From the IMG/VR virus record IMGVR_UViG_3300032321_001056, positions 14,508 to 78,507 of that record: a stretch of DNA of 64,000 bases. One strand, written 5' to 3'. Positions 1-64,000 of the stretch are shown one piece after another; position 1 is the stretch's first letter, and each line of letters starts with the position of its first letter. The notes under the pieces are model-generated. The model worked only from the letters and a program-made list of their open reading frames with translations, did no database searches and had not been told where the DNA came from. Source of the stretch: a virus. Taxonomy: Duplodnaviria > Caudoviricetes. A program made the position numbers and the translations under genes.

Positions 1-317
1 AAATGTGGATAATTAATTTTTGTTTCATAGACAATGCTTGTAGCATGCATACTGTAATCACCCCATTTAGTTCCCCATTTACTATTGCACCAATCGTACC
101 AGTTATCATGACCATATTTATCAATCAAATCTACATTACTTTCTTTTGAAGGTGATGTAGTTCCTTCTAATTCTTTTGGCATTGGGATTAAAGACTCAAA
201 TAGATTGTATTCATTTTCATCTTTATCATCACCATTGTTTTTTACAAAGGCAATGAATTTTTCTACATCATCAATTGGACCAGTTATTCCTAACTTATTA
301 CTGCAGTGATTTGGCAT
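1..317 (-). CDS. DUF1281/YubB-like ferredoxin-fold protein (runs off window, 3' partial)
   Basis: Hand translation from ATG at 317: MPNHCSNKLGITGP...GHDNWYDWCNSKWGTKWGD. The MPNxCxN start and WYDWxxxxWGTKW motif are typical of this family. Not in the ORF track. Confidence 0.7.
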   Translation of the reverse strand, partial: MPNHCSNKLGITGPIDDVEKFIAFVKNNGDDKDENEYNLFESLIPMPKELEGTTSPSKESNVDLIDKYGHDNWYDWCNSKWGTKWGDYSMHATSIVYETKINYPH

Positions 318-318
318 T

Positions 319-1002
319 TTAAAACTCCATTTCTAGTTGATTCGGATTGTATTTTGATATTTCATTTAATGAAAACGGTGGTCTTTCTAAATTAATTTCA
401 TCGCAGAAGTCAAACCATTTCTGATAATTTTCTGCACTCCAGTATTGCAAATTATAAATTGCTATCATGACATCATTATCCTTAAAGCCTGACCTAACAT
501 CAATATCCATATTCACACTTAGCTCATGATAAACTTCAGAAGCCCAGTCTGGATTATTAATAATATCTACATAGCCAGGACTGATATAATTCCAAAATTC
601 AATACTGTCAATATTGTCATTATCAATCATAATTTCGTATGTTTGCTCATCAGCAACTGGATAGTCATCTAATTTGTCTAACCATTCCATTGCTAAATAG
701 AATGAAGATGCGATAACTTTTTTGTCTGTATCATCTTCATAAACACGACAAACTAATCTATCAACATTACCAACAGCCCAATGTGCATAGTTTTCAATTC
801 TGAAATCTTCAGGGAAAATGCCCATCAATTCTTCAGTAATATACTTAAAGTTTGCTTTTTCTAATGTGTCAGAGTCTCTATTCTGATCAATATTAGTAAA
901 GCCCCAAGTATCAAACATATCTTTGCTACCCCAATAACCGAATTCTTCTGGTTTAGTTGTAGCTTGTTTAGCAAATTTTTCTATGTTTTCAACATATGAC
1001 AT
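319..1002 (-). CDS. hypothetical protein (acidic)
   Basis: 227-aa ORF with an AGGAG-like RBS upstream; tiles with neighbours. Confidence 0.8.
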   Translation of the reverse strand: MSYVENIEKFAKQATTKPEEFGYWGSKDMFDTWGFTNIDQNRDSDTLEKANFKYITEELMGIFPEDFRIENYAHWAVGNVDRLVCRVYEDDTDKKVIASSFYLAMEWLDKLDDYPVADEQTYEIMIDNDNIDSIEFWNYISPGYVDIINNPDWASEVYHELSVNMDIDVRSGFKDNDVMIAIYNLQYWSAENYQKWFDFCDEINLERPPFSLNEISKYNPNQLEMEF

Positions 1003-1028
1003 ATCATCTCCTATTCAGGTATATCAAA

Positions 1029-1058
1029 ATGGGGCTACTGATTTCTCAGTAGCCCCAT
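1029..1058. terminator. intrinsic terminator-like hairpin
   Basis: ATGGGGCTACTGA-TTTC-TCAGTAGCCCCAT: perfect 13-bp stem with T-rich flanks, in an intergenic gap. Confidence 0.75.
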
Positions 1059-1070
1059 ATTTTTTATTAG

Positions 1071-1541
1071 TTATTGTTGTTCTTCGTTATAGCAACTAAT
1101 TAATTCTAAAAATGCATCAGCAAGATCACCTCTTGCATTGCCATAATCAAAGACTGCATTTTCTTGATCATCTTTAAAAGAGATTACGCTTCCAACTTTA
1201 TTATCAGTTGTTGCATTTACTGTAAGCATAACTCTTCTTTTTTCTGGGTGTTGAGATGGTGCTAAATCACTGTATTCATCTTTTTCTTCACTAATTGGTG
1301 CCGCCCAACCACAAGTTACAATTGTAAAGAAATTATAACCTTTCATTTTCCAAATGGTGTTGAATGGGTTTAGCATTTCATAAACATCACCATTCTCAGT
1401 GATTTTATCAAATGTGATTTGATTATCATCATCCAATTTAATTCCAAACATTACTGCCTTACCCATATCATAATCGGTAGGCATTTCTTTTGAAATTGTT
1501 TGTACTACTTGTTCAAACTCTTCTTGAGTTAGTGTTTTCAT
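1071..1541 (-). CDS. hypothetical protein
   Basis: 156-aa ORF, coupled to upstream gene. Confidence 0.8.
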   Translation of the reverse strand: MKTLTQEEFEQVVQTISKEMPTDYDMGKAVMFGIKLDDDNQITFDKITENGDVYEMLNPFNTIWKMKGYNFFTIVTCGWAAPISEEKDEYSDLAPSQHPEKRRVMLTVNATTDNKVGSVISFKDDQENAVFDYGNARGDLADAFLELISCYNEEQQ

Positions 1542-1542
1542 T

Positions 1543-1878
1543 TCAGTTTCCTTTGCTTGCTTTTTCGGATATTTTTTCTTTTGCTATTTCATCCCAATTT
1601 CTTGGAAGATTCCATTCTACTTTTAATGCTAAAGTTTCTTCTTCTTCAACTTCATCATTATAAGTAATAATAACTTCACCATAAGAACCAAAGTCATGCT
1701 GTTGCCAATGTTTCTTAAAACTCATACCTTTATAATTTGCTACTTCTGGATACATTCTTTTAAGCTGATCAATGTAGGCATCCATTTCTTTACTACATTG
1801 TTCACGAAAATTATCATCACCAACTTGAGCACAATCTTCATCTCCTGGTGTTGGTCCTAAATATAAATAATCAATCAT
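1543..1878 (-). CDS. hypothetical protein
   Basis: 111-aa ORF with GAGG upstream. Confidence 0.8.
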   Translation of the reverse strand: MIDYLYLGPTPGDEDCAQVGDDNFREQCSKEMDAYIDQLKRMYPEVANYKGMSFKKHWQQHDFGSYGEVIITYNDEVEEEETLALKVEWNLPRNWDEIAKEKISEKASKGN

Positions 1879-2017
1879 TTTCCTCTACCTCTCCGATTTC
1901 TTCTATTTTCCAATATTCATCAGGCATATCTTTTTGAGTCCAGCCTGTCTTTTCAGTCCAGTAATACTGAGGTTTAGCTATTTGCTTTACCCACTGCAAT
2001 ACTTTTACTTTTCCCAT
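1871..2017 (-). CDS. small hypothetical protein (48 aa)
   Basis: Hand translation MGKVKVLQWVKQIAKPQYYWTEKTGWTQKDMPDEYWKIEEIGEVEEND; fills the gap, with GGAG RBS and short overlaps on both sides. Confidence 0.6.
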   Translation of the reverse strand: MGKVKVLQWVKQIAKPQYYWTEKTGWTQKDMPDEYWKIEEIGEVEEND

Positions 2018-2472
2018 TTCCCCTCCTTATTTTGCTTTTCCAATATAATTTTTCCTTCTGATTTATAAGCAAGCTCTTCTTTGCCAAAATCATAACTCCA
2101 TGCCCAATCACAACATAAATCATCTTCATATCTTGAAGGATGCAAACCATTTAGGTTTTTAGTTTTGCCTGGGAATAGAGCAAACAATTTAGTTGTGCAA
2201 TCATGACAAGAATTGATTTGAACAATATCTGATGCATCTAAGCAATCAAAGAATTCATCATAACCACCCTTTAATTCAAAACTTAAACCACCATCTAATT
2301 GATTGATTACGCTATAAGCAGTCATAAAGTTAGTATCAACTTCAAACTCTTCAGAATCAATCCAGTAATTTGTTTCGTCATCCCAAACTTTACCCCAAAA
2401 TACTGGCTTTATTTTTTCATTACAACCATCACATTTCAGCCAATCTTTTTTACTTAAAATTACTTTGCTCAT
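2005..2472 (-). CDS. hypothetical protein with CxxC pairs
   Basis: 155-aa ORF with CDGC and CHDC. Confidence 0.75.
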   Translation of the reverse strand: MSKVILSKKDWLKCDGCNEKIKPVFWGKVWDDETNYWIDSEEFEVDTNFMTAYSVINQLDGGLSFELKGGYDEFFDCLDASDIVQINSCHDCTTKLFALFPGKTKNLNGLHPSRYEDDLCCDWAWSYDFGKEELAYKSEGKIILEKQNKEGKWEK

Positions 2473-2537
2473 ATTTTATCCTTTACTAAGATAGTGATTA
2501 TTAATAACATCATTGAAAGAAGAAGGATTAAGTCCAT
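2469..2537 (-). CDS. putative 22-aa membrane micropeptide
   Basis: MDLILLLSMMLLIITILVKDKI; its stop overlaps the next start (ATGA) and it fills the gap. Confidence 0.4.
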   Translation of the reverse strand: MDLILLLSMMLLIITILVKDKI

Positions 2538-2545
2538 CGTTCTTA

Positions 2546-2917
2546 TTAAATTTCTTGCCAGATTCTTTGATAGTGCATTGTTTCTTCATCATTCTTTACT
2601 AGCCATAAAGAAATAACTTCTTTTCCAAGTTTACTATCATCACTGCCAATATATGGATATGTCAATTGAATTGCATATTTGTATTTAGATATAAATTTCA
2701 AAGTTGATTGATTTTGATCAACATACTTTGTAATATTATAATCTGTTTCAAGATAATCTTTTACTTTGCCAATAAAGACATATTTGAAATACTTCTTATC
2801 AACTAGACGAGGAGTGAACCCATCATTATCTTTATCGTTCTCAATAAGCCAAAGACGCTCAAGATGAATAAAGATTTCGCCCTCTTCTGAATTTTTAAAT
2901 TCTTTTAAAATGTTCAT
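2546..2917 (-). CDS. hypothetical protein
   Basis: Track ORF 2546..2941; start moved to MNILKEFK (2917) because it is ATGA-coupled to the upstream small ORF. Confidence 0.7.
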   Translation of the reverse strand: MNILKEFKNSEEGEIFIHLERLWLIENDKDNDGFTPRLVDKKYFKYVFIGKVKDYLETDYNITKYVDQNQSTLKFISKYKYAIQLTYPYIGSDDSKLGKEVISLWLVKNDEETMHYQRIWQEI

Positions 2918-3030
2918 TTGAATTTCAACTCCATTTCCCATATTTTCCAGCTTGGATTTTCATCAATATCTAATTCCCAATCATAAATTGCTTCACGCTC
3001 ATAATTACTAATATCTTTGTAGTTTTCCAT
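2914..3030 (-). CDS. small acidic hypothetical protein (38 aa)
   Basis: MENYKDISNYEREAIYDWELDIDENPSWKIWEMELKFK; AGGGG RBS; ATGA overlap. Confidence 0.55.
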   Translation of the reverse strand: MENYKDISNYEREAIYDWELDIDENPSWKIWEMELKFK

Positions 3031-3041
3031 AACTACCCCTT

Positions 3042-3272
3042 TCAATCAATTTGTTCTAATAGGTCTGCTCTTACATTTAATGATTTTAACTCTGTTTTCT
3101 TAACCCAGAAATAATTACTTTTATGTAGTAATGCTGGGGTATATATTTTTCTAAATGCTCTCTCTGAAATATCCAATCCAATTTTTTGACACTTATCAGC
3201 TAAGCAATATTCATAGCCTGCTTCAAATCTTTCTTCAATAAATTCTAATTCACAATAAATGCACTTAGCCAT
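3042..3272 (-). CDS. small Cys-rich (possible zinc-binding) protein
   Basis: CIYC...CLADKC. Confidence 0.7.
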   Translation of the reverse strand: MAKCIYCELEFIEERFEAGYEYCLADKCQKIGLDISERAFRKIYTPALLHKSNYFWVKKTELKSLNVRADLLEQID

Positions 3273-3468
3273 TAATCATTCTTTCTATTTGACTTTGTAA
3301 TTCAAAAACTTTAGTTTGAAGATTATTAATAGTTTTAGTATTTGAGTCAACAATATCCAGAAGAATACTTGTTCGTTCATCAAATTCTTTTGCTATTTCA
3401 ATAATGTTTAAACTTTCAATAGCAACTGTACCATTTTCTTTAGTATCAATCATATTCCACTTTGTCAC
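3265..3468 (-). CDS. hypothetical coiled-coil protein
   Basis: 67-aa ORF with overlapping stop/start. Confidence 0.7.
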   Translation of the reverse strand: MTKWNMIDTKENGTVAIESLNIIEIAKEFDERTSILLDIVDSNTKTINNLQTKVFELQSQIERMING

Positions 3469-3668
3469 TTTGTTTCTTCTTTCACTAGTATTTTACAAAT
3501 TTTTAATGCTTTATCTAGATTACGATTACCTTCATTAAGAATTTCACCGTTACGCATAATCCAACGGTAATCTTTTCTTCTAGAAATAGGAATATTCATT
3601 GAAATAGTTAGATTTTCTAATTCATTCAATAGTTGATTTATTTGGGTTTTGCCTAGTTCATCTTTCAC
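3465..3668 (-). CDS. hypothetical protein
   Basis: 67-aa ORF with overlapping stop/start. Confidence 0.7.
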   Translation of the reverse strand: MKDELGKTQINQLLNELENLTISMNIPISRRKDYRWIMRNGEILNEGNRNLDKALKICKILVKEETK

Positions 3669-4168
3669 TTCATCCTCGCTAATTTCTTTACATTTGAATT
3701 AATACGCTTATCAGTTTCTACTTTTTCAATTTCTGCTTTCTTAACATAAGAAATCAATTGGTCAATGTTTTTCTGATTTGCTTCTTCAATATAACCATCA
3801 ATTAATACATCAATACCCATTGATAAAATATCAATTACTGCTTTTACTTTTTCAATCTTTGATAAACGAATAAACCTACGGTCATCACCAAGGTTATAAT
3901 CTACATTTTGTCTTGCTTTACGAATAGCAGTAATCTTAATCAATGCTTTGAGCATAACAATTTCTTCTGCTGTTTCATAAGTTTCACAAACTAAATCAAA
4001 TGATGTATGAATTATTTCTTTGGCTTGTGGTTTTCTTCGGCTTAAGGTTGTCAAATCGTTAAGATTTACTTTGATAAATCCTTCACGCTCAACCTTAGGC
4101 AATGGAATATGATATGCGTCAATGGTATCAATAAGATTACTGATATCGTTTAGATTAATTTTTGTCAT
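3665..4168 (-). CDS. hypothetical protein
   Basis: 167-aa ORF with ATGA overlap. Confidence 0.75.
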   Translation of the reverse strand: MTKINLNDISNLIDTIDAYHIPLPKVEREGFIKVNLNDLTTLSRRKPQAKEIIHTSFDLVCETYETAEEIVMLKALIKITAIRKARQNVDYNLGDDRRFIRLSKIEKVKAVIDILSMGIDVLIDGYIEEANQKNIDQLISYVKKAEIEKVETDKRINSNVKKLARMK

Positions 4169-4611
4169 GAGTTTTCCTTTTCATTATAGTAGTTGTTATA
4201 ATATTCTTGTGTATATTCTTCTAAATTAACTTTTTTAGTATCTATTAACCAATTAATATAATTTTGTTTGCGTTCAATATCAAGCAATGACACACCATTT
4301 ACTTTTGTGTTTTGGATATCAGTTCCAGCAAATCTATCTTTATTTATCGTAATAACTTTTGAACCAGTTGGAAACAATACTTTATCAAATTCAAATATGA
4401 TATCGTTTGGATTATTTGGATTGTAATCAATATCAAGAACCTTAAAAGGAATATGACGATTATTTTTTAATAAATTAATTGGATCAACATGAACTTCAGT
4501 ACCAGCATCATAAATACCTATCCAATTAATTATATCTCCAATTTCTAAATTAGAAGCTGGGGTAAGATATTTATAATTACCATCTTTTGTAATTTCAGAG
4601 TGGGTTTTCAT
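4165..4611 (-). CDS. hypothetical protein
   Basis: 148-aa ORF. Confidence 0.75.
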   Translation of the reverse strand: MKTHSEITKDGNYKYLTPASNLEIGDIINWIGIYDAGTEVHVDPINLLKNNRHIPFKVLDIDYNPNNPNDIIFEFDKVLFPTGSKVITINKDRFAGTDIQNTKVNGVSLLDIERKQNYINWLIDTKKVNLEEYTQEYYNNYYNEKENS

Positions 4612-4626
4612 TATTTATGCCTTTCG

Positions 4627-4983
4627 TTATTTAATAAGGTTAGCGGGATTGATATAACTTGAACCAACAATTGCCTTAGCGTTATGCTTACGCTTTGGAC
4701 CAAATACTCGTTTAGAATAATCTGAGCCATCAGGATAAACTACTTCTACGCCATTTTTTTTGCAATCAATTAGAAATAACAATTGTAATAATTGATCAAC
4801 ATCAATTTCGTTATCTTTGTCGGTAACGGCAAACATACGGGTATCGTGATTATTAAACTCATACTTAAACTTAACAATAGTCCCATAATTTAGATGACCA
4901 TTTTCTATTTCTAAACCTAATAAACGAGTACGAATATGATTATCGTCAAGATTATCATCAGATTGTAAATTAAGATTTGACAT
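4627..4983 (-). CDS. hypothetical protein
   Basis: 118-aa ORF with AAGGAG RBS. Confidence 0.8.
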   Translation of the reverse strand: MSNLNLQSDDNLDDNHIRTRLLGLEIENGHLNYGTIVKFKYEFNNHDTRMFAVTDKDNEIDVDQLLQLLFLIDCKKNGVEVVYPDGSDYSKRVFGPKRKHNAKAIVGSSYINPANLIK

Positions 4984-5422
4984 AATTATCTCCTTTAGTA
5001 TTTAGTTATTTATTTAGTTAATCAATTAATTATTTATTTCGGGACAGAAAAAAACCATAACATGAGTTTATCAGTTAATTTTATTGAAACTACAGTAAGT
5101 GAAAAAGAATTTAAAAATTCTTTTTTTGGTGAGGAGAAACGACAATTGAATGTGCGTTAAAATGTGATCGCTTTGATAAATAGATTATGAAAGCGTTAGC
5201 TGAACAGATCAAAGCTCGCTTATGATATCTAATCCACGATCATGAGATTAGATTTAATGTGAAAACTACTTTTAAAATCGTTAATAGATTACTAAAGTCA
5301 ATGGTTTAAAATACCATTAAAATTATTAACACCACCCTAATTTTATCATTATACTACGAAATTGAGTATATATTTTTCCTGGGTCTAGTGTTTCTAGAAT
5401 AATTTACATTTTCAAGTGAAAA
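4984..5422. promoter_or_regulatory. AT-rich non-coding region with several inverted repeats and a TATAAT
   Basis: Longest ORF-free gap in the window. Inverted repeats at about 5102-5125, 5170-5177/5208-5215, 5227-5253 and 5300-5318; TAGTATAAT on the minus strand at about 5348-5356. Confidence 0.5.
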
Positions 5423-6262
5423 TTACTTTTTATCTACGAATGAAGCATTTCTTTCCAAAAAGCTCATCATAGTTCCCTCATATCTCATACGACCTAAGTG
5501 AGTCATTTTAATTGCAGGATCAACCCAAACTTTTCCTTCAATATCCTGCCAATATCTACAGAAACCATAGTCTTCAGATAAGAATCTATTAAGATGTGGA
5601 TCAATGTATGAATTGAAGAATGCGTATGTCCAATTTCTTTCTTTATCATTTAGTGAACCAGTATCATCGTTATACTTTAGATGTGGATAGGCTTCAATTA
5701 ATTTTGTAAAGACTTCTCTCTTGATAAGCATAAAGCCAGTTCCAGCATCAAAAATTTCAATAGCGCCATTGCTAACACTAAGCGAGTTATTCTCTTTATC
5801 CTTAACTGCGTTAACAACATATCTCAAACTATTACTCATTAGTTCTTCTGTTGGGATTCCAGCTTTTACATTTTGCTCTACGAGTTCCCAATTAATAGAC
5901 TTAATTGGATAAGCACCAGTCATAATTTCTTTATCATGCCATAACATCTTAATAACATCTTCAGGTTCCCAGGCAATATCAGCATCAATAAACATCATAT
6001 GAGTTAATTCATCTTGTGCCATAAACTTAGCGGACATGCTATTTCTAGCTCTATTAATTAAAGAGTCAGTAATTGTTGCTACAGCAAATCTAATGTTATG
6101 ATCTCTAAAATACATTAGAGTTTTAATAAGACTCATCATTGTCGGTTCGCTAATCAACTGATCATAGCAAGGAATAGCAAAAAGGACATTCCAGCTTCTC
6201 AATTGTTCGTTATTAATTTCTATTGATTGTGTTTCAAAAAGTGCCATGCAAACAGTATACAT
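5423..6262 (-). CDS. glycosyltransferase, GT-A fold (GT2-like)
   Basis: AIPCYD, SLINRARN, MFIDADI (DxD) and FLSEDYGFCRYW motifs. Confidence 0.85.
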   Translation of the reverse strand: MYTVCMALFETQSIEINNEQLRSWNVLFAIPCYDQLISEPTMMSLIKTLMYFRDHNIRFAVATITDSLINRARNSMSAKFMAQDELTHMMFIDADIAWEPEDVIKMLWHDKEIMTGAYPIKSINWELVEQNVKAGIPTEELMSNSLRYVVNAVKDKENNSLSVSNGAIEIFDAGTGFMLIKREVFTKLIEAYPHLKYNDDTGSLNDKERNWTYAFFNSYIDPHLNRFLSEDYGFCRYWQDIEGKVWVDPAIKMTHLGRMRYEGTMMSFLERNASFVDKK

Positions 6263-6299
6263 AAAAAAATGGGCTGAGATTGCTCCCAGCCCATTTTTT
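6263..6299 (-). terminator. intrinsic terminator
   Basis: Minus strand AAAAAATGGGCTG-GGAGCAATCT-CAGCCCATTTTTTT. Confidence 0.75.
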
Positions 6300-6323
6300 A
6301 TTTATTTTCTTTGTAATTTATAA

Positions 6324-6671
6324 TTACTTAGTTTTTACAGCGCTCTTGACATTCTTAATGTCTTTAGCTTTCACCACTGCCTTTACGGGGGCGATTGCGG
6401 TCTCTATTTCTGACATATTTGGAACACGGAAAAACAATGTCTGCTTTGTCTTATCAAAATGAATTTGAACATTGAAATTCAACTTCTTAGCTTGAGCACG
6501 AATTCTCTGTTGCATTGAATTGTACTTCTTACCTGGCTGAATACCTTCAATTGAGTAAGGCTTGCCATTCTCATTTGAGAGAATCAATGTGTCAATAATT
6601 GTCTGCAACTCTGCCGATGTGCGACCAGTTCTAGAAATTACTGGGAAATTCATTGCTTCTTTGATTTGCAT
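6324..6671 (-). CDS. basic hypothetical protein, possibly DNA-binding
   Basis: 115 aa with Lys-rich C-terminus; GGAG RBS; terminator follows. Confidence 0.7.
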   Translation of the reverse strand: MQIKEAMNFPVISRTGRTSAELQTIIDTLILSNENGKPYSIEGIQPGKKYNSMQQRIRAQAKKLNFNVQIHFDKTKQTLFFRVPNMSEIETAIAPVKAVVKAKDIKNVKSAVKTK

Positions 6672-6769
6672 TTTATTCTCCTAATTATGTGTATGTGTAC
6701 TGCCAATTGGCATGTAATAGACATTATCACCAACAAAACGCAAAGATGCAGTTTTCTGCATTTTTTTAA

Positions 6770-6922
6770 TTAAAAATCTTTTTCGTTAATCTTTTGTGCA
6801 GCATTTAACTGAGCTATTAAGATAGCATTTTGAGTAGTTAACTCTGCAATTTTATCTGACAAAATCTTAATGACAAGCTGAACATCAACTTGTGTTTCAT
6901 TTTTCATATATTCTCCAGCCAT
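6770..6922 (-). CDS. small coiled-coil protein (50 aa)
   Basis: Hand translation MAGEYMKNETQVDVQLVIKILSDKIAELTTQNAILIAQLNAAQKINEKDF; GGAG RBS. Confidence 0.6.
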   Translation of the reverse strand: MAGEYMKNETQVDVQLVIKILSDKIAELTTQNAILIAQLNAAQKINEKDF

Positions 6923-8643
6923 TTCTCTCCATCTTGAACTTCAATTTTGGTTTGCGTATATCCTGGGACAAACCCTCCCAAGTCATTATTATACATCCTT
7001 ACAGTACCAAAATCTTCCACATCATCATATTTCTCACTATCTGCATCAAACCCAATTATTTCTATCTCAACTTCTTGTTCTATTGCCATATTTTCAATTG
7101 CGTTAAATACAGAACCAGCCAATGCGTCAGCTAAGTCTTTTGAACCAGCATTAGGGTGATCAATTTTATTGTTAGAGAACAATCTTAACTTTAAAAGCTC
7201 TTCTTCAACTAATATATGATTCCAATAACCTCTAAGTCTTGTATCGTAAATTGATGTCATCAATGTATCATAATCAGTTTTCTTAACTGAGTGAAAGTCT
7301 GCATTAATACCTTGTGATCTTAAACTTTGAATCATTTCAATTGATTGCCAACGGTCAAATGTTACTTTTGCTACATCAAATCTCTTACACAAATCAACTA
7401 TTAATTGCCTTACTGACGCAAAGTTAATTTCTTCTCCTGGCGCTGCTTTCCATGAATGAACTAAGTCAACATTAATAATTGGTAAATGTTCAACACCCAT
7501 TGATGTTGTAATTTCTTTAAAGCCAGCGCAATGAGACATACATAAAGCTGTTCTATCTCTTTTAAATCCAAGGTCAATATGAATATATCTTCTATGACCA
7601 TCTGTATTATTAAACCACTTATGGAATCTACCTTCCTCATCCAATGGGTCATCGGCATACAAAAAAGCTTTTCTAACTTTTTCTTCATCTCTAAAGTATG
7701 CGTCTTCCATTGTTGGAGGTTCACATTCAAATCTTGATGCAGCTTCAATTGGATTTCTAATATATTCTGATTCTAATTGCTCTCTTTTAATTGTAGGATT
7801 AACTTCCCAAGTCGCTGCTTTAATTGACCAAGTTTTTGGTTCCTTTTTTTCTCTAGAATTGAAATATCTTTGCTGAATAAAGTCGCCTTTGTAACGAGGG
7901 AATGATAGAAGAATTACTTTACCTATTTCTGGGAATCTGGACATAACGGATAATTTACTCATGTTATAAATTGCAGATGCAGATCCTTTTGATCTAATCT
8001 CACCTTTTAATTCACTGTCTGTTTTAAAAGCTGAAATTTCATCCAAGATTACTGTTAATACTTCATAACCTTCCCAACCTTCAGATTCCGAGTGACCTGA
8101 GAATAATCTTACTGGGCGAGAAAAGAAAAATATTTCTGATACTCTTGGTTCAAACCCAACATTATTAAAAAAAGGAGATGATAGCAAAAGGTTCTTTAAT
8201 GGTTCAAAGAACACTCTCTGAGCCTGCTGAGCGTTTACAGCAAGGTTTAGCAAGTCAATATAGACACCATGAGCCTTACCGTAATAGCCCAGGGGATCTC
8301 TTAAACAATGCAATAAGTAAACTGTGTAAGCCATAGATATTCTTGCACAATGGTCTTTCCCTGATCCCTTGCCTAACATGCAAATCACTTCATTATCTGT
8401 ATACTTGTTGTAATATTCCAATCCAGCTTCTTCACCATAAAGTTTTTGTAAAGTAGGTAATTTGAAAATCTGTGTGCTATGCTTTACGATCTCAAGCTGA
8501 ATTTCAGATAGAGGCGGTAATCCTAAATAATGTTTGTCTTGAACAAAAGTTTCAATAGAGACAGGTTCTTCCATAAGTTCATCTTGACGGAGTAACCTAT
8601 CAAAATCATTAAACTCAAGATTAATGCCGAGGAAATCAGACAT
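6904..8643 (-). CDS. terL: terminase large subunit
   Basis: Walker A-like LGKGSGKD, Walker B VILDEIS, RNase H-like HIDLGFKRD...FDRWQS...KDLADA. Confidence 0.9.
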   Translation of the reverse strand: MSDFLGINLEFNDFDRLLRQDELMEEPVSIETFVQDKHYLGLPPLSEIQLEIVKHSTQIFKLPTLQKLYGEEAGLEYYNKYTDNEVICMLGKGSGKDHCARISMAYTVYLLHCLRDPLGYYGKAHGVYIDLLNLAVNAQQAQRVFFEPLKNLLLSSPFFNNVGFEPRVSEIFFFSRPVRLFSGHSESEGWEGYEVLTVILDEISAFKTDSELKGEIRSKGSASAIYNMSKLSVMSRFPEIGKVILLSFPRYKGDFIQQRYFNSREKKEPKTWSIKAATWEVNPTIKREQLESEYIRNPIEAASRFECEPPTMEDAYFRDEEKVRKAFLYADDPLDEEGRFHKWFNNTDGHRRYIHIDLGFKRDRTALCMSHCAGFKEITTSMGVEHLPIINVDLVHSWKAAPGEEINFASVRQLIVDLCKRFDVAKVTFDRWQSIEMIQSLRSQGINADFHSVKKTDYDTLMTSIYDTRLRGYWNHILVEEELLKLRLFSNNKIDHPNAGSKDLADALAGSVFNAIENMAIEQEVEIEIIGFDADSEKYDDVEDFGTVRMYNNDLGGFVPGYTQTKIEVQDGEKWLENI

Positions 8644-8654
8644 ATATTAATTCC

Positions 8655-8738
8655 GCTTTTTTACATAAGGCGATTTGAAAAGATCTCAAATTATGAGCTT
8701 TTTTACATATGCGATTTTGAAAAGATCTCAAATTATGA
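8655..8738. repeat. tandem 42-bp direct repeat (2 copies), each with an internal palindrome
   Basis: GCTTTTTTACATAAGGCGATTT-GAAAAGATCTCAAATTATGA (8655-8696) and GCTTTTTTACATA-TGCGATTTTGAAAAGATCTCAAATTATGA (8697-8738). Confidence 0.9.
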
Positions 8739-9332
8739 TTAATTTTCATCATCATCATGTTCAATTACATCCTCAACAATTTTTGTTGCTTTACCGCTCA
8801 TAATTTCAAATGCAATTTCAAGTTCTTTACGGACTTCATTTGCAATATCTGGGTACTTTGAAATAACATCACGCAAAATCTTTGACAGGATCTGATTAAC
8901 ATTCTCTGCTTTTTGCATTCTGGCAATGTATTCACCGTCAGTTTGGTTCCCGCCCATCAGTTTATGTAGCTGAGCTTTCTTTGTTGCCAAATCTCCAGCT
9001 AACTTAATAGCTTGAATTCTGGCTGCGACCATCCCATTGTCTGTTGCAATAGTAATGGTTTCCCAGGCTTCCTTGCTTAATTCATCAAATTCAGTAAGAG
9101 CTTTGATCGTATTAAACTGAACTTTTTCAAGGAAAAATGGATCTTCTTCAATTGTTTGATTTAAAATTAGTTTATATTCTTCAATATATTCTTTTATTTC
9201 ATTTACAGGAATAGACATAAGAGTTGATATCTCTCTCATTGAATAACCCTTTACATGTAAAAGCCCGACTTGTTCAACATCTTTAATTTTTTCAATCAAG
9301 CTTTTTGTTTTAACTATTTCAATATCTGACAT
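8739..9332 (-). CDS. putative terminase small subunit (N-terminal HTH plus helical region)
   Basis: HTH-like GYSMREISTLMSIPVNEIKEYI; immediately upstream of terL. Confidence 0.55.
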   Translation of the reverse strand: MSDIEIVKTKSLIEKIKDVEQVGLLHVKGYSMREISTLMSIPVNEIKEYIEEYKLILNQTIEEDPFFLEKVQFNTIKALTEFDELSKEAWETITIATDNGMVAARIQAIKLAGDLATKKAQLHKLMGGNQTDGEYIARMQKAENVNQILSKILRDVISKYPDIANEVRKELEIAFEIMSGKATKIVEDVIEHDDDEN

Positions 9333-10345
9333 AATCTATCTGCGTATCCTTTTGCAACCTTTTGCCAAGTCATATTTTTGTTTATATACACAGCTGATGA
9401 GTATGTCTTTTCCGACACCTCTTCGTAGTGCTTAGTTACATATAACATTTTATCACACAAATCATCGTAATCTGGCTTCGCCCAGTATCCAGCATTTTCA
9501 TATATACCAGACATCTTGTAATCAGAAAGAGAATAATTTAAAGGAATAGACATTTCTGCAAATTCTTCACATGCTGAAAAGTTAGTACATATTGTGGGAA
9601 TACCTTTAGCAATAGCCTGGAATGGAATTAACCCCCATCCTTCTCCACTTGTCGGGTATAGGAGGCAATCTGCTCTATCATATATGGCAGCTAATTCTTC
9701 AATTGATACTTTATTATCTATTACTTCAATTTGAGGATGATCTAAATTCTTTACTTCGCCAGAAACAATCATGCGAGCATCTGGGGGACCAGAAGATTTA
9801 TAAATTAATTTGTAGTTGTCTTTACCAGAAAACAACTTAAGAAAAGCATCCACTGCTACTTGAGAATTCTTTCTTGTTGATGGAGAACCCATGCTTAAAA
9901 ATGTAAATTGACTATGCGGTTTTCTTTTAATTGGAAAATAAAGCTGCTCATCAACGCCAAGATTAAAATTATAAACTGGCTTGAACACTCCGCTGTTAAC
10001 AAAAACAGCCCGCATAAAATTAGATGTAGTCCATATCTCATCCATCTTATTGCATTGATTCACCCAATCATGCGGCAGCTTGTCAGTCTCCCAGTAAGAA
10101 AAACCTATATTATATTTTCCACTTGTGTTATAGGCTTCTGGTGTTGAATGATTTATTAAAATATCGGCATTAATATTATTTTTGTAAATATACCCCATCT
10201 GAACATGATCTATCCAGTCTGGTCTTTTTGGCTCATCTTTGACTAACTGAATACCAGATTCGCTTATGCTCTTATATAAACTTGCAGAAGCATCACCGTA
10301 TCCTTCTCCAAACCTGGAGTTGCCGTTATCAGTCCAGACAATCAT
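9314..10345 (-). CDS. glycosyltransferase, GT-B fold (GT4-like)
   Basis: YWETDKLP, RKN, LYPTSGEGWGLIPFQAIAKGIPTI motifs. Confidence 0.9.
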   Translation of the reverse strand: MIVWTDNGNSRFGEGYGDASASLYKSISESGIQLVKDEPKRPDWIDHVQMGYIYKNNINADILINHSTPEAYNTSGKYNIGFSYWETDKLPHDWVNQCNKMDEIWTTSNFMRAVFVNSGVFKPVYNFNLGVDEQLYFPIKRKPHSQFTFLSMGSPSTRKNSQVAVDAFLKLFSGKDNYKLIYKSSGPPDARMIVSGEVKNLDHPQIEVIDNKVSIEELAAIYDRADCLLYPTSGEGWGLIPFQAIAKGIPTICTNFSACEEFAEMSIPLNYSLSDYKMSGIYENAGYWAKPDYDDLCDKMLYVTKHYEEVSEKTYSSAVYINKNMTWQKVAKGYADRLCQILK

Positions 10346-11100
10346 TAATCCTCTACTTGAAAAGCTATTTTCTTTCCAGAGGCTTCGGATGCTTCTTTCA
10401 ACTTAGGGAAGGGAAGACCATGAACTTTTGTATACTCAACTCTATAATTAAACCAGCCCTCTACGGCTCTCCACATTCTATCATCAGTCTTATCTGCTAG
10501 GTCTTCTAAGTCTTCTGGTGACAACAGGAAACTCAAAACACCAAGCGGCATATACACAACAACATCGTAATTTGAATCTTTATCTTTTGAATACTTCTTT
10601 AGCAAATTTTGAAATTGCTGCACCATATCTTGTACTGGAGTCCCAGAAAAATGTTCTACATTACCATAGACATTTCTTTCCCTAGGGCAGACATCATCAA
10701 CCCCAACAAAAGCTCCATAGCTTCTGCAAACAAGCGGTCTGAAGCCATAAATAGTGCAACCACCTTTGTAAAATGCACACTTACGATCAGTCTCCCCGCC
10801 AAACTGCCATTTTTCATCGTACATAGCATCTTTTAATGATTGCACAACTGAACCAAACCACTCGTCTGCATACTCTTTGCCTTTATTTTCTAAATGCAAA
10901 TAGAATTGCTGCGTAATGTTAAACGCAATATTGGCGCACTCTGTCATATGAATTGTTAAACCAATTGAACAACAATTTCCAGAACCAAGACATTTGTATT
11001 TTGTCTTATTCTGGCTTGCCTCAATCATTCTTGCTTGGTTATAAACCATATCAAGCTCTGCGAAAATTCCTAGATCTCCTGCCGATACTTTTCTTTGCAT
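10345..11100 (-). CDS. YkgJ/FliB-like cysteine-cluster (Fe-S/Zn) protein
   Basis: CLGSGNCC...CAFYKGGCTIYGFRPLVCRSYG. Confidence 0.8.
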   Translation of the reverse strand: MQRKVSAGDLGIFAELDMVYNQARMIEASQNKTKYKCLGSGNCCSIGLTIHMTECANIAFNITQQFYLHLENKGKEYADEWFGSVVQSLKDAMYDEKWQFGGETDRKCAFYKGGCTIYGFRPLVCRSYGAFVGVDDVCPRERNVYGNVEHFSGTPVQDMVQQFQNLLKKYSKDKDSNYDVVVYMPLGVLSFLLSPEDLEDLADKTDDRMWRAVEGWFNYRVEYTKVHGLPFPKLKEASEASGKKIAFQVED

Positions 11101-11393
11101 TATCTACCCATACCTTTCTTTTTTTGCTGCATTGACTTTCTCCTATCACGCTTCATTTGTTCAGCTTTCCTTTGCATTGGCGATTTTGGTTTCTTAGAAG
11201 TAGCGGACAAGTTTCTGCCCTTACCTCTAAATTTTAAAAGGTCGTACTTACTACACCAGTTGTAAAGACCTTGCGGAGTGATTTCAACATTGTAAGTCTG
11301 CTTTAGCAGCTTCACAATGTCAGTTAGATTCATCCGCTTCTTCACATAATGCTCATAGAGCCAGCTTTTGTCTTTATAAGGCTCAAGAGACAT
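11100..11393 (-). CDS. HTH DNA-binding protein
   Basis: YKDKSWLYEHYVKKRMNLTDIVK...TPQGLYNW; basic tail. Confidence 0.65.
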   Translation of the reverse strand: MSLEPYKDKSWLYEHYVKKRMNLTDIVKLLKQTYNVEITPQGLYNWCSKYDLLKFRGKGRNLSATSKKPKSPMQRKAEQMKRDRRKSMQQKKKGMGR

Positions 11394-11946
11394 TAGATAC
11401 CACCATTAAATAATACCAAAGTCCAATACCAATTGCGTCAACAATGTCATCATCTTTTAGATTTTCTTCTTCCATCTGGAAATAATCAGTAATAATATCC
11501 CTGACACGATCTTTTCTTTCCTTCTTCTTCTTAGCTTCTGTGTCAAAAACTATTTTATCTGTTTTAGATATATTTTTATACCCGATTCCTCGCTTCCAAA
11601 GAATCGGGTTAATGTCCATAACTTTAAAACAATAACCCTGAACAATTCCCCAGGTGTAGCCAATTATATAAGATATAACCCTGCTTGTTTGAAAATTTTG
11701 TATATAAACTGATTGCTCAATAATAGTTACGCTAGGGTTATGCTTCTTACAAATTTCTTTTAGACCAGCATTAATTTCATTAAATTTTATAGAAATATCA
11801 TTTGTTTTTGTAAATTTTATTTTACCGCAGTCAACAAGTTTAAGACCATTATTGAAATCAATAACAGCCCAGCCTAAAGAATGAGATGATGGATCTATTG
11901 ATAAAATTCTTTTATCATGAGAATTAACTATATTTTTAAGATTCAT
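11383..11946 (-). CDS. ruvC: RuvC-like Holliday junction resolvase
   Basis: ILSIDPS, IIEQ and DDDIVDAIGIG catalytic motifs. Confidence 0.85.
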   Translation of the reverse strand: MNLKNIVNSHDKRILSIDPSSHSLGWAVIDFNNGLKLVDCGKIKFTKTNDISIKFNEINAGLKEICKKHNPSVTIIEQSVYIQNFQTSRVISYIIGYTWGIVQGYCFKVMDINPILWKRGIGYKNISKTDKIVFDTEAKKKKERKDRVRDIITDYFQMEEENLKDDDIVDAIGIGLWYYLMVVSNVS

Positions 11947-12254
11947 TATAGGCTATCCCTGACAGAGCCTTCTTCCCAACCCCAACCGACTAGCCTTTGA
12001 ACATATCTTTCTCTTTTACATTTTTCACAGATATTTTCTTTATTATACCGTGACAATATAGTTTCACAACTTTTTGTTTTACAAATTCTTTTTTTATTTA
12101 TGTTAGCTTTTTTTTCATAATAATTACTTAATAGCTTTGCATTTGTAACAATTCTTCTACATTCTGCTGAACAATAAATACTATTATAAGACTTAGCCTT
12201 AAAAGGTCTACTACAATCTAAATTTTTACATGTCCTTTCGTCATCATTAATCAC
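11946..12254 (-). CDS. zinc-finger protein
   Basis: CxxxxC..YCSxxC and CxxxxC..CxxC; probable GTG start at 12254 with GGGAG upstream. Confidence 0.7.
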   Translation of the reverse strand: MINDDERTCKNLDCSRPFKAKSYNSIYCSAECRRIVTNAKLLSNYYEKKANINKKRICKTKSCETILSRYNKENICEKCKRERYVQRLVGWGWEEGSVRDSL

Positions 12255-12987
12255 TGTCTCCCCAGCATAAAGCAGCCACATTACAATCTGAACAATGCTT
12301 AGATGTTCTTTTGTACGGTCTGTCGGGGATATTACCGCTAGTGTAATTCCCATAAATATCTCTGTATTTCTTAAAGAGCTTGTCTATGAAAGCCTGGTCT
12401 TTTTCAATATAAATAGGAAGAATTTCTTGATTGTTCTTGCATTCATAAATAACAAAACCGCCATCTAAATTCAAGCACTCCATATAAATCTGAGCCTGTC
12501 TATAATGCTCATCCTTTGGCTTGTTGTACAGCTTTCTGTAATGGAATCCTTCTGAGCTAATTGATTTTAATTCAATCAATTTTTCCCCATGCCAGTTAAT
12601 AATTCCGTCTGCCGTTCCCTCAATCGGGGGCGATGAATAAGTAACAGGGATTTCTTCGGCTACCAAGATACCCATTTCTCTAAAATATCCGTACAGCCTG
12701 TCATGAACAGCATGACCATTATCAAAAATCCTAAGCGTTTGCGCTCTAAAATCTGGAGTCACGCTAACCCCATCAAACATATAATACCAATAGCGTGAGC
12801 ATTGGTTGGTATAGCTTGGGTGGAAACCTTTGACTTTTTTAAACTCTGGCTTATTTCTTTCCGTCAAACTTTCGTCAATAGCTTTATTCAAACTATCTAC
12901 TAACTGAGCGGTAGTAAAGCTCTCCTCTGGAACTTCCACTGCAACTTCTACTGGCTTTGGGTTCCTCAATACTTTTAGTGATTTCAT
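12247..12987 (-). CDS. Cas4-like PD-(D/E)xK exonuclease
   Basis: CSRYW, GHAVH, GTADGII, IELKS, QAQIY, CxxCxxxxxC (Fe-S cluster pattern). Confidence 0.85.
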   Translation of the reverse strand: MKSLKVLRNPKPVEVAVEVPEESFTTAQLVDSLNKAIDESLTERNKPEFKKVKGFHPSYTNQCSRYWYYMFDGVSVTPDFRAQTLRIFDNGHAVHDRLYGYFREMGILVAEEIPVTYSSPPIEGTADGIINWHGEKLIELKSISSEGFHYRKLYNKPKDEHYRQAQIYMECLNLDGGFVIYECKNNQEILPIYIEKDQAFIDKLFKKYRDIYGNYTSGNIPDRPYKRTSKHCSDCNVAALCWGDSD

Positions 12988-13304
12988 TACATTCCGCCTT
13001 TCGCAGCGAGTTTAAGTGCATTTATGTTTTCACCTAATGCTTCATACATGGTTTTCCATATATCATTAACAAACTTATCTTGATCATTCATAACCGCAGA
13101 CTTTCTTTTAAAAGCTTGTGATTTAATAATCATCAATGTTCTATACGCCGCTAATATATTAGCATACTTAACAGCCTGCCCGCCTAGATAATGGTCTGGG
13201 TTACGGATAATGTCTTCAACTATCCTTATACATTCTACAAACTCTTCTGCTTTATCGCCCATTTGCTCAGCAAGAATTTCTTTATTAATTATAATATCTG
13301 GCAC
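12987..13304 (-). CDS. hypothetical protein
   Basis: 105-aa ORF, coupled. Confidence 0.75.
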   Translation of the reverse strand: MPDIIINKEILAEQMGDKAEEFVECIRIVEDIIRNPDHYLGGQAVKYANILAAYRTLMIIKSQAFKRKSAVMNDQDKFVNDIWKTMYEALGENINALKLAAKGGM

Positions 13305-13480
13305 TAGATATCCTTTCTTAAATCTTCTGTTTTAACTAAAGCTTGATATGGTGGATAAACTCTAGCAATACCAATAAAACACCATACAAGGTCAACACCA
13401 ATAGCAAATTCATCATGATCAAGCCTTATACCAAGACTTTTATGACCAACAAATTTATCACAACAAAATTTAAACTTCAT
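13304..13480 (-). CDS. small hypothetical protein (58 aa)
   Basis: Hand translation MKFKFCCDKFVGHKSLGIRLDHDEFAIGVDLVWCFIGIARVYPPYQALVKTEDLRKDI; fills the gap. Confidence 0.6.
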   Translation of the reverse strand: MKFKFCCDKFVGHKSLGIRLDHDEFAIGVDLVWCFIGIARVYPPYQALVKTEDLRKDI

Positions 13481-13772
13481 AATCGCTTCCTTTAATTAAA
13501 TCCTGGAGTACATCCCAGTCAATTATAGCGACTTTTGTTTGGGAATTCTCACCAAACACGACAGAAATACAAGGATATTTGTAATTAGCGTTAAAAGCAT
13601 CTTTTCGCATCTTATCCCAAGCTTTCAGGGTTAATGTAAAAGTCTTTTCATTATGCTTGTAATCAACCAAAAATTTGTGGAGAGAGGCATCCCCTTTCTT
13701 AAGACCACGCCCAGAGTTTTTTACAGCCTTAGCTTTGTCACGCTTAATTTCTTCTTTTTCAGTTCTTTTCAC
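13470..13772 (-). CDS. Hjc-like (PD-(D/E)xK) resolvase/endonuclease
   Basis: NSGRG..KGD....FLVDYK...F.L motif. Confidence 0.65.
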   Translation of the reverse strand: MKRTEKEEIKRDKAKAVKNSGRGLKKGDASLHKFLVDYKHNEKTFTLTLKAWDKMRKDAFNANYKYPCISVVFGENSQTKVAIIDWDVLQDLIKGSDYEV

Positions 13773-13914
13773 TAATAAGTTCTTTCAGACGGTCTCGGTC
13801 AGATTTCATTAAAATGTATTGTACACGAAGAATTGCAAGTCTGTTTTCAGTTTCTTCAATTCTTTTCTTCAAATCATTAATTTCTTTAGCGTAATCCATT
13901 TTCTTTTTAAACAT
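13759..13914 (-). CDS. small coiled-coil protein (51 aa)
   Basis: MFKKKMDYAKEINDLKKRIEETENRLAILRVQYILMKSDRDRLKELISEKN; AGGTGG RBS. Confidence 0.6.
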   Translation of the reverse strand: MFKKKMDYAKEINDLKKRIEETENRLAILRVQYILMKSDRDRLKELISEKN

Positions 13915-13924
13915 AATAAACCAC

Positions 13925-14020
13925 CTAATCATCTTCAGACTCCTTATCCCCGCACTCAGGGTTCTCTGGAATAGGTTTAGGGCAGAAGCATTTATAGGAT
14001 CTCACACCTATGATAATCAT
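13925..14020 (-). CDS. 31-aa Cys-containing micropeptide
   Basis: MIIIGVRSYKCFCPKPIPENPECGDKESEDD; GGAG RBS; fills the gap after recA. Confidence 0.5.
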   Translation of the reverse strand: MIIIGVRSYKCFCPKPIPENPECGDKESEDD

Positions 14021-14038
14021 GCAATACTCCAACTTTCT

Positions 14039-14953
14039 TTATTCGTTTATTTGTTTCTGTATTTGCTTGACTTGTTTATCTGTAAGTTCAATAGCTCCCA
14101 TGCCGTTCCACTTGCTTTCTTCATAAGCATACCAAGCACCCTTACGCTTAATAATATCCATCTCAATAGCAATATCAATCAATTCTCGCCCTGTATCAAT
14201 ACGACCTTCCTGGGGGAGTACATAATAGAATCCAGTAGCCCCGATAGTTGGAATTTGTTTTGTTTTTTCAACAGTCCAAGTCGCTCTTTGGGATGTAATC
14301 ATGTTATTCTCCTCACGATCCATCTCGCTCTTTGACATTGACAAGAACAACTTCACAATATTGTGCATGTTGTGATGAACAGTGTTGCCCATCTTGGCTT
14401 TAGTTACCGCAAACATTCCACTTAAGTCAACCGTTTGATGAGCAACAAACAACATAATGTTGCGCTCCTTGTGTAGATAGTTAACTAACTTTTGCAACAA
14501 ATATCCTTGTGAGCGTGATTGTAAACCCATTGCCTTACCACCTTCGGGCTTATCATAAAACTCTTCTTTAATAATATTAGACAACGAATCAAACAAAAAG
14601 ATATGTCTTTCCTTATCATCTGTTAGATACCCAATTAGATGTTTCATAATTTCCTCTACAATGGTAGATTGAATAATTACTACATCTTCAATATTGATTC
14701 CACACTTAGCAGCGTATTCATCATTATAAGATGATTCAGAGTCAATAATCACTGGTCTATAGCCAAGCTTTTGTGCTTCAGCAATAATTCTAAAACACAT
14801 TGTTGTCTTGCCTACAGATGGCGTTCCCCAGAATAGATGGGTAGCACCGCTATTCAAACCACCGCCTAGTGCACGATTTAATCCAATACTTGGTGTCGGA
14901 ATAACATCATGCACTGGCATTGTGTCACCCTTGCGCTTATCTACAATTAACAT
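14039..14953 (-). CDS. recA: RecA/UvsX-like recombinase
   Basis: TPSIGLNRALGGG, Walker A GTPSVGKT, IIDSE, FDSLS. Confidence 0.9.
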   Translation of the reverse strand: MLIVDKRKGDTMPVHDVIPTPSIGLNRALGGGLNSGATHLFWGTPSVGKTTMCFRIIAEAQKLGYRPVIIDSESSYNDEYAAKCGINIEDVVIIQSTIVEEIMKHLIGYLTDDKERHIFLFDSLSNIIKEEFYDKPEGGKAMGLQSRSQGYLLQKLVNYLHKERNIMLFVAHQTVDLSGMFAVTKAKMGNTVHHNMHNIVKLFLSMSKSEMDREENNMITSQRATWTVEKTKQIPTIGATGFYYVLPQEGRIDTGRELIDIAIEMDIIKRKGAWYAYEESKWNGMGAIELTDKQVKQIQKQINE

Positions 14954-14999
14954 ATTTCTCCTTTTGACTAAAGTAGTTTATCATTTATAGCGGTTGAAA

Positions 15000-15641
15000 T
15001 CAGTTGATTTCTGATTTTCCACGAAACTTATTGCCTTCTAAACTTAAATTTACAAATGGGTTTAGAGAATAAATTTGACAATCATACTTACTTCCAATCC
15101 ATCTCTTCATCAGCACTAAGTGATCGTTATAAATATTCCAAGGCGTATCACCAGCTGGATAATCAGAAAATCTATCCATATCATTCAATCTCCCACAATC
15201 AACACCAACAAGAACAATCGCTTTAGCCCCCATATGAGCCGCTAAATGCATTGCGCCATGAATGCTTGATGATCCTATTACAAGGTTCTCTCCAGGATTA
15301 TCTCTAGTGTAAGGATCAAATCCAACCCCTGGCTCACCAGCATTAGTGTCAAATAAAACAACATTATTAGGGAGAGTTCCAGACCATTCATCTCTACTGC
15401 CATGTTCTTTTCTTGGCGTAAAAACAAACCTAGAGGAGTCCGACATTTGAAGAGAATCAGAATGATAATGAGAAAATGTAAAATAATTTGCAAGACCAAA
15501 AAGTTTGCCAACAAAATTTGCAGCGATACATATTTGATCATCAAAAAAAGATGGGTCAATGAAATCTAAAGTTCCACCAGAGCCAACAACCCAAATGATC
15601 TCACCTTTATGTATATCTTTAAAACTAGCTAAGTCTCTCAT
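15000..15641 (-). CDS. DUF115/MAF-like (MptE-like) protein, related to glycosyl/nonulosonate transferases
   Basis: FKDIHKGE..VVGSGGTL, SSIHGAMHLAAHMGAKAIVLVGVDC. Confidence 0.7.
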   Translation of the reverse strand: MRDLASFKDIHKGEIIWVVGSGGTLDFIDPSFFDDQICIAANFVGKLFGLANYFTFSHYHSDSLQMSDSSRFVFTPRKEHGSRDEWSGTLPNNVVLFDTNAGEPGVGFDPYTRDNPGENLVIGSSSIHGAMHLAAHMGAKAIVLVGVDCGRLNDMDRFSDYPAGDTPWNIYNDHLVLMKRWIGSKYDCQIYSLNPFVNLSLEGNKFRGKSEIN

Positions 15642-16290
15642 CCCAACTCAAATCCAATCTTCTCTGTAGTGTCCAATGACCAGCATCTGCTGTTTCATTC
15701 CTGGAATCGTATAAATCTCTATTTAAAGGATATGTTATCATATTCAGAAGCTTATAATTATCATTTGATTTGGTTGTTCCTAAAATTTCATGATTGATTT
15801 CTGCTTCTGAATAAACAACATCAAAACCATTGTGAATGACTCTTCTTTCGTAGTCCCAGTCCTCGTAATAAGCTGGATAAAAACCTTCGCAAAATAACCC
15901 GACTTTCTTTACCACATCAGATCCAACCCAAGCGCAGCACCAAGGCGGCAACACTACATCTTCAGATACAAGCTGAATATTATTCGTTTTCACTGTAGCC
16001 AAATAGTTCTCTAAAGCTCCAGGATTAAACCACGCATCTGAATTTAAGAAAATCCAACCATCAGAATACGGAGTTGATTTTATTCCTAAATTCCAAGAAG
16101 TAGCAACTCCTAAATTTGAAGGCATGTACAAAATATAAGTATCTTTAATGAAACCATTAAAAAATGCAGGAATAGTTTCCTGACCATTATTAATAATAAT
16201 CAACTTATCAATTTCATGATCAATAGAATCAACACAGCGTTTTAGTAAATCCATTCTATTTAATACTGGAATAACTATAGTTGTTAGCAC
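15625..16290 (-). CDS. glycosyltransferase family 2
   Basis: IVIPVLNR, IINNG, NLGVATSWNLG, LNSDA, YYEDWD. Confidence 0.9.
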   Translation of the reverse strand: MLTTIVIPVLNRMDLLKRCVDSIDHEIDKLIIINNGQETIPAFFNGFIKDTYILYMPSNLGVATSWNLGIKSTPYSDGWIFLNSDAWFNPGALENYLATVKTNNIQLVSEDVVLPPWCCAWVGSDVVKKVGLFCEGFYPAYYEDWDYERRVIHNGFDVVYSEAEINHEILGTTKSNDNYKLLNMITYPLNRDLYDSRNETADAGHWTLQRRLDLSWDERLS

Positions 16291-19200
16291 TCTACTTTGA
16301 CCAGGTTCTTTCTCTTTACATAATCATCTACAGTAATAATTTTATCTGCCGCTTCAAGTTTGTACGAATCAAGACGGTTGAGAGTGTCTTTATCCTCAAC
16401 CTTTGATAAACGAATCGCATACCATTCGCCTTCCTTAAGCATTTGCTTTACCTTTTTATAAACTGCAGCAAATATCACGATCTTAAAGAATTGCTTACCA
16501 TCCCAACAATAAACGCTAGCCATTTCCTTACCAGATGAGGTGATGAAATTTCTAATGTTAAAAATATAGGCAAGAGTTTTCTCATCAGTTACATAGCCAA
16601 TGCCGTGATCATATAACCATGAGTACTTATGTTCAGCGCCAGCTTTCTTCATCATCATGATATTGAACAATCTTGAATCCTCAGCCTGATACACATCACA
16701 ATAAGCGTGCAATGTTCTATCACCAATCAGTGCATATACATAATCTCTCTGCGCTAGCTCAGTATTACGCTCACCAAACACAGTACAAGAGCCTGAGTGA
16801 TCTTCAAACTCCACCCGTAGATAACCCGTAGCCTTCTTTGTAGAGCGCACTACAGCTTTAATGAGAGTAATGCTTGACATTGTTTCATGGAAGTCAACTG
16901 CGTTCTCCACAAACTCATCAATAGCAGTCTTGTGTTGATTAGCCGCAATTGGGAACCCAAGGATTGGCAAATAGTATTTCTCATTATCAAATTGCGATAT
17001 ATGACCAATTGATTCAAATGCACCAACCTTGTCTAAGTTCTCTCTAAGCGGAGCTTTAACAGCAGACTTAGAACACTTATGGCTAAACTCTTCAAATGAA
17101 TTGAATGGTCGCTTCGTTGTAATTTCCTTGATCGCACTAGAACCGCACCCAGTAACATTAGCAAGACCAAATCTAATTCCTTCTTCTTCACCTGGGAGTG
17201 ACATAGAGAAGAATTCTTCTGATTTATTAATATCAGGTGCATAGATTTTCAATCCAAGCCTCTGTGCTTCCATCAAGTAAGCGGTGATCTTGTCAGATGC
17301 AGACTCATTGTAAAGAAGCGCCCAGATGAATTCAAGAGGGTAGTTGATTTTCAACCACATTGTCTGATACGACATGAGTGAGTAAGCAACAGCGTGTGAT
17401 TTGTTAAACATATACAACGCTGACATTTCAAACTCAGACCAAATCTTTTCAGATTGCGCTGGAGTTAGGTACTTGTTATTTACAAACTTTTCTTTGTATT
17501 TATCAAACCCAGCCGCATCTCGCTTCTTACCAATGATCTTACGCAATGAGTCAGCTTCTGACCAAGTAAAGTCTGCAAGCAGTACAGCCATTTGCATGAG
17601 TTGCTCTTGAAAAATTACAGTACCATAAGTTTCTTCCAAGATTTCCCGTACTACTTCGTCAGGGTACTTAGGCTTAGTGACACCCTTTTTGCAATCAATA
17701 TATTTCTGCCCTTGTGAGAGCAATGCCCCAGGTCTAACTAATGCGTTAGACACAACAAGGTCATTAAAGTTGTCAATACCCATTCTTTCAATGAGGTTTC
17801 TATAAGCAGCCGCATCAGCCTGAAAGATACCAACGGTGTTGATATTATTGAAGTTTTCAAACACTTTTGGGTCATCCAGCTTCAGCGATTGAGCCCTCAC
17901 ATCTATCCCCAGACGCTCCTGGATCTTTGCTAAGCAATCTTTAATCACAGATACGGTCTTTAGACCCAAAACATCTATTTTAATAAGCCCAACGGCTTCG
18001 GCATCTTCCATCGCAAAAGCGGTAACAGCCGAACGGTCTCCACCCTGAGAGTCTTTACGGGATTCAACGGGGCAAACATCGGTCAACGGAACGGAAGAAA
18101 CCACCATCCCAGCCGCATGGACTCCAGCGGTACGAATCCGATTTTCCAACCTTGATGCCAACGGTACAACATCGGGATATTTCTTGATAAAGACCTTGCC
18201 CTTCTCGGTGGCTTTAAGCTCATCAATGGTTTCAAAAAACGGTGTAACCGAGTTGATTTCGGCAAAGGGAACTTGTAGCACTCTTGCAACATCTTTAACC
18301 GCACTCTTTGATTTGAAAGTACCATAGATAGAAATTGCCGCTACATTATCCTTACCCCAGCGAGTGGCAAGATAAGTTTTAACCTCATCACGGCGCTTAT
18401 CTTCAAAGTCCAAGTCAATGTCGGGATAGTCGTTACGCTCAGGGTTAATAAAGCGAGCGAACAGCAAATTGTATTTGATTGGATCAACTTGCGTAATGTC
18501 CAACAAAAACGCCATGACGCTACCACCAACAGACCCACGACCAGTACCACGACCAATGCCGTTGTTGTCAGCCCACTTAACCAAATCCCATACGATTAAA
18601 AAGTAATCCGCAAAGCCGAGTTGCTTAATGATGCCCAACTCTTCATCAAGACGCTTTACATAAATTTCATCGGTAATCCCCAGCTCTTGCAAACGGAACT
18701 TTGTAATCTCAGCCAAGTAATCATCCGAGTTCATGGACTTCATATACTTCGGCAACAGGTTCTTCCGCTTCTCCATCCGAGCCGTACACTTCTCGGCAAC
18801 TTCCATCGTATTTTCCAGAATGTCAATTCTGTCGTAGCCAGCATCTTTGAACCAAGAAGCCACCTCATCAGCACCAGCCACATACGGGTTAATATCATCA
18901 AACCTAAGATGCCTGTTAGGATACATATTGTTGATTTTTGCCACCATATCAAGGGATGGGTTATGCAAGCAATCAGCATGGTCTTTGGCATGGCGTTGAT
19001 CTGCGGCAGATAGGCTTGGGTATTGTGAAAGCATTAGCAAGACCTCTTCACAGCCCTTATCTTTACGACTGGGGAAATGACAATCAGCAGTAGCTAGTAC
19101 AGGTCGGTTATAGGTGTCTGCTAATTGGATTAACCCGTCATTTATATGCTTAGGGTTCCAGGATTGAATTTCAAAGTAGAAATCATCTTTAAATATCTTT

Positions 19201-19685
19201 ATAAATCTTTCGGACAACTGAGCTGCTCTGTCCATATCGCCAACATCAATAGCCTTAGAGATAGCACTACCCATACAACCCGATAATGAGATAACATCGT
19301 TATCAACAAGTTCTTCCAGCAAACTGAAATCTATTCTAGGCTTATAGTAGAAATTACTTCCCCAAGCCTTTTGATTCATCTTAAATAGCTTCTTAAGACC
19401 TTCATTGTTCTTAGCCAACAAAATTAAATGGAAGCGCTCACTCTTATCCTCGCTATCAGATTCAATAGACGGTACAAAATAGGCTTCTACGCCAAACAAT
19501 GGCTTTACATTATTAGCCAAGCAAGCATCCTGGAACTTCAGAACCCCGCCCATTGTTCCGTGATCTGTAATAGCAGCAGCTACTTGACCATTGGTGCTTG
19601 TAATTTTTGCTATCTCTTCTGGTGTTGACATTCCATCTAGCAGTGAGTATTCAGAATGACAATGTAAGTGAACGAAATCCGTCAC
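16284..19685 (-). CDS. dnaE: DNA polymerase III alpha subunit (DnaE, family C)
   Basis: PHP HLHCHSEYSLLDG, GRGSVGGS, catalytic PDIDLD, KIDVLGL, FNKSHAVAY, C-terminal OB region; 1133 aa. Confidence 0.97.
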   Translation of the reverse strand: MTDFVHLHCHSEYSLLDGMSTPEEIAKITSTNGQVAAAITDHGTMGGVLKFQDACLANNVKPLFGVEAYFVPSIESDSEDKSERFHLILLAKNNEGLKKLFKMNQKAWGSNFYYKPRIDFSLLEELVDNDVISLSGCMGSAISKAIDVGDMDRAAQLSERFIKIFKDDFYFEIQSWNPKHINDGLIQLADTYNRPVLATADCHFPSRKDKGCEEVLLMLSQYPSLSAADQRHAKDHADCLHNPSLDMVAKINNMYPNRHLRFDDINPYVAGADEVASWFKDAGYDRIDILENTMEVAEKCTARMEKRKNLLPKYMKSMNSDDYLAEITKFRLQELGITDEIYVKRLDEELGIIKQLGFADYFLIVWDLVKWADNNGIGRGTGRGSVGGSVMAFLLDITQVDPIKYNLLFARFINPERNDYPDIDLDFEDKRRDEVKTYLATRWGKDNVAAISIYGTFKSKSAVKDVARVLQVPFAEINSVTPFFETIDELKATEKGKVFIKKYPDVVPLASRLENRIRTAGVHAAGMVVSSVPLTDVCPVESRKDSQGGDRSAVTAFAMEDAEAVGLIKIDVLGLKTVSVIKDCLAKIQERLGIDVRAQSLKLDDPKVFENFNNINTVGIFQADAAAYRNLIERMGIDNFNDLVVSNALVRPGALLSQGQKYIDCKKGVTKPKYPDEVVREILEETYGTVIFQEQLMQMAVLLADFTWSEADSLRKIIGKKRDAAGFDKYKEKFVNNKYLTPAQSEKIWSEFEMSALYMFNKSHAVAYSLMSYQTMWLKINYPLEFIWALLYNESASDKITAYLMEAQRLGLKIYAPDINKSEEFFSMSLPGEEEGIRFGLANVTGCGSSAIKEITTKRPFNSFEEFSHKCSKSAVKAPLRENLDKVGAFESIGHISQFDNEKYYLPILGFPIAANQHKTAIDEFVENAVDFHETMSSITLIKAVVRSTKKATGYLRVEFEDHSGSCTVFGERNTELAQRDYVYALIGDRTLHAYCDVYQAEDSRLFNIMMMKKAGAEHKYSWLYDHGIGYVTDEKTLAYIFNIRNFITSSGKEMASVYCWDGKQFFKIVIFAAVYKKVKQMLKEGEWYAIRLSKVEDKDTLNRLDSYKLEAADKIITVDDYVKRKNLVKVEC

Positions 19686-20230
19686 AAATTCTCCAAATCA
19701 ATTTCAAACAACGATTCAATCGTGTCCATCTTGTTCCAATAATCTTGATTGTACCACGCCGCACGAAGATAACACTTGATTCCGTGTTCTTGTAATATTT
19801 CTATTTCGTGTGGATTATCTTCCACTACAAATAGTGGATCAATATGTTTGATGATATCAATCTTTTTCCCAAATTCAGAAAATCTTGGTCTAGATGTATT
19901 TATTCTCCACTTATCAAGCCAAGGCACTGTCTCTTCAACAGCGGCTGGTTGTCTTCTAGCAGTTACTATGTTTACATCAATACCTAGACTAAACCAATGG
20001 TTCACTTGAAAGAATGCGTCTTCAAAAGGTTTCATGTTCTTCCAAAACAAATTGTTCTGAAATATTTTCATGGCTTCCTCATCTTTTGTATTTGTTGTGA
20101 ACCATGATGAGTAGTCACATTGGTCAATACTGACACCGTGATTATAAAATAAATGATCAGCTACCGCTGTATCTATGTCAGCAATTACACCGTCTAAATC
20201 TAGAACGATTGATGTATCTACGAATTCCAT
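19682..20230 (-). CDS. HAD-family 5'(3')-deoxyribonucleotidase-like protein
   Basis: LDLDGVIAD, IVTAR, VEDNP; start set at MEFVD (20230) with GGAG RBS. Confidence 0.85.
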   Translation of the reverse strand: MEFVDTSIVLDLDGVIADIDTAVADHLFYNHGVSIDQCDYSSWFTTNTKDEEAMKIFQNNLFWKNMKPFEDAFFQVNHWFSLGIDVNIVTARRQPAAVEETVPWLDKWRINTSRPRFSEFGKKIDIIKHIDPLFVVEDNPHEIEILQEHGIKCYLRAAWYNQDYWNKMDTIESLFEIDLENL

Positions 20231-20259
20231 TTTTCTCCAATTATATATTTTTGAGCATG

Positions 20260-20286
20260 AAAAAAGGGAGGGCTTTCGCCCTCCCC
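20260..20286 (-). terminator. intrinsic terminator downstream of ssb
   Basis: Minus strand GGGAGGGC-GAAA-GCCCTCCC followed by a T-tract. Confidence 0.85.
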
Positions 20287-20299
20287 AGTTCATTAGTGA

Positions 20300-20941
20300 T
20301 TACCAGGAATCTTTCATCTCACCAGTGGTGAGGAACATCTGTTGCTTCTCATATGGAAGCATCATGTACACAGTGTCAAGCTGGTGCATTGGCAATTCAG
20401 TAATTTGCTTTGGTTCTGGTGAAGAATCAAGCGGAATCAATGAATAGTTTGTATCCGATGCAGAAGAGCCTGTTCGTGAATACTTATAGAATCTGTCGGT
20501 AATCGTACCGAATTCTTTTGCGTACTCAATAAGTGTAAGACCAATATGGCGTTGGTTAAATGTCGTGTCAAGAACTCGTGGTTCCCAAACACCTGGTTCC
20601 ATTTCCACCGCAATATTAATCAAAAGATGGGGCTTTGGTCTCCAAGCCTTATCAACGGTTGCTTGCTCTGTACCCCAACAACGATAATTGAACTTTTCAA
20701 ATCCCGCAGTAGAAGCGACTCTCCACTTCCAGTTGATTGGTGATGTGATAACTGGAACATTAATTGCTGTCCCGATATTTTCATCGTAGTTTGTTGAATC
20801 TTCTGTCAATTCCTGACGGAAGCGAATGCGGTACGATTGACCAGCTTGAACCGTAAAGAATTTCTTCGGTCCTGCTGACGCACCTGGTTTTGCTACTGAC
20901 TTTTCCAAGTCTTTTAGTGATTTTAATGATTGAAATGACAT
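20300..20941 (-). CDS. ssb: single-stranded DNA-binding protein (phage OB-fold type)
   Basis: Lies between primase and polymerase; YRIRF...YKYSRTGS..DTNYSLIP pattern; has its own terminator. Confidence 0.65.
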   Translation of the reverse strand: MSFQSLKSLKDLEKSVAKPGASAGPKKFFTVQAGQSYRIRFRQELTEDSTNYDENIGTAINVPVITSPINWKWRVASTAGFEKFNYRCWGTEQATVDKAWRPKPHLLINIAVEMEPGVWEPRVLDTTFNQRHIGLTLIEYAKEFGTITDRFYKYSRTGSSASDTNYSLIPLDSSPEPKQITELPMHQLDTVYMMLPYEKQQMFLTTGEMKDSW

Positions 20942-20951
20942 GTTTTGTCTC

Positions 20952-21872
20952 CTATATGATTATTTCTTTGTTGTTTATAGCTTCTGCTATTTGTTCTTTA
21001 GTCATCTCCGCAGGGTCTTTAACTCCTTCGGGGATTCTTGCTACCGAGATTTCTTTGCCTCGGCACATCTCTATCATAGCACATCTCATCGCCATACCAG
21101 CATCATCATTGTCACAAAATAAGATGACTTTATCAAAAAATCTTCTTATCATATTACCTTGATTTTTTGACACCGCAGCCCCAAGAGTTGCTACCGCATT
21201 TGGATATCCAGCTTGATGTACAAACATACAATCCACGCTACCTTCAACCACAATAACTGAATTGTAGTTTTTAGCATTGTGAATATTGAATAAAACATCT
21301 GCTCGCTTAAAGCCTTTATTGTACAAATATCTAGGTTGCTGGGTTGATTCTATAGCTCTACCAATAAGACCTACCAACTCATAGTTGTGAGACCTTACTG
21401 GAATAACCACACGATTCTTTTCAATTGAAAACCCAACCTCAAAGTGCCTCATTGTATCAATATCCAAACCACGCTCAATCATCGTTCTTAGCAAATTAGA
21501 TTGCGTTTCGTAATCCAGCACTAAATTATCAATTGATAACTCCTGAACATCTTCAACCTGATACTTGTAGCTATTTAACTCTTTATCAAGCTTATGGCTA
21601 TCAAGATCTATGTGCTTACTGTACGACTTACCAGTGATGTTAAAATATAGTTGTCTAAAATTGCCTTTCTTCCCGCATGACGGGTTGAAGCACTGCCAAA
21701 GACCAGTTCTAACATTGATATACATAGCGGCGCTATGTGTATTCTTGTGGAATGGGCAATAGACATTTAACTCTTCACCATTGGCACTTTGAATTGAGAC
21801 ATTATAAGTATTAAATAACGATAATATCTCTTCTTCAATAGAGCTAGCTAAGAAGTTTGAATTTGTAGACAT
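20952..21872 (-). CDS. dnaG: DNA primase (CHC2 zinc finger plus TOPRIM)
   Basis: CPFH...CFNPSC, VVEGSVD, TLGA, DNDDAG, KDPAE. Confidence 0.92.
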   Translation of the reverse strand: MSTNSNFLASSIEEEILSLFNTYNVSIQSANGEELNVYCPFHKNTHSAAMYINVRTGLWQCFNPSCGKKGNFRQLYFNITGKSYSKHIDLDSHKLDKELNSYKYQVEDVQELSIDNLVLDYETQSNLLRTMIERGLDIDTMRHFEVGFSIEKNRVVIPVRSHNYELVGLIGRAIESTQQPRYLYNKGFKRADVLFNIHNAKNYNSVIVVEGSVDCMFVHQAGYPNAVATLGAAVSKNQGNMIRRFFDKVILFCDNDDAGMAMRCAMIEMCRGKEISVARIPEGVKDPAEMTKEQIAEAINNKEIII

Positions 21873-22011
21873 CTCTACCAGCATCATAGTCGGTAATCAA
21901 TTTAGTTTTACCAAAATTTCCATATTTTTTACGAGCTTCGTCTTCCATCCAATCTCTAAGTCTGTATAGAGTTTCAATGTCTTTGACTTCGCCTTTAACT
22001 ACAGCTTTCAT
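21844..22011 (-). CDS. small hypothetical protein
   Basis: 55 aa from MKAVVK; TAATG overlap with helicase. Confidence 0.6.
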   Translation of the reverse strand: MKAVVKGEVKDIETLYRLRDWMEDEARKKYGNFGKTKLITDYDAGRDVYKFKLLS

Positions 22012-23225
22012 TAAATGTCCCACTCCTCTACCCACTTACCAGTTTCTAGATTCCATCTAAGGTAGAAACCGAAGTGCGATGCTCTACGAACTTTCCTTGA
22101 TACCACCTGGAATAAATCAGATGACAGCTCTCTATGGATAGCAAGAACAAGGTCGGCATCATATGCCAACTGCTTACTCCATGCAACTTCCTCTAGTTCT
22201 GGCGGTCTCTCTGAGTGACCATCAGCCATTGTCACTGCGGCAACATCTATGATAGGGATACCATTCTTTACCGCAATACGCTTAAATGCCTTAGAAAGGT
22301 TCTTAGCCTTTTCTGTTTCATTCTTAGCACCGCTTGAATCATCAAACAAGCTGTGGTAATCAAGAATAACCATGTCGGGGTGGTACTGATCAATCTTTGC
22401 CTGCACCATGTTTTGGTCTGCTGTTTCAAGTCCTTCGGATGTAACAAGATGAATAGCATGCTTGCCTTCAAAAGTAGCCTGTGCCCACTTCTCGTAGCCA
22501 TCAACGATCCCTGGGTTGGCTTTGATCAAGTCTGTATTAGTAAAATGACCTTCGCCATTATTTAACAATGTGTCTAGTCTTTGACCTTCTTGTTGTTTAT
22601 TCATTTCCAAAGAAATAATTAATGGTCTATAACCAGCTTTCCATGCATTAACAGCAAATAATCTTGCAATGAATGATTTGCCAACGCCAGTCCAGCCGAG
22701 TAGAACAATAAAGTCACCCGATTGCCAACCGCCAAACACCTTATCAATAACATCAATACCGCTAGGGATGCCAGCAATTGCTTTAGGATTAAGAGACCTG
22801 GCTTTCAAGTCCCTAACTCTGTCTTTCCATTCTCCAGCGAGATCGGTATCTTTTAAGTTTGATGAAAACTTATAAAGCTTTGAAGTTTCTTCCATCAAAA
22901 ACGATAGAGCTTCTTTGGGACCAGACTCATTAATGAGACCATGCGCTTTAGCAACAATACCTCTAGTCTGATAAGACAAAGATTCCTTCTTAGCTTCATC
23001 AATATAGTAGGCAAGCGGTTCAGGTGTTGAGATAAACTCAAAATCTTGATGATGTTGCTTTACTGTTTCTTTTGATGGAACTTTGCTATGAGTTTCGTAG
23101 TGAGAAACTATGAAATTCCAAACATCTCTATACTCCAAAAACACATTCTCAACACCGCTGTTTACGGCACTTACATAGTCTTGGGTATCAACAATAGAAT
23201 TTAGAAGTCTTACTTCGTAATTCAC
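22011..23225 (-). CDS. dnaB: DnaB-like replicative helicase
   Basis: Walker A GWTGVGKS, ISLEM, ILDY, SKQLAYDAD, KVRR. Confidence 0.92.
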   Translation of the reverse strand: MNYEVRLLNSIVDTQDYVSAVNSGVENVFLEYRDVWNFIVSHYETHSKVPSKETVKQHHQDFEFISTPEPLAYYIDEAKKESLSYQTRGIVAKAHGLINESGPKEALSFLMEETSKLYKFSSNLKDTDLAGEWKDRVRDLKARSLNPKAIAGIPSGIDVIDKVFGGWQSGDFIVLLGWTGVGKSFIARLFAVNAWKAGYRPLIISLEMNKQQEGQRLDTLLNNGEGHFTNTDLIKANPGIVDGYEKWAQATFEGKHAIHLVTSEGLETADQNMVQAKIDQYHPDMVILDYHSLFDDSSGAKNETEKAKNLSKAFKRIAVKNGIPIIDVAAVTMADGHSERPPELEEVAWSKQLAYDADLVLAIHRELSSDLFQVVSRKVRRASHFGFYLRWNLETGKWVEEWDI

Positions 23226-23527
23226 TCTATCTCCATTCTCTTTTTGGTTTCTTCCACTATGGATTTAAATTTGTCAGTTGATTTCTTATCAATCTGAGCT
23301 TTCTCTACAAACGCTCTTGATTCTATTGCAAAATCAAAAACCAAGAATGGTCCTGGTCTGCTTTTTATAAAGTTCTCCAGCCCAAGCTTGAGGTCATCTG
23401 TTTTATAAAAGCTAACGAGAGAGTCAGCTACAGCCTCTTGCCTTGGTGAGTCTGGGATAAATAACTTATTCTGCTTTACGCAGAAGCTTTTGAAGTATTC
23501 TATCAGTTCTGTTCCAGTTGCTATCAT
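23222..23527 (-). CDS. hypothetical protein, possibly helicase-associated
   Basis: Start MIATGT; coupled to helicase. Confidence 0.65.
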   Translation of the reverse strand: MIATGTELIEYFKSFCVKQNKLFIPDSPRQEAVADSLVSFYKTDDLKLGLENFIKSRPGPFLVFDFAIESRAFVEKAQIDKKSTDKFKSIVEETKKRMEIE

Positions 23528-23756
23528 TTTCTTTTTTAGCTTTCTTCCAAGTTGCCAACAGTATATCAAATTCGGAGTAACCACCATTAACGCCATATAT
23601 AATTTCTTCACCCCATGCATTAATCAGACATTCTTTTCTGACCTCGCATGATTGGCAAATATTTTTTGCATATTGAACATCCTCATTTTTATATGAGAAC
23701 CAATAAATGCTGTTTTTATCTTCAGCGCAAAGGGCTTTTGTTCTCCAATTTACCAA
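23466..23756 (-). CDS. whiB: WhiB-family Fe-S transcription factor
   Basis: W...ALC-x23-CxxC-x5-C followed by YGVNGG (canonical G[IV]WGG). Confidence 0.88.
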   Translation of the reverse strand: MVNWRTKALCAEDKNSIYWFSYKNEDVQYAKNICQSCEVRKECLINAWGEEIIYGVNGGYSEFDILLATWKKAKKENDSNWNRTDRILQKLLRKAE

Positions 23757-23966
23757 TTACTTCTCTGCGTCAAGCTCTTGGAGCTTCGCTTCAATTTGTG
23801 AGTCAATTGAATCCCACAACTTGCCCCAAGACTTTTCATCATCAATACTGGATGCAATTACTCTTGCACCAGCATCAAGACGAAGTGATTCATAGTTACC
23901 CAAGTTCTTTGTGATACCAACTGAAGCCCACAATTCAACCTGATTTTCATTTAATGGAGTTGTCAT
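23757..23966 (-). CDS. conserved small phage protein
   Basis: VGITKNLGNYESLRLDAG pattern, which I recall from phage replication regions. Confidence 0.7.
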   Translation of the reverse strand: MTTPLNENQVELWASVGITKNLGNYESLRLDAGARVIASSIDDEKSWGKLWDSIDSQIEAKLQELDAEK

Positions 23967-23967
23967 A

Positions 23968-24408
23968 TTACCTTTTTCCTATCTTTATTTTTTCGGATAT
24001 TCTAATTACTTTTGCTTGTACATTTATATTCTTGTCTGCAATAGGTCTTCCTGGCGTTCTGCTATTAAAAAAGGATACCATATCATAAACATCTTGTCTT
24101 TCATAGTAGCGCCAGTTTTTATAACTTTCACAAGTTTCACTGAATTTTTTTCCACTAGGGATAAGACCTCTTTTTTCATACTTTCTGATTGTATCAGATC
24201 GTTTTTCAACTATTTTAGCAATCTCCCCAATTGTATAAATTCTATGCATGATTAGCTCTGCATTTTCATATGGCAAAACCAATTCCTGCTTAGTTGTTAG
24301 ATCAGTTACATAGACTTTATTTAAGTTCCTTGTTATTTTTTTTACTTTTACTATGGTATCAGAGTATTTGTAAAATTTATTTAGAACTATTTTCGTCTGC
24401 AAACTCAT
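23968..24408 (-). CDS. MerR-type HTH DNA-binding protein
   Basis: YTIGEIAKIVEKRSDTIRKYEKRGLIP...WRYY. Confidence 0.85.
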   Translation of the reverse strand: MSLQTKIVLNKFYKYSDTIVKVKKITRNLNKVYVTDLTTKQELVLPYENAELIMHRIYTIGEIAKIVEKRSDTIRKYEKRGLIPSGKKFSETCESYKNWRYYERQDVYDMVSFFNSRTPGRPIADKNINVQAKVIRISEKIKIGKR

Positions 24409-24604
24409 AACGCTCCTCTATTGTTTTGAAACCTAATGATCTCAAAATTTTATTAAGCTTTCTAACCTCTATATCCCTGCTATCTGCACAATGAATGCAT
24501 GTGATATCAACCCAGTTCTTACGCATTGCATAGTACTGAGAGCCAATCATTTTCTTACCACCGCAAAAAGTACATCTAAAGTCTTTTATTTTATAAATTA
24601 ACAT
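24377..24604 (-). CDS. zinc-ribbon protein
   Basis: CTFC...CIHC. Confidence 0.7.
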   Translation of the reverse strand: MLIYKIKDFRCTFCGGKKMIGSQYYAMRKNWVDITCIHCADSRDIEVRKLNKILRSLGFKTIEERYEFADENSSK

Positions 24605-25770
24605 CAGTCTAACCAGCAGTTATACTCCGCTGTTACCATTCCTTTCTCTGGGTGAACAAAGTACAATGATTGTGACGGTCTACCAACTGCGGCTAGCACC
24701 TCAGCCGCATATGTGTTTACAGACTCAGGACTGCCAGAGATTCTTAACTGGACAGTATTGAATGTCATCTTAGTTGGTGTATGGAAATGACCAATGTAGA
24801 TATCGTCAAAGTCCTCACTTAGTGCTCCGATCTTCCAGCCATACGCTTTCTTTTGGAAAGAATAGAATGAAGACAAACTACCGAATTGATCGCCATGACA
24901 GAGCATTGCTTTGTAATTACCAATCTTGTCAATTGCGTACCAATGACGCTCTCCACGACCATCAGGAATCTTGAATTCAATTCGCTTTTCATTCTCAAAC
25001 ATTAATTGAGCAATGCGATAAAGCATTCTATCACCGTTGGTCTCAGGGTCGTGATCTCTTCTCGCTCTACCGCCAATAGAGCCATGATTACCAATCACAC
25101 CAACAAATGTAACTTTTTCAAAGTTTTCAAGCATGATGTTAATAAAGTTCTTAAGAATTCTTGGACCATCAACTGTAATCTGTCTATACAGACCACCATC
25201 AACTAGGAATGACTGACCTGGGAAGATCAACTCACCTTCAATAATGTCACCCAAAGCCCAAATTCTAAGCTCACGAACTGGGTGGTCTTGTCTTTGGATT
25301 TCAGTAAGATTAATAATCTTCTCAGCAAATTTATAGATTCTTTCTTCACATACTTGTGAATTATAATCAGGAGTAATTTTGGCAAGTTGCCAGTCAGCAA
25401 TGACAGCAACAGCTACCTCTTCTCCGCTTTTCTTTTTGCTAAGGACTGGTTTTGGCACTGGCTTATACTTATTATCAGCCATGTCATCTCTTACGGCTTG
25501 ATAAACTGCATTAGCTAAATCATCACTTTTAGTTTTTAGTTTGTTATATTCTTGTTGAAGTCTCATAAATGAAACTCTCAACTCTGGGTCTGAGACTGGC
25601 TGTTCACCAGTAACTGGATCTTTTGGCATTTCAAATAAACCTTTCTGTCGTCTATACTTGCAGATTCCAGTGCTGTCTATTGACTTACGACAGTCTTTGT
25701 CTGCATATTTGTGATTTGCTGTATTTGGTTCAAACTCTTGGTCGCAACCTTTTGCTTCGCATATTTTCAT
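24604..25770 (-). CDS. calcineurin-like metallophosphoesterase with N-terminal Cys/His finger
   Basis: ADWQ, GD, GNHG, HGD, GHFH motifs. Confidence 0.88.
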   Translation of the reverse strand: MKICEAKGCDQEFEPNTANHKYADKDCRKSIDSTGICKYRRQKGLFEMPKDPVTGEQPVSDPELRVSFMRLQQEYNKLKTKSDDLANAVYQAVRDDMADNKYKPVPKPVLSKKKSGEEVAVAVIADWQLAKITPDYNSQVCEERIYKFAEKIINLTEIQRQDHPVRELRIWALGDIIEGELIFPGQSFLVDGGLYRQITVDGPRILKNFINIMLENFEKVTFVGVIGNHGSIGGRARRDHDPETNGDRMLYRIAQLMFENEKRIEFKIPDGRGERHWYAIDKIGNYKAMLCHGDQFGSLSSFYSFQKKAYGWKIGALSEDFDDIYIGHFHTPTKMTFNTVQLRISGSPESVNTYAAEVLAAVGRPSQSLYFVHPEKGMVTAEYNCWLD

Positions 25771-25777
25771 AAGGTTA

Positions 25778-25783
25778 ATTATA
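25778..25783 (-). promoter_or_regulatory. -10 element of a putative leaderless promoter
   Basis: TATAAT 7 nt before ATG 25770; no SD. Confidence 0.6.
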
Positions 25784-25821
25784 CACGAAAAAAACCTTTT
25801 TTTTGAGAAAAGCGGTTTTTC

Positions 25822-26226
25822 TTAAAGTTTGTTTTTCTTGTTTTCTCTTGTTACTTTATTGCGTTCTTTCATATTTGCACGCATTTTGTCACGATGTTGT
25901 TGAGTAGGTTTTTTACCTTCTCTATGCACAGCACTGTGCTCTGGGACTGTGCAGAGGTAGAAATTTTCTACACGATTATCAACTTTAATTTCATTGATAT
26001 GGTGAACTGTTTCCCAAGGCTCCAGAAGTCTGCCTAAATAGTCTTCCATGACCAATCTATGCTCATAAACATAACCTTTAATATTGCTAGGGTGTTCTTG
26101 TTTTAATACCCTGACATAACCTTTATCGTCAATGTATTTTCCACCGCCATAGTTAGGATTGTGCTCTCCACTAACTGATCTTATTGACCACTCAATATCT
26201 TTTCTTTGAGAGGCTAGTGAACTCAA
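25822..26226 (-). CDS. HNH endonuclease (HNH_3-like)
   Basis: YVYEHRLVME.YLGR.L...ETVHHINEIKVDNRVEN. Confidence 0.9.
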   Translation of the reverse strand: MSSLASQRKDIEWSIRSVSGEHNPNYGGGKYIDDKGYVRVLKQEHPSNIKGYVYEHRLVMEDYLGRLLEPWETVHHINEIKVDNRVENFYLCTVPEHSAVHREGKKPTQQHRDKMRANMKERNKVTRENKKNKL

Positions 26227-26228
26227 GT

Positions 26229-26906
26229 TTAGAGACCGCCGCCAATATCTTCAACATACAACTGGCATTTAGATGTGGAGTTAGCAACTACTGAAATTAC
26301 TGGGGCATTAGTATCATCAGAACCACCAAACTCCCTAGAGACAGCTGCTGAGAAAGACTGCTGAGAAAGACCGCCACCTGTGTTTAGAACAAAAGAATAC
26401 ACGCCAGCGCCAATGACATTATGGGATGCATAATTCTTAAAGGTAAGTTGCGAAGCAAGAATCCCCGCATTTGATGAAACATTGTAATAGCTGTATGCAG
26501 GAATTGTAAAATCCCACTGTATTAGCGCAGCAGTGTTTTCGTAGTAGTTACCGCCTTGCACTTGTTGGTATATCTTAAGTGAAACCATTGAGTCTTCAGC
26601 GCCTTGACCGCCTACAATGAAGCCAGGGAAGGAGCAAACAACTCTTACATACCTAGCCTGATCTGCGTTAACTCTTCTATCGGTACCGCCAGCTGGGTTT
26701 GTTAGTGCAATTATTGATTGATTAAGAGCTACAGTATTCGCAATCAATGTTCCGCTAGTTGCTTCAATAAGTTGAATTAAACCGTTAGGTTTGTTATCGT
26801 TAGCATCTCTAACTTGTTCAACATTTAAAGACATCTGAGCAAGACGCTCTGAAGTAAGAGGAGTCCCATCTGACCAAGATACAAATGTGTAATTTTCGTA
26901 AGCCAT
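26229..26906 (-). CDS. hypothetical protein, probably a virion/tail protein
   Basis: Beta-rich 225 aa with MAYENY..SWSDGTPLT N-terminus; lies at the end of the tail block. Confidence 0.6.
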   Translation of the reverse strand: MAYENYTFVSWSDGTPLTSERLAQMSLNVEQVRDANDNKPNGLIQLIEATSGTLIANTVALNQSIIALTNPAGGTDRRVNADQARYVRVVCSFPGFIVGGQGAEDSMVSLKIYQQVQGGNYYENTAALIQWDFTIPAYSYYNVSSNAGILASQLTFKNYASHNVIGAGVYSFVLNTGGGLSQQSFSAAVSREFGGSDDTNAPVISVVANSTSKCQLYVEDIGGGL

Positions 26907-26912
26907 TTATCT

Positions 26913-26918
26913 ATTATA
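26913..26918 (-). promoter_or_regulatory. -10 element of a putative leaderless promoter
   Basis: TATAAT 6 nt before ATG 26906. Confidence 0.6.
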
Positions 26919-26920
26919 TC

Positions 26921-27517
26921 CTATTTTAACCTATCTGGGTAGCTGTACCAGTTGACCACTGCGTACCGCACTCCCTCTGTTACTTCTTTTATATTATGAT
27001 TATAAGCATAAGAGGAGGGGAAGAACAACACATCTCCAGCTTTTGGTTTATGCAGAACATTGAACCCAGGAAATTCAATTTCACCGCCTTGAAAATCTTC
27101 ATTAAGGTAGACAATGACTGAAACAGTTCTGTCAAATGTAGGACCATCGTCTTTATGGTTTTTAAAGAACGAACCTTTTTCGTATCTCATAACGATCCAG
27201 TCATAAACCGATATCAAATCTTCTAAACCGTTCATTCCTCTATACGATTTTAATAACTTACCTATTTCATTATCAAGTATAGTTTTTAACTTAACAGAAT
27301 AATCATCTTTATGACAATTTTTTGAATCAAATAATCCAAAAACATCAGTTTTTCTAATTTCCTCATTAACATCAGGAGAATAACCATCTTGATTGAGATT
27401 TTTTTTAACTATTGAACCTGCCGTAAATAGTTCACTCAAATCGTTTTTAACAATTGATAAACATTCAGCATGCTTATTAAACTTAAACAATTGTATTCCA
27501 TGAGCAAGTTTTTTCAT
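26921..27517 (-). CDS. 2OG-Fe(II) oxygenase, prolyl-4-hydroxylase-like
   Basis: MRYEKGSFFKNHKDD (HxD), VIVYLNEDFQGGEIEF, FFPS...H.I.EVTEGVRY. Confidence 0.9.
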   Translation of the reverse strand: MKKLAHGIQLFKFNKHAECLSIVKNDLSELFTAGSIVKKNLNQDGYSPDVNEEIRKTDVFGLFDSKNCHKDDYSVKLKTILDNEIGKLLKSYRGMNGLEDLISVYDWIVMRYEKGSFFKNHKDDGPTFDRTVSVIVYLNEDFQGGEIEFPGFNVLHKPKAGDVLFFPSSYAYNHNIKEVTEGVRYAVVNWYSYPDRLK

Positions 27518-27521
27518 AAAT

Positions 27522-27746
27522 TTACCATTTACTTAATGGGCACCGAGCATTTTTTAATTTAACTTTTAGAGGCATAAAACAACCACACTCTTTGCATTGT
27601 TTTGTTAATTTAATAAGACTATCGCACTCATTGCACATATTAAGTCTTGACTGCGCTTCATCTTCACTAGTGTAGCTTCCTCTATCAACCAACCCTAGAG
27701 GTGTAGCAGAAAGCTTCTTTCTATATTCTTGCCAAGGACTAGTCAT
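27522..27746 (-). CDS. small Cys-rich protein (DUF6171-like)
   Basis: RL..CxxC.....QCKECGCF...K......CP..KW. Confidence 0.65.
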   Translation of the reverse strand: MTSPWQEYRKKLSATPLGLVDRGSYTSEDEAQSRLNMCNECDSLIKLTKQCKECGCFMPLKVKLKNARCPLSKW

Positions 27747-27748
27747 GA

Positions 27749-27970
27749 TTAATCAAAAGGGGGTACAAAATCAATACCGTTATATACAAAACCAGAGTAT
27801 ACACGATTCTTTTGCTCATTAGTAAGTTTTACGACTTTTGGATCAGATGACCAAGCTGCCGTATATAACTCCAATGATTTTTGAATTGGATAAATTACAG
27901 CAACTTCATTATCAACAACAAATGCAAAGAATTCAAATTCCTCTGGATTACTTGATGGATTTATAGGCAT
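27749..27970 (-). CDS. small hypothetical protein
   Basis: Start set at MPINPSS (27970), 6 nt after TGTTATACT. Confidence 0.7.
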   Translation of the reverse strand: MPINPSSNPEEFEFFAFVVDNEVAVIYPIQKSLELYTAAWSSDPKVVKLTNEQKNRVYSGFVYNGIDFVPPFD

Positions 27971-27976
27971 GTTTTT

Positions 27977-27985
27977 AGTATAACA
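27977..27985 (-). promoter_or_regulatory. extended -10 element (TGnTATACT), putative leaderless promoter
   Basis: TGTTATACT 6 nt before ATG 27970. Confidence 0.6.
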
Positions 27986-27987
27986 GA

Positions 27988-29388
27988 TTATTTGAACGAT
28001 GGTGGACCAAAGAATGTTGGTGGACCAAAGAAAGATGGTGGACCAAAGAAAGATGGAGGTACTGCACCGCAACCAGGACCAGTACAGTCAGATATCATTG
28101 TGTCAACACAAGTTCCATCACATGTGCAACCAGCATCGCATGTACGATGTTCCCAAATCTGGAAGCACCCACCACCACCACAATCTGCGGCTACTGCATA
28201 TTGACTTCCAATTGTGCATGTGCTGCATGTAGGGCTTACAACGGTTGTTGTGGTAGTTGGCACAGCATCTTCACTGCACAATGCCCCAGATGCTCCTTCT
28301 CGGCATTCTCCTGGATTATTACAATCATACACAGACCCAATATCCCCAGGTAGACAATACCTAGTCACCGCAGGTGTGCCTACAACAGTAGTTGTAGGAG
28401 GAGTAGATCCACATTCAGCAATACAATACGGAACCCCATCTACGATTGCATAAAGAACACCATCGCTCATTGCAAACTGAAATATTTCAGTACCACTAGG
28501 AAAAACAATTCCATCCGCACTAATTTCTAATGCAGATTCAATATTATTACTTACTCTATTTCTAAGAGAATACGAGGTATATATACCATTATAGTTAACT
28601 TCTGATGTATAAGATCCATCATAAGAAGCACTAATAAAAACAGCTCCAGATGGATAACCGCCAATACCAGTTCCTGGACCATAGCCTGGACCAATGACCA
28701 TTTCTCCATCGTATCCACCACCGCTAGATAGATCATCTCCATCAACTTCCCAGCCAGCAATTTTTCCACCAGTGGCATAGATATCACCTGTAACACTAAA
28801 GTTTAAAGTTTCTGGAAACCAATATATACCATTTGTATTTGAACCGACTTTGAAAGTTCCATCGCTATACCAATAATTTTGATCATTAATATAAACACTA
28901 TCTGCTATCAAAGTACCTCTGATTGATGTGTTGGCAAAATAAGCATCGCCGTTACTTGATATAACCCACCCAGTAGTTCCAGGGTCTGTTATACCTTTTG
29001 TGTTGGCATTATAAACACCATTCCAGTTGCCACTTGATATAATGTTATTAACAAGAACAAAATTCCCTGATAGTTTATCTGAGGTGATTGTCCCAGCGGA
29101 TATGTTTTCAGCTCTAACTTGATTAGGCAGCAATCTCACCCCAGCAGTAGTTAATACATCTTCTTTTACAATTCTAGCGACAACCTCTTTAAACTTTCCA
29201 TAGTTATTAGCTTGCGGACCATCTTTCCTAGCCTGTGTCCCCAAAAAGTCTGTTGTAAAATCGTAAAGAGAATATTTTGATACATCAATAAGCGCAGAGG
29301 AGATCCCGTCATGGTTATGACCACCATTAAAAAATACAATACTACTTTCAGATACCCCTGCCGATAGCGGCGTTTTGCGCAATACCAT
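27988..29388 (-). CDS. tail-associated protein with Cys-rich C-terminus and PP[ST]FFG repeats
   Basis: Follows the large tail protein with a TAATG overlap; low-complexity beta region, Thr runs, 16 Cys in the last ~150 aa; ends PPSFFGPPSFFGPPTFFGPPSFK. Confidence 0.65.
   Translation of the reverse strand: MVLRKTPLSAGVSESSIVFFNGGHNHDGISSALIDVSKYSLYDFTTDFLGTQARKDGPQANNYGKFKEVVARIVKEDVLTTAGVRLLPNQVRAENISAGTITSDKLSGNFVLVNNIISSGNWNGVYNANTKGITDPGTTGWVISSNGDAYFANTSIRGTLIADSVYINDQNYWYSDGTFKVGSNTNGIYWFPETLNFSVTGDIYATGGKIAGWEVDGDDLSSGGGYDGEMVIGPGYGPGTGIGGYPSGAVFISASYDGSYTSEVNYNGIYTSYSLRNRVSNNIESALEISADGIVFPSGTEIFQFAMSDGVLYAIVDGVPYCIAECGSTPPTTTVVGTPAVTRYCLPGDIGSVYDCNNPGECREGASGALCSEDAVPTTTTTVVSPTCSTCTIGSQYAVAADCGGGGCFQIWEHRTCDAGCTCDGTCVDTMISDCTGPGCGAVPPSFFGPPSFFGPPTFFGPPSFK
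28001..28060. repeat. 18-bp tandem repeat (x3 plus partial) encoding PP[ST]FFG
   Basis: ggtggaccaaagaatgtt/ggtggaccaaagaaagat/ggtggaccaaagaaagat/ggaggt. Confidence 0.95.
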
Positions 29389-32300
29389 TAAATAACCTTC
29401 CTTATAACCATACTCTGACTTGGCTGTGACCCATAACCTATTTCTGTACTTATCACCCAATAATCACCATTAATTATATCAAAAGAATCCATTGAAGATA
29501 TCCGAATTCGGTCCCCTAATTGAATTGTTGGTGTTGGGGTTATAGTAAGATTTAAAACTGGCACTGGATCGCTCATTTTAGATATTAAAAAATCAGCAAT
29601 AGTCTTAGCATGTGCCAAATTTGTTATAAATTCATTCTCAATAACAATTTCTTTCAAACCATAAAGGCGAATATTGTCACTTAATGTGTTAGTTTGCTCC
29701 CTAATGTCATTATTAGTCTGCTGGACAACAATTGGTATTCCAGCAATTGCAGTTACAGACTGTTCATTGTTTAACTCATCAGTCCCCTTTAGCCAGACTT
29801 CTGATGCGTCTGGGGCATACTGAGATGCAGCAACAATTAGATTAGCTTTATACGCATTTGGTTCAAATTTAATAATCTCTACAAGAGCTGGTCTCTTATT
29901 AAAGATTCCAGAAATAAGAGGATTTTGCACTTGATAGGCTGGAGCGGAGTTGTATGTTATCGTATACTGCTGAACTTCTCTAACCAGTGTGTTAGCAGTG
30001 TGAGCAGCAGCTATTGTATTAAAATATGCCCTAGTAAGGGTGTCTAAAGAGTTAGCAGACTTACTCTCGTATCTAATTATTTCATCATCTAATTTGACAT
30101 AACCGCTTTTTGGGAAGTATGGCTTATCAGTTGTCACCATTGGAATTGATGCCGCATTAGACGCAATATTTGCATTTAACTTTCCAACAGCCAGAGTAGT
30201 TCCATCCTCTACAGACCACAGCCCTTGAAGAGCATTATTTTTTGTTGAAACACCAGTTAATTTAACTGTTACCTTGTTAGCTTGCAATTGGACATTATAA
30301 GACGCATCAATGATATTTGTATCGTCAGAAAATGTTTTTTGGACACTGGCATGTTGAGCGATTGTGGGCTCAAAGAACCTGTAGTAGTGCTCATACCTAG
30401 CCTTACCATACTCATCTATATACAGCCGACCAAGATCAGCAAGACTAATTGTATCAATTAATGATTGTATGGTGGTTTCGTTACCATAAATAAAAGGCAT
30501 AACAAAAACTGGCTGCATTTGAGTTTCAATATAATGTTTTTTAATTTCTTCGTCAGTCAACATTTTTTTAAATATTGCAAACTCATCAATATAGAATGAT
30601 CTAAATGATGCAGGCGGAGTTTCCACAGCAAACTCTTCAAGAGTTTCTGGGGTAAATAGTGCACCTCTCCCGCCTATTGTAAGATCCTTGCCAGTGTACG
30701 GAAGCAGTGTTCCAGTTGTTGTCACTGTATTGGCTAAAGCTCCGTTGATATAATACTTTAAAGTATTGGATTTATAAGTGACACCAATATGAGTGAATAC
30801 TGAACTTGACAATGCTGTATTTGATGTGACTGTTGCTGTCCCAGTGCTTGTTTTAAACTTAAACCCATTAGAAGAAGATGTATTAAAAAACTCAAAACCA
30901 GATGTTGAAGTAGCATTTGACCAGTTACTTATGTATTCGCCAGTGCCAGCAAAAGATCCGTTATGGAATTTTGCATAAACTTCAATACTAAATTCATTAG
31001 TGTAAGAACTGCTAGAGGAGTCAAAGATATCATAAGAGATGTGGTAGGGAACTCTTATATAGGAATTACTTGCGAGCAAGACACTTTTATTCCCTGGGTC
31101 AGACACAACACCGCTCGCTTGCCCAGTTAAAGCAGAGCCAACATACCTGCCATCATTACGATTTGCAACTCTTTCAACAAAATTTCCGCCCGTATTTACG
31201 CTCCAAGAGCCGCTTGCAAAGTCTAGGTATGTTACATCGCTCTTGCTTCCAATATAATCAAAGCTTGGCATTGTAACACACTCATGTGCCCACACCCAGT
31301 CCGCTTCTGCCCCCTCAAATTCTTTTTTCAAGGCGATACCAAAATCGTCAGTTTTATGAAAGAATTCTATTCTGATTTCGTATAGCCTACCCGCTGTGAG
31401 ATCCATCTCTTCAGTTTGGAAAGTTGTAGCAACATTGCTCCCTGGATCAACCTCATACCATGAATTTATTTCTGTCATATTTTTATTGAAAATCATTCTG
31501 ACACCGCAGTTTTTAACTTCAAGATTCAATCTGTGGATGCCGCTGCTTGAAGGGATATAATACCCATCAAACACACCATTATAGTAATCAGTTATAGTTG
31601 AACCGTTAGAAGCTACAAAAGAATCATTTTGATAATTCAAAGCAACTGGCTCTGCTTCACCACCAGGCTGGGTGGAGATAACATTGGATGTAGAAGTAAA
31701 AGAAGGAGATACATATGTAATAATATCTAAAGATATTTCCTCAGCGGAAAGCGCTCTGTCGTTTGCGTCAAGCTTAATGTCTTTAATCGTGTTCTGCTGC
31801 TTCTCTGGGAGAGCAACGAACCTGGCTCTCAAGGAAGGAGAGGGTATCCTTGTGGTACTTGCTCTATCCACTGTATCTTCATCAAACCCAAAGTGCAAGA
31901 TTGCATCGTCTTTCTTATATGTCTTTGAAGGTTTTGAGAAATAGTCAATATCTTTTTTTGGGAAATTAGTTCTCAACAAGAGATTATCAACAGCTTCTGC
32001 AATCGTGCTTTCTTGCATAAAATAACCGTTTGTAATCATTTTTTCATTTGTAAATTTATTCCAGTTAGTCAAGCTGGCATTGACAGACATATCGCTAGAA
32101 GATGACTGCCACTCGTCAACATAAAATATTCCACACGGCACATACTCGTATGGATCAAATTGAACAGTCTCACCAATGGTGTGATCTGAGGCTTCTGTGT
32201 CTCCAAAGCCTCTTTCAACAACAGTGAGGGTGTTGTATGAATCTTTATAACACAGGACTCTCTCCTGTGTTGTTGTCCCAGGATTTATGGTCACAATAAA

Positions 32301-33422
32301 GTTATTGTCACCGCCCCCCTGAGGCATGTTCTCCGTTGTGTCAACTGTTATTGTTGACGAAGATGATATAATGTTTGCAGTCAAAACTGAGTTAATTAGT
32401 ATTTCATTTGTTTTTTGTATCTGCCAACCTGTGTAAACATGCGCCCGTAAGTCTTTTTTCATATACTTTCCATATGTTGAAGAAGAACTAAACAAGCTAA
32501 AATCTTTTCCGTTATTATCAAGTTTTAATGAGCAAGTTGAAGAACCACCACCTGCTATCGGGAGGCTTGTCTCATGGACATCTCTTACCTTAGCAACATT
32601 AAAATCCATTACATAGTCTGTAACATCTGTCTGGTAAATAGGGGCTACCTCATTCACCCTTGCACGATCAAGGGGATTCTTGGTAGTATAGACAGTTAAT
32701 ACTACTTTGTTTATATTGTTGCTATTTAAGTAATGAGTATTATAATAAGAGTTGTCTGGTATTTCAGAATCAACATTAAATACCAATGTAGCTGTATTCT
32801 CATAGGCTTGAATGTTATAAGATTTAATTTGACCGCTATACTCTGCTGTAATAACTTTAAGCATATTTACAGGTCTTCCTACGAAATTATATTCAATAAT
32901 CACTGGGCTGGAAAATTCATAACCATTTCTTGTTGCATGAGTATTACTGGTGCTTTTAACCCCAGAAATAAACCCAAATTCATAATTATCATCTTTTGAT
33001 GATGGGAGAGCATGCCATTGACCATTGGCAGTAATAGTTTTGCCAAACTTATCTTTTGCATCACAAACAGCCCATGTAAATGACTGGCGTTCTATCCCAT
33101 TAATTGATTCATTTGGAGTAAAATAATAATCAGACCTGTTTCTTTTATTAAACTCTACCTCTTTGGTAGAGAGGGTGCGGTATGTTGGTGTTATTCTGTT
33201 AGTCCTTAACAGCATCCCAGAAACTTCTAGGTTAATAGCATTTGTCGTTGCAGCTGTAAATGATGATGTGGAAGATGCAATTTCCGCATTATTATATTTA
33301 CCAACATGCCGACTATCTAGCCAATCAATTAAAATCAAAGGCTTAATTGTTTGAGATATGGCAGTAGTACTTTGAACAAAAGTATTTGATATCTGCTTAC
33401 CATATAGACCGTACTGAAGCAT
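29388..33422 (-). CDS. minor tail/hub protein with PA14-like and LamG/ConA-like domains
   Basis: Downstream of the TMP/Dit-like genes; LTAGRLYEIRIEFF (PA14-like); FSIEVYAK...FTHIGVTY...KYYING...FYIDEFAIF (LamG-like). Confidence 0.7.
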   Translation of the reverse strand: MLQYGLYGKQISNTFVQSTTAISQTIKPLILIDWLDSRHVGKYNNAEIASSTSSFTAATTNAINLEVSGMLLRTNRITPTYRTLSTKEVEFNKRNRSDYYFTPNESINGIERQSFTWAVCDAKDKFGKTITANGQWHALPSSKDDNYEFGFISGVKSTSNTHATRNGYEFSSPVIIEYNFVGRPVNMLKVITAEYSGQIKSYNIQAYENTATLVFNVDSEIPDNSYYNTHYLNSNNINKVVLTVYTTKNPLDRARVNEVAPIYQTDVTDYVMDFNVAKVRDVHETSLPIAGGGSSTCSLKLDNNGKDFSLFSSSSTYGKYMKKDLRAHVYTGWQIQKTNEILINSVLTANIISSSSTITVDTTENMPQGGGDNNFIVTINPGTTTQERVLCYKDSYNTLTVVERGFGDTEASDHTIGETVQFDPYEYVPCGIFYVDEWQSSSSDMSVNASLTNWNKFTNEKMITNGYFMQESTIAEAVDNLLLRTNFPKKDIDYFSKPSKTYKKDDAILHFGFDEDTVDRASTTRIPSPSLRARFVALPEKQQNTIKDIKLDANDRALSAEEISLDIITYVSPSFTSTSNVISTQPGGEAEPVALNYQNDSFVASNGSTITDYYNGVFDGYYIPSSSGIHRLNLEVKNCGVRMIFNKNMTEINSWYEVDPGSNVATTFQTEEMDLTAGRLYEIRIEFFHKTDDFGIALKKEFEGAEADWVWAHECVTMPSFDYIGSKSDVTYLDFASGSWSVNTGGNFVERVANRNDGRYVGSALTGQASGVVSDPGNKSVLLASNSYIRVPYHISYDIFDSSSSSYTNEFSIEVYAKFHNGSFAGTGEYISNWSNATSTSGFEFFNTSSSNGFKFKTSTGTATVTSNTALSSSVFTHIGVTYKSNTLKYYINGALANTVTTTGTLLPYTGKDLTIGGRGALFTPETLEEFAVETPPASFRSFYIDEFAIFKKMLTDEEIKKHYIETQMQPVFVMPFIYGNETTIQSLIDTISLADLGRLYIDEYGKARYEHYYRFFEPTIAQHASVQKTFSDDTNIIDASYNVQLQANKVTVKLTGVSTKNNALQGLWSVEDGTTLAVGKLNANIASNAASIPMVTTDKPYFPKSGYVKLDDEIIRYESKSANSLDTLTRAYFNTIAAAHTANTLVREVQQYTITYNSAPAYQVQNPLISGIFNKRPALVEIIKFEPNAYKANLIVAASQYAPDASEVWLKGTDELNNEQSVTAIAGIPIVVQQTNNDIREQTNTLSDNIRLYGLKEIVIENEFITNLAHAKTIADFLISKMSDPVPVLNLTITPTPTIQLGDRIRISSMDSFDIINGDYWVISTEIGYGSQPSQSMVIRKVI

Positions 33423-34481
33423 TTACACCTCTTCCAGCGTTATAGAGCAGTCCCAGAAATAAACATCATTAGACAAATCCCTTCTAATCAATGACTCATT
33501 ATAATCTTTCACCAATACATTATAACTTGTTTCTGTTGGTGGTGTAGCGCCAGACTCATCTAAATTAACTATTTTTAATGTATGATGGCTTGGGTCTGCC
33601 GCTATCGTCTTAATATAATCACGAGCTTCTTTTTGATCCGCCGTATACTCTAGTGAATTAGGGAGCCATGACCATGAGAGACTGAATGTTCTTCTACCCG
33701 CCCTGCTTGTTGATTTATAACGCCTTGTCTTTCTGTTGTTCCAATTAACATTTTGAGTAAAGATTGGCTCAAGACCAGATTCAAATATCCTATTGTGATT
33801 TGTAATTGCCTTTCCATCAATAAGCATAAATGTTCTAATTACGGATGAATCAACAACCCCATTAACAGCAAACTTAATTGCCTCAGCAGTCATATTTCCC
33901 ATCTCAACAAGATTAATTCTAATCGTTGCAAGAGTTATTCTACCAGCAACGGTTAATTGCAATGATGATGACAATGCAGAAATTGCTTGAGAAATCTTAA
34001 TGCCAGCACTGCTTAGCGATACAGACGCAGATGTAGCAACAGCCGCTGCTGCTATCTTGATAGATGAAACAGTGGTGCTAGCAGATGATGACAGTGTTGA
34101 TGAGGAATTTGCAATTTTCACAACTGTTTGAGACAAAGATGCTGAAGAGCTAGGAGAAGCTTCAGAGTGCGCAAACTTCATCATGGATACAGTCATTGTT
34201 GTATTTGCAGAAACATCCACAAGAGCATCTTGTCTCTCTGTTGCAACAATAGCGGTAACTGATAAACCAGACAAGGCAACAACAGCTTGAGAAATCTTAT
34301 ACGAAGTTGCTGTTACATCTGAATTAGATGAAAGAGAGACTGTCGCTGCTGACAACTTGTAGGAATCAACCACCAAGTTTGCAGATGAAGTTAAAATTAC
34401 TACTACATCATTTGCATCTGCTGAGTAGAAATCAATACCACTATTCAGGGGCTCCGAGAAGCTAAACCAACTAGCAGTCAT
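33423..34481 (-). CDS. tail protein with 7 x 20-aa Ser/Ala repeats and a C-terminal Dit-like domain
   Basis: 20-residue periodicity at 33942-34362; C-terminus aligns by eye with the 34482..34877 product. Confidence 0.65.
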   Translation of the reverse strand: MTASWFSFSEPLNSGIDFYSADANDVVVILTSSANLVVDSYKLSAATVSLSSNSDVTATSYKISQAVVALSGLSVTAIVATERQDALVDVSANTTMTVSMMKFAHSEASPSSSASLSQTVVKIANSSSTLSSSASTTVSSIKIAAAAVATSASVSLSSAGIKISQAISALSSSLQLTVAGRITLATIRINLVEMGNMTAEAIKFAVNGVVDSSVIRTFMLIDGKAITNHNRIFESGLEPIFTQNVNWNNRKTRRYKSTSRAGRRTFSLSWSWLPNSLEYTADQKEARDYIKTIAADPSHHTLKIVNLDESGATPPTETSYNVLVKDYNESLIRRDLSNDVYFWDCSITLEEV

Positions 34482-34877
34482 TTAGACCTCCACCAAAGAA
34501 ATCTCAACATCGTAATACGAACACTTTGTTGGCATATGTCTTCTTATCAGTTTTTCTGAATATGAATCAATAAAGCATTCATATTCTGTATACCCCTCAC
34601 CTGGGGCTAGTTCTATCCCGACTGTTACGCTCGCTCTCGTGTTGACTAAATTGCTTAAATAGCTCTGTCCAACCCGACCATCTGCAGTTACACTCTGTAC
34701 ACTTGGAAGGTACTTCCAGCTTATTGAAAACTTCTGTTTATTCTTAGAATAGTATCTTCTTCTATGACCGCTAGCCAAATCAATATCGTTAGCAGCAATT
34801 TCCTCATCAACTTTCAATGTTCTTCCGTGCTCTGTAATCTCAACACCGTCAATTGTCAGCAGCTTGTATAGGTCCAT
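34482..34877 (-). CDS. distal tail (Dit-like) protein
   Basis: First gene after the TMP; TIDG...RRY...FSISWKYL...Y.VEISLVEV. Confidence 0.6.
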   Translation of the reverse strand: MDLYKLLTIDGVEITEHGRTLKVDEEIAANDIDLASGHRRRYYSKNKQKFSISWKYLPSVQSVTADGRVGQSYLSNLVNTRASVTVGIELAPGEGYTEYECFIDSYSEKLIRRHMPTKCSYYDVEISLVEV

Positions 34878-37800
34878 TATTGACCCCTATTCAAACCATT
34901 GTATGTTGAAATTACACGATTTTCAAGACCAGCCGCTTTTTGATTTTTTGGCAAAATCTTTGTATTGTAATCTTTCATCATTGAGTTAAACCATTCTGGC
35001 TCTCCGATAAAGTTGTCAACATATATGTTTACATTCTGTGTTGATGTTGTCATTCCACCAGCCATGTTTCCACTGTATGATGCCTGTGGTACTGAGAATC
35101 CTGCGCTTGGAACATTAAACTTCATTTGATTCATCGCTTCAAGATGAGCCAAGCCGTACTTCTTTACAGCAGCAGCATTAAGAACATATTCTCCGCCATG
35201 AAGAATAGAAGGTACTTCTCCGCCTTCTTTAAAGTTAAGATAACCACCTTTCTTAAAGCGTGGAGGTTCAAAATTACCTTTTTCAAATTCTTTCCAAATA
35301 TATCGTGAAGATCTAGACGGTAAAAAACTGCTTATTTTTTCTTTTATTTTTGACATAAAAGTATAAATATCTTTAGTTCTGTTAAACAAATTAAATCTTT
35401 GCTCGCCTATTGGTAAATTTATTTCTGGGTTTTCTAGAAGATTCCACTCCTGCCCTCTCTTTATGCCAAAAACTTTTCCTATTTGTCTTAAAAGCGGGGA
35501 GTCGCCCCAAGCTCCTTGGTCAGTAAGATTATTATAAAGTTGTTGACCTACCTTTCTTTGAATTTCTGCATGATTAAACAATTCCCAAGATTGCGGTATT
35601 ATTCTTGGATCGCTATCAATCACTGGAGAACTGGGAGATTGGAATATATTCTTAAAAATATTTATAATTCCTTCTGTTAATTCCTCTTCATCTGGAATAC
35701 CGCTCGTTTTTCTAAGACCGAGCATTTTATTAATATATTCATTCCATTTAAATACATCCGCTTCTTCGTCTAAAATTTTTGGCATGTCTCCAGACAATTG
35801 CAAGCGAGCTTTAACTAAAAGTCTTTGTATTGTTTCATCTAAAGAATTACTATCTCTAAATGAACGGGCTCCAGATATCATATCTAATTCATCAAACAAA
35901 TCTATTATTTCCCTATCTATACCTTTCTTTCCAACAATACTTTCTACTGATGGTAATAGATCCCTAGTAGGGTTAGAAATTATTGAACTAGGATTTCCAG
36001 ATTGCAAAACTTTCTTTCCATAATTTTTCAATGCGCCTGGGATTGAATACAGGAATCCATCAGCTTTCAATTCAAATTGTGATGCTCCTTGTTTAATTTT
36101 ATTCCATGTCATTTTGGTTCCAATTTCTAAAGCATTCGGGAGCAAAGAGGCATCCATGCCAAGAAGACCAAGCCTATTCATGGCTATATCGCCCACACCC
36201 TTCAACGCTGGTCCGAACATTCTTTTAGCTATTGGAGTAAATGGCTTTGCAACAGCACCAACAATCTTGTCACCGTAAATTGTAGAAATAACATTTGCAG
36301 CATCTCCAAAACCATACTTTTTGTTATTAGCTATTTGACCAAACCCACCAGTTTTTCCACCAGGAATGTTTAGACCAGTAGCCTGGTTAAGACCACGAAT
36401 CCAGTTCACTCCTTCTTTCTCTGTCCTAAGAACTCTATTGTCCAAATTCTTCATTGGATTAAAGCTATATCTCTTATCCAGCAATGCCATTGGTGATTCA
36501 ACAACACTTGCACCTATGTTGTAAGCTGAATCTCCAAGTTTGACAAATGACTGGATCGTGTCTGTAGCCATATTAAGAACACCCTTGCCAATCCCGCCAA
36601 CTTTACCCCAGAAACCTTTCTTCTTCTTAGGAAGCATTGGACCAATAAAACCGCCTTGCTCAAAGCGTGGAACTTTAGGACCACCGAAGCGAGTAACCGA
36701 TCTACGAACAGCTGAGTCAACATAAGCAAGGGCTTCTTTTTGGGTCAATGTGCTTGGGATTTTTATTTCAGACAATACTTTAAGTGGATTTTTTGAAACA
36801 AATGAATTTGGATCAACATCATCAAAAATATCTGATGATTTTGGCATTCCCTTTGGTCCTCTTACGACATAAACACTTCCACCTGGGGCAGGAGCTGGAT
36901 AAGTTCCTTTAACTTTCCCCCACCCAGCTCTTGCACTTGCATTGTCAGTTCCAGTGTATTTCCAACTACCTTCAGTCATACCTGGTTGCATTGTTGCTTT
37001 CTTCAAGAAAGCAAGCGGATCTTTATTCCCAATTGCCGCATCAGCAAAAGGTTTTATTTCAGTTAACCCTTGTGTTGGTGAACTATGAAGGAATATTTCT
37101 TCACGCTTAATATAATTACGAAGTCTTGCAATATTACTTCTTACTTTATTAAATACACCCGTGATACCACTGTTTTCACGGTACTGTGCGAGGGCAGTTG
37201 CCAATTCTTCTTTTGTTGATGTGATTGGCAATTCTGCCAAAATTTTCTGCCAAGGAGACATTCTGGCTTCTGTCCACATAACATTGGGGTCCATTTCAAT
37301 ACCACCTTTTGATCTTGTGATATAGAAAGAAGATGAACTTGGGTCTGACAATTGGCTAACCCCTCCTTCACCAACTCCATACCCTTGCCTTTCTGCAAAA
37401 CCTTTTGCATATTTAGCTACATCGTCTACAGTGCCCTGTAGCCAAGAATATGTTTTTCCAGGTAATTGATCACTAGGTCCAGTCCTTAAAGCCCCCTCAA
37501 CTGCGTTAATTGATGAAAGACCAGATCTACCAGCATGGATACCAATTTTTTTCGCAAATGGATTAAATTTAATTAATTTATTAAAAATTGAAGTTAGCGG
37601 TCCAGCTTTATAGAAGTCGCTGCCGCTATATGGGAATAAACTAGATGGAGGTACTGGATTCATTGGTGTCATAGGTCTACCACTAGGCGAAATATACGGC
37701 GGTTTTTTATTTAATCTTACATACTCTTCATAAAACTCTTTGTTTTTATTTTCTCTTACAGCTCTAATTGCAATATTATCCGATCTAAAAATATTTTTAA

Positions 37801-40800
37801 ACCACCCTTCAACTGGAGCTTCATAATTTCTTAATGTATTACCTAAAGAATCTAACCCACCTTGCTTCCAGCTTCCTCCAAACGCTTTTAAGTAATCTCC
37901 AGCAACAGGGCTTATTTTACTTATTCCTTTTCCTAGAGAAGAAAGGGCTTTTGATTTTGTATATGAAACACCAGCTTTGATAAGACCTGGAATTTCTGCG
38001 GCATCCATACCAGCGAGACCAAGCCTGTTCATAGCTACATCGCCCATACCTCTCAGAGCAGGCGTGCCATATTTTGCAAGAGCAGGCATTATAAATCTTT
38101 CACCTATGGCACCTGCACCTGCCCCCAAGCCATACATCGCTCCTTGCAGTAACATATTCTTTCCAATATCAAGCGGCTGGAAGCCTTTCTTCTTGTCAAA
38201 CGCTTGTTCAACTAATGAACCAATTCCTCCGCCAGCTGCAGAGCCAGCCATACCAGCAGCGACCATTGCAGCGGGACCGCCTGGAGTTGCAAGTATAGCC
38301 GCAAGAGTTCCTCCAGCAATTGCAAATGAATTCTTTGGTCTTAATATTTCTTTACCTATATTGAAAGCACCCTTGCCAACACCAGCGACCTTACCCCAGA
38401 AACTCTTATTCTTCTTTGGAAGCATTGGACCAATAAAACCGCCTTGCTCAAATTTCTTTACTTTTGGTAGTTGTTTTTTAGTTTTATTTAATTTTGATTG
38501 CATTTGCAACCATGCAGTCCACTGAGGATCTGTTCCGCCAGCAATTGGCGGATTTCCCATACGCCATTGAGCATCCATTCTTGTAACAATAGTAGGAGCT
38601 GCTAGATTGTAACCCATGTTGCTGCGCCAGGCGTTAATATCCGCTGGCAATAAGTACCCCTCCCCTTTGTAAGCTGCATCATAACTCATAATTGAATTGA
38701 GCATTTGTGAACTACTGTTACCACCATACTTATTTTTTAAAGAACTTACATATTCATGAGGGTGATCAAACCCTCCAATATGACCGAACTCATGCATAAA
38801 TACTTCCTTATGAAGTGAAGGATCACCCCACATTAAATTTTTACTTCCAGTATTATAAGCCATTGATGCTGTATTTATTTTTCCATCTTTATTAAAAACT
38901 CCACCAGGTAAATGTATACCTGCACTAGTCTGCCCAGCCCACCATTTATTGGGCTGATAAGCAGTGTTTACATCAAGAAGCATTTGATTTCTTCTATTTA
39001 ATTTTGATTTCTCTAATAATGGACCAGCAAATTCAAAAGGAATACCTAAATATGTTGACATTGTAGCCATTGCATCGGATATACCTTGGTGCATGGTGAG
39101 CATCCTTCTATGATCTGTTGAAAATCCATCAGCCTCTTCGTTATGACGATTTGCGGCTATTCTATAAGCAGCATCACCGTCATTTCTTAATAAATCATCA
39201 TCATTCCAATAAAGTGGATTTACATATATTTTCTTTAGCCCTCTGATTATCAAAGCATTATTTGGCTTATAATTAACCATTCCACGAGCAATTTCTTGCT
39301 GAGTGTTTATAGCATCATTAACATATGCCAATTGAGGAGGCATATTGCCTACAAATTGAGGTTCAGGCAGATGAGAGTAATAACTATTACCGCCTATTGA
39401 TTCTTCATGGTCTTTACGAAGCTGATCAATATATATATCAAGAGCTTCAGGAAAATCACCGCCCATTTTTTTCTTGTAATCTTTAATTTGAGTCTTCCAA
39501 GGTTCTTTATTGACATCAAACGCTGGTTTCTTTTCAAAAGTTGTTTGATTTTGATTACCACCCTTACCTTTCTTGCCAAAAAACCAAGACAAAGGATTCA
39601 AATTCTTGAGCTTTGGCAAGCCAAAGCTCTTGAGCCTTGGTAAGCCAAAGCCAGGCTTCAAAAAACCGCCAAGTTTGAATTGTGGAATCATTCCGCCGAG
39701 GTATTTTTTAACACCACTATCTGATCTTGTCCACCTGTTCTTTCCATCCCATACTATGGAAACATCTTCACCTTTCTTTCCGCCCAGTGGGATTCTATCT
39801 GTTGGGTAGTAGCCAAGAATATGGCGATACCGAACAGGAAAGCCAAATGAGCCTACTGGTTCACCTATGTGGTCTTTCCATGTGGTCATTTGCGGTTGTC
39901 TATCTGCTCCGCCTCCTTCATGATGAATCCAAGGCGGATCTGGTTGATTTGTATAACCAGCCCAAGGAGCATCTGGTTCATAACTTCCATCTTGTGGGTA
40001 TCGTTTTTCAGGCGGAATAATTGGAGTTATTCTTCCACGCCTTCTTGAATTTGGGTCTTGTTCTTTAGGAATTTGCCTTCTTGAAGATGGATTGCCTTTT
40101 ACCCTAATTTGATCTTCATAACGATCTGGACTTACATGACCTCTAGACCAAATCCAAGGATCACCAGCTTTTCTCAAAAAACCACCATTTGCAAAACCTA
40201 GAGCCTTATCAAATTTTTTCAATTCATTAAGAGGCTGGAAAAATACCCTATTTTTTCTTACACCTTCATACCCATCCAGGAACTTAGGTTGTCTATAGTA
40301 TTCATATTGGCTATCTGGAATTCCCTTAAAGGCAACCATTTCAGCAATCTTTACTTGATCTTGCCAAGATGGAGTTGCATTTGGATTATTAAAGTTTCCT
40401 ACATCAACACCAGTTTGCTTCTTATAAGCATTGCTATAAATCTGCCATGTTTTTCTTGCAATATTTAATGGACCAACAAATACTCCACGACTTGTTTTTG
40501 TTGTTGCACCGAGCGCATTCATCCAATCAGGACCAGATTCAGATCTAGCTATTGCAGCCCAGTCAAGCATGTGCATTGTTGTTCCAGTTGCTTTACCAGA
40601 CCTGATGTTTACATTTGGAACGGTATAAGATTGACCACTATTATTAGTAAATGTTCTAAGGCTACTGTCATCACTTGGATTAATTGGCTCAGAATCTTTT
40701 GGTCTTCTTCTTACTGCACCGCCACGAGCAAATCCAGGCGCTGTCATATATCCACCGTTTGCAAAACCTGGAGCTGTCATATAACCGCCATTTGCAAACC

Positions 40801-43800
40801 CAGGAGCAGTCATGTATCCGCCAGAAGCAAATCCCCTCCAAGCACCGCCGTTCTTTAGTGAGTTAATTCTTTCAAGGTTTCCTTTTCCAAACTTCTCCAC
40901 AGCTTTGTGGTTGATAATGTATTCACCACCGTGAAGTAACGCAGGAATTCCTTGTGACGCTGGCGCTTCTAAGAAGCCACCACGACCATATTGACCAATA
41001 GACCCACCGTTGTACATTTTTGGCAGAAGCGGTCCGCTACCAGCACCACCGCTAAGGTCTACTGTTGACCCTGGAAGATTAATTCCTGCCATTATCTTTA
41101 TTGCCCAGCCTTGTTCAAAAGGAGTCAAGCCAGATGTAGGGAGAATGGCTTTGATTCCAACCACACCTCTTAATATATTGCTTGCAATTAAGCTAACAAT
41201 TCTTGCAGCAGATGCAGCCATAGCAGTTCTTTGCGCAGGACTGGCAAATCCAGTTTGCATAAGACCAGTAGCTGTTTTTGTCCACTCATCAATTGTTGAT
41301 TGTGGTATTGATGCAATTTCTGGGGCACCGCCAATACCTTGCAAAGCGGAACTTGCTTTTGCCGCTTGAGTTACAATTTGATCAACTAATGGTTTAATTT
41401 CCGCTAGAAGATTACTAAAGCTAGCCAAAATTTTAGGGAATGCAATATCTCTATTTAATTCACCTTTCAGCTTTTCAAACGCATCATTTCCAGCTTTTTG
41501 CCAAATATCAGCAATGTTATTCTTATTACCTTTTTCTGAAAGTGAAGATGTAATTTTTGCAATAGCGTCAACTGCTGGTTGCACATATGTTGTAGCAAAT
41601 GTAGGATTGAAAGCTGCCTTAAACCCTTCCTCGCTCCCAATAGCCATCATTCTTACAGCACCAAGAACTGTTGAAGGGCTAGCTACTTTATTATCTACTC
41701 CAAATTTCTTAGATGCTTCTCTAATCAAATCATCCATATTGGCACTAAACATCTTGATAGATGGATCACGAACTCCAGCGATAATGGCTGGAAGCTCACC
41801 AATGTTTTTAGCAAAAACTTTGGCTAGATCAGACGAAGAAACATTTGCTTGATCCCCAACTTTTTTTAGGGCAGCAGCAAATTCTTCTTGTGTTGCAAAA
41901 CTCTTATTCTTTACATCTTCAATAAACCGATCAAATGAATCAAGGACTTCCTGGAATTGTTTCTCGGCAAGATCTTTTTGATTTGAAATTGCTTGCTTAG
42001 CTAAATCTCTTTGTTCTGACTGGAGCTGAGATAGCCTGTCGGTATCAAGATCTTGAATTTCTTGGTTAGAATTTCTTTGAGCCAATACCTCTTCTCTGTC
42101 AAGCTTTCTAACATCAAACGCACGACCCTCGTAAACCGCCAGTCTTCTCTCTACCAAGTAGTTTCCACGATCAGTCTCTCTCTGATCAATCATCTCTCTA
42201 CGCTTTGTTTCGTAGTCTTTCTTAGCCGTTAATCTTGCTTCAGCATCAGCAAGAGCATCAATACCAGCAATTTGGTCATCATAAGCTTTCAACTGCTGAT
42301 CTTTTTGCTTTTCTAATGCATCAGTATATTGTTGAATAATATTGTCAAATTTAGCATCAACATTTGAATAAAAGTAACCTTTCAAAGTATCTTTTATTTC
42401 TTTCATCTTATCTTTTATACCATTAGCGATCTGACTTCCAAGTGATTCTCCGCCTGATGAGGCAGCATCAGCTGATTGTTTTACATTATATGCTAATGCA
42501 TCTTTATAGCCCTTTGGATCTTTAAGAGCTTGTGTCAATGGTACATTTATACCTTTACCAATTAATTCAAAATACTTTTTAGAAGCAATGTCAAGTTGAC
42601 CAACCATAACTGTATCAAATATTGATTTAATTTTAGGTAATAGATCACCGATACCTTTATCTACATTTGCAGCAAAATCTGATTGAACTTTGTCAGATTC
42701 AGCACTACCACTTGAGCCAGCAGTAGTTTTTTTATTATCAAACTTTCCAGATCTTAGGGCATCCCTTTGCTCTGTTAAGGACATTCCTTTTGTAGTGTAA
42801 TTTTGTCCACCAGGACCATTACGAACATATTTAGATACTGGTGTATCAATTCCATATGTTTGACTTTTAACAACAGCAGCTAAAACATTATTAAGAATTC
42901 CATTTGCCATATCTTTCCCAGCGGCTACTGAAAGCTGAATTAGAGCAACAAACATTTGACCAAATATGTTTAATATACCCTTTGCTATTTCACCAAATAC
43001 TGGTGTTAATGTAATAGATACATTTATGATTCCATCTACTAATTGTTTAAATATATTGATAACATCATAATAGAAGGACCACATTATTGCTTTAATTTTT
43101 TTCATTCCAGATTCAGTGTCACCGCTAGCAAAATTTTTGATAGCAGAACCAAGAAGAATAAACTTGTTAATTATTCTAACAAGCTGAGGCGCTATTGTAT
43201 TTTTCATAAATGCAGCGCCAGTTGTCTTAGCCCAGTTCCGAATGGCTTCTGCGGCTTTCTTTATAAATCCAGTTATTGAGTAGAATAATGCAGCGTTCTT
43301 CTCCCCCTCTGTTGCAAATTGTCCAAGAACTTTGTTTCCACCTGTGAATTGATTAATTACATCTCTAATCGGAGCAAACAATGCTGCAACAGCTTCTTTA
43401 ATAGCAGCAAAAGCATCTTTTAGATTTTGCATTGATGAATCTAAACGACCAGATGCTGATTTCCATGCTCCAAAGAATCCAACAAGAATCGCTATAACTG
43501 GAAGAGCTATGAGCACTGCAGTGCCAACTAGTGCTATTGTACTAGCTAACTTCGTAAACATATTCATCATCTTTTCACCAGCTTTAACTATTCCGCCATC
43601 AAATAGTCCACCAGCAGCAGCGACTGTTTTACGAACTAAACCAGCTGGTGATTTACCTTGTTCTGACCTCAATGTATTCATTGCAGAAATTGCTTTTTTA
43701 GCACCAGAAATTCCATAATCCCCAGATGTAGCAAGATTCTTTATTGCGTTGAAAGCTTTCTTTGCTGGACCAACTAGCGCAGATAGACCGCCAGATAATG

Positions 43801-46800
43801 CAAATAGCCAAACTTTAAATGTTGTTTTTCCTAAAATAGATTGCAATCTTGAGAAATTACCAATCAATTTTCCACTAAGAACTCTATTAGCTTTTTCAAG
43901 TTCAATTTGTGAAACTCTTCCAAACTGGCTTACCTTTTCTATACTCTTCAATACTCCCTTATCATCAAATCTTGCAAAGATTCCTTTAGCTGTCATTCTT
44001 TTTGCAAGACCTGGGAATGTTGAAATACCTTCAGCTGTTGAATCTTGAGTTAGTGCATCTGCAAACTTTCTATTATTAAAGAACTTTCCAAGTAACCCTT
44101 TTCTTCCTGTTTTTGGACTATTAAAACCCAAAGCGCCAGCAGTAGGTGGTGGTAGAAGATTTGTAGCACTTACTGTCTCTGCTGCTGTTACAAGCGCTGC
44201 GGCTGCCTGTTCTCCACCAGCAGCTATTGAAGCAGCTGCTTCTTTTGCGGGGAGTGTTACTTCATCAAAATTTGGAATCATATCTTGCAAGTTTGCATCA
44301 AAGATATTTTCCGAGAAAATGTTTGGACCTTTAAATAAGTGTCCGATCTTATCAATATTTAGAACTTTTCCAGCACCGCCAGTTGCTGATGGTGTTGCAG
44401 GAGTTGGTATTACTGGTGTTGTAGGAGTTGGAATTCTTGGAGGCGGTGCTGTTGGCGCTGTACCTCCAGTTGTTCCAGTTGGTATGATTGAAGATGGTGC
44501 TGTCGGTGCAACAGTAGAAGCAAGTTGCGCAAGCTGGTATTCAGCAACAACATACTTATCCCTTGCAAAAGCAAGATCTTGTAATTGCTTATTGAGCTTA
44601 GCTAAATTCTTTTCTGGTCCCTTTCTCATCGCTGGTGATGTAAATGTATTAAGGAGTTTTTGTTCCCCAGCAATCATCCCTTGAAGTCTTTCAATTTCTT
44701 TTTCAAAATGTGTGACCGTTAATTTCTTAATTTTTGCGGAAGCACCAGAAGCTTTAGCGTCAATACCTAATTGCCTTGCTAATTCTCGCTGAGCGGATTC
44801 CATCATCTTTTCTGCTTGCCTCTTTGTTGCTGGCAATTCTATTCCAGTATTCTTAAAACTCTTAACGGTTGCAGGGGTTGGAGATATAGTAGGCGATGTG
44901 GTTGTTGGCAATTGAGCTGCAGCAACAGGGGTAACTGGAGCTTGTACAACTGGCAGCATCCCAGACAATCTATTTGCAAGTTGATTTCTCAAATCTTCAG
45001 CGGCTTGTTTCATACCAATAGGATCAGACTTAGCCAAGCTCATATCAACTTTCTTAGCAATCTTATTCATTACTTTTTTAGGTGCCTGAACTATGTCATC
45101 AATGCCAGAAAAAGCATTATTAACAATTTGCTCTACTTTCTTTTCAACAACAGCCTTTGCACCTTTAGGAGCATTTTTTGCGGCTCTGGTTCTTGCAGCA
45201 AGTGGTCTCCACCAATCATTGATACCTCTTCTACTAACTTTTGTTGCATCTTGATCAAAAGAACCGCCAAGACCAACAAATCCACCAGACATTGATTGAT
45301 ACACAAGATTTTGTAATGCACCAGTTATCCCCCGACTCGTTCCAAAATTCTCACCTTCCTTAAGTTTTATTAAACTAGAGCCAAACAGTAGTTCTTGAAG
45401 CCCCATTTTTTCTCCGTCAAGACCTTGAGTTTTTTTGCGCAATCTTTCAAAGAAAGCTTTAAGACTTGCTGGAGTGCCGCCCTTAAGACCATCACGACCA
45501 GCGGTACCACCTTTAAATGTCTTTGTTACATCATTAACGACATTATTTACTGACAAGTTTATCATTGACTCAATTTGATCCTGAGTCATTCCTGGAATGT
45601 TCATTGTTGCTGTCAAGAAATTTCTCAGAACATTAGGTAAATGTTTATGTTTTGTTTTAGTTGAAGCCAATCTTCTCATAACTTCAGAAATATGTTTAAC
45701 TTCAGTTTGAGATGTTGAAACAACAGTCAATAATTGTTCTTCCAAGCTATCTGCAAATCTCATAATGATATCGCTTCCAGTAAACTGAGTGTAGTCAAAT
45801 GCGGCACTTAAGCTCTTAGGGAAGCGGAATAAACTCTTAACACGACCAAAAACTCCTGGAGTTTTTGCACTTGCAGCAATTGCTTCAGTTTCAGATGCTG
45901 ATCTCTTGAAAATTTGTTTTATCCCAACGGTTGACAAGAATCTTTGCCCACTTCTTGGGTTAAGTATTCTTTTTGCGTTCAACTGCTGGAATCTTGGGTC
46001 ATTAAAGAAACGAGAACCACTATATTTAAATGTATCTAATGGTAAATTATCTCCAACTGCCTTTTTTTGAGTAGGGATAAAATTCCACATTGGGTTTACA
46101 GGTGCAGCTCTTCTAATTGGAGCAACTGCCTGATTAAATTTTTCCCCAAAGAATCGTGAGCCTTTATATTTTGTCCAAGGAAGATTTATACCTCTTGTTG
46201 CATCTTCAATATCACCTTCAAGTTTTTGCACTGGGGCGTACATTTCCTTTAGACGCTGTTTCAAATTCAATATTGATGTTTGCCTACTGGCTCTTCTCTT
46301 CATTTTACTATCTTTTGAGCTTAATAATTCAGCATTCAACATTTCTCTTTCAGAGGCAATAAATTCTTCATGAGGTGTGAGCTGAGGCATTACTCTTGGC
46401 TTAGGGAGCTTTGCTGTTTCAGCGTCAATCAATCTTTGTATAGCGGCAGGTGATTCATCTAAATTCTGACGCAATCTTCTTAATGAAGCGGTTTTCTGAG
46501 CATTTAAGATATCAATTTCATCTTGAAATGCAATTTTTATTTCTTCCAACTTGGCTAAACCAGCTTTTTCAAGTTTTGCTTTGCCAGTTTTTGTTATTTT
46601 CATTTCTTCAGTAATTATATCTTTAGCATTCTTTAATTCTAAATCTCTTAATCTGACTTGCTCAGCAATAAGATCATCTATCTCGGCTACGCTATTTCTA
46701 GACACTTCTTGAGCTGCTAATAACTCAGTTTCATTTATAGCAAGACTCATATCAACACCATTAGGTGAAATCATAGTTTTATTTCTAGATAAAGCTTTTG

Positions 46801-49800
46801 CTTTTTGTTTTTTTAATGCATCAATTCTTTGTCTTATTGGTGCAGCAACATTTGTTTCAGAAAAATTTGTAGCTGTAGCTTCAGCTACTCTTTCTGCAAT
46901 AATGTATCTTTCTTGCAGAAACAATAATTCATCAAGATTTCTAACAGCAGATGTCCTAGCTCTTCCTGTTGAAGTAGCTATTTTTTTCTTTAAAGATTCA
47001 ATTTCATCTCTTACCTTTATTTCTTCTACTGTTTGACTTCCGATTAATCTTTCATCCCATGTAAGACCTTTTTTAACAGCCTTTTCAGCCCCCTTTGCTG
47101 GCAGACTGCCTACTTCAGCAGCGGCTCTATCTGCAGCTTGAAGCGCAAGAGTTTGATCATTCTGTTTTCCTAAAATAGGATTTTTTACCAATTTAACAAC
47201 TGCTTGACCAGATTTATTTACATCTTCTTCAAAACGAGAAACTTTAGCACGGACATCTCTCATTGCTCTTCTTAAATCATCACCAAATGAAGATATAGGA
47301 CCAGCTTCATGAGCAATAATATCTATTTGATCAGCAATTTCTGGCAGTAATTTATGAATATCAGCAAGGGAATTAACAACTACAGTCTCAGAGCCCCTTA
47401 CAACACCTTTAGTAACTCTTTGAATTGCGACAAAATGATCTTCAACTGCAGCTGCAAGATCTGCTTGTAAAACTTCTTTACCAGAAATAAAATCAGTTAT
47501 AATGCGACCAGAAGCGCCCATCGGTGTTCCACCAAAAGCATTTATTTCCATTTCATTAGCCGCTGCAAGTGCTACATTTCGCATATTATCAATTTGATCT
47601 TGAATTGATTTAGCAACATTGTCAACTAAAGGAGCAAGCTCTGCCTGCCCTGCTGTACCGAAACTTCTTGCATTACGAATTACAGCTGAATTAATAAGTC
47701 TATCATCAATACCTGTTTCTTTAACAGAAACAGTGAATAAACCTTGTTTAGTTTTGTCAAAAATTTGTTTTTTAACTTTATCAAGAGTTTTTTGACTTAC
47801 ACCAAATACGCCATTACCAGATAATGCTTCTGCAAGTATTGGCTCCATTTCTTTTCCAGCTTCTTCATACCATTGTTTTATTTGTGCCAAAGATAGCTCT
47901 ACAGTGTTGCTAATTGATGATACTGCCTTTTCTACTGGATTTTCTGCTGGTCTAAATAATGAGAGAATACTTCTTCTTCTATCGGAAGCTTTTCTTGCAC
48001 CAAATGGCAACGCTGAACCTACAGTGTTAGGTATCTGTATATTCCTAACATCTGCTTGAGCAAATCTTGGATCATTAAAGAAACGGCTCTTCCCTGTTGG
48101 GAACATTGAAGCCCAAGCAGCTTTCGCTTCTGCCATCGGAGACTTTACTGATCCTGGTGCATTTGGTATTGCTAAATTTCTGACATCGGCTTGAGCAAAT
48201 TGTGGAGTAAAGAATCTACTGACACCTGGTGGATAAGTAGTAACTGTTGGTGGTCTTAACCTAGCCTTTCTTGCCTCATTTGCAGCAATAGCTGCTGCGC
48301 TTTCTTCTGCAGTTAGATTGTCAGCGATAGCGCCGCCAGCTCCTCTTGGTGCTCTAGGAGCTTTTGGCGCACTGCCTGGACCTCCAGAGAATCCGCCAAA
48401 TGGAATATTATTTTCAAAATAGTTTGGACCCGCAAACAAGTTTGGTCCTTGAAATTTATGCATTACTGTTGCAAACTTCATTGCAATATCATCAGCAAGA
48501 TTTGCTGTTCCTTTTGATACTCCCTCTTCAGAAGCATTAGCTACTCCAGCAACCATTTGGGCAGTCCCTTGAGCCTGTATGACTTTTAGATCATTCATCA
48601 ATTGATTTGTTTGCGGGACATAAGGCTGAAGCCTCTTCATGTTTACAGCCTTATCTGATCCGTAAATACCTCCACCTGTGATTGCTTCTTTTGCTGGGAG
48701 AGAAATTCCACTAAAGTCATAGGCTTCTTTTAGTTCCTTAGCACCTCTCTTTGATTTAATTAAGAACCCATCCATGTATTGAACAACTCTTTGTTGCCCA
48801 CGCAATAAATTTGGATTCATGATCAAGTCTTGAAGACTTGCAAATTGTAATGTTGTCCCATTTATAATTCTTGATAATTTAACAAACAAACCAATCGTAC
48901 TTCCAAAAGCAGTTTTTAGTGTTGTAAACACCATTCTTAATGGTCCAGATAAAGCAACAACTCCAAGAAGAGCGCTAACTAATTTTGCAATAAATGGATT
49001 GGTTTGCAAAAAAGTTGCAAGCTTTTCAAGAACTGGAAGAAGACCTTTTAAGAAAATGTCAACAACTGGGACAACTGCTCTGCCCAATGACAGCAATGAT
49101 TCTTTTGCTCTGCGGTATCTAACTTCTGGTGTGTCTTGAGATAGTTTCAATTCAGCTTCAAATTGAGTACCAGCTAATTTGTTAACATCAAAAGCTTGAG
49201 CCATTAAAGCTTTACCAACTTCAGTACTCATTCCAGAAATAAAATCTGAATTTTTTGACTTATTTTTTTCCAGTAATGCTTGCGCTTTCAGTTGTCCTTT
49301 TTGAACAGCAAGAGCTTGTGCTGTTAACACATCCTTACCGTCTTTCTGAATAGCCATTCTATGGAGCGTGCTTAGGTCTTCAAACTTTTTAATTGTTATT
49401 TCTTTTTGACCTATAGCACGCAATTCTGCGTTAACAGAATTTTGCAATTGTTTAGCTACGGTATTCTCCATAGTCCCAGTAGTATCCAATTGTTTCTGAA
49501 ATGCATTAAGTTGTGCGATTGCAGTTTCCATTCTTGGACCTTGACGAACACCAAATAACCTGGAGAACAACTCAAGAGCACCTTGTTTTCCCTTTCCGCC
49601 TTTACTTACATCTTTTACAAGATTTCCATATGCATCAGAAAGTTGCTGAATATTATGCATACCAACACCAGCAGAATATTCAAAATCTTTTCCAAGAGCT
49701 TCATGAAGACCAGAAAGTATTTGCGTATTTTGCTTTGTCATTGCAACCATTCTTTGCAATGAAACTTTCATTGAGTTAGCTGAAGCACCAACTTGAAAAC

Positions 49801-50953
49801 CAGAAGCGACCATAGGTAGGATTAGCGCAGTAGCTTCTGTCATTGACAAACCAAAGCTTGTTGCTGCAGCAGTTACTTCTGGGAAAGCGTCAGCAATGTT
49901 GCGCAATGACATAACTGTTTTGTTTTCAATTAAGTTAAATACAGCCAACTGACCTTTTAATTGAGTAATAATCTCATTTGCAATAGCCTCATTACCAATA
50001 TCAACTGATTTACCAGTTTCTCTTCTAATACGAAGAATTGTTTGGTACATTGATTGAATAAATTCAGAAGATTGAGAAATATCCAAGTTGCCAAGTTTCT
50101 CAGTCTCAGCTGTCATTTTTGTTAATTGATATAAAACAGTTGCGCTAGCAATACCTAATTCAGCAAAGTCTCCAGCAAGAGACTGAATGAGAACACGACT
50201 TGTTCCCCACTCTCTAGTAATCTTGTCTAATTCTTTGCCAAGTTCTGCAGTAAACTTTTTAGCAGCCTTAACTTGCTTATCTAACCCATCTTGACCGCCA
50301 GTATTTAATTGCGCAAAGTTGTCAAGAACAAGCTTAGTTGTTCTGTTACTTTCTGTAGCAAGTTTTGAATAGCTAAAAAATGCTTCTCTTAAACCAAGAA
50401 TAAGTGGCATTGAGAAGTTCTTTGAAAAATTGTAAGCAGCTTGCTGACTTTTTACTGCATTGTCGCTAATTCTTTTTGAATAATCAAGAAGAGCAACTTG
50501 CTTCATTGCTTTTTGCAAATCATTACTTGATGTCTTCATAGCGTTTAAATGAGTGACGCTTTGAGACATTGCAGCATTTGATCTACTTAATGTATTAGGG
50601 TCAAGCGATCCATTTTGCATTGCCCTTTGAGCCGCAGAATAAGCTGTTGCAGACTTAGTTGCTTCATCCAGAACTCTCTTCTGCATTTCTACTGCATTTG
50701 TCATTTTTGCCAATGGGCTGAGTGACTGGCTTATTTCCCTTGAATATTGAGAAACCCCGCTTATACTCAAGCCCATTGATTGATTAAATGCTTTTGTTAC
50801 ATTGGCATTCTGAACAGCTCTTTGGGATAGAGTTGCAAGCTGTTGTGATAAATTAACTATCTGAGCTGATAGCTCGGCAGCACCCTGCTGAGCGTTGCCC
50901 TGCATATTAATTTCTATTGTAGTTTGTTCATTAGAGTTAGAAATATCAGACAT
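34877..50953 (-). CDS. giant tape measure protein (5358 aa) with embedded Rpf-like, metzincin and two ART-like domains
   Basis: Follows the tail chaperones; TP901-like core (LRNIADAFPEVTAAATSFGLSMTEATALI..M...G....ASANSMK); hydrophobic central segment; LHGGEY motifs. Confidence 0.93.
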   Translation of the reverse strand: MSDISNSNEQTTIEINMQGNAQQGAAELSAQIVNLSQQLATLSQRAVQNANVTKAFNQSMGLSISGVSQYSREISQSLSPLAKMTNAVEMQKRVLDEATKSATAYSAAQRAMQNGSLDPNTLSRSNAAMSQSVTHLNAMKTSSNDLQKAMKQVALLDYSKRISDNAVKSQQAAYNFSKNFSMPLILGLREAFFSYSKLATESNRTTKLVLDNFAQLNTGGQDGLDKQVKAAKKFTAELGKELDKITREWGTSRVLIQSLAGDFAELGIASATVLYQLTKMTAETEKLGNLDISQSSEFIQSMYQTILRIRRETGKSVDIGNEAIANEIITQLKGQLAVFNLIENKTVMSLRNIADAFPEVTAAATSFGLSMTEATALILPMVASGFQVGASANSMKVSLQRMVAMTKQNTQILSGLHEALGKDFEYSAGVGMHNIQQLSDAYGNLVKDVSKGGKGKQGALELFSRLFGVRQGPRMETAIAQLNAFQKQLDTTGTMENTVAKQLQNSVNAELRAIGQKEITIKKFEDLSTLHRMAIQKDGKDVLTAQALAVQKGQLKAQALLEKNKSKNSDFISGMSTEVGKALMAQAFDVNKLAGTQFEAELKLSQDTPEVRYRRAKESLLSLGRAVVPVVDIFLKGLLPVLEKLATFLQTNPFIAKLVSALLGVVALSGPLRMVFTTLKTAFGSTIGLFVKLSRIINGTTLQFASLQDLIMNPNLLRGQQRVVQYMDGFLIKSKRGAKELKEAYDFSGISLPAKEAITGGGIYGSDKAVNMKRLQPYVPQTNQLMNDLKVIQAQGTAQMVAGVANASEEGVSKGTANLADDIAMKFATVMHKFQGPNLFAGPNYFENNIPFGGFSGGPGSAPKAPRAPRGAGGAIADNLTAEESAAAIAANEARKARLRPPTVTTYPPGVSRFFTPQFAQADVRNLAIPNAPGSVKSPMAEAKAAWASMFPTGKSRFFNDPRFAQADVRNIQIPNTVGSALPFGARKASDRRRSILSLFRPAENPVEKAVSSISNTVELSLAQIKQWYEEAGKEMEPILAEALSGNGVFGVSQKTLDKVKKQIFDKTKQGLFTVSVKETGIDDRLINSAVIRNARSFGTAGQAELAPLVDNVAKSIQDQIDNMRNVALAAANEMEINAFGGTPMGASGRIITDFISGKEVLQADLAAAVEDHFVAIQRVTKGVVRGSETVVVNSLADIHKLLPEIADQIDIIAHEAGPISSFGDDLRRAMRDVRAKVSRFEEDVNKSGQAVVKLVKNPILGKQNDQTLALQAADRAAAEVGSLPAKGAEKAVKKGLTWDERLIGSQTVEEIKVRDEIESLKKKIATSTGRARTSAVRNLDELLFLQERYIIAERVAEATATNFSETNVAAPIRQRIDALKKQKAKALSRNKTMISPNGVDMSLAINETELLAAQEVSRNSVAEIDDLIAEQVRLRDLELKNAKDIITEEMKITKTGKAKLEKAGLAKLEEIKIAFQDEIDILNAQKTASLRRLRQNLDESPAAIQRLIDAETAKLPKPRVMPQLTPHEEFIASEREMLNAELLSSKDSKMKRRASRQTSILNLKQRLKEMYAPVQKLEGDIEDATRGINLPWTKYKGSRFFGEKFNQAVAPIRRAAPVNPMWNFIPTQKKAVGDNLPLDTFKYSGSRFFNDPRFQQLNAKRILNPRSGQRFLSTVGIKQIFKRSASETEAIAASAKTPGVFGRVKSLFRFPKSLSAAFDYTQFTGSDIIMRFADSLEEQLLTVVSTSQTEVKHISEVMRRLASTKTKHKHLPNVLRNFLTATMNIPGMTQDQIESMINLSVNNVVNDVTKTFKGGTAGRDGLKGGTPASLKAFFERLRKKTQGLDGEKMGLQELLFGSSLIKLKEGENFGTSRGITGALQNLVYQSMSGGFVGLGGSFDQDATKVSRRGINDWWRPLAARTRAAKNAPKGAKAVVEKKVEQIVNNAFSGIDDIVQAPKKVMNKIAKKVDMSLAKSDPIGMKQAAEDLRNQLANRLSGMLPVVQAPVTPVAAAQLPTTTSPTISPTPATVKSFKNTGIELPATKRQAEKMMESAQRELARQLGIDAKASGASAKIKKLTVTHFEKEIERLQGMIAGEQKLLNTFTSPAMRKGPEKNLAKLNKQLQDLAFARDKYVVAEYQLAQLASTVAPTAPSSIIPTGTTGGTAPTAPPPRIPTPTTPVIPTPATPSATGGAGKVLNIDKIGHLFKGPNIFSENIFDANLQDMIPNFDEVTLPAKEAAASIAAGGEQAAAALVTAAETVSATNLLPPPTAGALGFNSPKTGRKGLLGKFFNNRKFADALTQDSTAEGISTFPGLAKRMTAKGIFARFDDKGVLKSIEKVSQFGRVSQIELEKANRVLSGKLIGNFSRLQSILGKTTFKVWLFALSGGLSALVGPAKKAFNAIKNLATSGDYGISGAKKAISAMNTLRSEQGKSPAGLVRKTVAAAGGLFDGGIVKAGEKMMNMFTKLASTIALVGTAVLIALPVIAILVGFFGAWKSASGRLDSSMQNLKDAFAAIKEAVAALFAPIRDVINQFTGGNKVLGQFATEGEKNAALFYSITGFIKKAAEAIRNWAKTTGAAFMKNTIAPQLVRIINKFILLGSAIKNFASGDTESGMKKIKAIMWSFYYDVINIFKQLVDGIINVSITLTPVFGEIAKGILNIFGQMFVALIQLSVAAGKDMANGILNNVLAAVVKSQTYGIDTPVSKYVRNGPGGQNYTTKGMSLTEQRDALRSGKFDNKKTTAGSSGSAESDKVQSDFAANVDKGIGDLLPKIKSIFDTVMVGQLDIASKKYFELIGKGINVPLTQALKDPKGYKDALAYNVKQSADAASSGGESLGSQIANGIKDKMKEIKDTLKGYFYSNVDAKFDNIIQQYTDALEKQKDQQLKAYDDQIAGIDALADAEARLTAKKDYETKRREMIDQRETDRGNYLVERRLAVYEGRAFDVRKLDREEVLAQRNSNQEIQDLDTDRLSQLQSEQRDLAKQAISNQKDLAEKQFQEVLDSFDRFIEDVKNKSFATQEEFAAALKKVGDQANVSSSDLAKVFAKNIGELPAIIAGVRDPSIKMFSANMDDLIREASKKFGVDNKVASPSTVLGAVRMMAIGSEEGFKAAFNPTFATTYVQPAVDAIAKITSSLSEKGNKNNIADIWQKAGNDAFEKLKGELNRDIAFPKILASFSNLLAEIKPLVDQIVTQAAKASSALQGIGGAPEIASIPQSTIDEWTKTATGLMQTGFASPAQRTAMAASAARIVSLIASNILRGVVGIKAILPTSGLTPFEQGWAIKIMAGINLPGSTVDLSGGAGSGPLLPKMYNGGSIGQYGRGGFLEAPASQGIPALLHGGEYIINHKAVEKFGKGNLERINSLKNGGAWRGFASGGYMTAPGFANGGYMTAPGFANGGYMTAPGFARGGAVRRRPKDSEPINPSDDSSLRTFTNNSGQSYTVPNVNIRSGKATGTTMHMLDWAAIARSESGPDWMNALGATTKTSRGVFVGPLNIARKTWQIYSNAYKKQTGVDVGNFNNPNATPSWQDQVKIAEMVAFKGIPDSQYEYYRQPKFLDGYEGVRKNRVFFQPLNELKKFDKALGFANGGFLRKAGDPWIWSRGHVSPDRYEDQIRVKGNPSSRRQIPKEQDPNSRRRGRITPIIPPEKRYPQDGSYEPDAPWAGYTNQPDPPWIHHEGGGADRQPQMTTWKDHIGEPVGSFGFPVRYRHILGYYPTDRIPLGGKKGEDVSIVWDGKNRWTRSDSGVKKYLGGMIPQFKLGGFLKPGFGLPRLKSFGLPKLKNLNPLSWFFGKKGKGGNQNQTTFEKKPAFDVNKEPWKTQIKDYKKKMGGDFPEALDIYIDQLRKDHEESIGGNSYYSHLPEPQFVGNMPPQLAYVNDAINTQQEIARGMVNYKPNNALIIRGLKKIYVNPLYWNDDDLLRNDGDAAYRIAANRHNEEADGFSTDHRRMLTMHQGISDAMATMSTYLGIPFEFAGPLLEKSKLNRRNQMLLDVNTAYQPNKWWAGQTSAGIHLPGGVFNKDGKINTASMAYNTGSKNLMWGDPSLHKEVFMHEFGHIGGFDHPHEYVSSLKNKYGGNSSSQMLNSIMSYDAAYKGEGYLLPADINAWRSNMGYNLAAPTIVTRMDAQWRMGNPPIAGGTDPQWTAWLQMQSKLNKTKKQLPKVKKFEQGGFIGPMLPKKNKSFWGKVAGVGKGAFNIGKEILRPKNSFAIAGGTLAAILATPGGPAAMVAAGMAGSAAGGGIGSLVEQAFDKKKGFQPLDIGKNMLLQGAMYGLGAGAGAIGERFIMPALAKYGTPALRGMGDVAMNRLGLAGMDAAEIPGLIKAGVSYTKSKALSSLGKGISKISPVAGDYLKAFGGSWKQGGLDSLGNTLRNYEAPVEGWFKNIFRSDNIAIRAVRENKNKEFYEEYVRLNKKPPYISPSGRPMTPMNPVPPSSLFPYSGSDFYKAGPLTSIFNKLIKFNPFAKKIGIHAGRSGLSSINAVEGALRTGPSDQLPGKTYSWLQGTVDDVAKYAKGFAERQGYGVGEGGVSQLSDPSSSSFYITRSKGGIEMDPNVMWTEARMSPWQKILAELPITSTKEELATALAQYRENSGITGVFNKVRSNIARLRNYIKREEIFLHSSPTQGLTEIKPFADAAIGNKDPLAFLKKATMQPGMTEGSWKYTGTDNASARAGWGKVKGTYPAPAPGGSVYVVRGPKGMPKSSDIFDDVDPNSFVSKNPLKVLSEIKIPSTLTQKEALAYVDSAVRRSVTRFGGPKVPRFEQGGFIGPMLPKKKKGFWGKVGGIGKGVLNMATDTIQSFVKLGDSAYNIGASVVESPMALLDKRYSFNPMKNLDNRVLRTEKEGVNWIRGLNQATGLNIPGGKTGGFGQIANNKKYGFGDAANVISTIYGDKIVGAVAKPFTPIAKRMFGPALKGVGDIAMNRLGLLGMDASLLPNALEIGTKMTWNKIKQGASQFELKADGFLYSIPGALKNYGKKVLQSGNPSSIISNPTRDLLPSVESIVGKKGIDREIIDLFDELDMISGARSFRDSNSLDETIQRLLVKARLQLSGDMPKILDEEADVFKWNEYINKMLGLRKTSGIPDEEELTEGIINIFKNIFQSPSSPVIDSDPRIIPQSWELFNHAEIQRKVGQQLYNNLTDQGAWGDSPLLRQIGKVFGIKRGQEWNLLENPEINLPIGEQRFNLFNRTKDIYTFMSKIKEKISSFLPSRSSRYIWKEFEKGNFEPPRFKKGGYLNFKEGGEVPSILHGGEYVLNAAAVKKYGLAHLEAMNQMKFNVPSAGFSVPQASYSGNMAGGMTTSTQNVNIYVDNFIGEPEWFNSMMKDYNTKILPKNQKAAGLENRVISTYNGLNRGQ
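36630..38452. repeat. exact 35-bp direct repeat pair inside the TMP
   Basis: ggaagcattggaccaataaaaccgccttgctcaaa at 36630-36664 and 38418-38452; offset 1788 bp (596 codons). Confidence 0.95.
40718..40835. repeat. 33-bp degenerate tandem repeat encoding GFA[SN]GGYMTAP x3 plus GFARGG
   Basis: Copies are near-identical in protein and differ mainly at synonymous positions. Confidence 0.9.
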
Positions 50954-51000
50954 AATTCAGCCAATAGTAATTATCGCATATTGGGGTAATTAAAGCAAGA

Positions 51001-51414
51001 CTAATCTTCTTTCTTAACAATTTCGTATCCCATACCAAACTTCATGTCCATAATGTCATGAGCCTGCGCTGCTCTTGGTGGTTCTGGATCATACCAATCA
51101 TCTTCAAAACTAACCTCAGCACCTTGCGAGGCGGCAGCAATTTTCATCTGCATGCTTGTTTCGTTATTGCATGCTCTATACAGCAAAAATAATTCATTAA
51201 GGGTTAAATGTTCTTCTAGCGATCCCAGGCTAACCCATGCTCCTGTTTTTACAAATATTTCAGATTCATATTTGAGCAGAGGAATATCCTCCCACTTCAG
51301 ATCAGAACCTTGCTGACCTGAAGTGAGCTGATCCCCCTCTTCGCCTAGAAGGAAGGGTCTGAACCCATTGCTGCCGACATGAGTTCGCCAAACGAACGCA
51401 AGTCAAGCACATCT
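51001..51414 (-). CDS. tail assembly chaperone gpGT-like extension (-1 frame)
   Basis: Frame is open from about 51414 to TAG at 51001 (RPFLLGEEGDQ...KKED), overlaps the gpG 3' end and has no convincing start of its own. Confidence 0.7.
51293..51325 (-). promoter_or_regulatory. 13-bp stem-loop downstream of the gpG stop, candidate recoding stimulator
   Basis: CACTTCAGGTCAG-CAAGGTT-CTGATCTGAAGTG (12 WC pairs plus 1 GU). Confidence 0.5.
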
Positions 51415-51650
51415 TCAAGCTTTTCCTTGTTATTGCCAAGTTCAGCATCAACAGTAGCCAATGCAATCCCAGCCGCCTCAACCATGATGTCAATATCAGC
51501 ATCAGAAAGAGTGTCTTCTGTCTTCAAATCCTTAACTACCGCCATGAACTTACGCAAGTTACGAATAGTTAGAGGCTTAATTGTTCTTGTCTTACCATCA
51601 GCAAAAGTAATTTCCTTACCTGCCAAAATGTCTTTGTTTTTATCACTCAA
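51345..51650 (-). CDS. tail assembly chaperone (gpG-like)
   Basis: Lies between major tail protein and TMP; probable TTG start at 51650 after AAGGATGG. Confidence 0.8.
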   Translation of the reverse strand: MSDKNKDILAGKEITFADGKTRTIKPLTIRNLRKFMAVVKDLKTEDTLSDADIDIMVEAAGIALATVDAELGNNKEKLEDVLDLRSFGELMSAAMGSDPSF

Positions 51651-51678
51651 AGTATTTCCATCCTTATGTCTCGTATAC

Positions 51679-51738
51679 AAAGGGCTTCGCCCCTCGGTTA
51701 TTAAGTTTATCACAAAATCCCAAGGGGCGAATGCCTTT
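51679..51738. promoter_or_regulatory. long interrupted inverted repeat enclosing a TGnTAAACT -10-like element
   Basis: AAAGGGCTTCGCCCCTCGG-[22 nt AT-rich]-CCAAGGGGCGAATGCCTTT. Confidence 0.55.
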
Positions 51739-51759
51739 AGCTAAATTATTTAATTACAA

Positions 51760-52341
51760 TTATGCGGTAAGATCAACGATCTTGCCGTACTCGTAACCAA
51801 CATCTGCCACTGTTGGCAAAATTCTAAAGCCAACTGTGAACATTGTTGCTTCCGCACGCTTCATTGCAATTGAGGATGATTCCATTGAAATTGCACGCTT
51901 CGTGTAAAACTTACGGGTAAGCAACGAACCTGCTGTTGAACCAGGTGCTGTACCTGTTACAACAAGTGCCTTTTCAAACGGGATTACGCCCTGAGCACCG
52001 AACAAGAATGTCTTTGAGTTTGCACCATCATTGTTAGCAATGATATCTGCTCCACCAGTTTCACCATCATAGTTCCAAGCTGTTGCAAGGTTATTAAGAG
52101 TTCCTTCTGCAAGGGTTGTCTTAACCATTACTTTTACCTTTGACTGAATTACCTTAGCGGCATCGCCAAATTGGTCAATTTCAATATCAACCATGTCTGG
52201 TTCCCACGAGATTTCCAAACCGTTTTGTGTTGCTCCAATGTCAGCAAAGTTATTCATTGCTGCAATGGTTGTTGCGTTAGCATTTGTACCAAGTTTAATG
52301 GTTGCCTCGCCAACGATAATGTTAGAAACATTAACTGCCAT
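51760..52341 (-). CDS. major tail (tube) protein
   Basis: Position; DIGATQNGLEISWEP..DIEIDQ...V.TTLAE.TL.NL pattern; strong GGAGG RBS. Confidence 0.88.
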   Translation of the reverse strand: MAVNVSNIIVGEATIKLGTNANATTIAAMNNFADIGATQNGLEISWEPDMVDIEIDQFGDAAKVIQSKVKVMVKTTLAEGTLNNLATAWNYDGETGGADIIANNDGANSKTFLFGAQGVIPFEKALVVTGTAPGSTAGSLLTRKFYTKRAISMESSSIAMKRAEATMFTVGFRILPTVADVGYEYGKIVDLTA

Positions 52342-52352
52342 ATTACTTCCTC

Positions 52353-52550
52353 CTATTTATCCAGGCGAAATATCTTTCTGCCTTTCTTATCACGCCATTT
52401 AGCGATCTTTTCTATATCTTTAGCATTGACTTCGCCAAGGCGATTGCCAATACCGAGACCTTTATTCCATTCAAATTCGTAAACTGAGTTACGAAGTTTA
52501 ACGACATAGCTCGGTGTTTTACCAATATATGTAATAGTACTATACTCCAT
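52353..52550 (-). CDS. small hypothetical protein
   Basis: 65 aa; TGGTAAAAT 8 nt upstream. Confidence 0.7.
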   Translation of the reverse strand: MEYSTITYIGKTPSYVVKLRNSVYEFEWNKGLGIGNRLGEVNAKDIEKIAKWRDKKGRKIFRLDK

Positions 52551-52574
52551 ATGTTATTATTTTACCATACCCTT

Positions 52575-52988
52575 CTATACATTGCAGATCTTAAAGTCTA
52601 AATTCATTCTATACCAACCATTCAGCTCTAAAGGAGCAGCTAAACTAGAGCCAGTCTGGTAGCTAGAGAGGATTCGGCTATTGCTTCCTGTCACTCCACC
52701 CGCCTGAGCTATTGTACCAGTTTTTCCGAGCAATTCCAGGATTCTCTCCGAAATTCTGAATAATCTATCTACATCAGTATCAAATATAGAATATCTAATA
52801 TTATCCTTCCTCATCCAATAAGCATCTGGGCTAGGGATTGACGGACTATAGAAGTAAACAACAAACGGAGCAGACTCACCATTGGTAGCAGCAATTGGCG
52901 CAAAACTCATTGTTTTCCCAGCAATTGACTGTAATTCTGAGTCATTTTTTAAATGAGTGTTTACATCATAAACGCTTAATTTAGACAA
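52575..52988 (-). CDS. tail terminator-like protein
   Basis: Size and position before the major tail gene; APFVVY..., terminal YRMNLDFKI. Confidence 0.65.
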   Translation of the reverse strand: MSKLSVYDVNTHLKNDSELQSIAGKTMSFAPIAATNGESAPFVVYFYSPSIPSPDAYWMRKDNIRYSIFDTDVDRLFRISERILELLGKTGTIAQAGGVTGSNSRILSSYQTGSSLAAPLELNGWYRMNLDFKICNV

Positions 52989-53331
52989 CTGGATTACCTC
53001 TCAATGAAGCGGTAAGTGTTTCTCTTACAATATCCGCAACTAATGTATTTACCATTCCATGCATTTCCTGCATATTAAATTTATAACCATTAACAAATTT
53101 CCAATAATTTTTTCCAGCAAAAATAATATTCACTTTCATACCTGATTGATCTGGAGCAAAACTAATGTCTGCACCGTCAAATAAATTCTCATAGCGCTCA
53201 TTTAACGCCGTTCTTATAAATTCACCTTTAGACATTGCTACTTCACTAAAAGCAGTTTGAATTTCAATATTAACTTTATCTAATTTATTAATAATTTTAT
53301 CTAAATTATTATTTATTTTTATATCAATCAT
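52981..53331 (-). CDS. tail completion/neck protein (HK97 gp10-like position)
   Basis: Synteny only. Confidence 0.5.
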   Translation of the reverse strand: MIDIKINNNLDKIINKLDKVNIEIQTAFSEVAMSKGEFIRTALNERYENLFDGADISFAPDQSGMKVNIIFAGKNYWKFVNGYKFNMQEMHGMVNTLVADIVRETLTASLRGNPVV

Positions 53332-53720
53332 TCTGACTCCACAACTCTTCTTAAAGTGACAATTGTATGATGCTTTTTGCCATGAATACCAAATTTTGGT
53401 TGTATTCCAACTATTTCATAAATAGAATTATCAACCACAACATTGTCTCTATCTTTTATATTTTGGAATCTATTTCCGTAGGCAATGTTTGCATCTGATT
53501 TCTTAGGGACAATTGCTTCAAATTTAGGCACATTGTCCTGATAAGGAGTCAACCTTCTTTCATCGCCCGAAGACGAACTAGAACTCGGTGCTTGAAATTG
53601 AAAAGATATCGTATCTACTTTCGTGTACGCTGCGTATTTTTGACCAGCAGCGTTTGTACTTGTGGTTTTTCTGTATATATCACCTTTGTGAGTGAAGTGA
53701 AAATAAGTCTGTGAAGCCAT
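53328..53720 (-). CDS. head closure (stopper) protein
   Basis: Synteny; beta-rich, ending YEIVGI...HH.IVTLRRV. Confidence 0.65.
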   Translation of the reverse strand: MASQTYFHFTHKGDIYRKTTSTNAAGQKYAAYTKVDTISFQFQAPSSSSSSGDERRLTPYQDNVPKFEAIVPKKSDANIAYGNRFQNIKDRDNVVVDNSIYEIVGIQPKFGIHGKKHHTIVTLRRVVESE

Positions 53721-54647
53721 TTAAACCACATAATCCATGACAAACAATGTGTAGTCCATAAGTAATATGTCTGCATCAATGTTCCCTGTTGATTCGTAGA
53801 AGTTCTGCCCTGTCTGAACTCTAAGGACATCCATATCTGCACTGTAGATACCATGTCTACGGTAAATTGAGTCATCGTTCATCATATCTTCAAGAAGCAG
53901 GTCAGCTGCTTGTTCAATATTATTTGGAACAAACTGCCATCCAAAATCACCTTCAATCCTGTACACGCACTGAGGATTGAATTTATTCACAACTAGCAAA
54001 ACATTTATACTGTCCAGAACAGATTTTCTAAATTGAACATAATATGAACTACCAAAACTGTGTGGTTCTTTAATTTTTTCAATATGATTCATTGTTGCAT
54101 CTGCGTAATTATGAAGCACAATTTCATCCTCAGTTCCTGGGTCAGATGTAACTTTTCTCAGAGTAGCAATAGGGTTTGGAAGATGAATTGATTTTTTACC
54201 AGAACCCATAACTTCAAGATATTTATTTGGATAGTACTCAAATGACTGACCACAAAAAGTGTTGATGATGTTTCTCACCTTGCTTTCTAATTTATCAAAC
54301 TTATCCACCCAGTCATCCTCTAAAAGTGGATGGTCATTGAAGAAAGCGGTTGCTGTAATATATGGAGTATAAACATTAAAATATTTTGATTGGGTGTAGG
54401 ATGTCCCGCTCACGGTGTAAGTGAAGTCAGCACGATATCTACCCGCAGCGTTTAATACATAAATGCCAGATGCTTGTTGACCGTATGTGATTGTAAAAAC
54501 ACCAGTCCCAGTTCTTGTTGCATTTGTCGGACCAGAAACAAGAGAGCCAAACTCATGATATAAACTTACAGACACAACATTTGATGTTGGATCACTTGGT
54601 AGTGTTAAAGTAAGTGTTTTACTTGTTTCAATCTTTACATCATCCAT
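53721..54647 (-). CDS. head-to-tail adaptor with N-terminal Ig-like extension
   Basis: Y.IEGDFGWQFVPNNIEQAA.LL and TGNIDADILL.DY motifs of adaptor proteins. Confidence 0.75.
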   Translation of the reverse strand: MDDVKIETSKTLTLTLPSDPTSNVVSVSLYHEFGSLVSGPTNATRTGTGVFTITYGQQASGIYVLNAAGRYRADFTYTVSGTSYTQSKYFNVYTPYITATAFFNDHPLLEDDWVDKFDKLESKVRNIINTFCGQSFEYYPNKYLEVMGSGKKSIHLPNPIATLRKVTSDPGTEDEIVLHNYADATMNHIEKIKEPHSFGSSYYVQFRKSVLDSINVLLVVNKFNPQCVYRIEGDFGWQFVPNNIEQAADLLLEDMMNDDSIYRRHGIYSADMDVLRVQTGQNFYESTGNIDADILLMDYTLFVMDYVV

Positions 54648-54653
54648 AGTTCA

Positions 54654-54662
54654 ATTATAACA
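54654..54662 (-). promoter_or_regulatory. extended -10 element, putative leaderless promoter
   Basis: TGTTATAAT 6 nt before ATG 54647; small hairpin AAGGG..CCCTT just upstream. Confidence 0.65.
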
Positions 54663-54681
54663 GAATAAGGGTTTTACGCCC

Positions 54682-54888
54682 TTAAAATACTTCCATAGCA
54701 AGACTAACTTGAAGGTCACTTGTGCTTATAGCTGATGCTAATTTCAAGTTAAAAGAAATTATTGCCCCAGTTGAATCTTTAAAAAAAATAACTCCGTCAG
54801 CATAGTTAATAGCGAGCTCCCCCGCCTCAAGCGAGGTAGGGGCGCTATTTGCTGTTCCTGAGTTTTTAATTTTAATTACATTAGCCAT
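54682..54888 (-). CDS. small fibre-cap-like protein
   Basis: N-terminus MANVIKIKNSG...PTSLEAGELAIN is paralogous to the next gene. Confidence 0.7.
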   Translation of the reverse strand: MANVIKIKNSGTANSAPTSLEAGELAINYADGVIFFKDSTGAIISFNLKLASAISTSDLQVSLAMEVF

Positions 54889-54901
54889 TTAAGCCTCTTG
54901 C

Positions 54902-56470
54902 TTAGAAAGTACCACCATCAATTGTAGCAGTGTTCGCAGCAAGTGCTGCGAGCTGAGCGCTATAGGCTTGAACATTTGAACCAATTGCAAGACCTAATGC
55001 AGTTCTTGCATCGCCAGCAGTTGTTGAACCAGTACCACCATAAGCGATACCGATAGCTGTTCCTTGCCATACACCAGTACCAATTGTGCCAACCGTTGTA
55101 AGGCTTGATGTGATAACACTTGAAGCAAGTGTTGTGTTTGAAAGCACAGCCGAGCCACCAATGTAGAATGACTTACCAGTGACAATATTGAAATGCTCAG
55201 AGGATGTCCAGGCATCAGTTGCATCAACCCAATTAAGTGTCTTATCTGTTGCACCCTTGATTGTAAACCCAGCACCATCTGCTGTTATGTCCGTTGGTGA
55301 TCCAACATTGGCAAGAACAATGTTCTTATCTTCAACAACAAGCGTTGCTGTATTAAGAGTTGTTGTATTGCCTTGAACTGTTAAATCTCCAGAAACCGTA
55401 AGGTTGTTTGAAATGGTAACATTAGCTGGAAGGCTAAGTGTCACTGCACCAACACCAGAGTTTGATACTGCAATTTCATTTGCTGTTCCTGTCAAACCAG
55501 TTACAAGGTTTGTAGCCTTATCACTGATTTGTGAGGCAGTGATTGAAATTGTTGAGTTAGCAGCAGCTGTCAAACGACCCTGCGCATCAACTGTAAATGT
55601 TCCAACAGTACCCGCACCGCCATAACCACCAGCAGTAACAGCAGTATTGTCAAGATCAAGTGTGACCTTATCTGTTGCACCACCCGCAGTTGCTGTTAGA
55701 CCAGTACCGCCAGAGATTGTTAGCGTGTCCCCTGCGGTAATTGTCTGACTACTCCCAACATCACCAGCAAGTGTAAACGATTGGTTTGCTACCGAAAAGT
55801 TAACTTTTGTATTAGCATCATCATATGTAACTGTAATTCCAGATTGCGTGCCATTAGTTACCAGTGTTCCAAAAGCATCTTGTGCAACTTCTGCGAAATC
55901 AGAAACCGCTGCTGCTGTAATTGAGATTGATGTAGACACTGCATTAGACAAGCGACCTTGAGCATCAACAGTGAATGTTCCAACTGCAGATGCATTACCA
56001 TATGTAGCAGCCGTAACTGCGGTATTATCAAGATTAATTGTCAATGTGTCAGTTGCGCTTGCAACGGATGAAAGACCAACTCCACCAGAAATAGTGAGTG
56101 TGTCACTTAAACTTACTGTTTGGTTTGAACCGCTATCTCCAGCGACTGTAATTGAACCAGACACTCCAGCAACAGACTGGTCAACATAAAGCTTAGTAGC
56201 CGCATGAGTGTTTGCGGTTGGGGTTGGAACAATTACTGTGCCAGTAAATGTTTTATTACCAGAAATTGTTTGCTCACCTGTCAGTGTGGTAAATGCACCA
56301 ATACCGCCGATTACTTCAATAGTAGTTGCAGTTCCACCTGCACCACCAGTTCCCTTACCGTAGTAAAGAATATTATCTACTTCGTTAAATGCTAATTCTG
56401 CATTCTCCAAACTTGCAGGTGCGCCAGCATTGCCAGTCGCCCTTCTTTTGATTCTCAGCGTATTCGCCAT
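54902..56470 (-). CDS. fibre-like virion protein with internal ~80-aa duplication
   Basis: MANTLRIKRR...PASLENAELAFN; two AGD.GS.QT...DTLTISGG...LDNTAVTA..YG...VGTFTVDAQGRL repeats; ends IDGGTF. Confidence 0.75.
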   Translation of the reverse strand: MANTLRIKRRATGNAGAPASLENAELAFNEVDNILYYGKGTGGAGGTATTIEVIGGIGAFTTLTGEQTISGNKTFTGTVIVPTPTANTHAATKLYVDQSVAGVSGSITVAGDSGSNQTVSLSDTLTISGGVGLSSVASATDTLTINLDNTAVTAATYGNASAVGTFTVDAQGRLSNAVSTSISITAAAVSDFAEVAQDAFGTLVTNGTQSGITVTYDDANTKVNFSVANQSFTLAGDVGSSQTITAGDTLTISGGTGLTATAGGATDKVTLDLDNTAVTAGGYGGAGTVGTFTVDAQGRLTAAANSTISITASQISDKATNLVTGLTGTANEIAVSNSGVGAVTLSLPANVTISNNLTVSGDLTVQGNTTTLNTATLVVEDKNIVLANVGSPTDITADGAGFTIKGATDKTLNWVDATDAWTSSEHFNIVTGKSFYIGGSAVLSNTTLASSVITSSLTTVGTIGTGVWQGTAIGIAYGGTGSTTAGDARTALGLAIGSNVQAYSAQLAALAANTATIDGGTF

Positions 56471-56709
56471 TAGTAATTTCCTCCATCCATTAATAGATTA
56501 GCTGCACTATGAACATGATCTGCCCTAGCAGCTAAAGCACTTACTCCAACCACACCAGCTCTTGCAATGTCAGTAACTGTTGTAGCTAAGTTTAAACTCG
56601 CTAAATTAATTGTACCACTTGATTGACTTAATACCGTAATATCTGTCGTAACTGACACATTTGACACATCAACAGTGGTTACTTGTATTGTTGTAATATC
56701 AGCTGACAC
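56470..56709 (-). CDS. small virion protein
   Basis: Ends AARADHVH...MDGGNY. Confidence 0.6.
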   Translation of the reverse strand: MSADITTIQVTTVDVSNVSVTTDITVLSQSSGTINLASLNLATTVTDIARAGVVGVSALAARADHVHSAANLLMDGGNY

Positions 56710-57037
56710 GAGTTACTTCCCCAACTACTGTTACAGTGCCAGTAATTAGTGTAGTAATAGTTGCCCCATTTGTTTCTTGAAAATCGTAAACATATGTTCC
56801 AGCAGAAATGCTTGCTGTATCTGCAGGAGTCAATGACATAACAACAATTCCATTAGCACCATTTGTAATTTGAGATGTAAAAGTAGCTGTTACTGTGTCA
56901 GAATTTCTTTTTTTTCTTATCTGTCCAGTATATGTTCTAGATGTAATGCTTACATTAGCATTAGAACTATCTTTAATACGCAATTCATGAGCGTAAGTAT
57001 CGCCCTGATAAATACTAATATCCCTAGTTGCAGCCAT
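56699..57037 (-). CDS. BppU-N-like/Ig-like virion protein
   Basis: DISIYQGDT....IKD...GQIRK...LT..DT......YVYD.Q.T. Confidence 0.6.
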   Translation of the reverse strand: MAATRDISIYQGDTYAHELRIKDSSNANVSITSRTYTGQIRKKRNSDTVTATFTSQITNGANGIVVMSLTPADTASISAGTYVYDFQETNGATITTLITGTVTVVGEVTRVS

Positions 57038-57069
57038 AATATCTCCTATAAGATATTATCAAAGATTAG

Positions 57070-57912
57070 TTATGCCAGCAATGCAGCCCAAGTTGTTTTA
57101 TCAATTTCACCAGTAACACTTAAATTTCTTGATTGTTGAAATTTCTTAACCAACTCTTCTGTCTTATTACCAAAATCACCATCTGGAGAACACTCAAATC
57201 CATGCTTGGAGAGAAGTCTTTGCGCTTCTTTTATGGAAGCACCTTTCTGCCCTTCTCTTAGCAAAGGTTTTTCCTGAGCTTTTTCTACTGCTGGCGTTGG
57301 TACAGCAGATTTTGCTTCAACATTAGCTTTCTGTTCTGCAACAGAACCAAAGGGACCGTTTGGTTTTGGATTACGAGCAACATACTCCTTCACCGCCTGA
57401 GGAACTGCATCACCACAAACATAACGAATATGCCAAGGCTCTGATGGAACTACTTCCCAACTCCAACCAAATTTTTCAACATTAGCAATTAGCCAATTAA
57501 TTCTTTTCTTGTCACTTGCATTAGCAATGTCAACTGCCAAGCCGAGGTTATGTTGCGATTTACCAGGTGTAGCGAGCATCGCCATGCCTTTCTTCAAGTA
57601 CCAAGTCTTGCCTTCAAAAGTTTTTGTTGAGCCAGTTCCTGTATTTTCAAGAGTGTAACGAGTAAGAAATCCAGCCTTTTGACTTTCATAACTGCGGTAT
57701 AGGTCTCCGCTGCTCGTTGGCTTAAGCTCAACACCGTCAGTTTTTGCAGCCTCAACCATTGCCAGCCATGCATCAGCAGCAAGGTAAAACAACTTACCGC
57801 CGCCTGGAATATCTCTCAATAAACTTGGGTGCAGTTTACCTGGTTCAATGCCCTTCAGCGCCACTGGAAGTTTTACTTCAACAATATAATCCCATTCTGT
57901 TCTCTTAGCCAT
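57070..57912 (-). CDS. endolysin: M15 (VanY-like) peptidase plus peptidoglycan-binding domain
   Basis: YRSYESQ, PGKSQHNLGLAVD, EPWH; C-terminal LREGQKG..IKEAQ.LL...DGDFG.KT...VKKFQ. Confidence 0.92.
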   Translation of the reverse strand: MAKRTEWDYIVEVKLPVALKGIEPGKLHPSLLRDIPGGGKLFYLAADAWLAMVEAAKTDGVELKPTSSGDLYRSYESQKAGFLTRYTLENTGTGSTKTFEGKTWYLKKGMAMLATPGKSQHNLGLAVDIANASDKKRINWLIANVEKFGWSWEVVPSEPWHIRYVCGDAVPQAVKEYVARNPKPNGPFGSVAEQKANVEAKSAVPTPAVEKAQEKPLLREGQKGASIKEAQRLLSKHGFECSPDGDFGNKTEELVKKFQQSRNLSVTGEIDKTTWAALLA

Positions 57913-58169
57913 TATTTAATATCTCCTTGTGAGGTTTTCTTTTTATCAACTTTAGAAAACACCTCATTAATTTCGTCTAGACTAAGTTTACCATCATCTA
58001 GGAAAGCTCGTGAGAGCCCTTCTACAACTACGGCAACTCCAGCAATGCCTGCCATAAAGCAAGCTTTCCACAAAGGGACATTAGCTATAGCGCCAGCACC
58101 GATTACACTTAAACCCGATGCAGCAAATGTAGCCAATATCCTCATAAGGATATTCTTAACTTGTGCCAT
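57912..58169 (-). CDS. putative holin
   Basis: Two TM helices, charged C-terminus, adjacent to the endolysin. Confidence 0.7.
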   Translation of the reverse strand: MAQVKNILMRILATFAASGLSVIGAGAIANVPLWKACFMAGIAGVAVVVEGLSRAFLDDGKLSLDEINEVFSKVDKKKTSQGDIK

Positions 58170-58193
58170 TTAAACCTCTAAATTAATTTGGTA

Positions 58194-58391
58194 TTACTTA
58201 GTACGACCAAATGCGCTATCATTTGGATTCAACCAACGCATAATTACTGGTGCGATAGCAGCGACACCAGCAGTAGCGATTGCCTTAGGATCATGGTTGC
58301 CTGTCATGTAGACAGCAAGCGCAGCTCCAATAAATGATCTCGCCCAAGACGAAACCATTTTCTTATTTGACTCATTCAACAAAGTAGACAA
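58194..58391 (-). CDS. putative holin (second)
   Basis: SWARSF..AALA...AAIAPVIMRWLNPND..FG; TTG start after AAGGAGGTGG. Confidence 0.7.
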   Translation of the reverse strand: MSTLLNESNKKMVSSWARSFIGAALAVYMTGNHDPKAIATAGVAAIAPVIMRWLNPNDSAFGRTK

Positions 58392-58444
58392 AAGACCACC
58401 TCCTTGCCCCAACGGGCGATAGATATATTATATCTCAGAGTTAT

Positions 58445-60808
58445 TTATTCGTCATTCTTTAGAATTTCATGCACATAATGCACAAGGATAGCAGTTAGCG
58501 TTGCAATTCCAGCAATTTTCTGCGTTGTGCCAGAAAGAGTGACATACACTACAAGACTGCCTGCAAGGGTAAACCCTAAGCCAGCAGTGATGTCCCATAC
58601 TTTTTTGCCAAAACCAAAACCATTAAACTTTCTCATTTCTTTACCCTCCCTTATATAATACTTGTATATACTATTTTTTGTAAAATCTTCATTGTCATCT
58701 TCTCCTGGACCAGCGATCTCTCCAGAGAAGCCATCTTCCGATTCCTCCTCTCTCTTGGAACGACCTTCTGTACCGCCAGATCCACCAGCGCCACCAGATC
58801 CACCACTTGAACCCCCAGTAGTTCCGCCAGATGTTGCTGGACCAACTGCTGCTATCGTTGCCATTGCAGCTGCGGCGGCAAGAACTGTCTTACGGGTGCC
58901 AACATCAATATTGGAACCTGTTGGGGTGTAGTCATCAAATCCATCTCCATAGATGTCAATTTCTTCTTCAAATGCTTCTTTAACTTCTACAGGCGCTTCT
59001 GTAAGTACGGCAGCAAGTTCTGACTTCTGTTCTTCTGTAAATTGATCTGGCTCAATTGCAGCAAAAACTTCTGTTACTTTATCAATTGGTATCTCGTCAA
59101 AGTTACCGTTTGTAATTACTGCAATTGCAGTATCTGGGTCAATAGTCTCACTACTGATTGCATCAACAATATTTTCAAGTGCGTCTGCAGAATCTACCGA
59201 CTCAATTAGATTTATGACTTCTTCTGCAGGCAAATCATTAAGAACTTCAGTAAGTTGCTCAACGGAGATATTTTCAATTACAGCCGTAACCTCTTCAGTA
59301 CTTAATTCAGATAGCACAGAAACAATCTCTTCGGCAGAAGCATTTATAATTTCTTCTACAATCGCTGCTACTTCCTCAGAAGTCACTTCTCCTGGTGTAG
59401 TGTCAACTGGTTCTGTAGTTGTAGTCACTTCTTCTGGAGTTGTAGTCACAACTTCTGGCTCGGTAGGCGCTATTTCTTCTGGCTCGCTGGTGGTCGTACT
59501 AGTTTCTTCAGGAATTGAGCTTGTGGTATCAGACGGTTCTTCTTCTACAACAGGCTCTGGATCTGGAATCACATCTGGGCTAGGCTGTGGAAATACCTCC
59601 TCAGGAGCCTCTGGGACCGTTTCTGGTGGATTTATAACCTCAGGTTGAGCAGTTGGGGGCACTATTGTATTTATAAGAACTGTGGTGGTTGTAGTTGTCA
59701 CTTCCACCTCGGTTGTAGAAGTTGACTCTGGAACTGTGCTGGTAGTGCTAGTTGTTGAAGTTGTGGTTGTTGAAGTTGTGGTTGTTGAAGTTGTTGTAGT
59801 TTGTGGAACTGTCGTAGTAGTCGTAGAAGTTGTAGTAGTAGTTGCTTCCGCAGTAGTGGTTGGAGGAAGTGTCGGAGCTGTTTCATTATTAGCCTCAACT
59901 CCACCAAATGCTGTGCATGTTCCAGATTGAGTGCAGGTCTGAGTTGTACCTGTTTCATTATCAACGAGCAAGACTGGTGAAAGTGCTGTATCATCTAGGT
60001 TAAATACAGCAAAACCAAGTTTATAAGTTCCAGAAACAGAAACTTGATATGTTGAAGTTTGCCAGCCAGTTGAGCCGTATGAGTTTGTTGAGTAATCACC
60101 AGTTCCTGGATTAGTAAAACCAAGAAGGGCATAAGGTTGTACAAAATTGTTTACAGTTATGACTGAAGTAGATGCTGTGTTTACAGCAACTAGTGATGTT
60201 ATAGAACCATCATTATATGGAATATAATCGGTTGCAATATAGTTCCATGACATTGTATAAGTTATTCCTGCAGTAAGATCAACCTCACGAGTAATCCACG
60301 CAGCATCAGTTGGATTTCCTCCACCAAATCCAGAAGCAGAAGCTTGACTTGAAAGAAGTGCGATTATTGCTGATGCCTGTGTTCCAGAAAGACCAAGCGC
60401 AGCAGTTGCTTGACTGAATGTTTGTTGACTTTTTGGTTGCAGAGCAACAGCATAGGTTCCACCTTTCGGAGAGAAGTTCCAATTTCCAGATGTTACTGCA
60501 GGTGCATAATATGGGTTTTCTGTTCCATTTGAAAGTGTTGGACTACCCATCGCTGGATGCGCACCATGACTAAACAATCTAGAGCCATTGAATATGGTTA
60601 CTCCAGTACCATTTCCATTAATTGATGCCCCAAGAGATCCTGTCTGCGACCCTCTTGACCAGCCAGTAAAGGTATTGTCTTCAAATCCCGCATTTGGAAT
60701 AGAAAGAGAAGTTGCACTTGCATATGGTGATGATACAAATGTAGATACAAAAGATATAATCAATGCAGGCAATATTGCCCAAGAACCTTTACGAAAGTTA
60801 ATTTTCAC
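58445..60808 (-). CDS. secreted, membrane-anchored mucin-like protein
   Basis: Signal peptide; globular beta domain; Thr-rich and Pro/Glu-rich stalk; acidic helical region; C-terminal hydrophobic segments. Confidence 0.8.
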   Translation of the reverse strand: MKINFRKGSWAILPALIISFVSTFVSSPYASATSLSIPNAGFEDNTFTGWSRGSQTGSLGASINGNGTGVTIFNGSRLFSHGAHPAMGSPTLSNGTENPYYAPAVTSGNWNFSPKGGTYAVALQPKSQQTFSQATAALGLSGTQASAIIALLSSQASASGFGGGNPTDAAWITREVDLTAGITYTMSWNYIATDYIPYNDGSITSLVAVNTASTSVITVNNFVQPYALLGFTNPGTGDYSTNSYGSTGWQTSTYQVSVSGTYKLGFAVFNLDDTALSPVLLVDNETGTTQTCTQSGTCTAFGGVEANNETAPTLPPTTTAEATTTTTSTTTTTVPQTTTTSTTTTSTTTTSTTSTTSTVPESTSTTEVEVTTTTTTVLINTIVPPTAQPEVINPPETVPEAPEEVFPQPSPDVIPDPEPVVEEEPSDTTSSIPEETSTTTSEPEEIAPTEPEVVTTTPEEVTTTTEPVDTTPGEVTSEEVAAIVEEIINASAEEIVSVLSELSTEEVTAVIENISVEQLTEVLNDLPAEEVINLIESVDSADALENIVDAISSETIDPDTAIAVITNGNFDEIPIDKVTEVFAAIEPDQFTEEQKSELAAVLTEAPVEVKEAFEEEIDIYGDGFDDYTPTGSNIDVGTRKTVLAAAAAMATIAAVGPATSGGTTGGSSGGSGGAGGSGGTEGRSKREEESEDGFSGEIAGPGEDDNEDFTKNSIYKYYIREGKEMRKFNGFGFGKKVWDITAGLGFTLAGSLVVYVTLSGTTQKIAGIATLTAILVHYVHEILKNDE
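59751..59795. repeat. 15-bp tandem repeat (x3) encoding the Thr/Ser run
   Basis: gttgttgaagttgtg x2 plus gttgttgaagttgtt. Confidence 0.85.
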
Positions 60809-60814
60809 ATAACA

Positions 60815-60820
60815 ATTATA
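60815..60820 (-). promoter_or_regulatory. -10 element of a putative leaderless promoter
   Basis: TATAAT 6 nt before GTG 60808. Confidence 0.6.
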
Positions 60821-60822
60821 AG

Positions 60823-61566
60823 TTAAATTTTATTTTTAACCACAATTGTTATTCCATAGAATAATGGAATATGATATACATTACAATCATTACGAAGTTT
60901 AAGATCATTATGGTATTCCCAAACTGGGGTTGCTTTAGTGTGGTTATGATAAAGAAACAGACTATCTGAAGAGTTCTGAATAATTAGAACACCTTTATCC
61001 TCAAGCCTGTCAATATAAAAATCAACTGGAACAAGGGGATTCTCCATATCTTGTGACCAGCACAGTATCATCCCAAATTTTTGATTATTAGCGCCAGACT
61101 CCATATCTTGCATAGTTATCATCTCATAATCAAACTGCGTTTTTTGACTTTGAAACATTTCATACATTGCCAGTTTTTTATTGTTCAAAAAATAAATCCT
61201 TGAACCATACATCTTCTGGAATGGCTCTAAGCGAAAGCGATCTAGACCACCAGAAACAGCTAGTACATGGTCTTTAGGTGCTATATCCATAATTGCTTGA
61301 ATCAAAAGGATTGGCATCCACTGTGCCTCGCCGTAAGATTTTGCCAAGTTAGGTCTTGGATAATGAATAACAAATTCATAATCACTTGCTCCACCAGTAG
61401 CAATGTTCCTTCTATCAACGCCTGCCTTGTTGAATAAAAAATCAGCAATCTTGACTGACTCATCGCCATCCATAGAAGTTGCATTGCTTGTGTATTCTTC
61501 CCAATTTCCATAGCCCCATTTGGAGAAATCAAAAGATAATTCTGGTTGATACAACTTATCTGTCAT
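60823..61566 (-). CDS. divergent O-methyltransferase-fold protein
   Basis: C-terminal RLEDKGVLIIQN...HIPLFYGITIVVK resembles the O-methyltransferase C-terminus; no clear GxGxG. Confidence 0.4.
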   Translation of the reverse strand: MTDKLYQPELSFDFSKWGYGNWEEYTSNATSMDGDESVKIADFLFNKAGVDRRNIATGGASDYEFVIHYPRPNLAKSYGEAQWMPILLIQAIMDIAPKDHVLAVSGGLDRFRLEPFQKMYGSRIYFLNNKKLAMYEMFQSQKTQFDYEMITMQDMESGANNQKFGMILCWSQDMENPLVPVDFYIDRLEDKGVLIIQNSSDSLFLYHNHTKATPVWEYHNDLKLRNDCNVYHIPLFYGITIVVKNKI

Positions 61567-61828
61567 TTTTAATAAACCCTGCCGCTTGAACATCAAACCA
61601 AGCTCTTCTGATGTTTCTTGTTAAAACAATGTTTTGTTTTTTAACATACTCCTGGATTTCGGGGATGCCATCTGCGTGACTATAAACATACCTATCTCTT
61701 ATCAAATTTATTGCATCATCAATTGAAATTGATTTTACTTGATCGTCAGAGAAACCCAGTATGTATAAAAACGAAGCAAGTTGACCAGATCTGTATTCCA
61801 AATCAGCGCTGGGATCATACTTGATCAT
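61556..61828 (-). CDS. hypothetical protein
   Basis: Start set at MIKYDP. Confidence 0.7.
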   Translation of the reverse strand: MIKYDPSADLEYRSGQLASFLYILGFSDDQVKSISIDDAINLIRDRYVYSHADGIPEIQEYVKKQNIVLTRNIRRAWFDVQAAGFIKNDR

Positions 61829-62000
61829 CGCCGCTCTTTTCTTTAAACATAGATACACCGTGACACATGGTTACTGGCTTTCCAGCAACATAGTAAACAC
61901 CAGTGCTAGAGTCCCACTCTATAACTTCATTATCCCAATCGGTGACATCGGTTACTGATTCACCAGTTCGGTTGCTCATATTAAATTCAATGCTGCTCAT
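61815..62000 (-). CDS. hypothetical protein
   Basis: 61-aa ORF, coupled. Confidence 0.65.
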   Translation of the reverse strand: MSSIEFNMSNRTGESVTDVTDWDNEVIEWDSSTGVYYVAGKPVTMCHGVSMFKEKSGDDQV

Positions 62001-62203
62001 AGTTTACTATACGCTCCAATCTCTGCTTTCAAAATTTCAAATCCATAATACATTGCACTTTCTAAATCATACTGATTAATAGAGTTTTCATTTATAAGTG
62101 ATACATCACAATTAAGCAAAACCCCAAGCGTATGGATAGATTTCTCTAAAAAAATTTTTGCTTCATACTTAGCTTTGTTTTCATCAAAAATTCCAAGGTT
62201 CAT
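61997..62203 (-). CDS. hypothetical protein
   Basis: 68-aa ORF. Confidence 0.7.
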   Translation of the reverse strand: MNLGIFDENKAKYEAKIFLEKSIHTLGVLLNCDVSLINENSINQYDLESAMYYGFEILKAEIGAYSKL

Positions 62204-62209
62204 GATGGA

Positions 62210-62218
62210 ATTATATCA
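62210..62218 (-). promoter_or_regulatory. extended -10 element, putative leaderless promoter
   Basis: TGATATAAT 6 nt before ATG 62203. Confidence 0.65.
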
Positions 62219-62304
62219 TAGACGCATATCAAAATTGCAATACAGAACCATTTCCATGTTTCAAGAAACCTGGGATGACATTGCACTTAGTTTGGGCAGT
62301 ATAT

Positions 62305-62928
62305 TTAAATTTTCTGAAAGTTTACTACAATTGCTGTGTCGGTATAATCTGGACTACCCCAGATGCGAACTTCTGTATACCTAAGATGTCTAATTTTCTC
62401 TTGACTAACGAGTGTTTCAAGTCTTGATTCAAAATTATCTTCTTCAAAAAGATTTTTTTTAACAGAAATAAATACACGACCACCGTTGTTAAGTAATGAT
62501 ATTAAATTAATTAAATCATCAACATTTAGGTGATTTGGAGTAAAAACACCAGAGCTTACTAGTAAATCGTATTTGTTAGTTATGTTAGGCAGATCAACTT
62601 TAATATTTAAATTAAAAATTTTATTATAAACTTCCCACTTATAAGCTGTTTCTGTCATTTTTTCAGAAAAATCAATACCGTCAATCACAACTTTTGGTCT
62701 AATTTTTGATATTTCAACTCCAAGTTTCCCAGTGCCACTCCCAATATCAAGAATATTGCCAACAACATCTGCCCACTGAGCATCAATAATTTCAGCAACT
62801 TTTCTATGCAAAATATAATTAGTTTCATCTAAAAATTTATTATAATCCAAAAGATTATTATAATAATCTTTAAGTTGATTTGCTTCATTATACGAATACG
62901 CTTCGTTACAATTTGTTGGGTGTCCCAT
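62305..62928 (-). CDS. class I SAM-dependent methyltransferase
   Basis: ILDIGSGTGKLG, IDGIDFSEKM, YDLLVSSGVF, LLNNGGRVFIS; AGGAGG RBS. Confidence 0.9.
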   Translation of the reverse strand: MGHPTNCNEAYSYNEANQLKDYYNNLLDYNKFLDETNYILHRKVAEIIDAQWADVVGNILDIGSGTGKLGVEISKIRPKVVIDGIDFSEKMTETAYKWEVYNKIFNLNIKVDLPNITNKYDLLVSSGVFTPNHLNVDDLINLISLLNNGGRVFISVKKNLFEEDNFESRLETLVSQEKIRHLRYTEVRIWGSPDYTDTAIVVNFQKI

Positions 62929-62940
62929 AGTGCCTCCTGT

Positions 62941-64000
62941 TTAAAATTCGTCTACTGAGTTCTCATTTTCAAACCCAATAATTCCAAGTTCTTCAAAACG
63001 ATTACGCAACCAACCATCATTCCTATCTAAAAGACCAAGGTTTTTACAACTTGGAACAATTTTTGCAAGAGACAGTCTATGTATAAAAACATTAACTGGG
63101 TCTTTAATCAGAATAGGGATAATGTCTTTTGGTTTTACACCCATGTTTTCAAAAACTTCGTACTGATATATTCTATCATGAATGTAGATACATGCCTCAT
63201 AAGCGAACTCTTGTCTATCTTTAATCTCAGCATCCGTCATGTTCTCATAGGCATCTTTAAGACTTAAAACGCCAAAAGCAATATGGCGTGATTCATCAAT
63301 CATAACCTGGCGTAGAATCTGCTTAAGAAGAGGTTCTGAGCTCATATGGTACATATGACCAAAAGAAGCAAGAGCTAGCCCTTCAAGCATAACCTGCATT
63401 CCAAGATATGTCATATCCCATCTACTGTCACCAACAATATGGTCTAGCAACTTTCTTGCATGCCAATTAACTGGGTAGACATCACCCATTTTTTCAGTAA
63501 TATATCTATTAAAAACCTCAGCGTGCCTTGCCTCATCAACAACCTGGGTAGCGGCATAAAGCTTTGCATCCCACCAGGGGACTGTCTCTACGATCTTAGA
63601 TGCACAGATCATCGCACCCTGCTCGCCATGAAGCGTTTGTGACAAAACCCATCTACGACTTTCAATTCCGTATTCAAGCCATTCTTTTTGACCCCATTTA
63701 GAAACAGGAGTATCTGCATACATATCAATACTCACACGCAAACCAAGATTGGCTTCTTCCTCTGCCACGACCTTTTCAATGTCAACATCTGTATCCCAAG
63801 GCAAATCATTACCATTCCATTGCCCCATCTTGGCTTTCTCATAAAGTTTATGAATCTGAGGTTTTGACGATGAATAATCCCAAGTAAAAATAGAATCAGC
63901 ATTTGTTTTTACAATATGGCTTATATCATCTGCGTTAACTTCTGGAACATCCAAAATCGCCTCAATATCATTGAGCCTTGTTCTTCCAGTAATCCCTTTA
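62941..64000 (-). CDS. ferritin-like diiron protein, AurF/R2-like (5' partial)
   Basis: HGEQGA, DEARH, EGLA and DESRH diiron ligands; frame stays open to the window edge (KGITGRTRLNDIEAILDVPE). Confidence 0.85.
   Translation of the reverse strand, partial: KGITGRTRLNDIEAILDVPEVNADDISHIVKTNADSIFTWDYSSSKPQIHKLYEKAKMGQWNGNDLPWDTDVDIEKVVAEEEANLGLRVSIDMYADTPVSKWGQKEWLEYGIESRRWVLSQTLHGEQGAMICASKIVETVPWWDAKLYAATQVVDEARHAEVFNRYITEKMGDVYPVNWHARKLLDHIVGDSRWDMTYLGMQVMLEGLALASFGHMYHMSSEPLLKQILRQVMIDESRHIAFGVLSLKDAYENMTDAEIKDRQEFAYEACIYIHDRIYQYEVFENMGVKPKDIIPILIKDPVNVFIHRLSLAKIVPSCKNLGLLDRNDGWLRNRFEELGIIGFENENSVDEF

Follow-up and report, generated by a model that had tools for sequence, protein, structure and literature searches.

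A giant tape measure gene with a duplicated end motif

The locus contains a single open reading frame (ORF) of 5,358 aa with a stop-free translation, lying on the minus strand of the window (the whole 64,000-nt stretch of viral DNA analysed here) and making up 20% of a 78.5-kb siphovirus-like genome (Table 1). We identified its product (P0001) as a tape measure protein (TMP) by a match to PF10145 at aa 247-468 (41.3 bits against a curated cut-off of 33.2), by matches to PHROG TMP families 167 and 5448, and by its place in a conserved tail module, with a 193-aa major-tail-like gene upstream and conserved tail genes of 131, 352 and ~1344 aa downstream. The order of the flanking genes was the same in 12 metagenomic loci, and a search for prophage copies found none. 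Three stretches of the ruler part are hydrophobic (aa 654-676, 2465-2500 and 2660-2678). The C-terminal 76 aa are probably a tail-tip anchor, for which T5 and 80alpha give precedents (PMC10038345).

Table 1. Parts of the tape measure gene, with positions in the window
Feature	Position (nt)	Strand	Basis
Whole TMP gene, 5,358 aa	34877..50953	-	ORF, PF10145 and PHROG TMP matches, neighbouring tail genes
Ruler part, aa 1-3321	40991..50953	-	PF10145 at aa 247-468; [FY]xxGG absent
U1, internal end-motif copy (FxxGG-x17-LHGGEYIIN...), aa 3322-3374	40832..40990	-	41% identity to U2
R, 11-aa tandem repeats (GGYMTAPGFAN, 33-nt units), aa 3375-3412	40718..40831	-	four FxxGG motifs
M1, Rpf-like lytic transglycosylase module (predicted), aa 3413-3590	40184..40717	-	PF06737 matches, catalytic Glu
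M2, Pro/Arg/Gly-rich module, aa 3591-3762	39668..40183	-	closest relatives only
M3, metzincin-type zinc protease module (predicted), aa 3763-4171	38441..39667	-	zinc site and Met-turn
M4a, cassette leader (FEQGGFIGPMLPKK..FWGKV.G.GKG), glycine zipper and AMNRLGL linker, aa 4172-4379	37817..38440	-	sequence features
M4b1, domain, aa 4380-4612	37118..37816	-	found in other contexts too
M4b2, domain, aa 4613-4767	36653..37117	-	invariant H, Y, D
M5, second cassette, leader as in M4, aa 4768-5232	35258..36652	-	missing in P0002, P0003
U2, terminal end-motif copy, aa 5233-5282	35108..35257	-	motif match
Conserved C-terminal 76 aa	34880..35107	-	86-99% identity among close relatives
35-nt exact direct repeat, copy 1, encodes FEQGGFIGPMLP, M4/M5 border	36630..36664	.	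repeat search
35-nt exact direct repeat, copy 2, M3/M4 border	38418..38452	.	repeat search

The TMP contains no cysteine, whereas this residue makes up 1.02% of the window's remaining ORFs, and only 20 cysteines were counted in 426,516 aa of homologues. This near-absence throughout the family implies that the modules share a constraint acting on the TMP itself.

The end motif of the TMP, FxxGG-x17-LHGGEY, occurs twice. Its two copies contain IPALLHGGEYIINHKAVEKFG (aa 3336-3356, nt 40886-40948) and VPSILHGGEYVLNAAAVKKYG (aa 5247-5267, nt 35153-35215), which lie about 1,890 aa apart and bracket the array of modules, bearing out a duplication that the first-pass annotation had reported. The motif matched 171 cultured-phage records; among the 25 matches listed, the annotated features were all TMPs, and in two cultured phages it lay 80-140 aa before the TMP end. 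Homologues longer than 2,500 aa (n=109) had one such unit in 45 cases, two in 54 and three or more in 10.

A shorter motif, [FY]xxGG, marks the array throughout. All 11 occurrences (aa 3322, 3375, 3386, 3397, 3408, 3587, 3759, 4168, 4764, 5233 and 5241) fell within the final 2,037 residues and none within aa 1-3321, while shuffling the C-terminal part gave 2.2 +/- 1.5 occurrences and reached 11 in 0 of 2,000 shuffles. Composition shifts from the first of these motifs onwards: A, E, L, K and Q together make up 39.7% of aa 1-3321 but 20-32% of the modules, and aromatics rise from 6% in the ruler to 9-13%. The borders of the named modules fall on the motifs at 3408, 3587, 3759, 4168, 4764 and 5233, in agreement with the earlier claim that [FY]xxGG bounds the modules. 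Two of these borders carry the only exact repeat of at least 20 nt in the TMP gene, its 35-nt copies being 1,788 nt (596 codons) apart; it sits inside a 104-nt repeat with 85% identity, which M4 and M5 have in common along with a 63-nt repeat.

The record is metagenome-derived, with a completeness estimate of 69%, and an assembly or gene-calling artefact might have joined separate genes. We give this almost no credence, since the frame is open over 16 kb, like architecture is found in dozens of TMPs, and independent samples yielded a fragment with 97% identity (P0067) and two full-length, collinear relatives (P0002 and P0003).

Enzyme-like modules and a glycine-zipper cassette

M1 is predicted to be a divergent Rpf-like lytic transglycosylase. 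PF06737 matched seven of seven M1 homologues (best E 1.1e-5), with 21.7 bits in one relative and 28.2 bits in distant family members; the window copy scored 14.7 bits (E 0.051), below the cut-off of 27. Its catalytic-Glu motif, ARSESGPDW (aa 3469-3477, nt 40523-40549), aligns with the RpfE/RpfC motif, and the Glu of (C/S)ESG.NW is invariant in seven sequences down to 45% identity. Actinobacterial Rpf proteins have conserved disulphide cysteines; these were not found in M1, the protein being cysteine-free throughout.

M3 is a predicted protease, with a zinc site of serralysin type followed by a Met-turn. The zinc site, HEFGHIGGFDHPHEY (nt 38750-38794), includes the HExxHxxGxxH sequence HEFGHIGGFDH (aa 4054-4064), whose H, E, H and H are invariant in five alleles. 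The Met-turn NSIMSYD (nt 38678-38698) is part of MLNSIMSYD, likewise invariant across five alleles, and aligns to SIMSY of protease C/serralysin, along with HPxEY. Against Reprolysin_2/3/4/5, M3 scored 15-16 bits, below the cut-offs of 22-27; these families matched four to five of the five alleles (best E 0.00086), and the top matches of a PDB profile search were all serralysins, at E 0.08-1.3 and below threshold. No module in the window copy reached a curated Pfam cut-off. The invariance of the zinc site, the Met-turn and the Rpf Glu across alleles that are 40-59% identical indicates selection on catalysis.

The remaining modules are less readily classified, and no family match was found for M2, M4b or M5. 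M4a contains the glycine zipper that had been noted earlier (aa 4211-4248), a segment that is DUF6861-like in relatives. M4b1 reappears in other contexts (in P0009, P0018 and P0072, and twice in P0019), and the H, Y and D of M4b2 are invariant even in a 37%-identical relative (P0207). M5 consists of a sub-part M5a and a widespread sub-part M5b (aa ~5011-5208) with an invariant DPRIIP.S.E. The AlphaFold models were poor, with a pLDDT of 50 for M4b and 38 for M5, the latter all-helical at this very low confidence. The Rpf-like and metzincin assignments of the first-pass annotation are supported, M1 through its family matches and M3 through invariant motifs, with profile scores of the window copy below threshold.

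Module exchange among relatives

We compared the array with those of 21 syntenic giant TMPs, all metagenomic. Judged from these alignments, related phages gain, lose and replace TMP modules at [FY]xxGG junctions, as the annotation had anticipated. Breakpoints in homology fell at aa 3403-3413, 3593-3625, 3757, 4164-4173, 4769-4770 and 5231, and of 525 HSP ends, 39% lay no more than 10 aa from one of the six junctions, where 7.5% would be expected. M5 is missing in P0002 and P0003, its limits being exactly two [FY]xxGG motifs. Along the alignment with P0002, identity is 96-100% in M2, 23-66% in M3 and 90-100% in the leader and M4a, followed by a gap across aa 4765-5215 and then 93-100% identity. 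The metzincin module is a 44%-identical allele between flanks at 96-100% identity. Across the 21 TMPs, 36 module families are variously combined, and one TMP (P0068) has two metzincin alleles in tandem.

The metzincin is missing in most relatives that retain the junction motif and therefore cannot be the general enzyme that processes the junctions; we ruled out this role.

Mosaic blocks occur in the ruler too, for example at aa 3175-3310, which would fit a reading in which the modules only set tail length, their exchange is the usual turnover of TMP units and their enzyme-like motifs are relics. The all-helical model of M5 points the same way, as does mycobacteriophage TM4, in whose TMP an embedded motif of 114 aa adds about 20 nm of tail, and the embedded Rpf-like piece counts in tail length and is dispensable for viability (Piuri and Hatfull 2006, PMC1796659). 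A role confined to ruler or spacer is nevertheless quite unlikely, given the invariant catalytic residues, a module composition sharply unlike that of the ruler and a junction motif restricted to the array.

Proposed cargo in the tail tube

We propose, with a probability of roughly 60%, that the cassette array of this TMP is exchangeable cargo, carried in the virion and released first into the cell envelope. The giant siphovirus TMP has three parts: an ordinary ruler (aa 1-3321), an in-frame array of ~1,900 aa, and the usual TMP end, made up of motif U and the conserved terminus. The array would have originated at the site where the end motif was duplicated. Every cassette starts with a conserved FxxGG[FY] peptide, followed by a basic, hydrophobic leader, and these conserved starts, with DNA identity of up to 35 nt, may serve as recombination handles by which related phages delete, insert and replace entire cassettes. 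Catalytic signatures are intact in two of the cassettes, the predicted lytic transglycosylase (Rpf-like) and the predicted zinc protease (serralysin-like), and one cassette bears a membrane segment in the form of a glycine zipper. Since a TMP fills the tail tube, has its C-terminus at the tip and exits before the DNA, the virion most likely carries the array. Against this, ~1,900 residues beyond the ruler would have to fit into the tail tube in three copies, which would be feasible only if they were unfolded or extended.

[quoted passage not shown] Both resemble the present TMP in having a functional C-terminal piece separate from the ruler; they differ in that each has one small C-terminal fragment (92 aa in T5, about 14 kDa in lambda) produced by a known cut, whereas any cut in this array is hypothetical. 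Such cleavages raise the alternative that the cargo is removed around assembly, cut at U1/R in the manner of gpH to gpH* and then discarded or active only in the producer cell. The cut in lambda gpH falls in a stretch rich in glycine, close to the C-terminus (PMC12617516), comparable to the Gly-rich run of R repeats immediately after U1, and T5 pb2 is cut during tail assembly (PMC10038345). We consider removal very unlikely: the T5 and lambda fragments stay in the tip, the lack of cysteine spans all modules, and the conserved terminus expected to anchor the TMP in the tip lies beyond the array, which must therefore remain in the protein at least while the tail is assembled.

The first-pass annotation had also seen two ADP-ribosyltransferase (ART)-like folds in M4b, and this claim failed every profile test. 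Eight M4b homologues gave no match to ART families in Pfam and the whole genome none to PF12120 (Arr-ms), both at E up to 10; profile searches of PDB with M4b did not retrieve Arr; and M4b1 and M4b2 showed no detectable relationship (hhalign probability 0.6%). The sole trace was a fold resemblance that fell short of significance, on a low-quality model (pLDDT 50): Foldseek placed Arr at ranks 2, 3 and 5 of 350,542 chains with E ~2, and VIA gave Z 2.3-2.7 with an rmsd of ~5 A over 81-86 residues, most of the length of Arr aligning to model residues 238-368 (M4b2). In a wider structure search with this model, the matches were taken up by the N-terminal helices.

These results bear on a reading in which the cassettes are injected, cut apart and act in the cytoplasm like polymorphic toxins or polyvalent proteins, with M4b providing two ARTs (cf. 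T4 Alt). Polyvalent proteins combine 2-15 unrelated domains, most commonly a zincin-like metallopeptidase, and are thought to accompany DNA (Iyer et al. 2017, PMC5512222). The TMP resembles them by architecture, with at least seven modules, one of which has a zincin/metzincin site; such a peptidase hub and frequent ARTs are typical of polyvalent proteins, which are reported to be capsid-packaged or transferred by conjugation, and the survey mentions tape measure proteins 0 times (PMC5512222). A glycine zipper takes the T6SS toxin Tde1 across the membrane and resembles C-terminal regions of TMPs (PMC10240207), and here the zipper lies just upstream of M4b. The Arr ranks and the invariant H, Y and D of M4b2 would also fit. 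Cytoplasmic effectors are still unlikely, as the fold scores are weak, profiles give no ART, the halves of M4b lack detectable kinship and both identifiable enzymes indicate the cell envelope. Like polymorphic toxins, the TMP has a constant delivery part, a short conserved junction and variable payloads that are recombined (Zhang et al. 2012, PMC3482391). Unlike them, its payloads are serial in one reading frame, and neither immunity genes nor orphan cassettes follow the TMP gene, the same three tail genes lying downstream in all loci. The analogy with such toxins thus holds for junction and payload but not for the surrounding genes, and the first-pass interpretation is supported for the TMP, the array and its exchange, and not for the ARTs.

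The TM4 TMP likewise embeds an Rpf/transglycosylase-like cell-wall hydrolase motif (PMC1796659), but its motifs are single, short and set within the ruler, whereas here ~1,900 aa in several large cassettes lie between two end motifs, whole cassettes are exchanged among relatives and the Rpf-like module is cysteine-free. Thermus phage P23-45 has a 5,002-aa TMP, gp96, fused to the virion RNA polymerase (Chaban et al. 2024, PMC10770324). It is a giant TMP of similar size (~5,000 aa) that brings a working enzyme into the host and has metallopeptidase and membrane domains; we found no sequence relation between the two proteins, and the enzyme of gp96 is N-terminal and fixed, whereas the cargo here is C-terminal, multiple and exchangeable. 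Under the cargo reading that we favour, this array would be ejected into the cell envelope ahead of the DNA and would give these phages a changeable toolkit for entry and early infection.

Tape measure gene and copies of its end motif

The window spans bases 14508-78507 in one virus record of 78.5 kb, and all of its long open reading frames (ORFs) lie on the minus strand. One ORF, of 5,358 codons, is a tape measure protein (TMP; P0001), as indicated by a PhageMin_Tail domain at aa 247-468 that scores over the Pfam cut-off, by PHROG tape-measure matches at the N-terminus and in two C-terminal places, and by its setting. It is preceded by a major-tail-like gene (193 aa) along with small genes and followed by conserved tail genes encoding 131, 352 and 1,344 aa. 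The last of these products, whose versions in relatives carry Laminin_G_3 and PA14 domains, is a probable receptor-binding protein. In the same direction as the tail genes, window positions 6904-25770 encode a large terminase, a glycosyltransferase, a UvsX-like recombinase, a 1,133-aa DNA polymerase, a primase, a DnaB-like helicase and an exonuclease.

The first-pass annotation had read the TMP end motif twice in this protein, and both copies were located where it had placed them, with LHGGEY and its surroundings at aa 3336-3356 and 5247-5267. The motif, U, consists of FxxGG, 17 residues and LHGGEY[IV][IL]N... The shorter pattern [FY]xxGG occurs 11 times in the TMP, every time beyond the ruler (aa 1-3321); shuffling the C-terminal part yielded 2.2 ± 1.5 occurrences, and 0 of 2,000 shuffles reached 11. 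Amino-acid composition also changes at the first [FY]xxGG. When the last 134 aa served as tblastn query, 171 cultured-phage records matched; most were from phages of Pseudomonas, Vibrio, Mycobacterium and Xanthomonas, a few of Escherichia, and the annotated features among the 25 matches listed were all TMPs. Phage Halfdan and Nitrincola phage 1M3-16 have U at a distance of 80-140 aa from the end of the TMP. By these sequence matches U is not peculiar to the window's phage, and because it is common at TMP ends, the terminal copy (U2) with the last 76 aa is an ordinary TMP end and U1 (aa 3322-3374) an extra internal copy. The 109 homologues of more than 2,500 aa divide into 45 with one U, 54 with two and ten with three or more; those with a single U lack the insert, and 1,100-2,700 aa separate the copies in those with two or three. 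Three U units occur in the relatives P0004, P0005, P0009, P0019 (6,438 aa), P0022 and P0023; each of the first two is followed by 11-aa tandem repeats (R) and then cargo, and the third by the C-terminus, giving two cargo arrays in succession.

The ruler carries four copies of a G/K-SRFF-x-[DE]-[PK]-[RF]-F-x-Q motif in two pairs (aa 912, 956, 1599 and 1647; window ~46015-46160 and ~48088-48220), each with basic residues after it. A stretch of 36 aa with Kyte-Doolittle values up to 2.9 (aa 2465-2500; window 43454-43561) is the most strongly hydrophobic in the TMP; it sits ~820 aa ahead of U1 and is likely a membrane-inserting segment by analogy with the hydrophobic stretch of T5 pb2.

Module content of the array

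Between U1 and U2, the Rpf-like, metzincin, glycine-zipper and Pro/Arg-rich modules proposed in the first-pass annotation were each recovered. Pfam Transglycosylase-like (PF06737) was matched by all seven homologues of M1 (best E 1.1e-5), with the window copy at 14.7 bits, under the cut-off; the best PDB profile matches, RpfE and RpfC, had non-significant E-values and aligned on the catalytic-Glu motif. This Glu is invariant, and the Rpf cysteines are absent. We class M1 as a putative divergent Rpf-like lytic transglycosylase, from the motif and sub-threshold profile matches. All five M3 alleles, only 44-59% identical, keep HEFGHIGGFDHPHEY and MLNSIMSYD invariant. The top PDB profile matches of M3 are all serralysin-type proteases, with alignments that run from the zinc site past HPxEY to SIMSY at E 0.08-1.3, and reprolysin-type Pfam families were matched below threshold by four or all five of the alleles. 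M3 has both defining sequence features of metzincins, its predicted enzyme class following from motifs and sub-threshold profiles. M4a comprises a leader (the conserved basic, hydrophobic peptide that opens a cassette after FxxGG[FY]), the glycine zipper (aa 4211-4248), which in relatives matches DUF6861 slightly under the cut-off, and a linker common to M5. M2 is rich in Pro, Arg and Gly. M5 consists of M5a and a widespread M5b with an invariant DPRIIP.S.E.

Several conserved domains of the array have no known relatives. M2, M4b and M5 had no match in NCBIfam, Pfam or PHROGs, M5 gave only chance matches in profile searches of the PDB, M5 and M4b2 had no usable match in the ESM Atlas, and the whole array, searched by sequence against the PDB, returned nothing. 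AlphaFold2 models of M4b and M5 reached pLDDT 50 and 38, respectively, reflecting shallow alignments of 8 and 7 rows, so fold searches with them are uninformative.

M4b had been read as two ADP-ribosyltransferases (ARTs) of the Arr type, a reading that the analysis did not support in that form. ART families were absent from Pfam matches of eight M4b homologues and the Arr-ms model had no match anywhere in the genome, both at E up to 10, and Arr was not among the PDB profile matches of either M4b half. M4b is two units, each with its own distribution, and P0207 is the only stand-alone relative. A tandem duplication of M4b1 and M4b2 was ruled out by an hhalign probability of 0.6%. With the pLDDT-50 model of M4b, Foldseek ranked three Arr entries second, third and fifth (E about 2), and VIA-align gave Z 2.3-2.7 between model residues 238-368 and Arr residues 14-127. 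M4b2 contains invariant H, Y and D. The modelled resemblance to the Arr fold may serve as a lead for the M4b2 half only.

Cassette exchange at FxxGG junctions

The first-pass annotation also proposed to check whether related TMPs gain or lose modules at [FY]xxGG motifs, and BLAST of P0001 against each relative showed that they do. Alignments break at aa 3403-3413, 3593-3625, 3757, 4164-4173, 4769-4770 and 5231, next to FxxGG motifs at aa 3408, 3587, 3759, 4168, 4764 and 5233. P0002 and P0003 are collinear with P0001 to aa 4770 and again from aa 5231, M5 being missing precisely between PRFEQGG and PRFKKGG. P0004 lacks M1 and M2 and contains different sequence along with a second U-R unit, with homology returning at aa 3757; in P0007 and P0012, M1 or R is fused straight to M5 at aa 4769. 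Within the array, 39% of 525 HSP ends fell within 10 aa of the six junctions compared with 7.5% expected, many of these ends coming from distant relatives with only U in common. The clearest sequence evidence of exchange is the sliding identity plot of P0001 against P0002, a mosaic of near-identical and diverged modules (see table). Just upstream of U1, aa 3175-3310 (window 41024-41431) are 23-33% identical to P0002 and P0003 between flanks of 76-96%, so that alleles are replaced at the ruler's end too.

Features of the tape measure locus and identity of array modules to the relative P0002
Feature	Position	Strand	Identity, P0001 vs P0002	Remark
TMP ORF	34877-50953	minus		5,358 codons without stop; 20% of genome
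1,344-aa tail protein	29388-33422	minus		two genes downstream of TMP; C-terminus matches minor-tail and tail-fibre PHROGs
M1	aa 3413-3590
M2	aa 3591-3762		96-100%
M3	aa 3763-4171		23-66%
Leader + M4a	aa 4172-4379		90-100%
M4b (M4b1, M4b2)	aa 4380-4612, 4613-4767		45-85%
M5	aa 4768-5232			aa 4765-5215 a gap in P0002
Terminus			93-100%

Single-linkage clustering merged all inter-junction segments into one family because they have leaders in common, and we replaced it with a greedy module library. This gave 36 module families in varied combinations across 21 TMPs; M4b1 has five different neighbours before it and two copies in P0019. Another relative, P0068 (locus L006:1259-3673), carries a tandem pair of differing metzincin alleles, with 59% and 42% identity to M3 of the window. 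The statement that each module starts or ends at [FY]xxGG stood for cassette borders but not for some sub-module borders (aa ~4300, 4380, 4600, 4900, 5011 and 5200), so FxxGG marks the border of a cassette rather than of every domain.

An exact 35-nt repeat encoding FEQGGFIGPMLP lies at both M4 borders, its copies in frame and 1,788 nt apart. It is the only exact repeat of at least 20 nt in the 16-kb gene and is contained in a 104-nt repeat (85% identity); a 63-nt repeat is a second piece common to M4 and M5. Sequence comparison shows that recombination takes place at the FxxGG-plus-leader junctions; a further role for them as cleavage sites is speculation. The metzincin was ruled out as a general junction-cutting enzyme, as most relatives keep the junctions and lack M3.

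A region-restricted search collected 65 giant TMPs of 2,961-6,438 aa, and a full HMMER search gave further relatives, among them a 97%-identical fragment from another sample. The query of the representatives search included the conserved terminus, which dominated the matches listed. TMP gene order is alike in 12 loci from independent metagenomes, which are close relatives within one phage group. DNA and protein searches of the phage collection gave no match for the array, the M3 query found nothing among viral contigs, no prophage copies appeared in the genome contigs scanned with the C-terminal 128 aa, and names in the sequence clusters indicated no host.

Possible delivery through the tail

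Cysteine is absent from the 5,358 aa of P0001 and occurs 20 times in 426,516 residues of the 109 giant homologues, compared with 1.02% in the window's other ORFs. Such scarcity fits, we infer, a protein that must stay unfolded or be threaded along a narrow channel and across an oxidising compartment. The modules are as cysteine-poor as the ruler, and this shared rule argues for their travelling with the TMP.

Known systems offer precedents. The TMP C-terminus forms a trimer in the tail tip, and the TMP exits ahead of the DNA (PMC10038345; PMC12617516). T5 pb2 is cleaved between its hydrophobic stretch and peptidase motif (PMC10038345) and lambda gpH in a Gly-rich region (PMC12617516), the C-terminal piece remaining in the tip in each case. 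An embedded motif in the TM4 TMP adds to tail length (PMC1796659), the 5,002-aa TMP gp96 of P23-45 is able to bring a working enzyme into the cell (PMC10770324), and the T6SS toxin Tde1 crosses the membrane via a glycine zipper like those of TMP C-termini (PMC10240207). By analogy with these, the array is most likely tail cargo. It would be stored in the distal tail lumen and be first to leave the tail upon infection, whereupon the target would be the envelope for the Rpf-like lysin and zinc protease, and the membrane for the glycine zipper. We give roughly a one-in-four chance to a broader reading, in which siphophage TMPs would be a general, undescribed platform delivering exchangeable proteins. 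A duplicated end motif would open an insertion site, the junction peptide FxxGG[FY] with its leader would serve as recombination handle and release site, and cysteine-free cargo (Rpf-like lysin, metzincin, glycine-zipper translocator, new enzyme folds and possibly an Arr-like ART) would be threaded out before the DNA.

TMPs are usually viewed as rulers, perhaps with one lysin motif. Here, one third of a 5,358-aa TMP consists of cassettes reshuffled among close relatives at defined junctions. There are known cases of lysin motifs in TMPs, of TMP cleavage, of a polymerase fused to a TMP and of polyvalent proteins; our literature searches turned up no account of cassette arrays within TMPs, and TMPs go unmentioned in the polyvalent-protein paper (PMC5512222). 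The junction provides a defined spot at which to seek the chemistry by which lambda-like phages cleave their TMPs, and the conserved domains without relatives are candidate sources of new activities on the envelope or in host modification. Should the cargo be delivered, the tail lumen would be a second route beside the capsid for ready-made proteins into the host, cassette exchange could alter host-range or entry determinants, and tail length may track cargo content.
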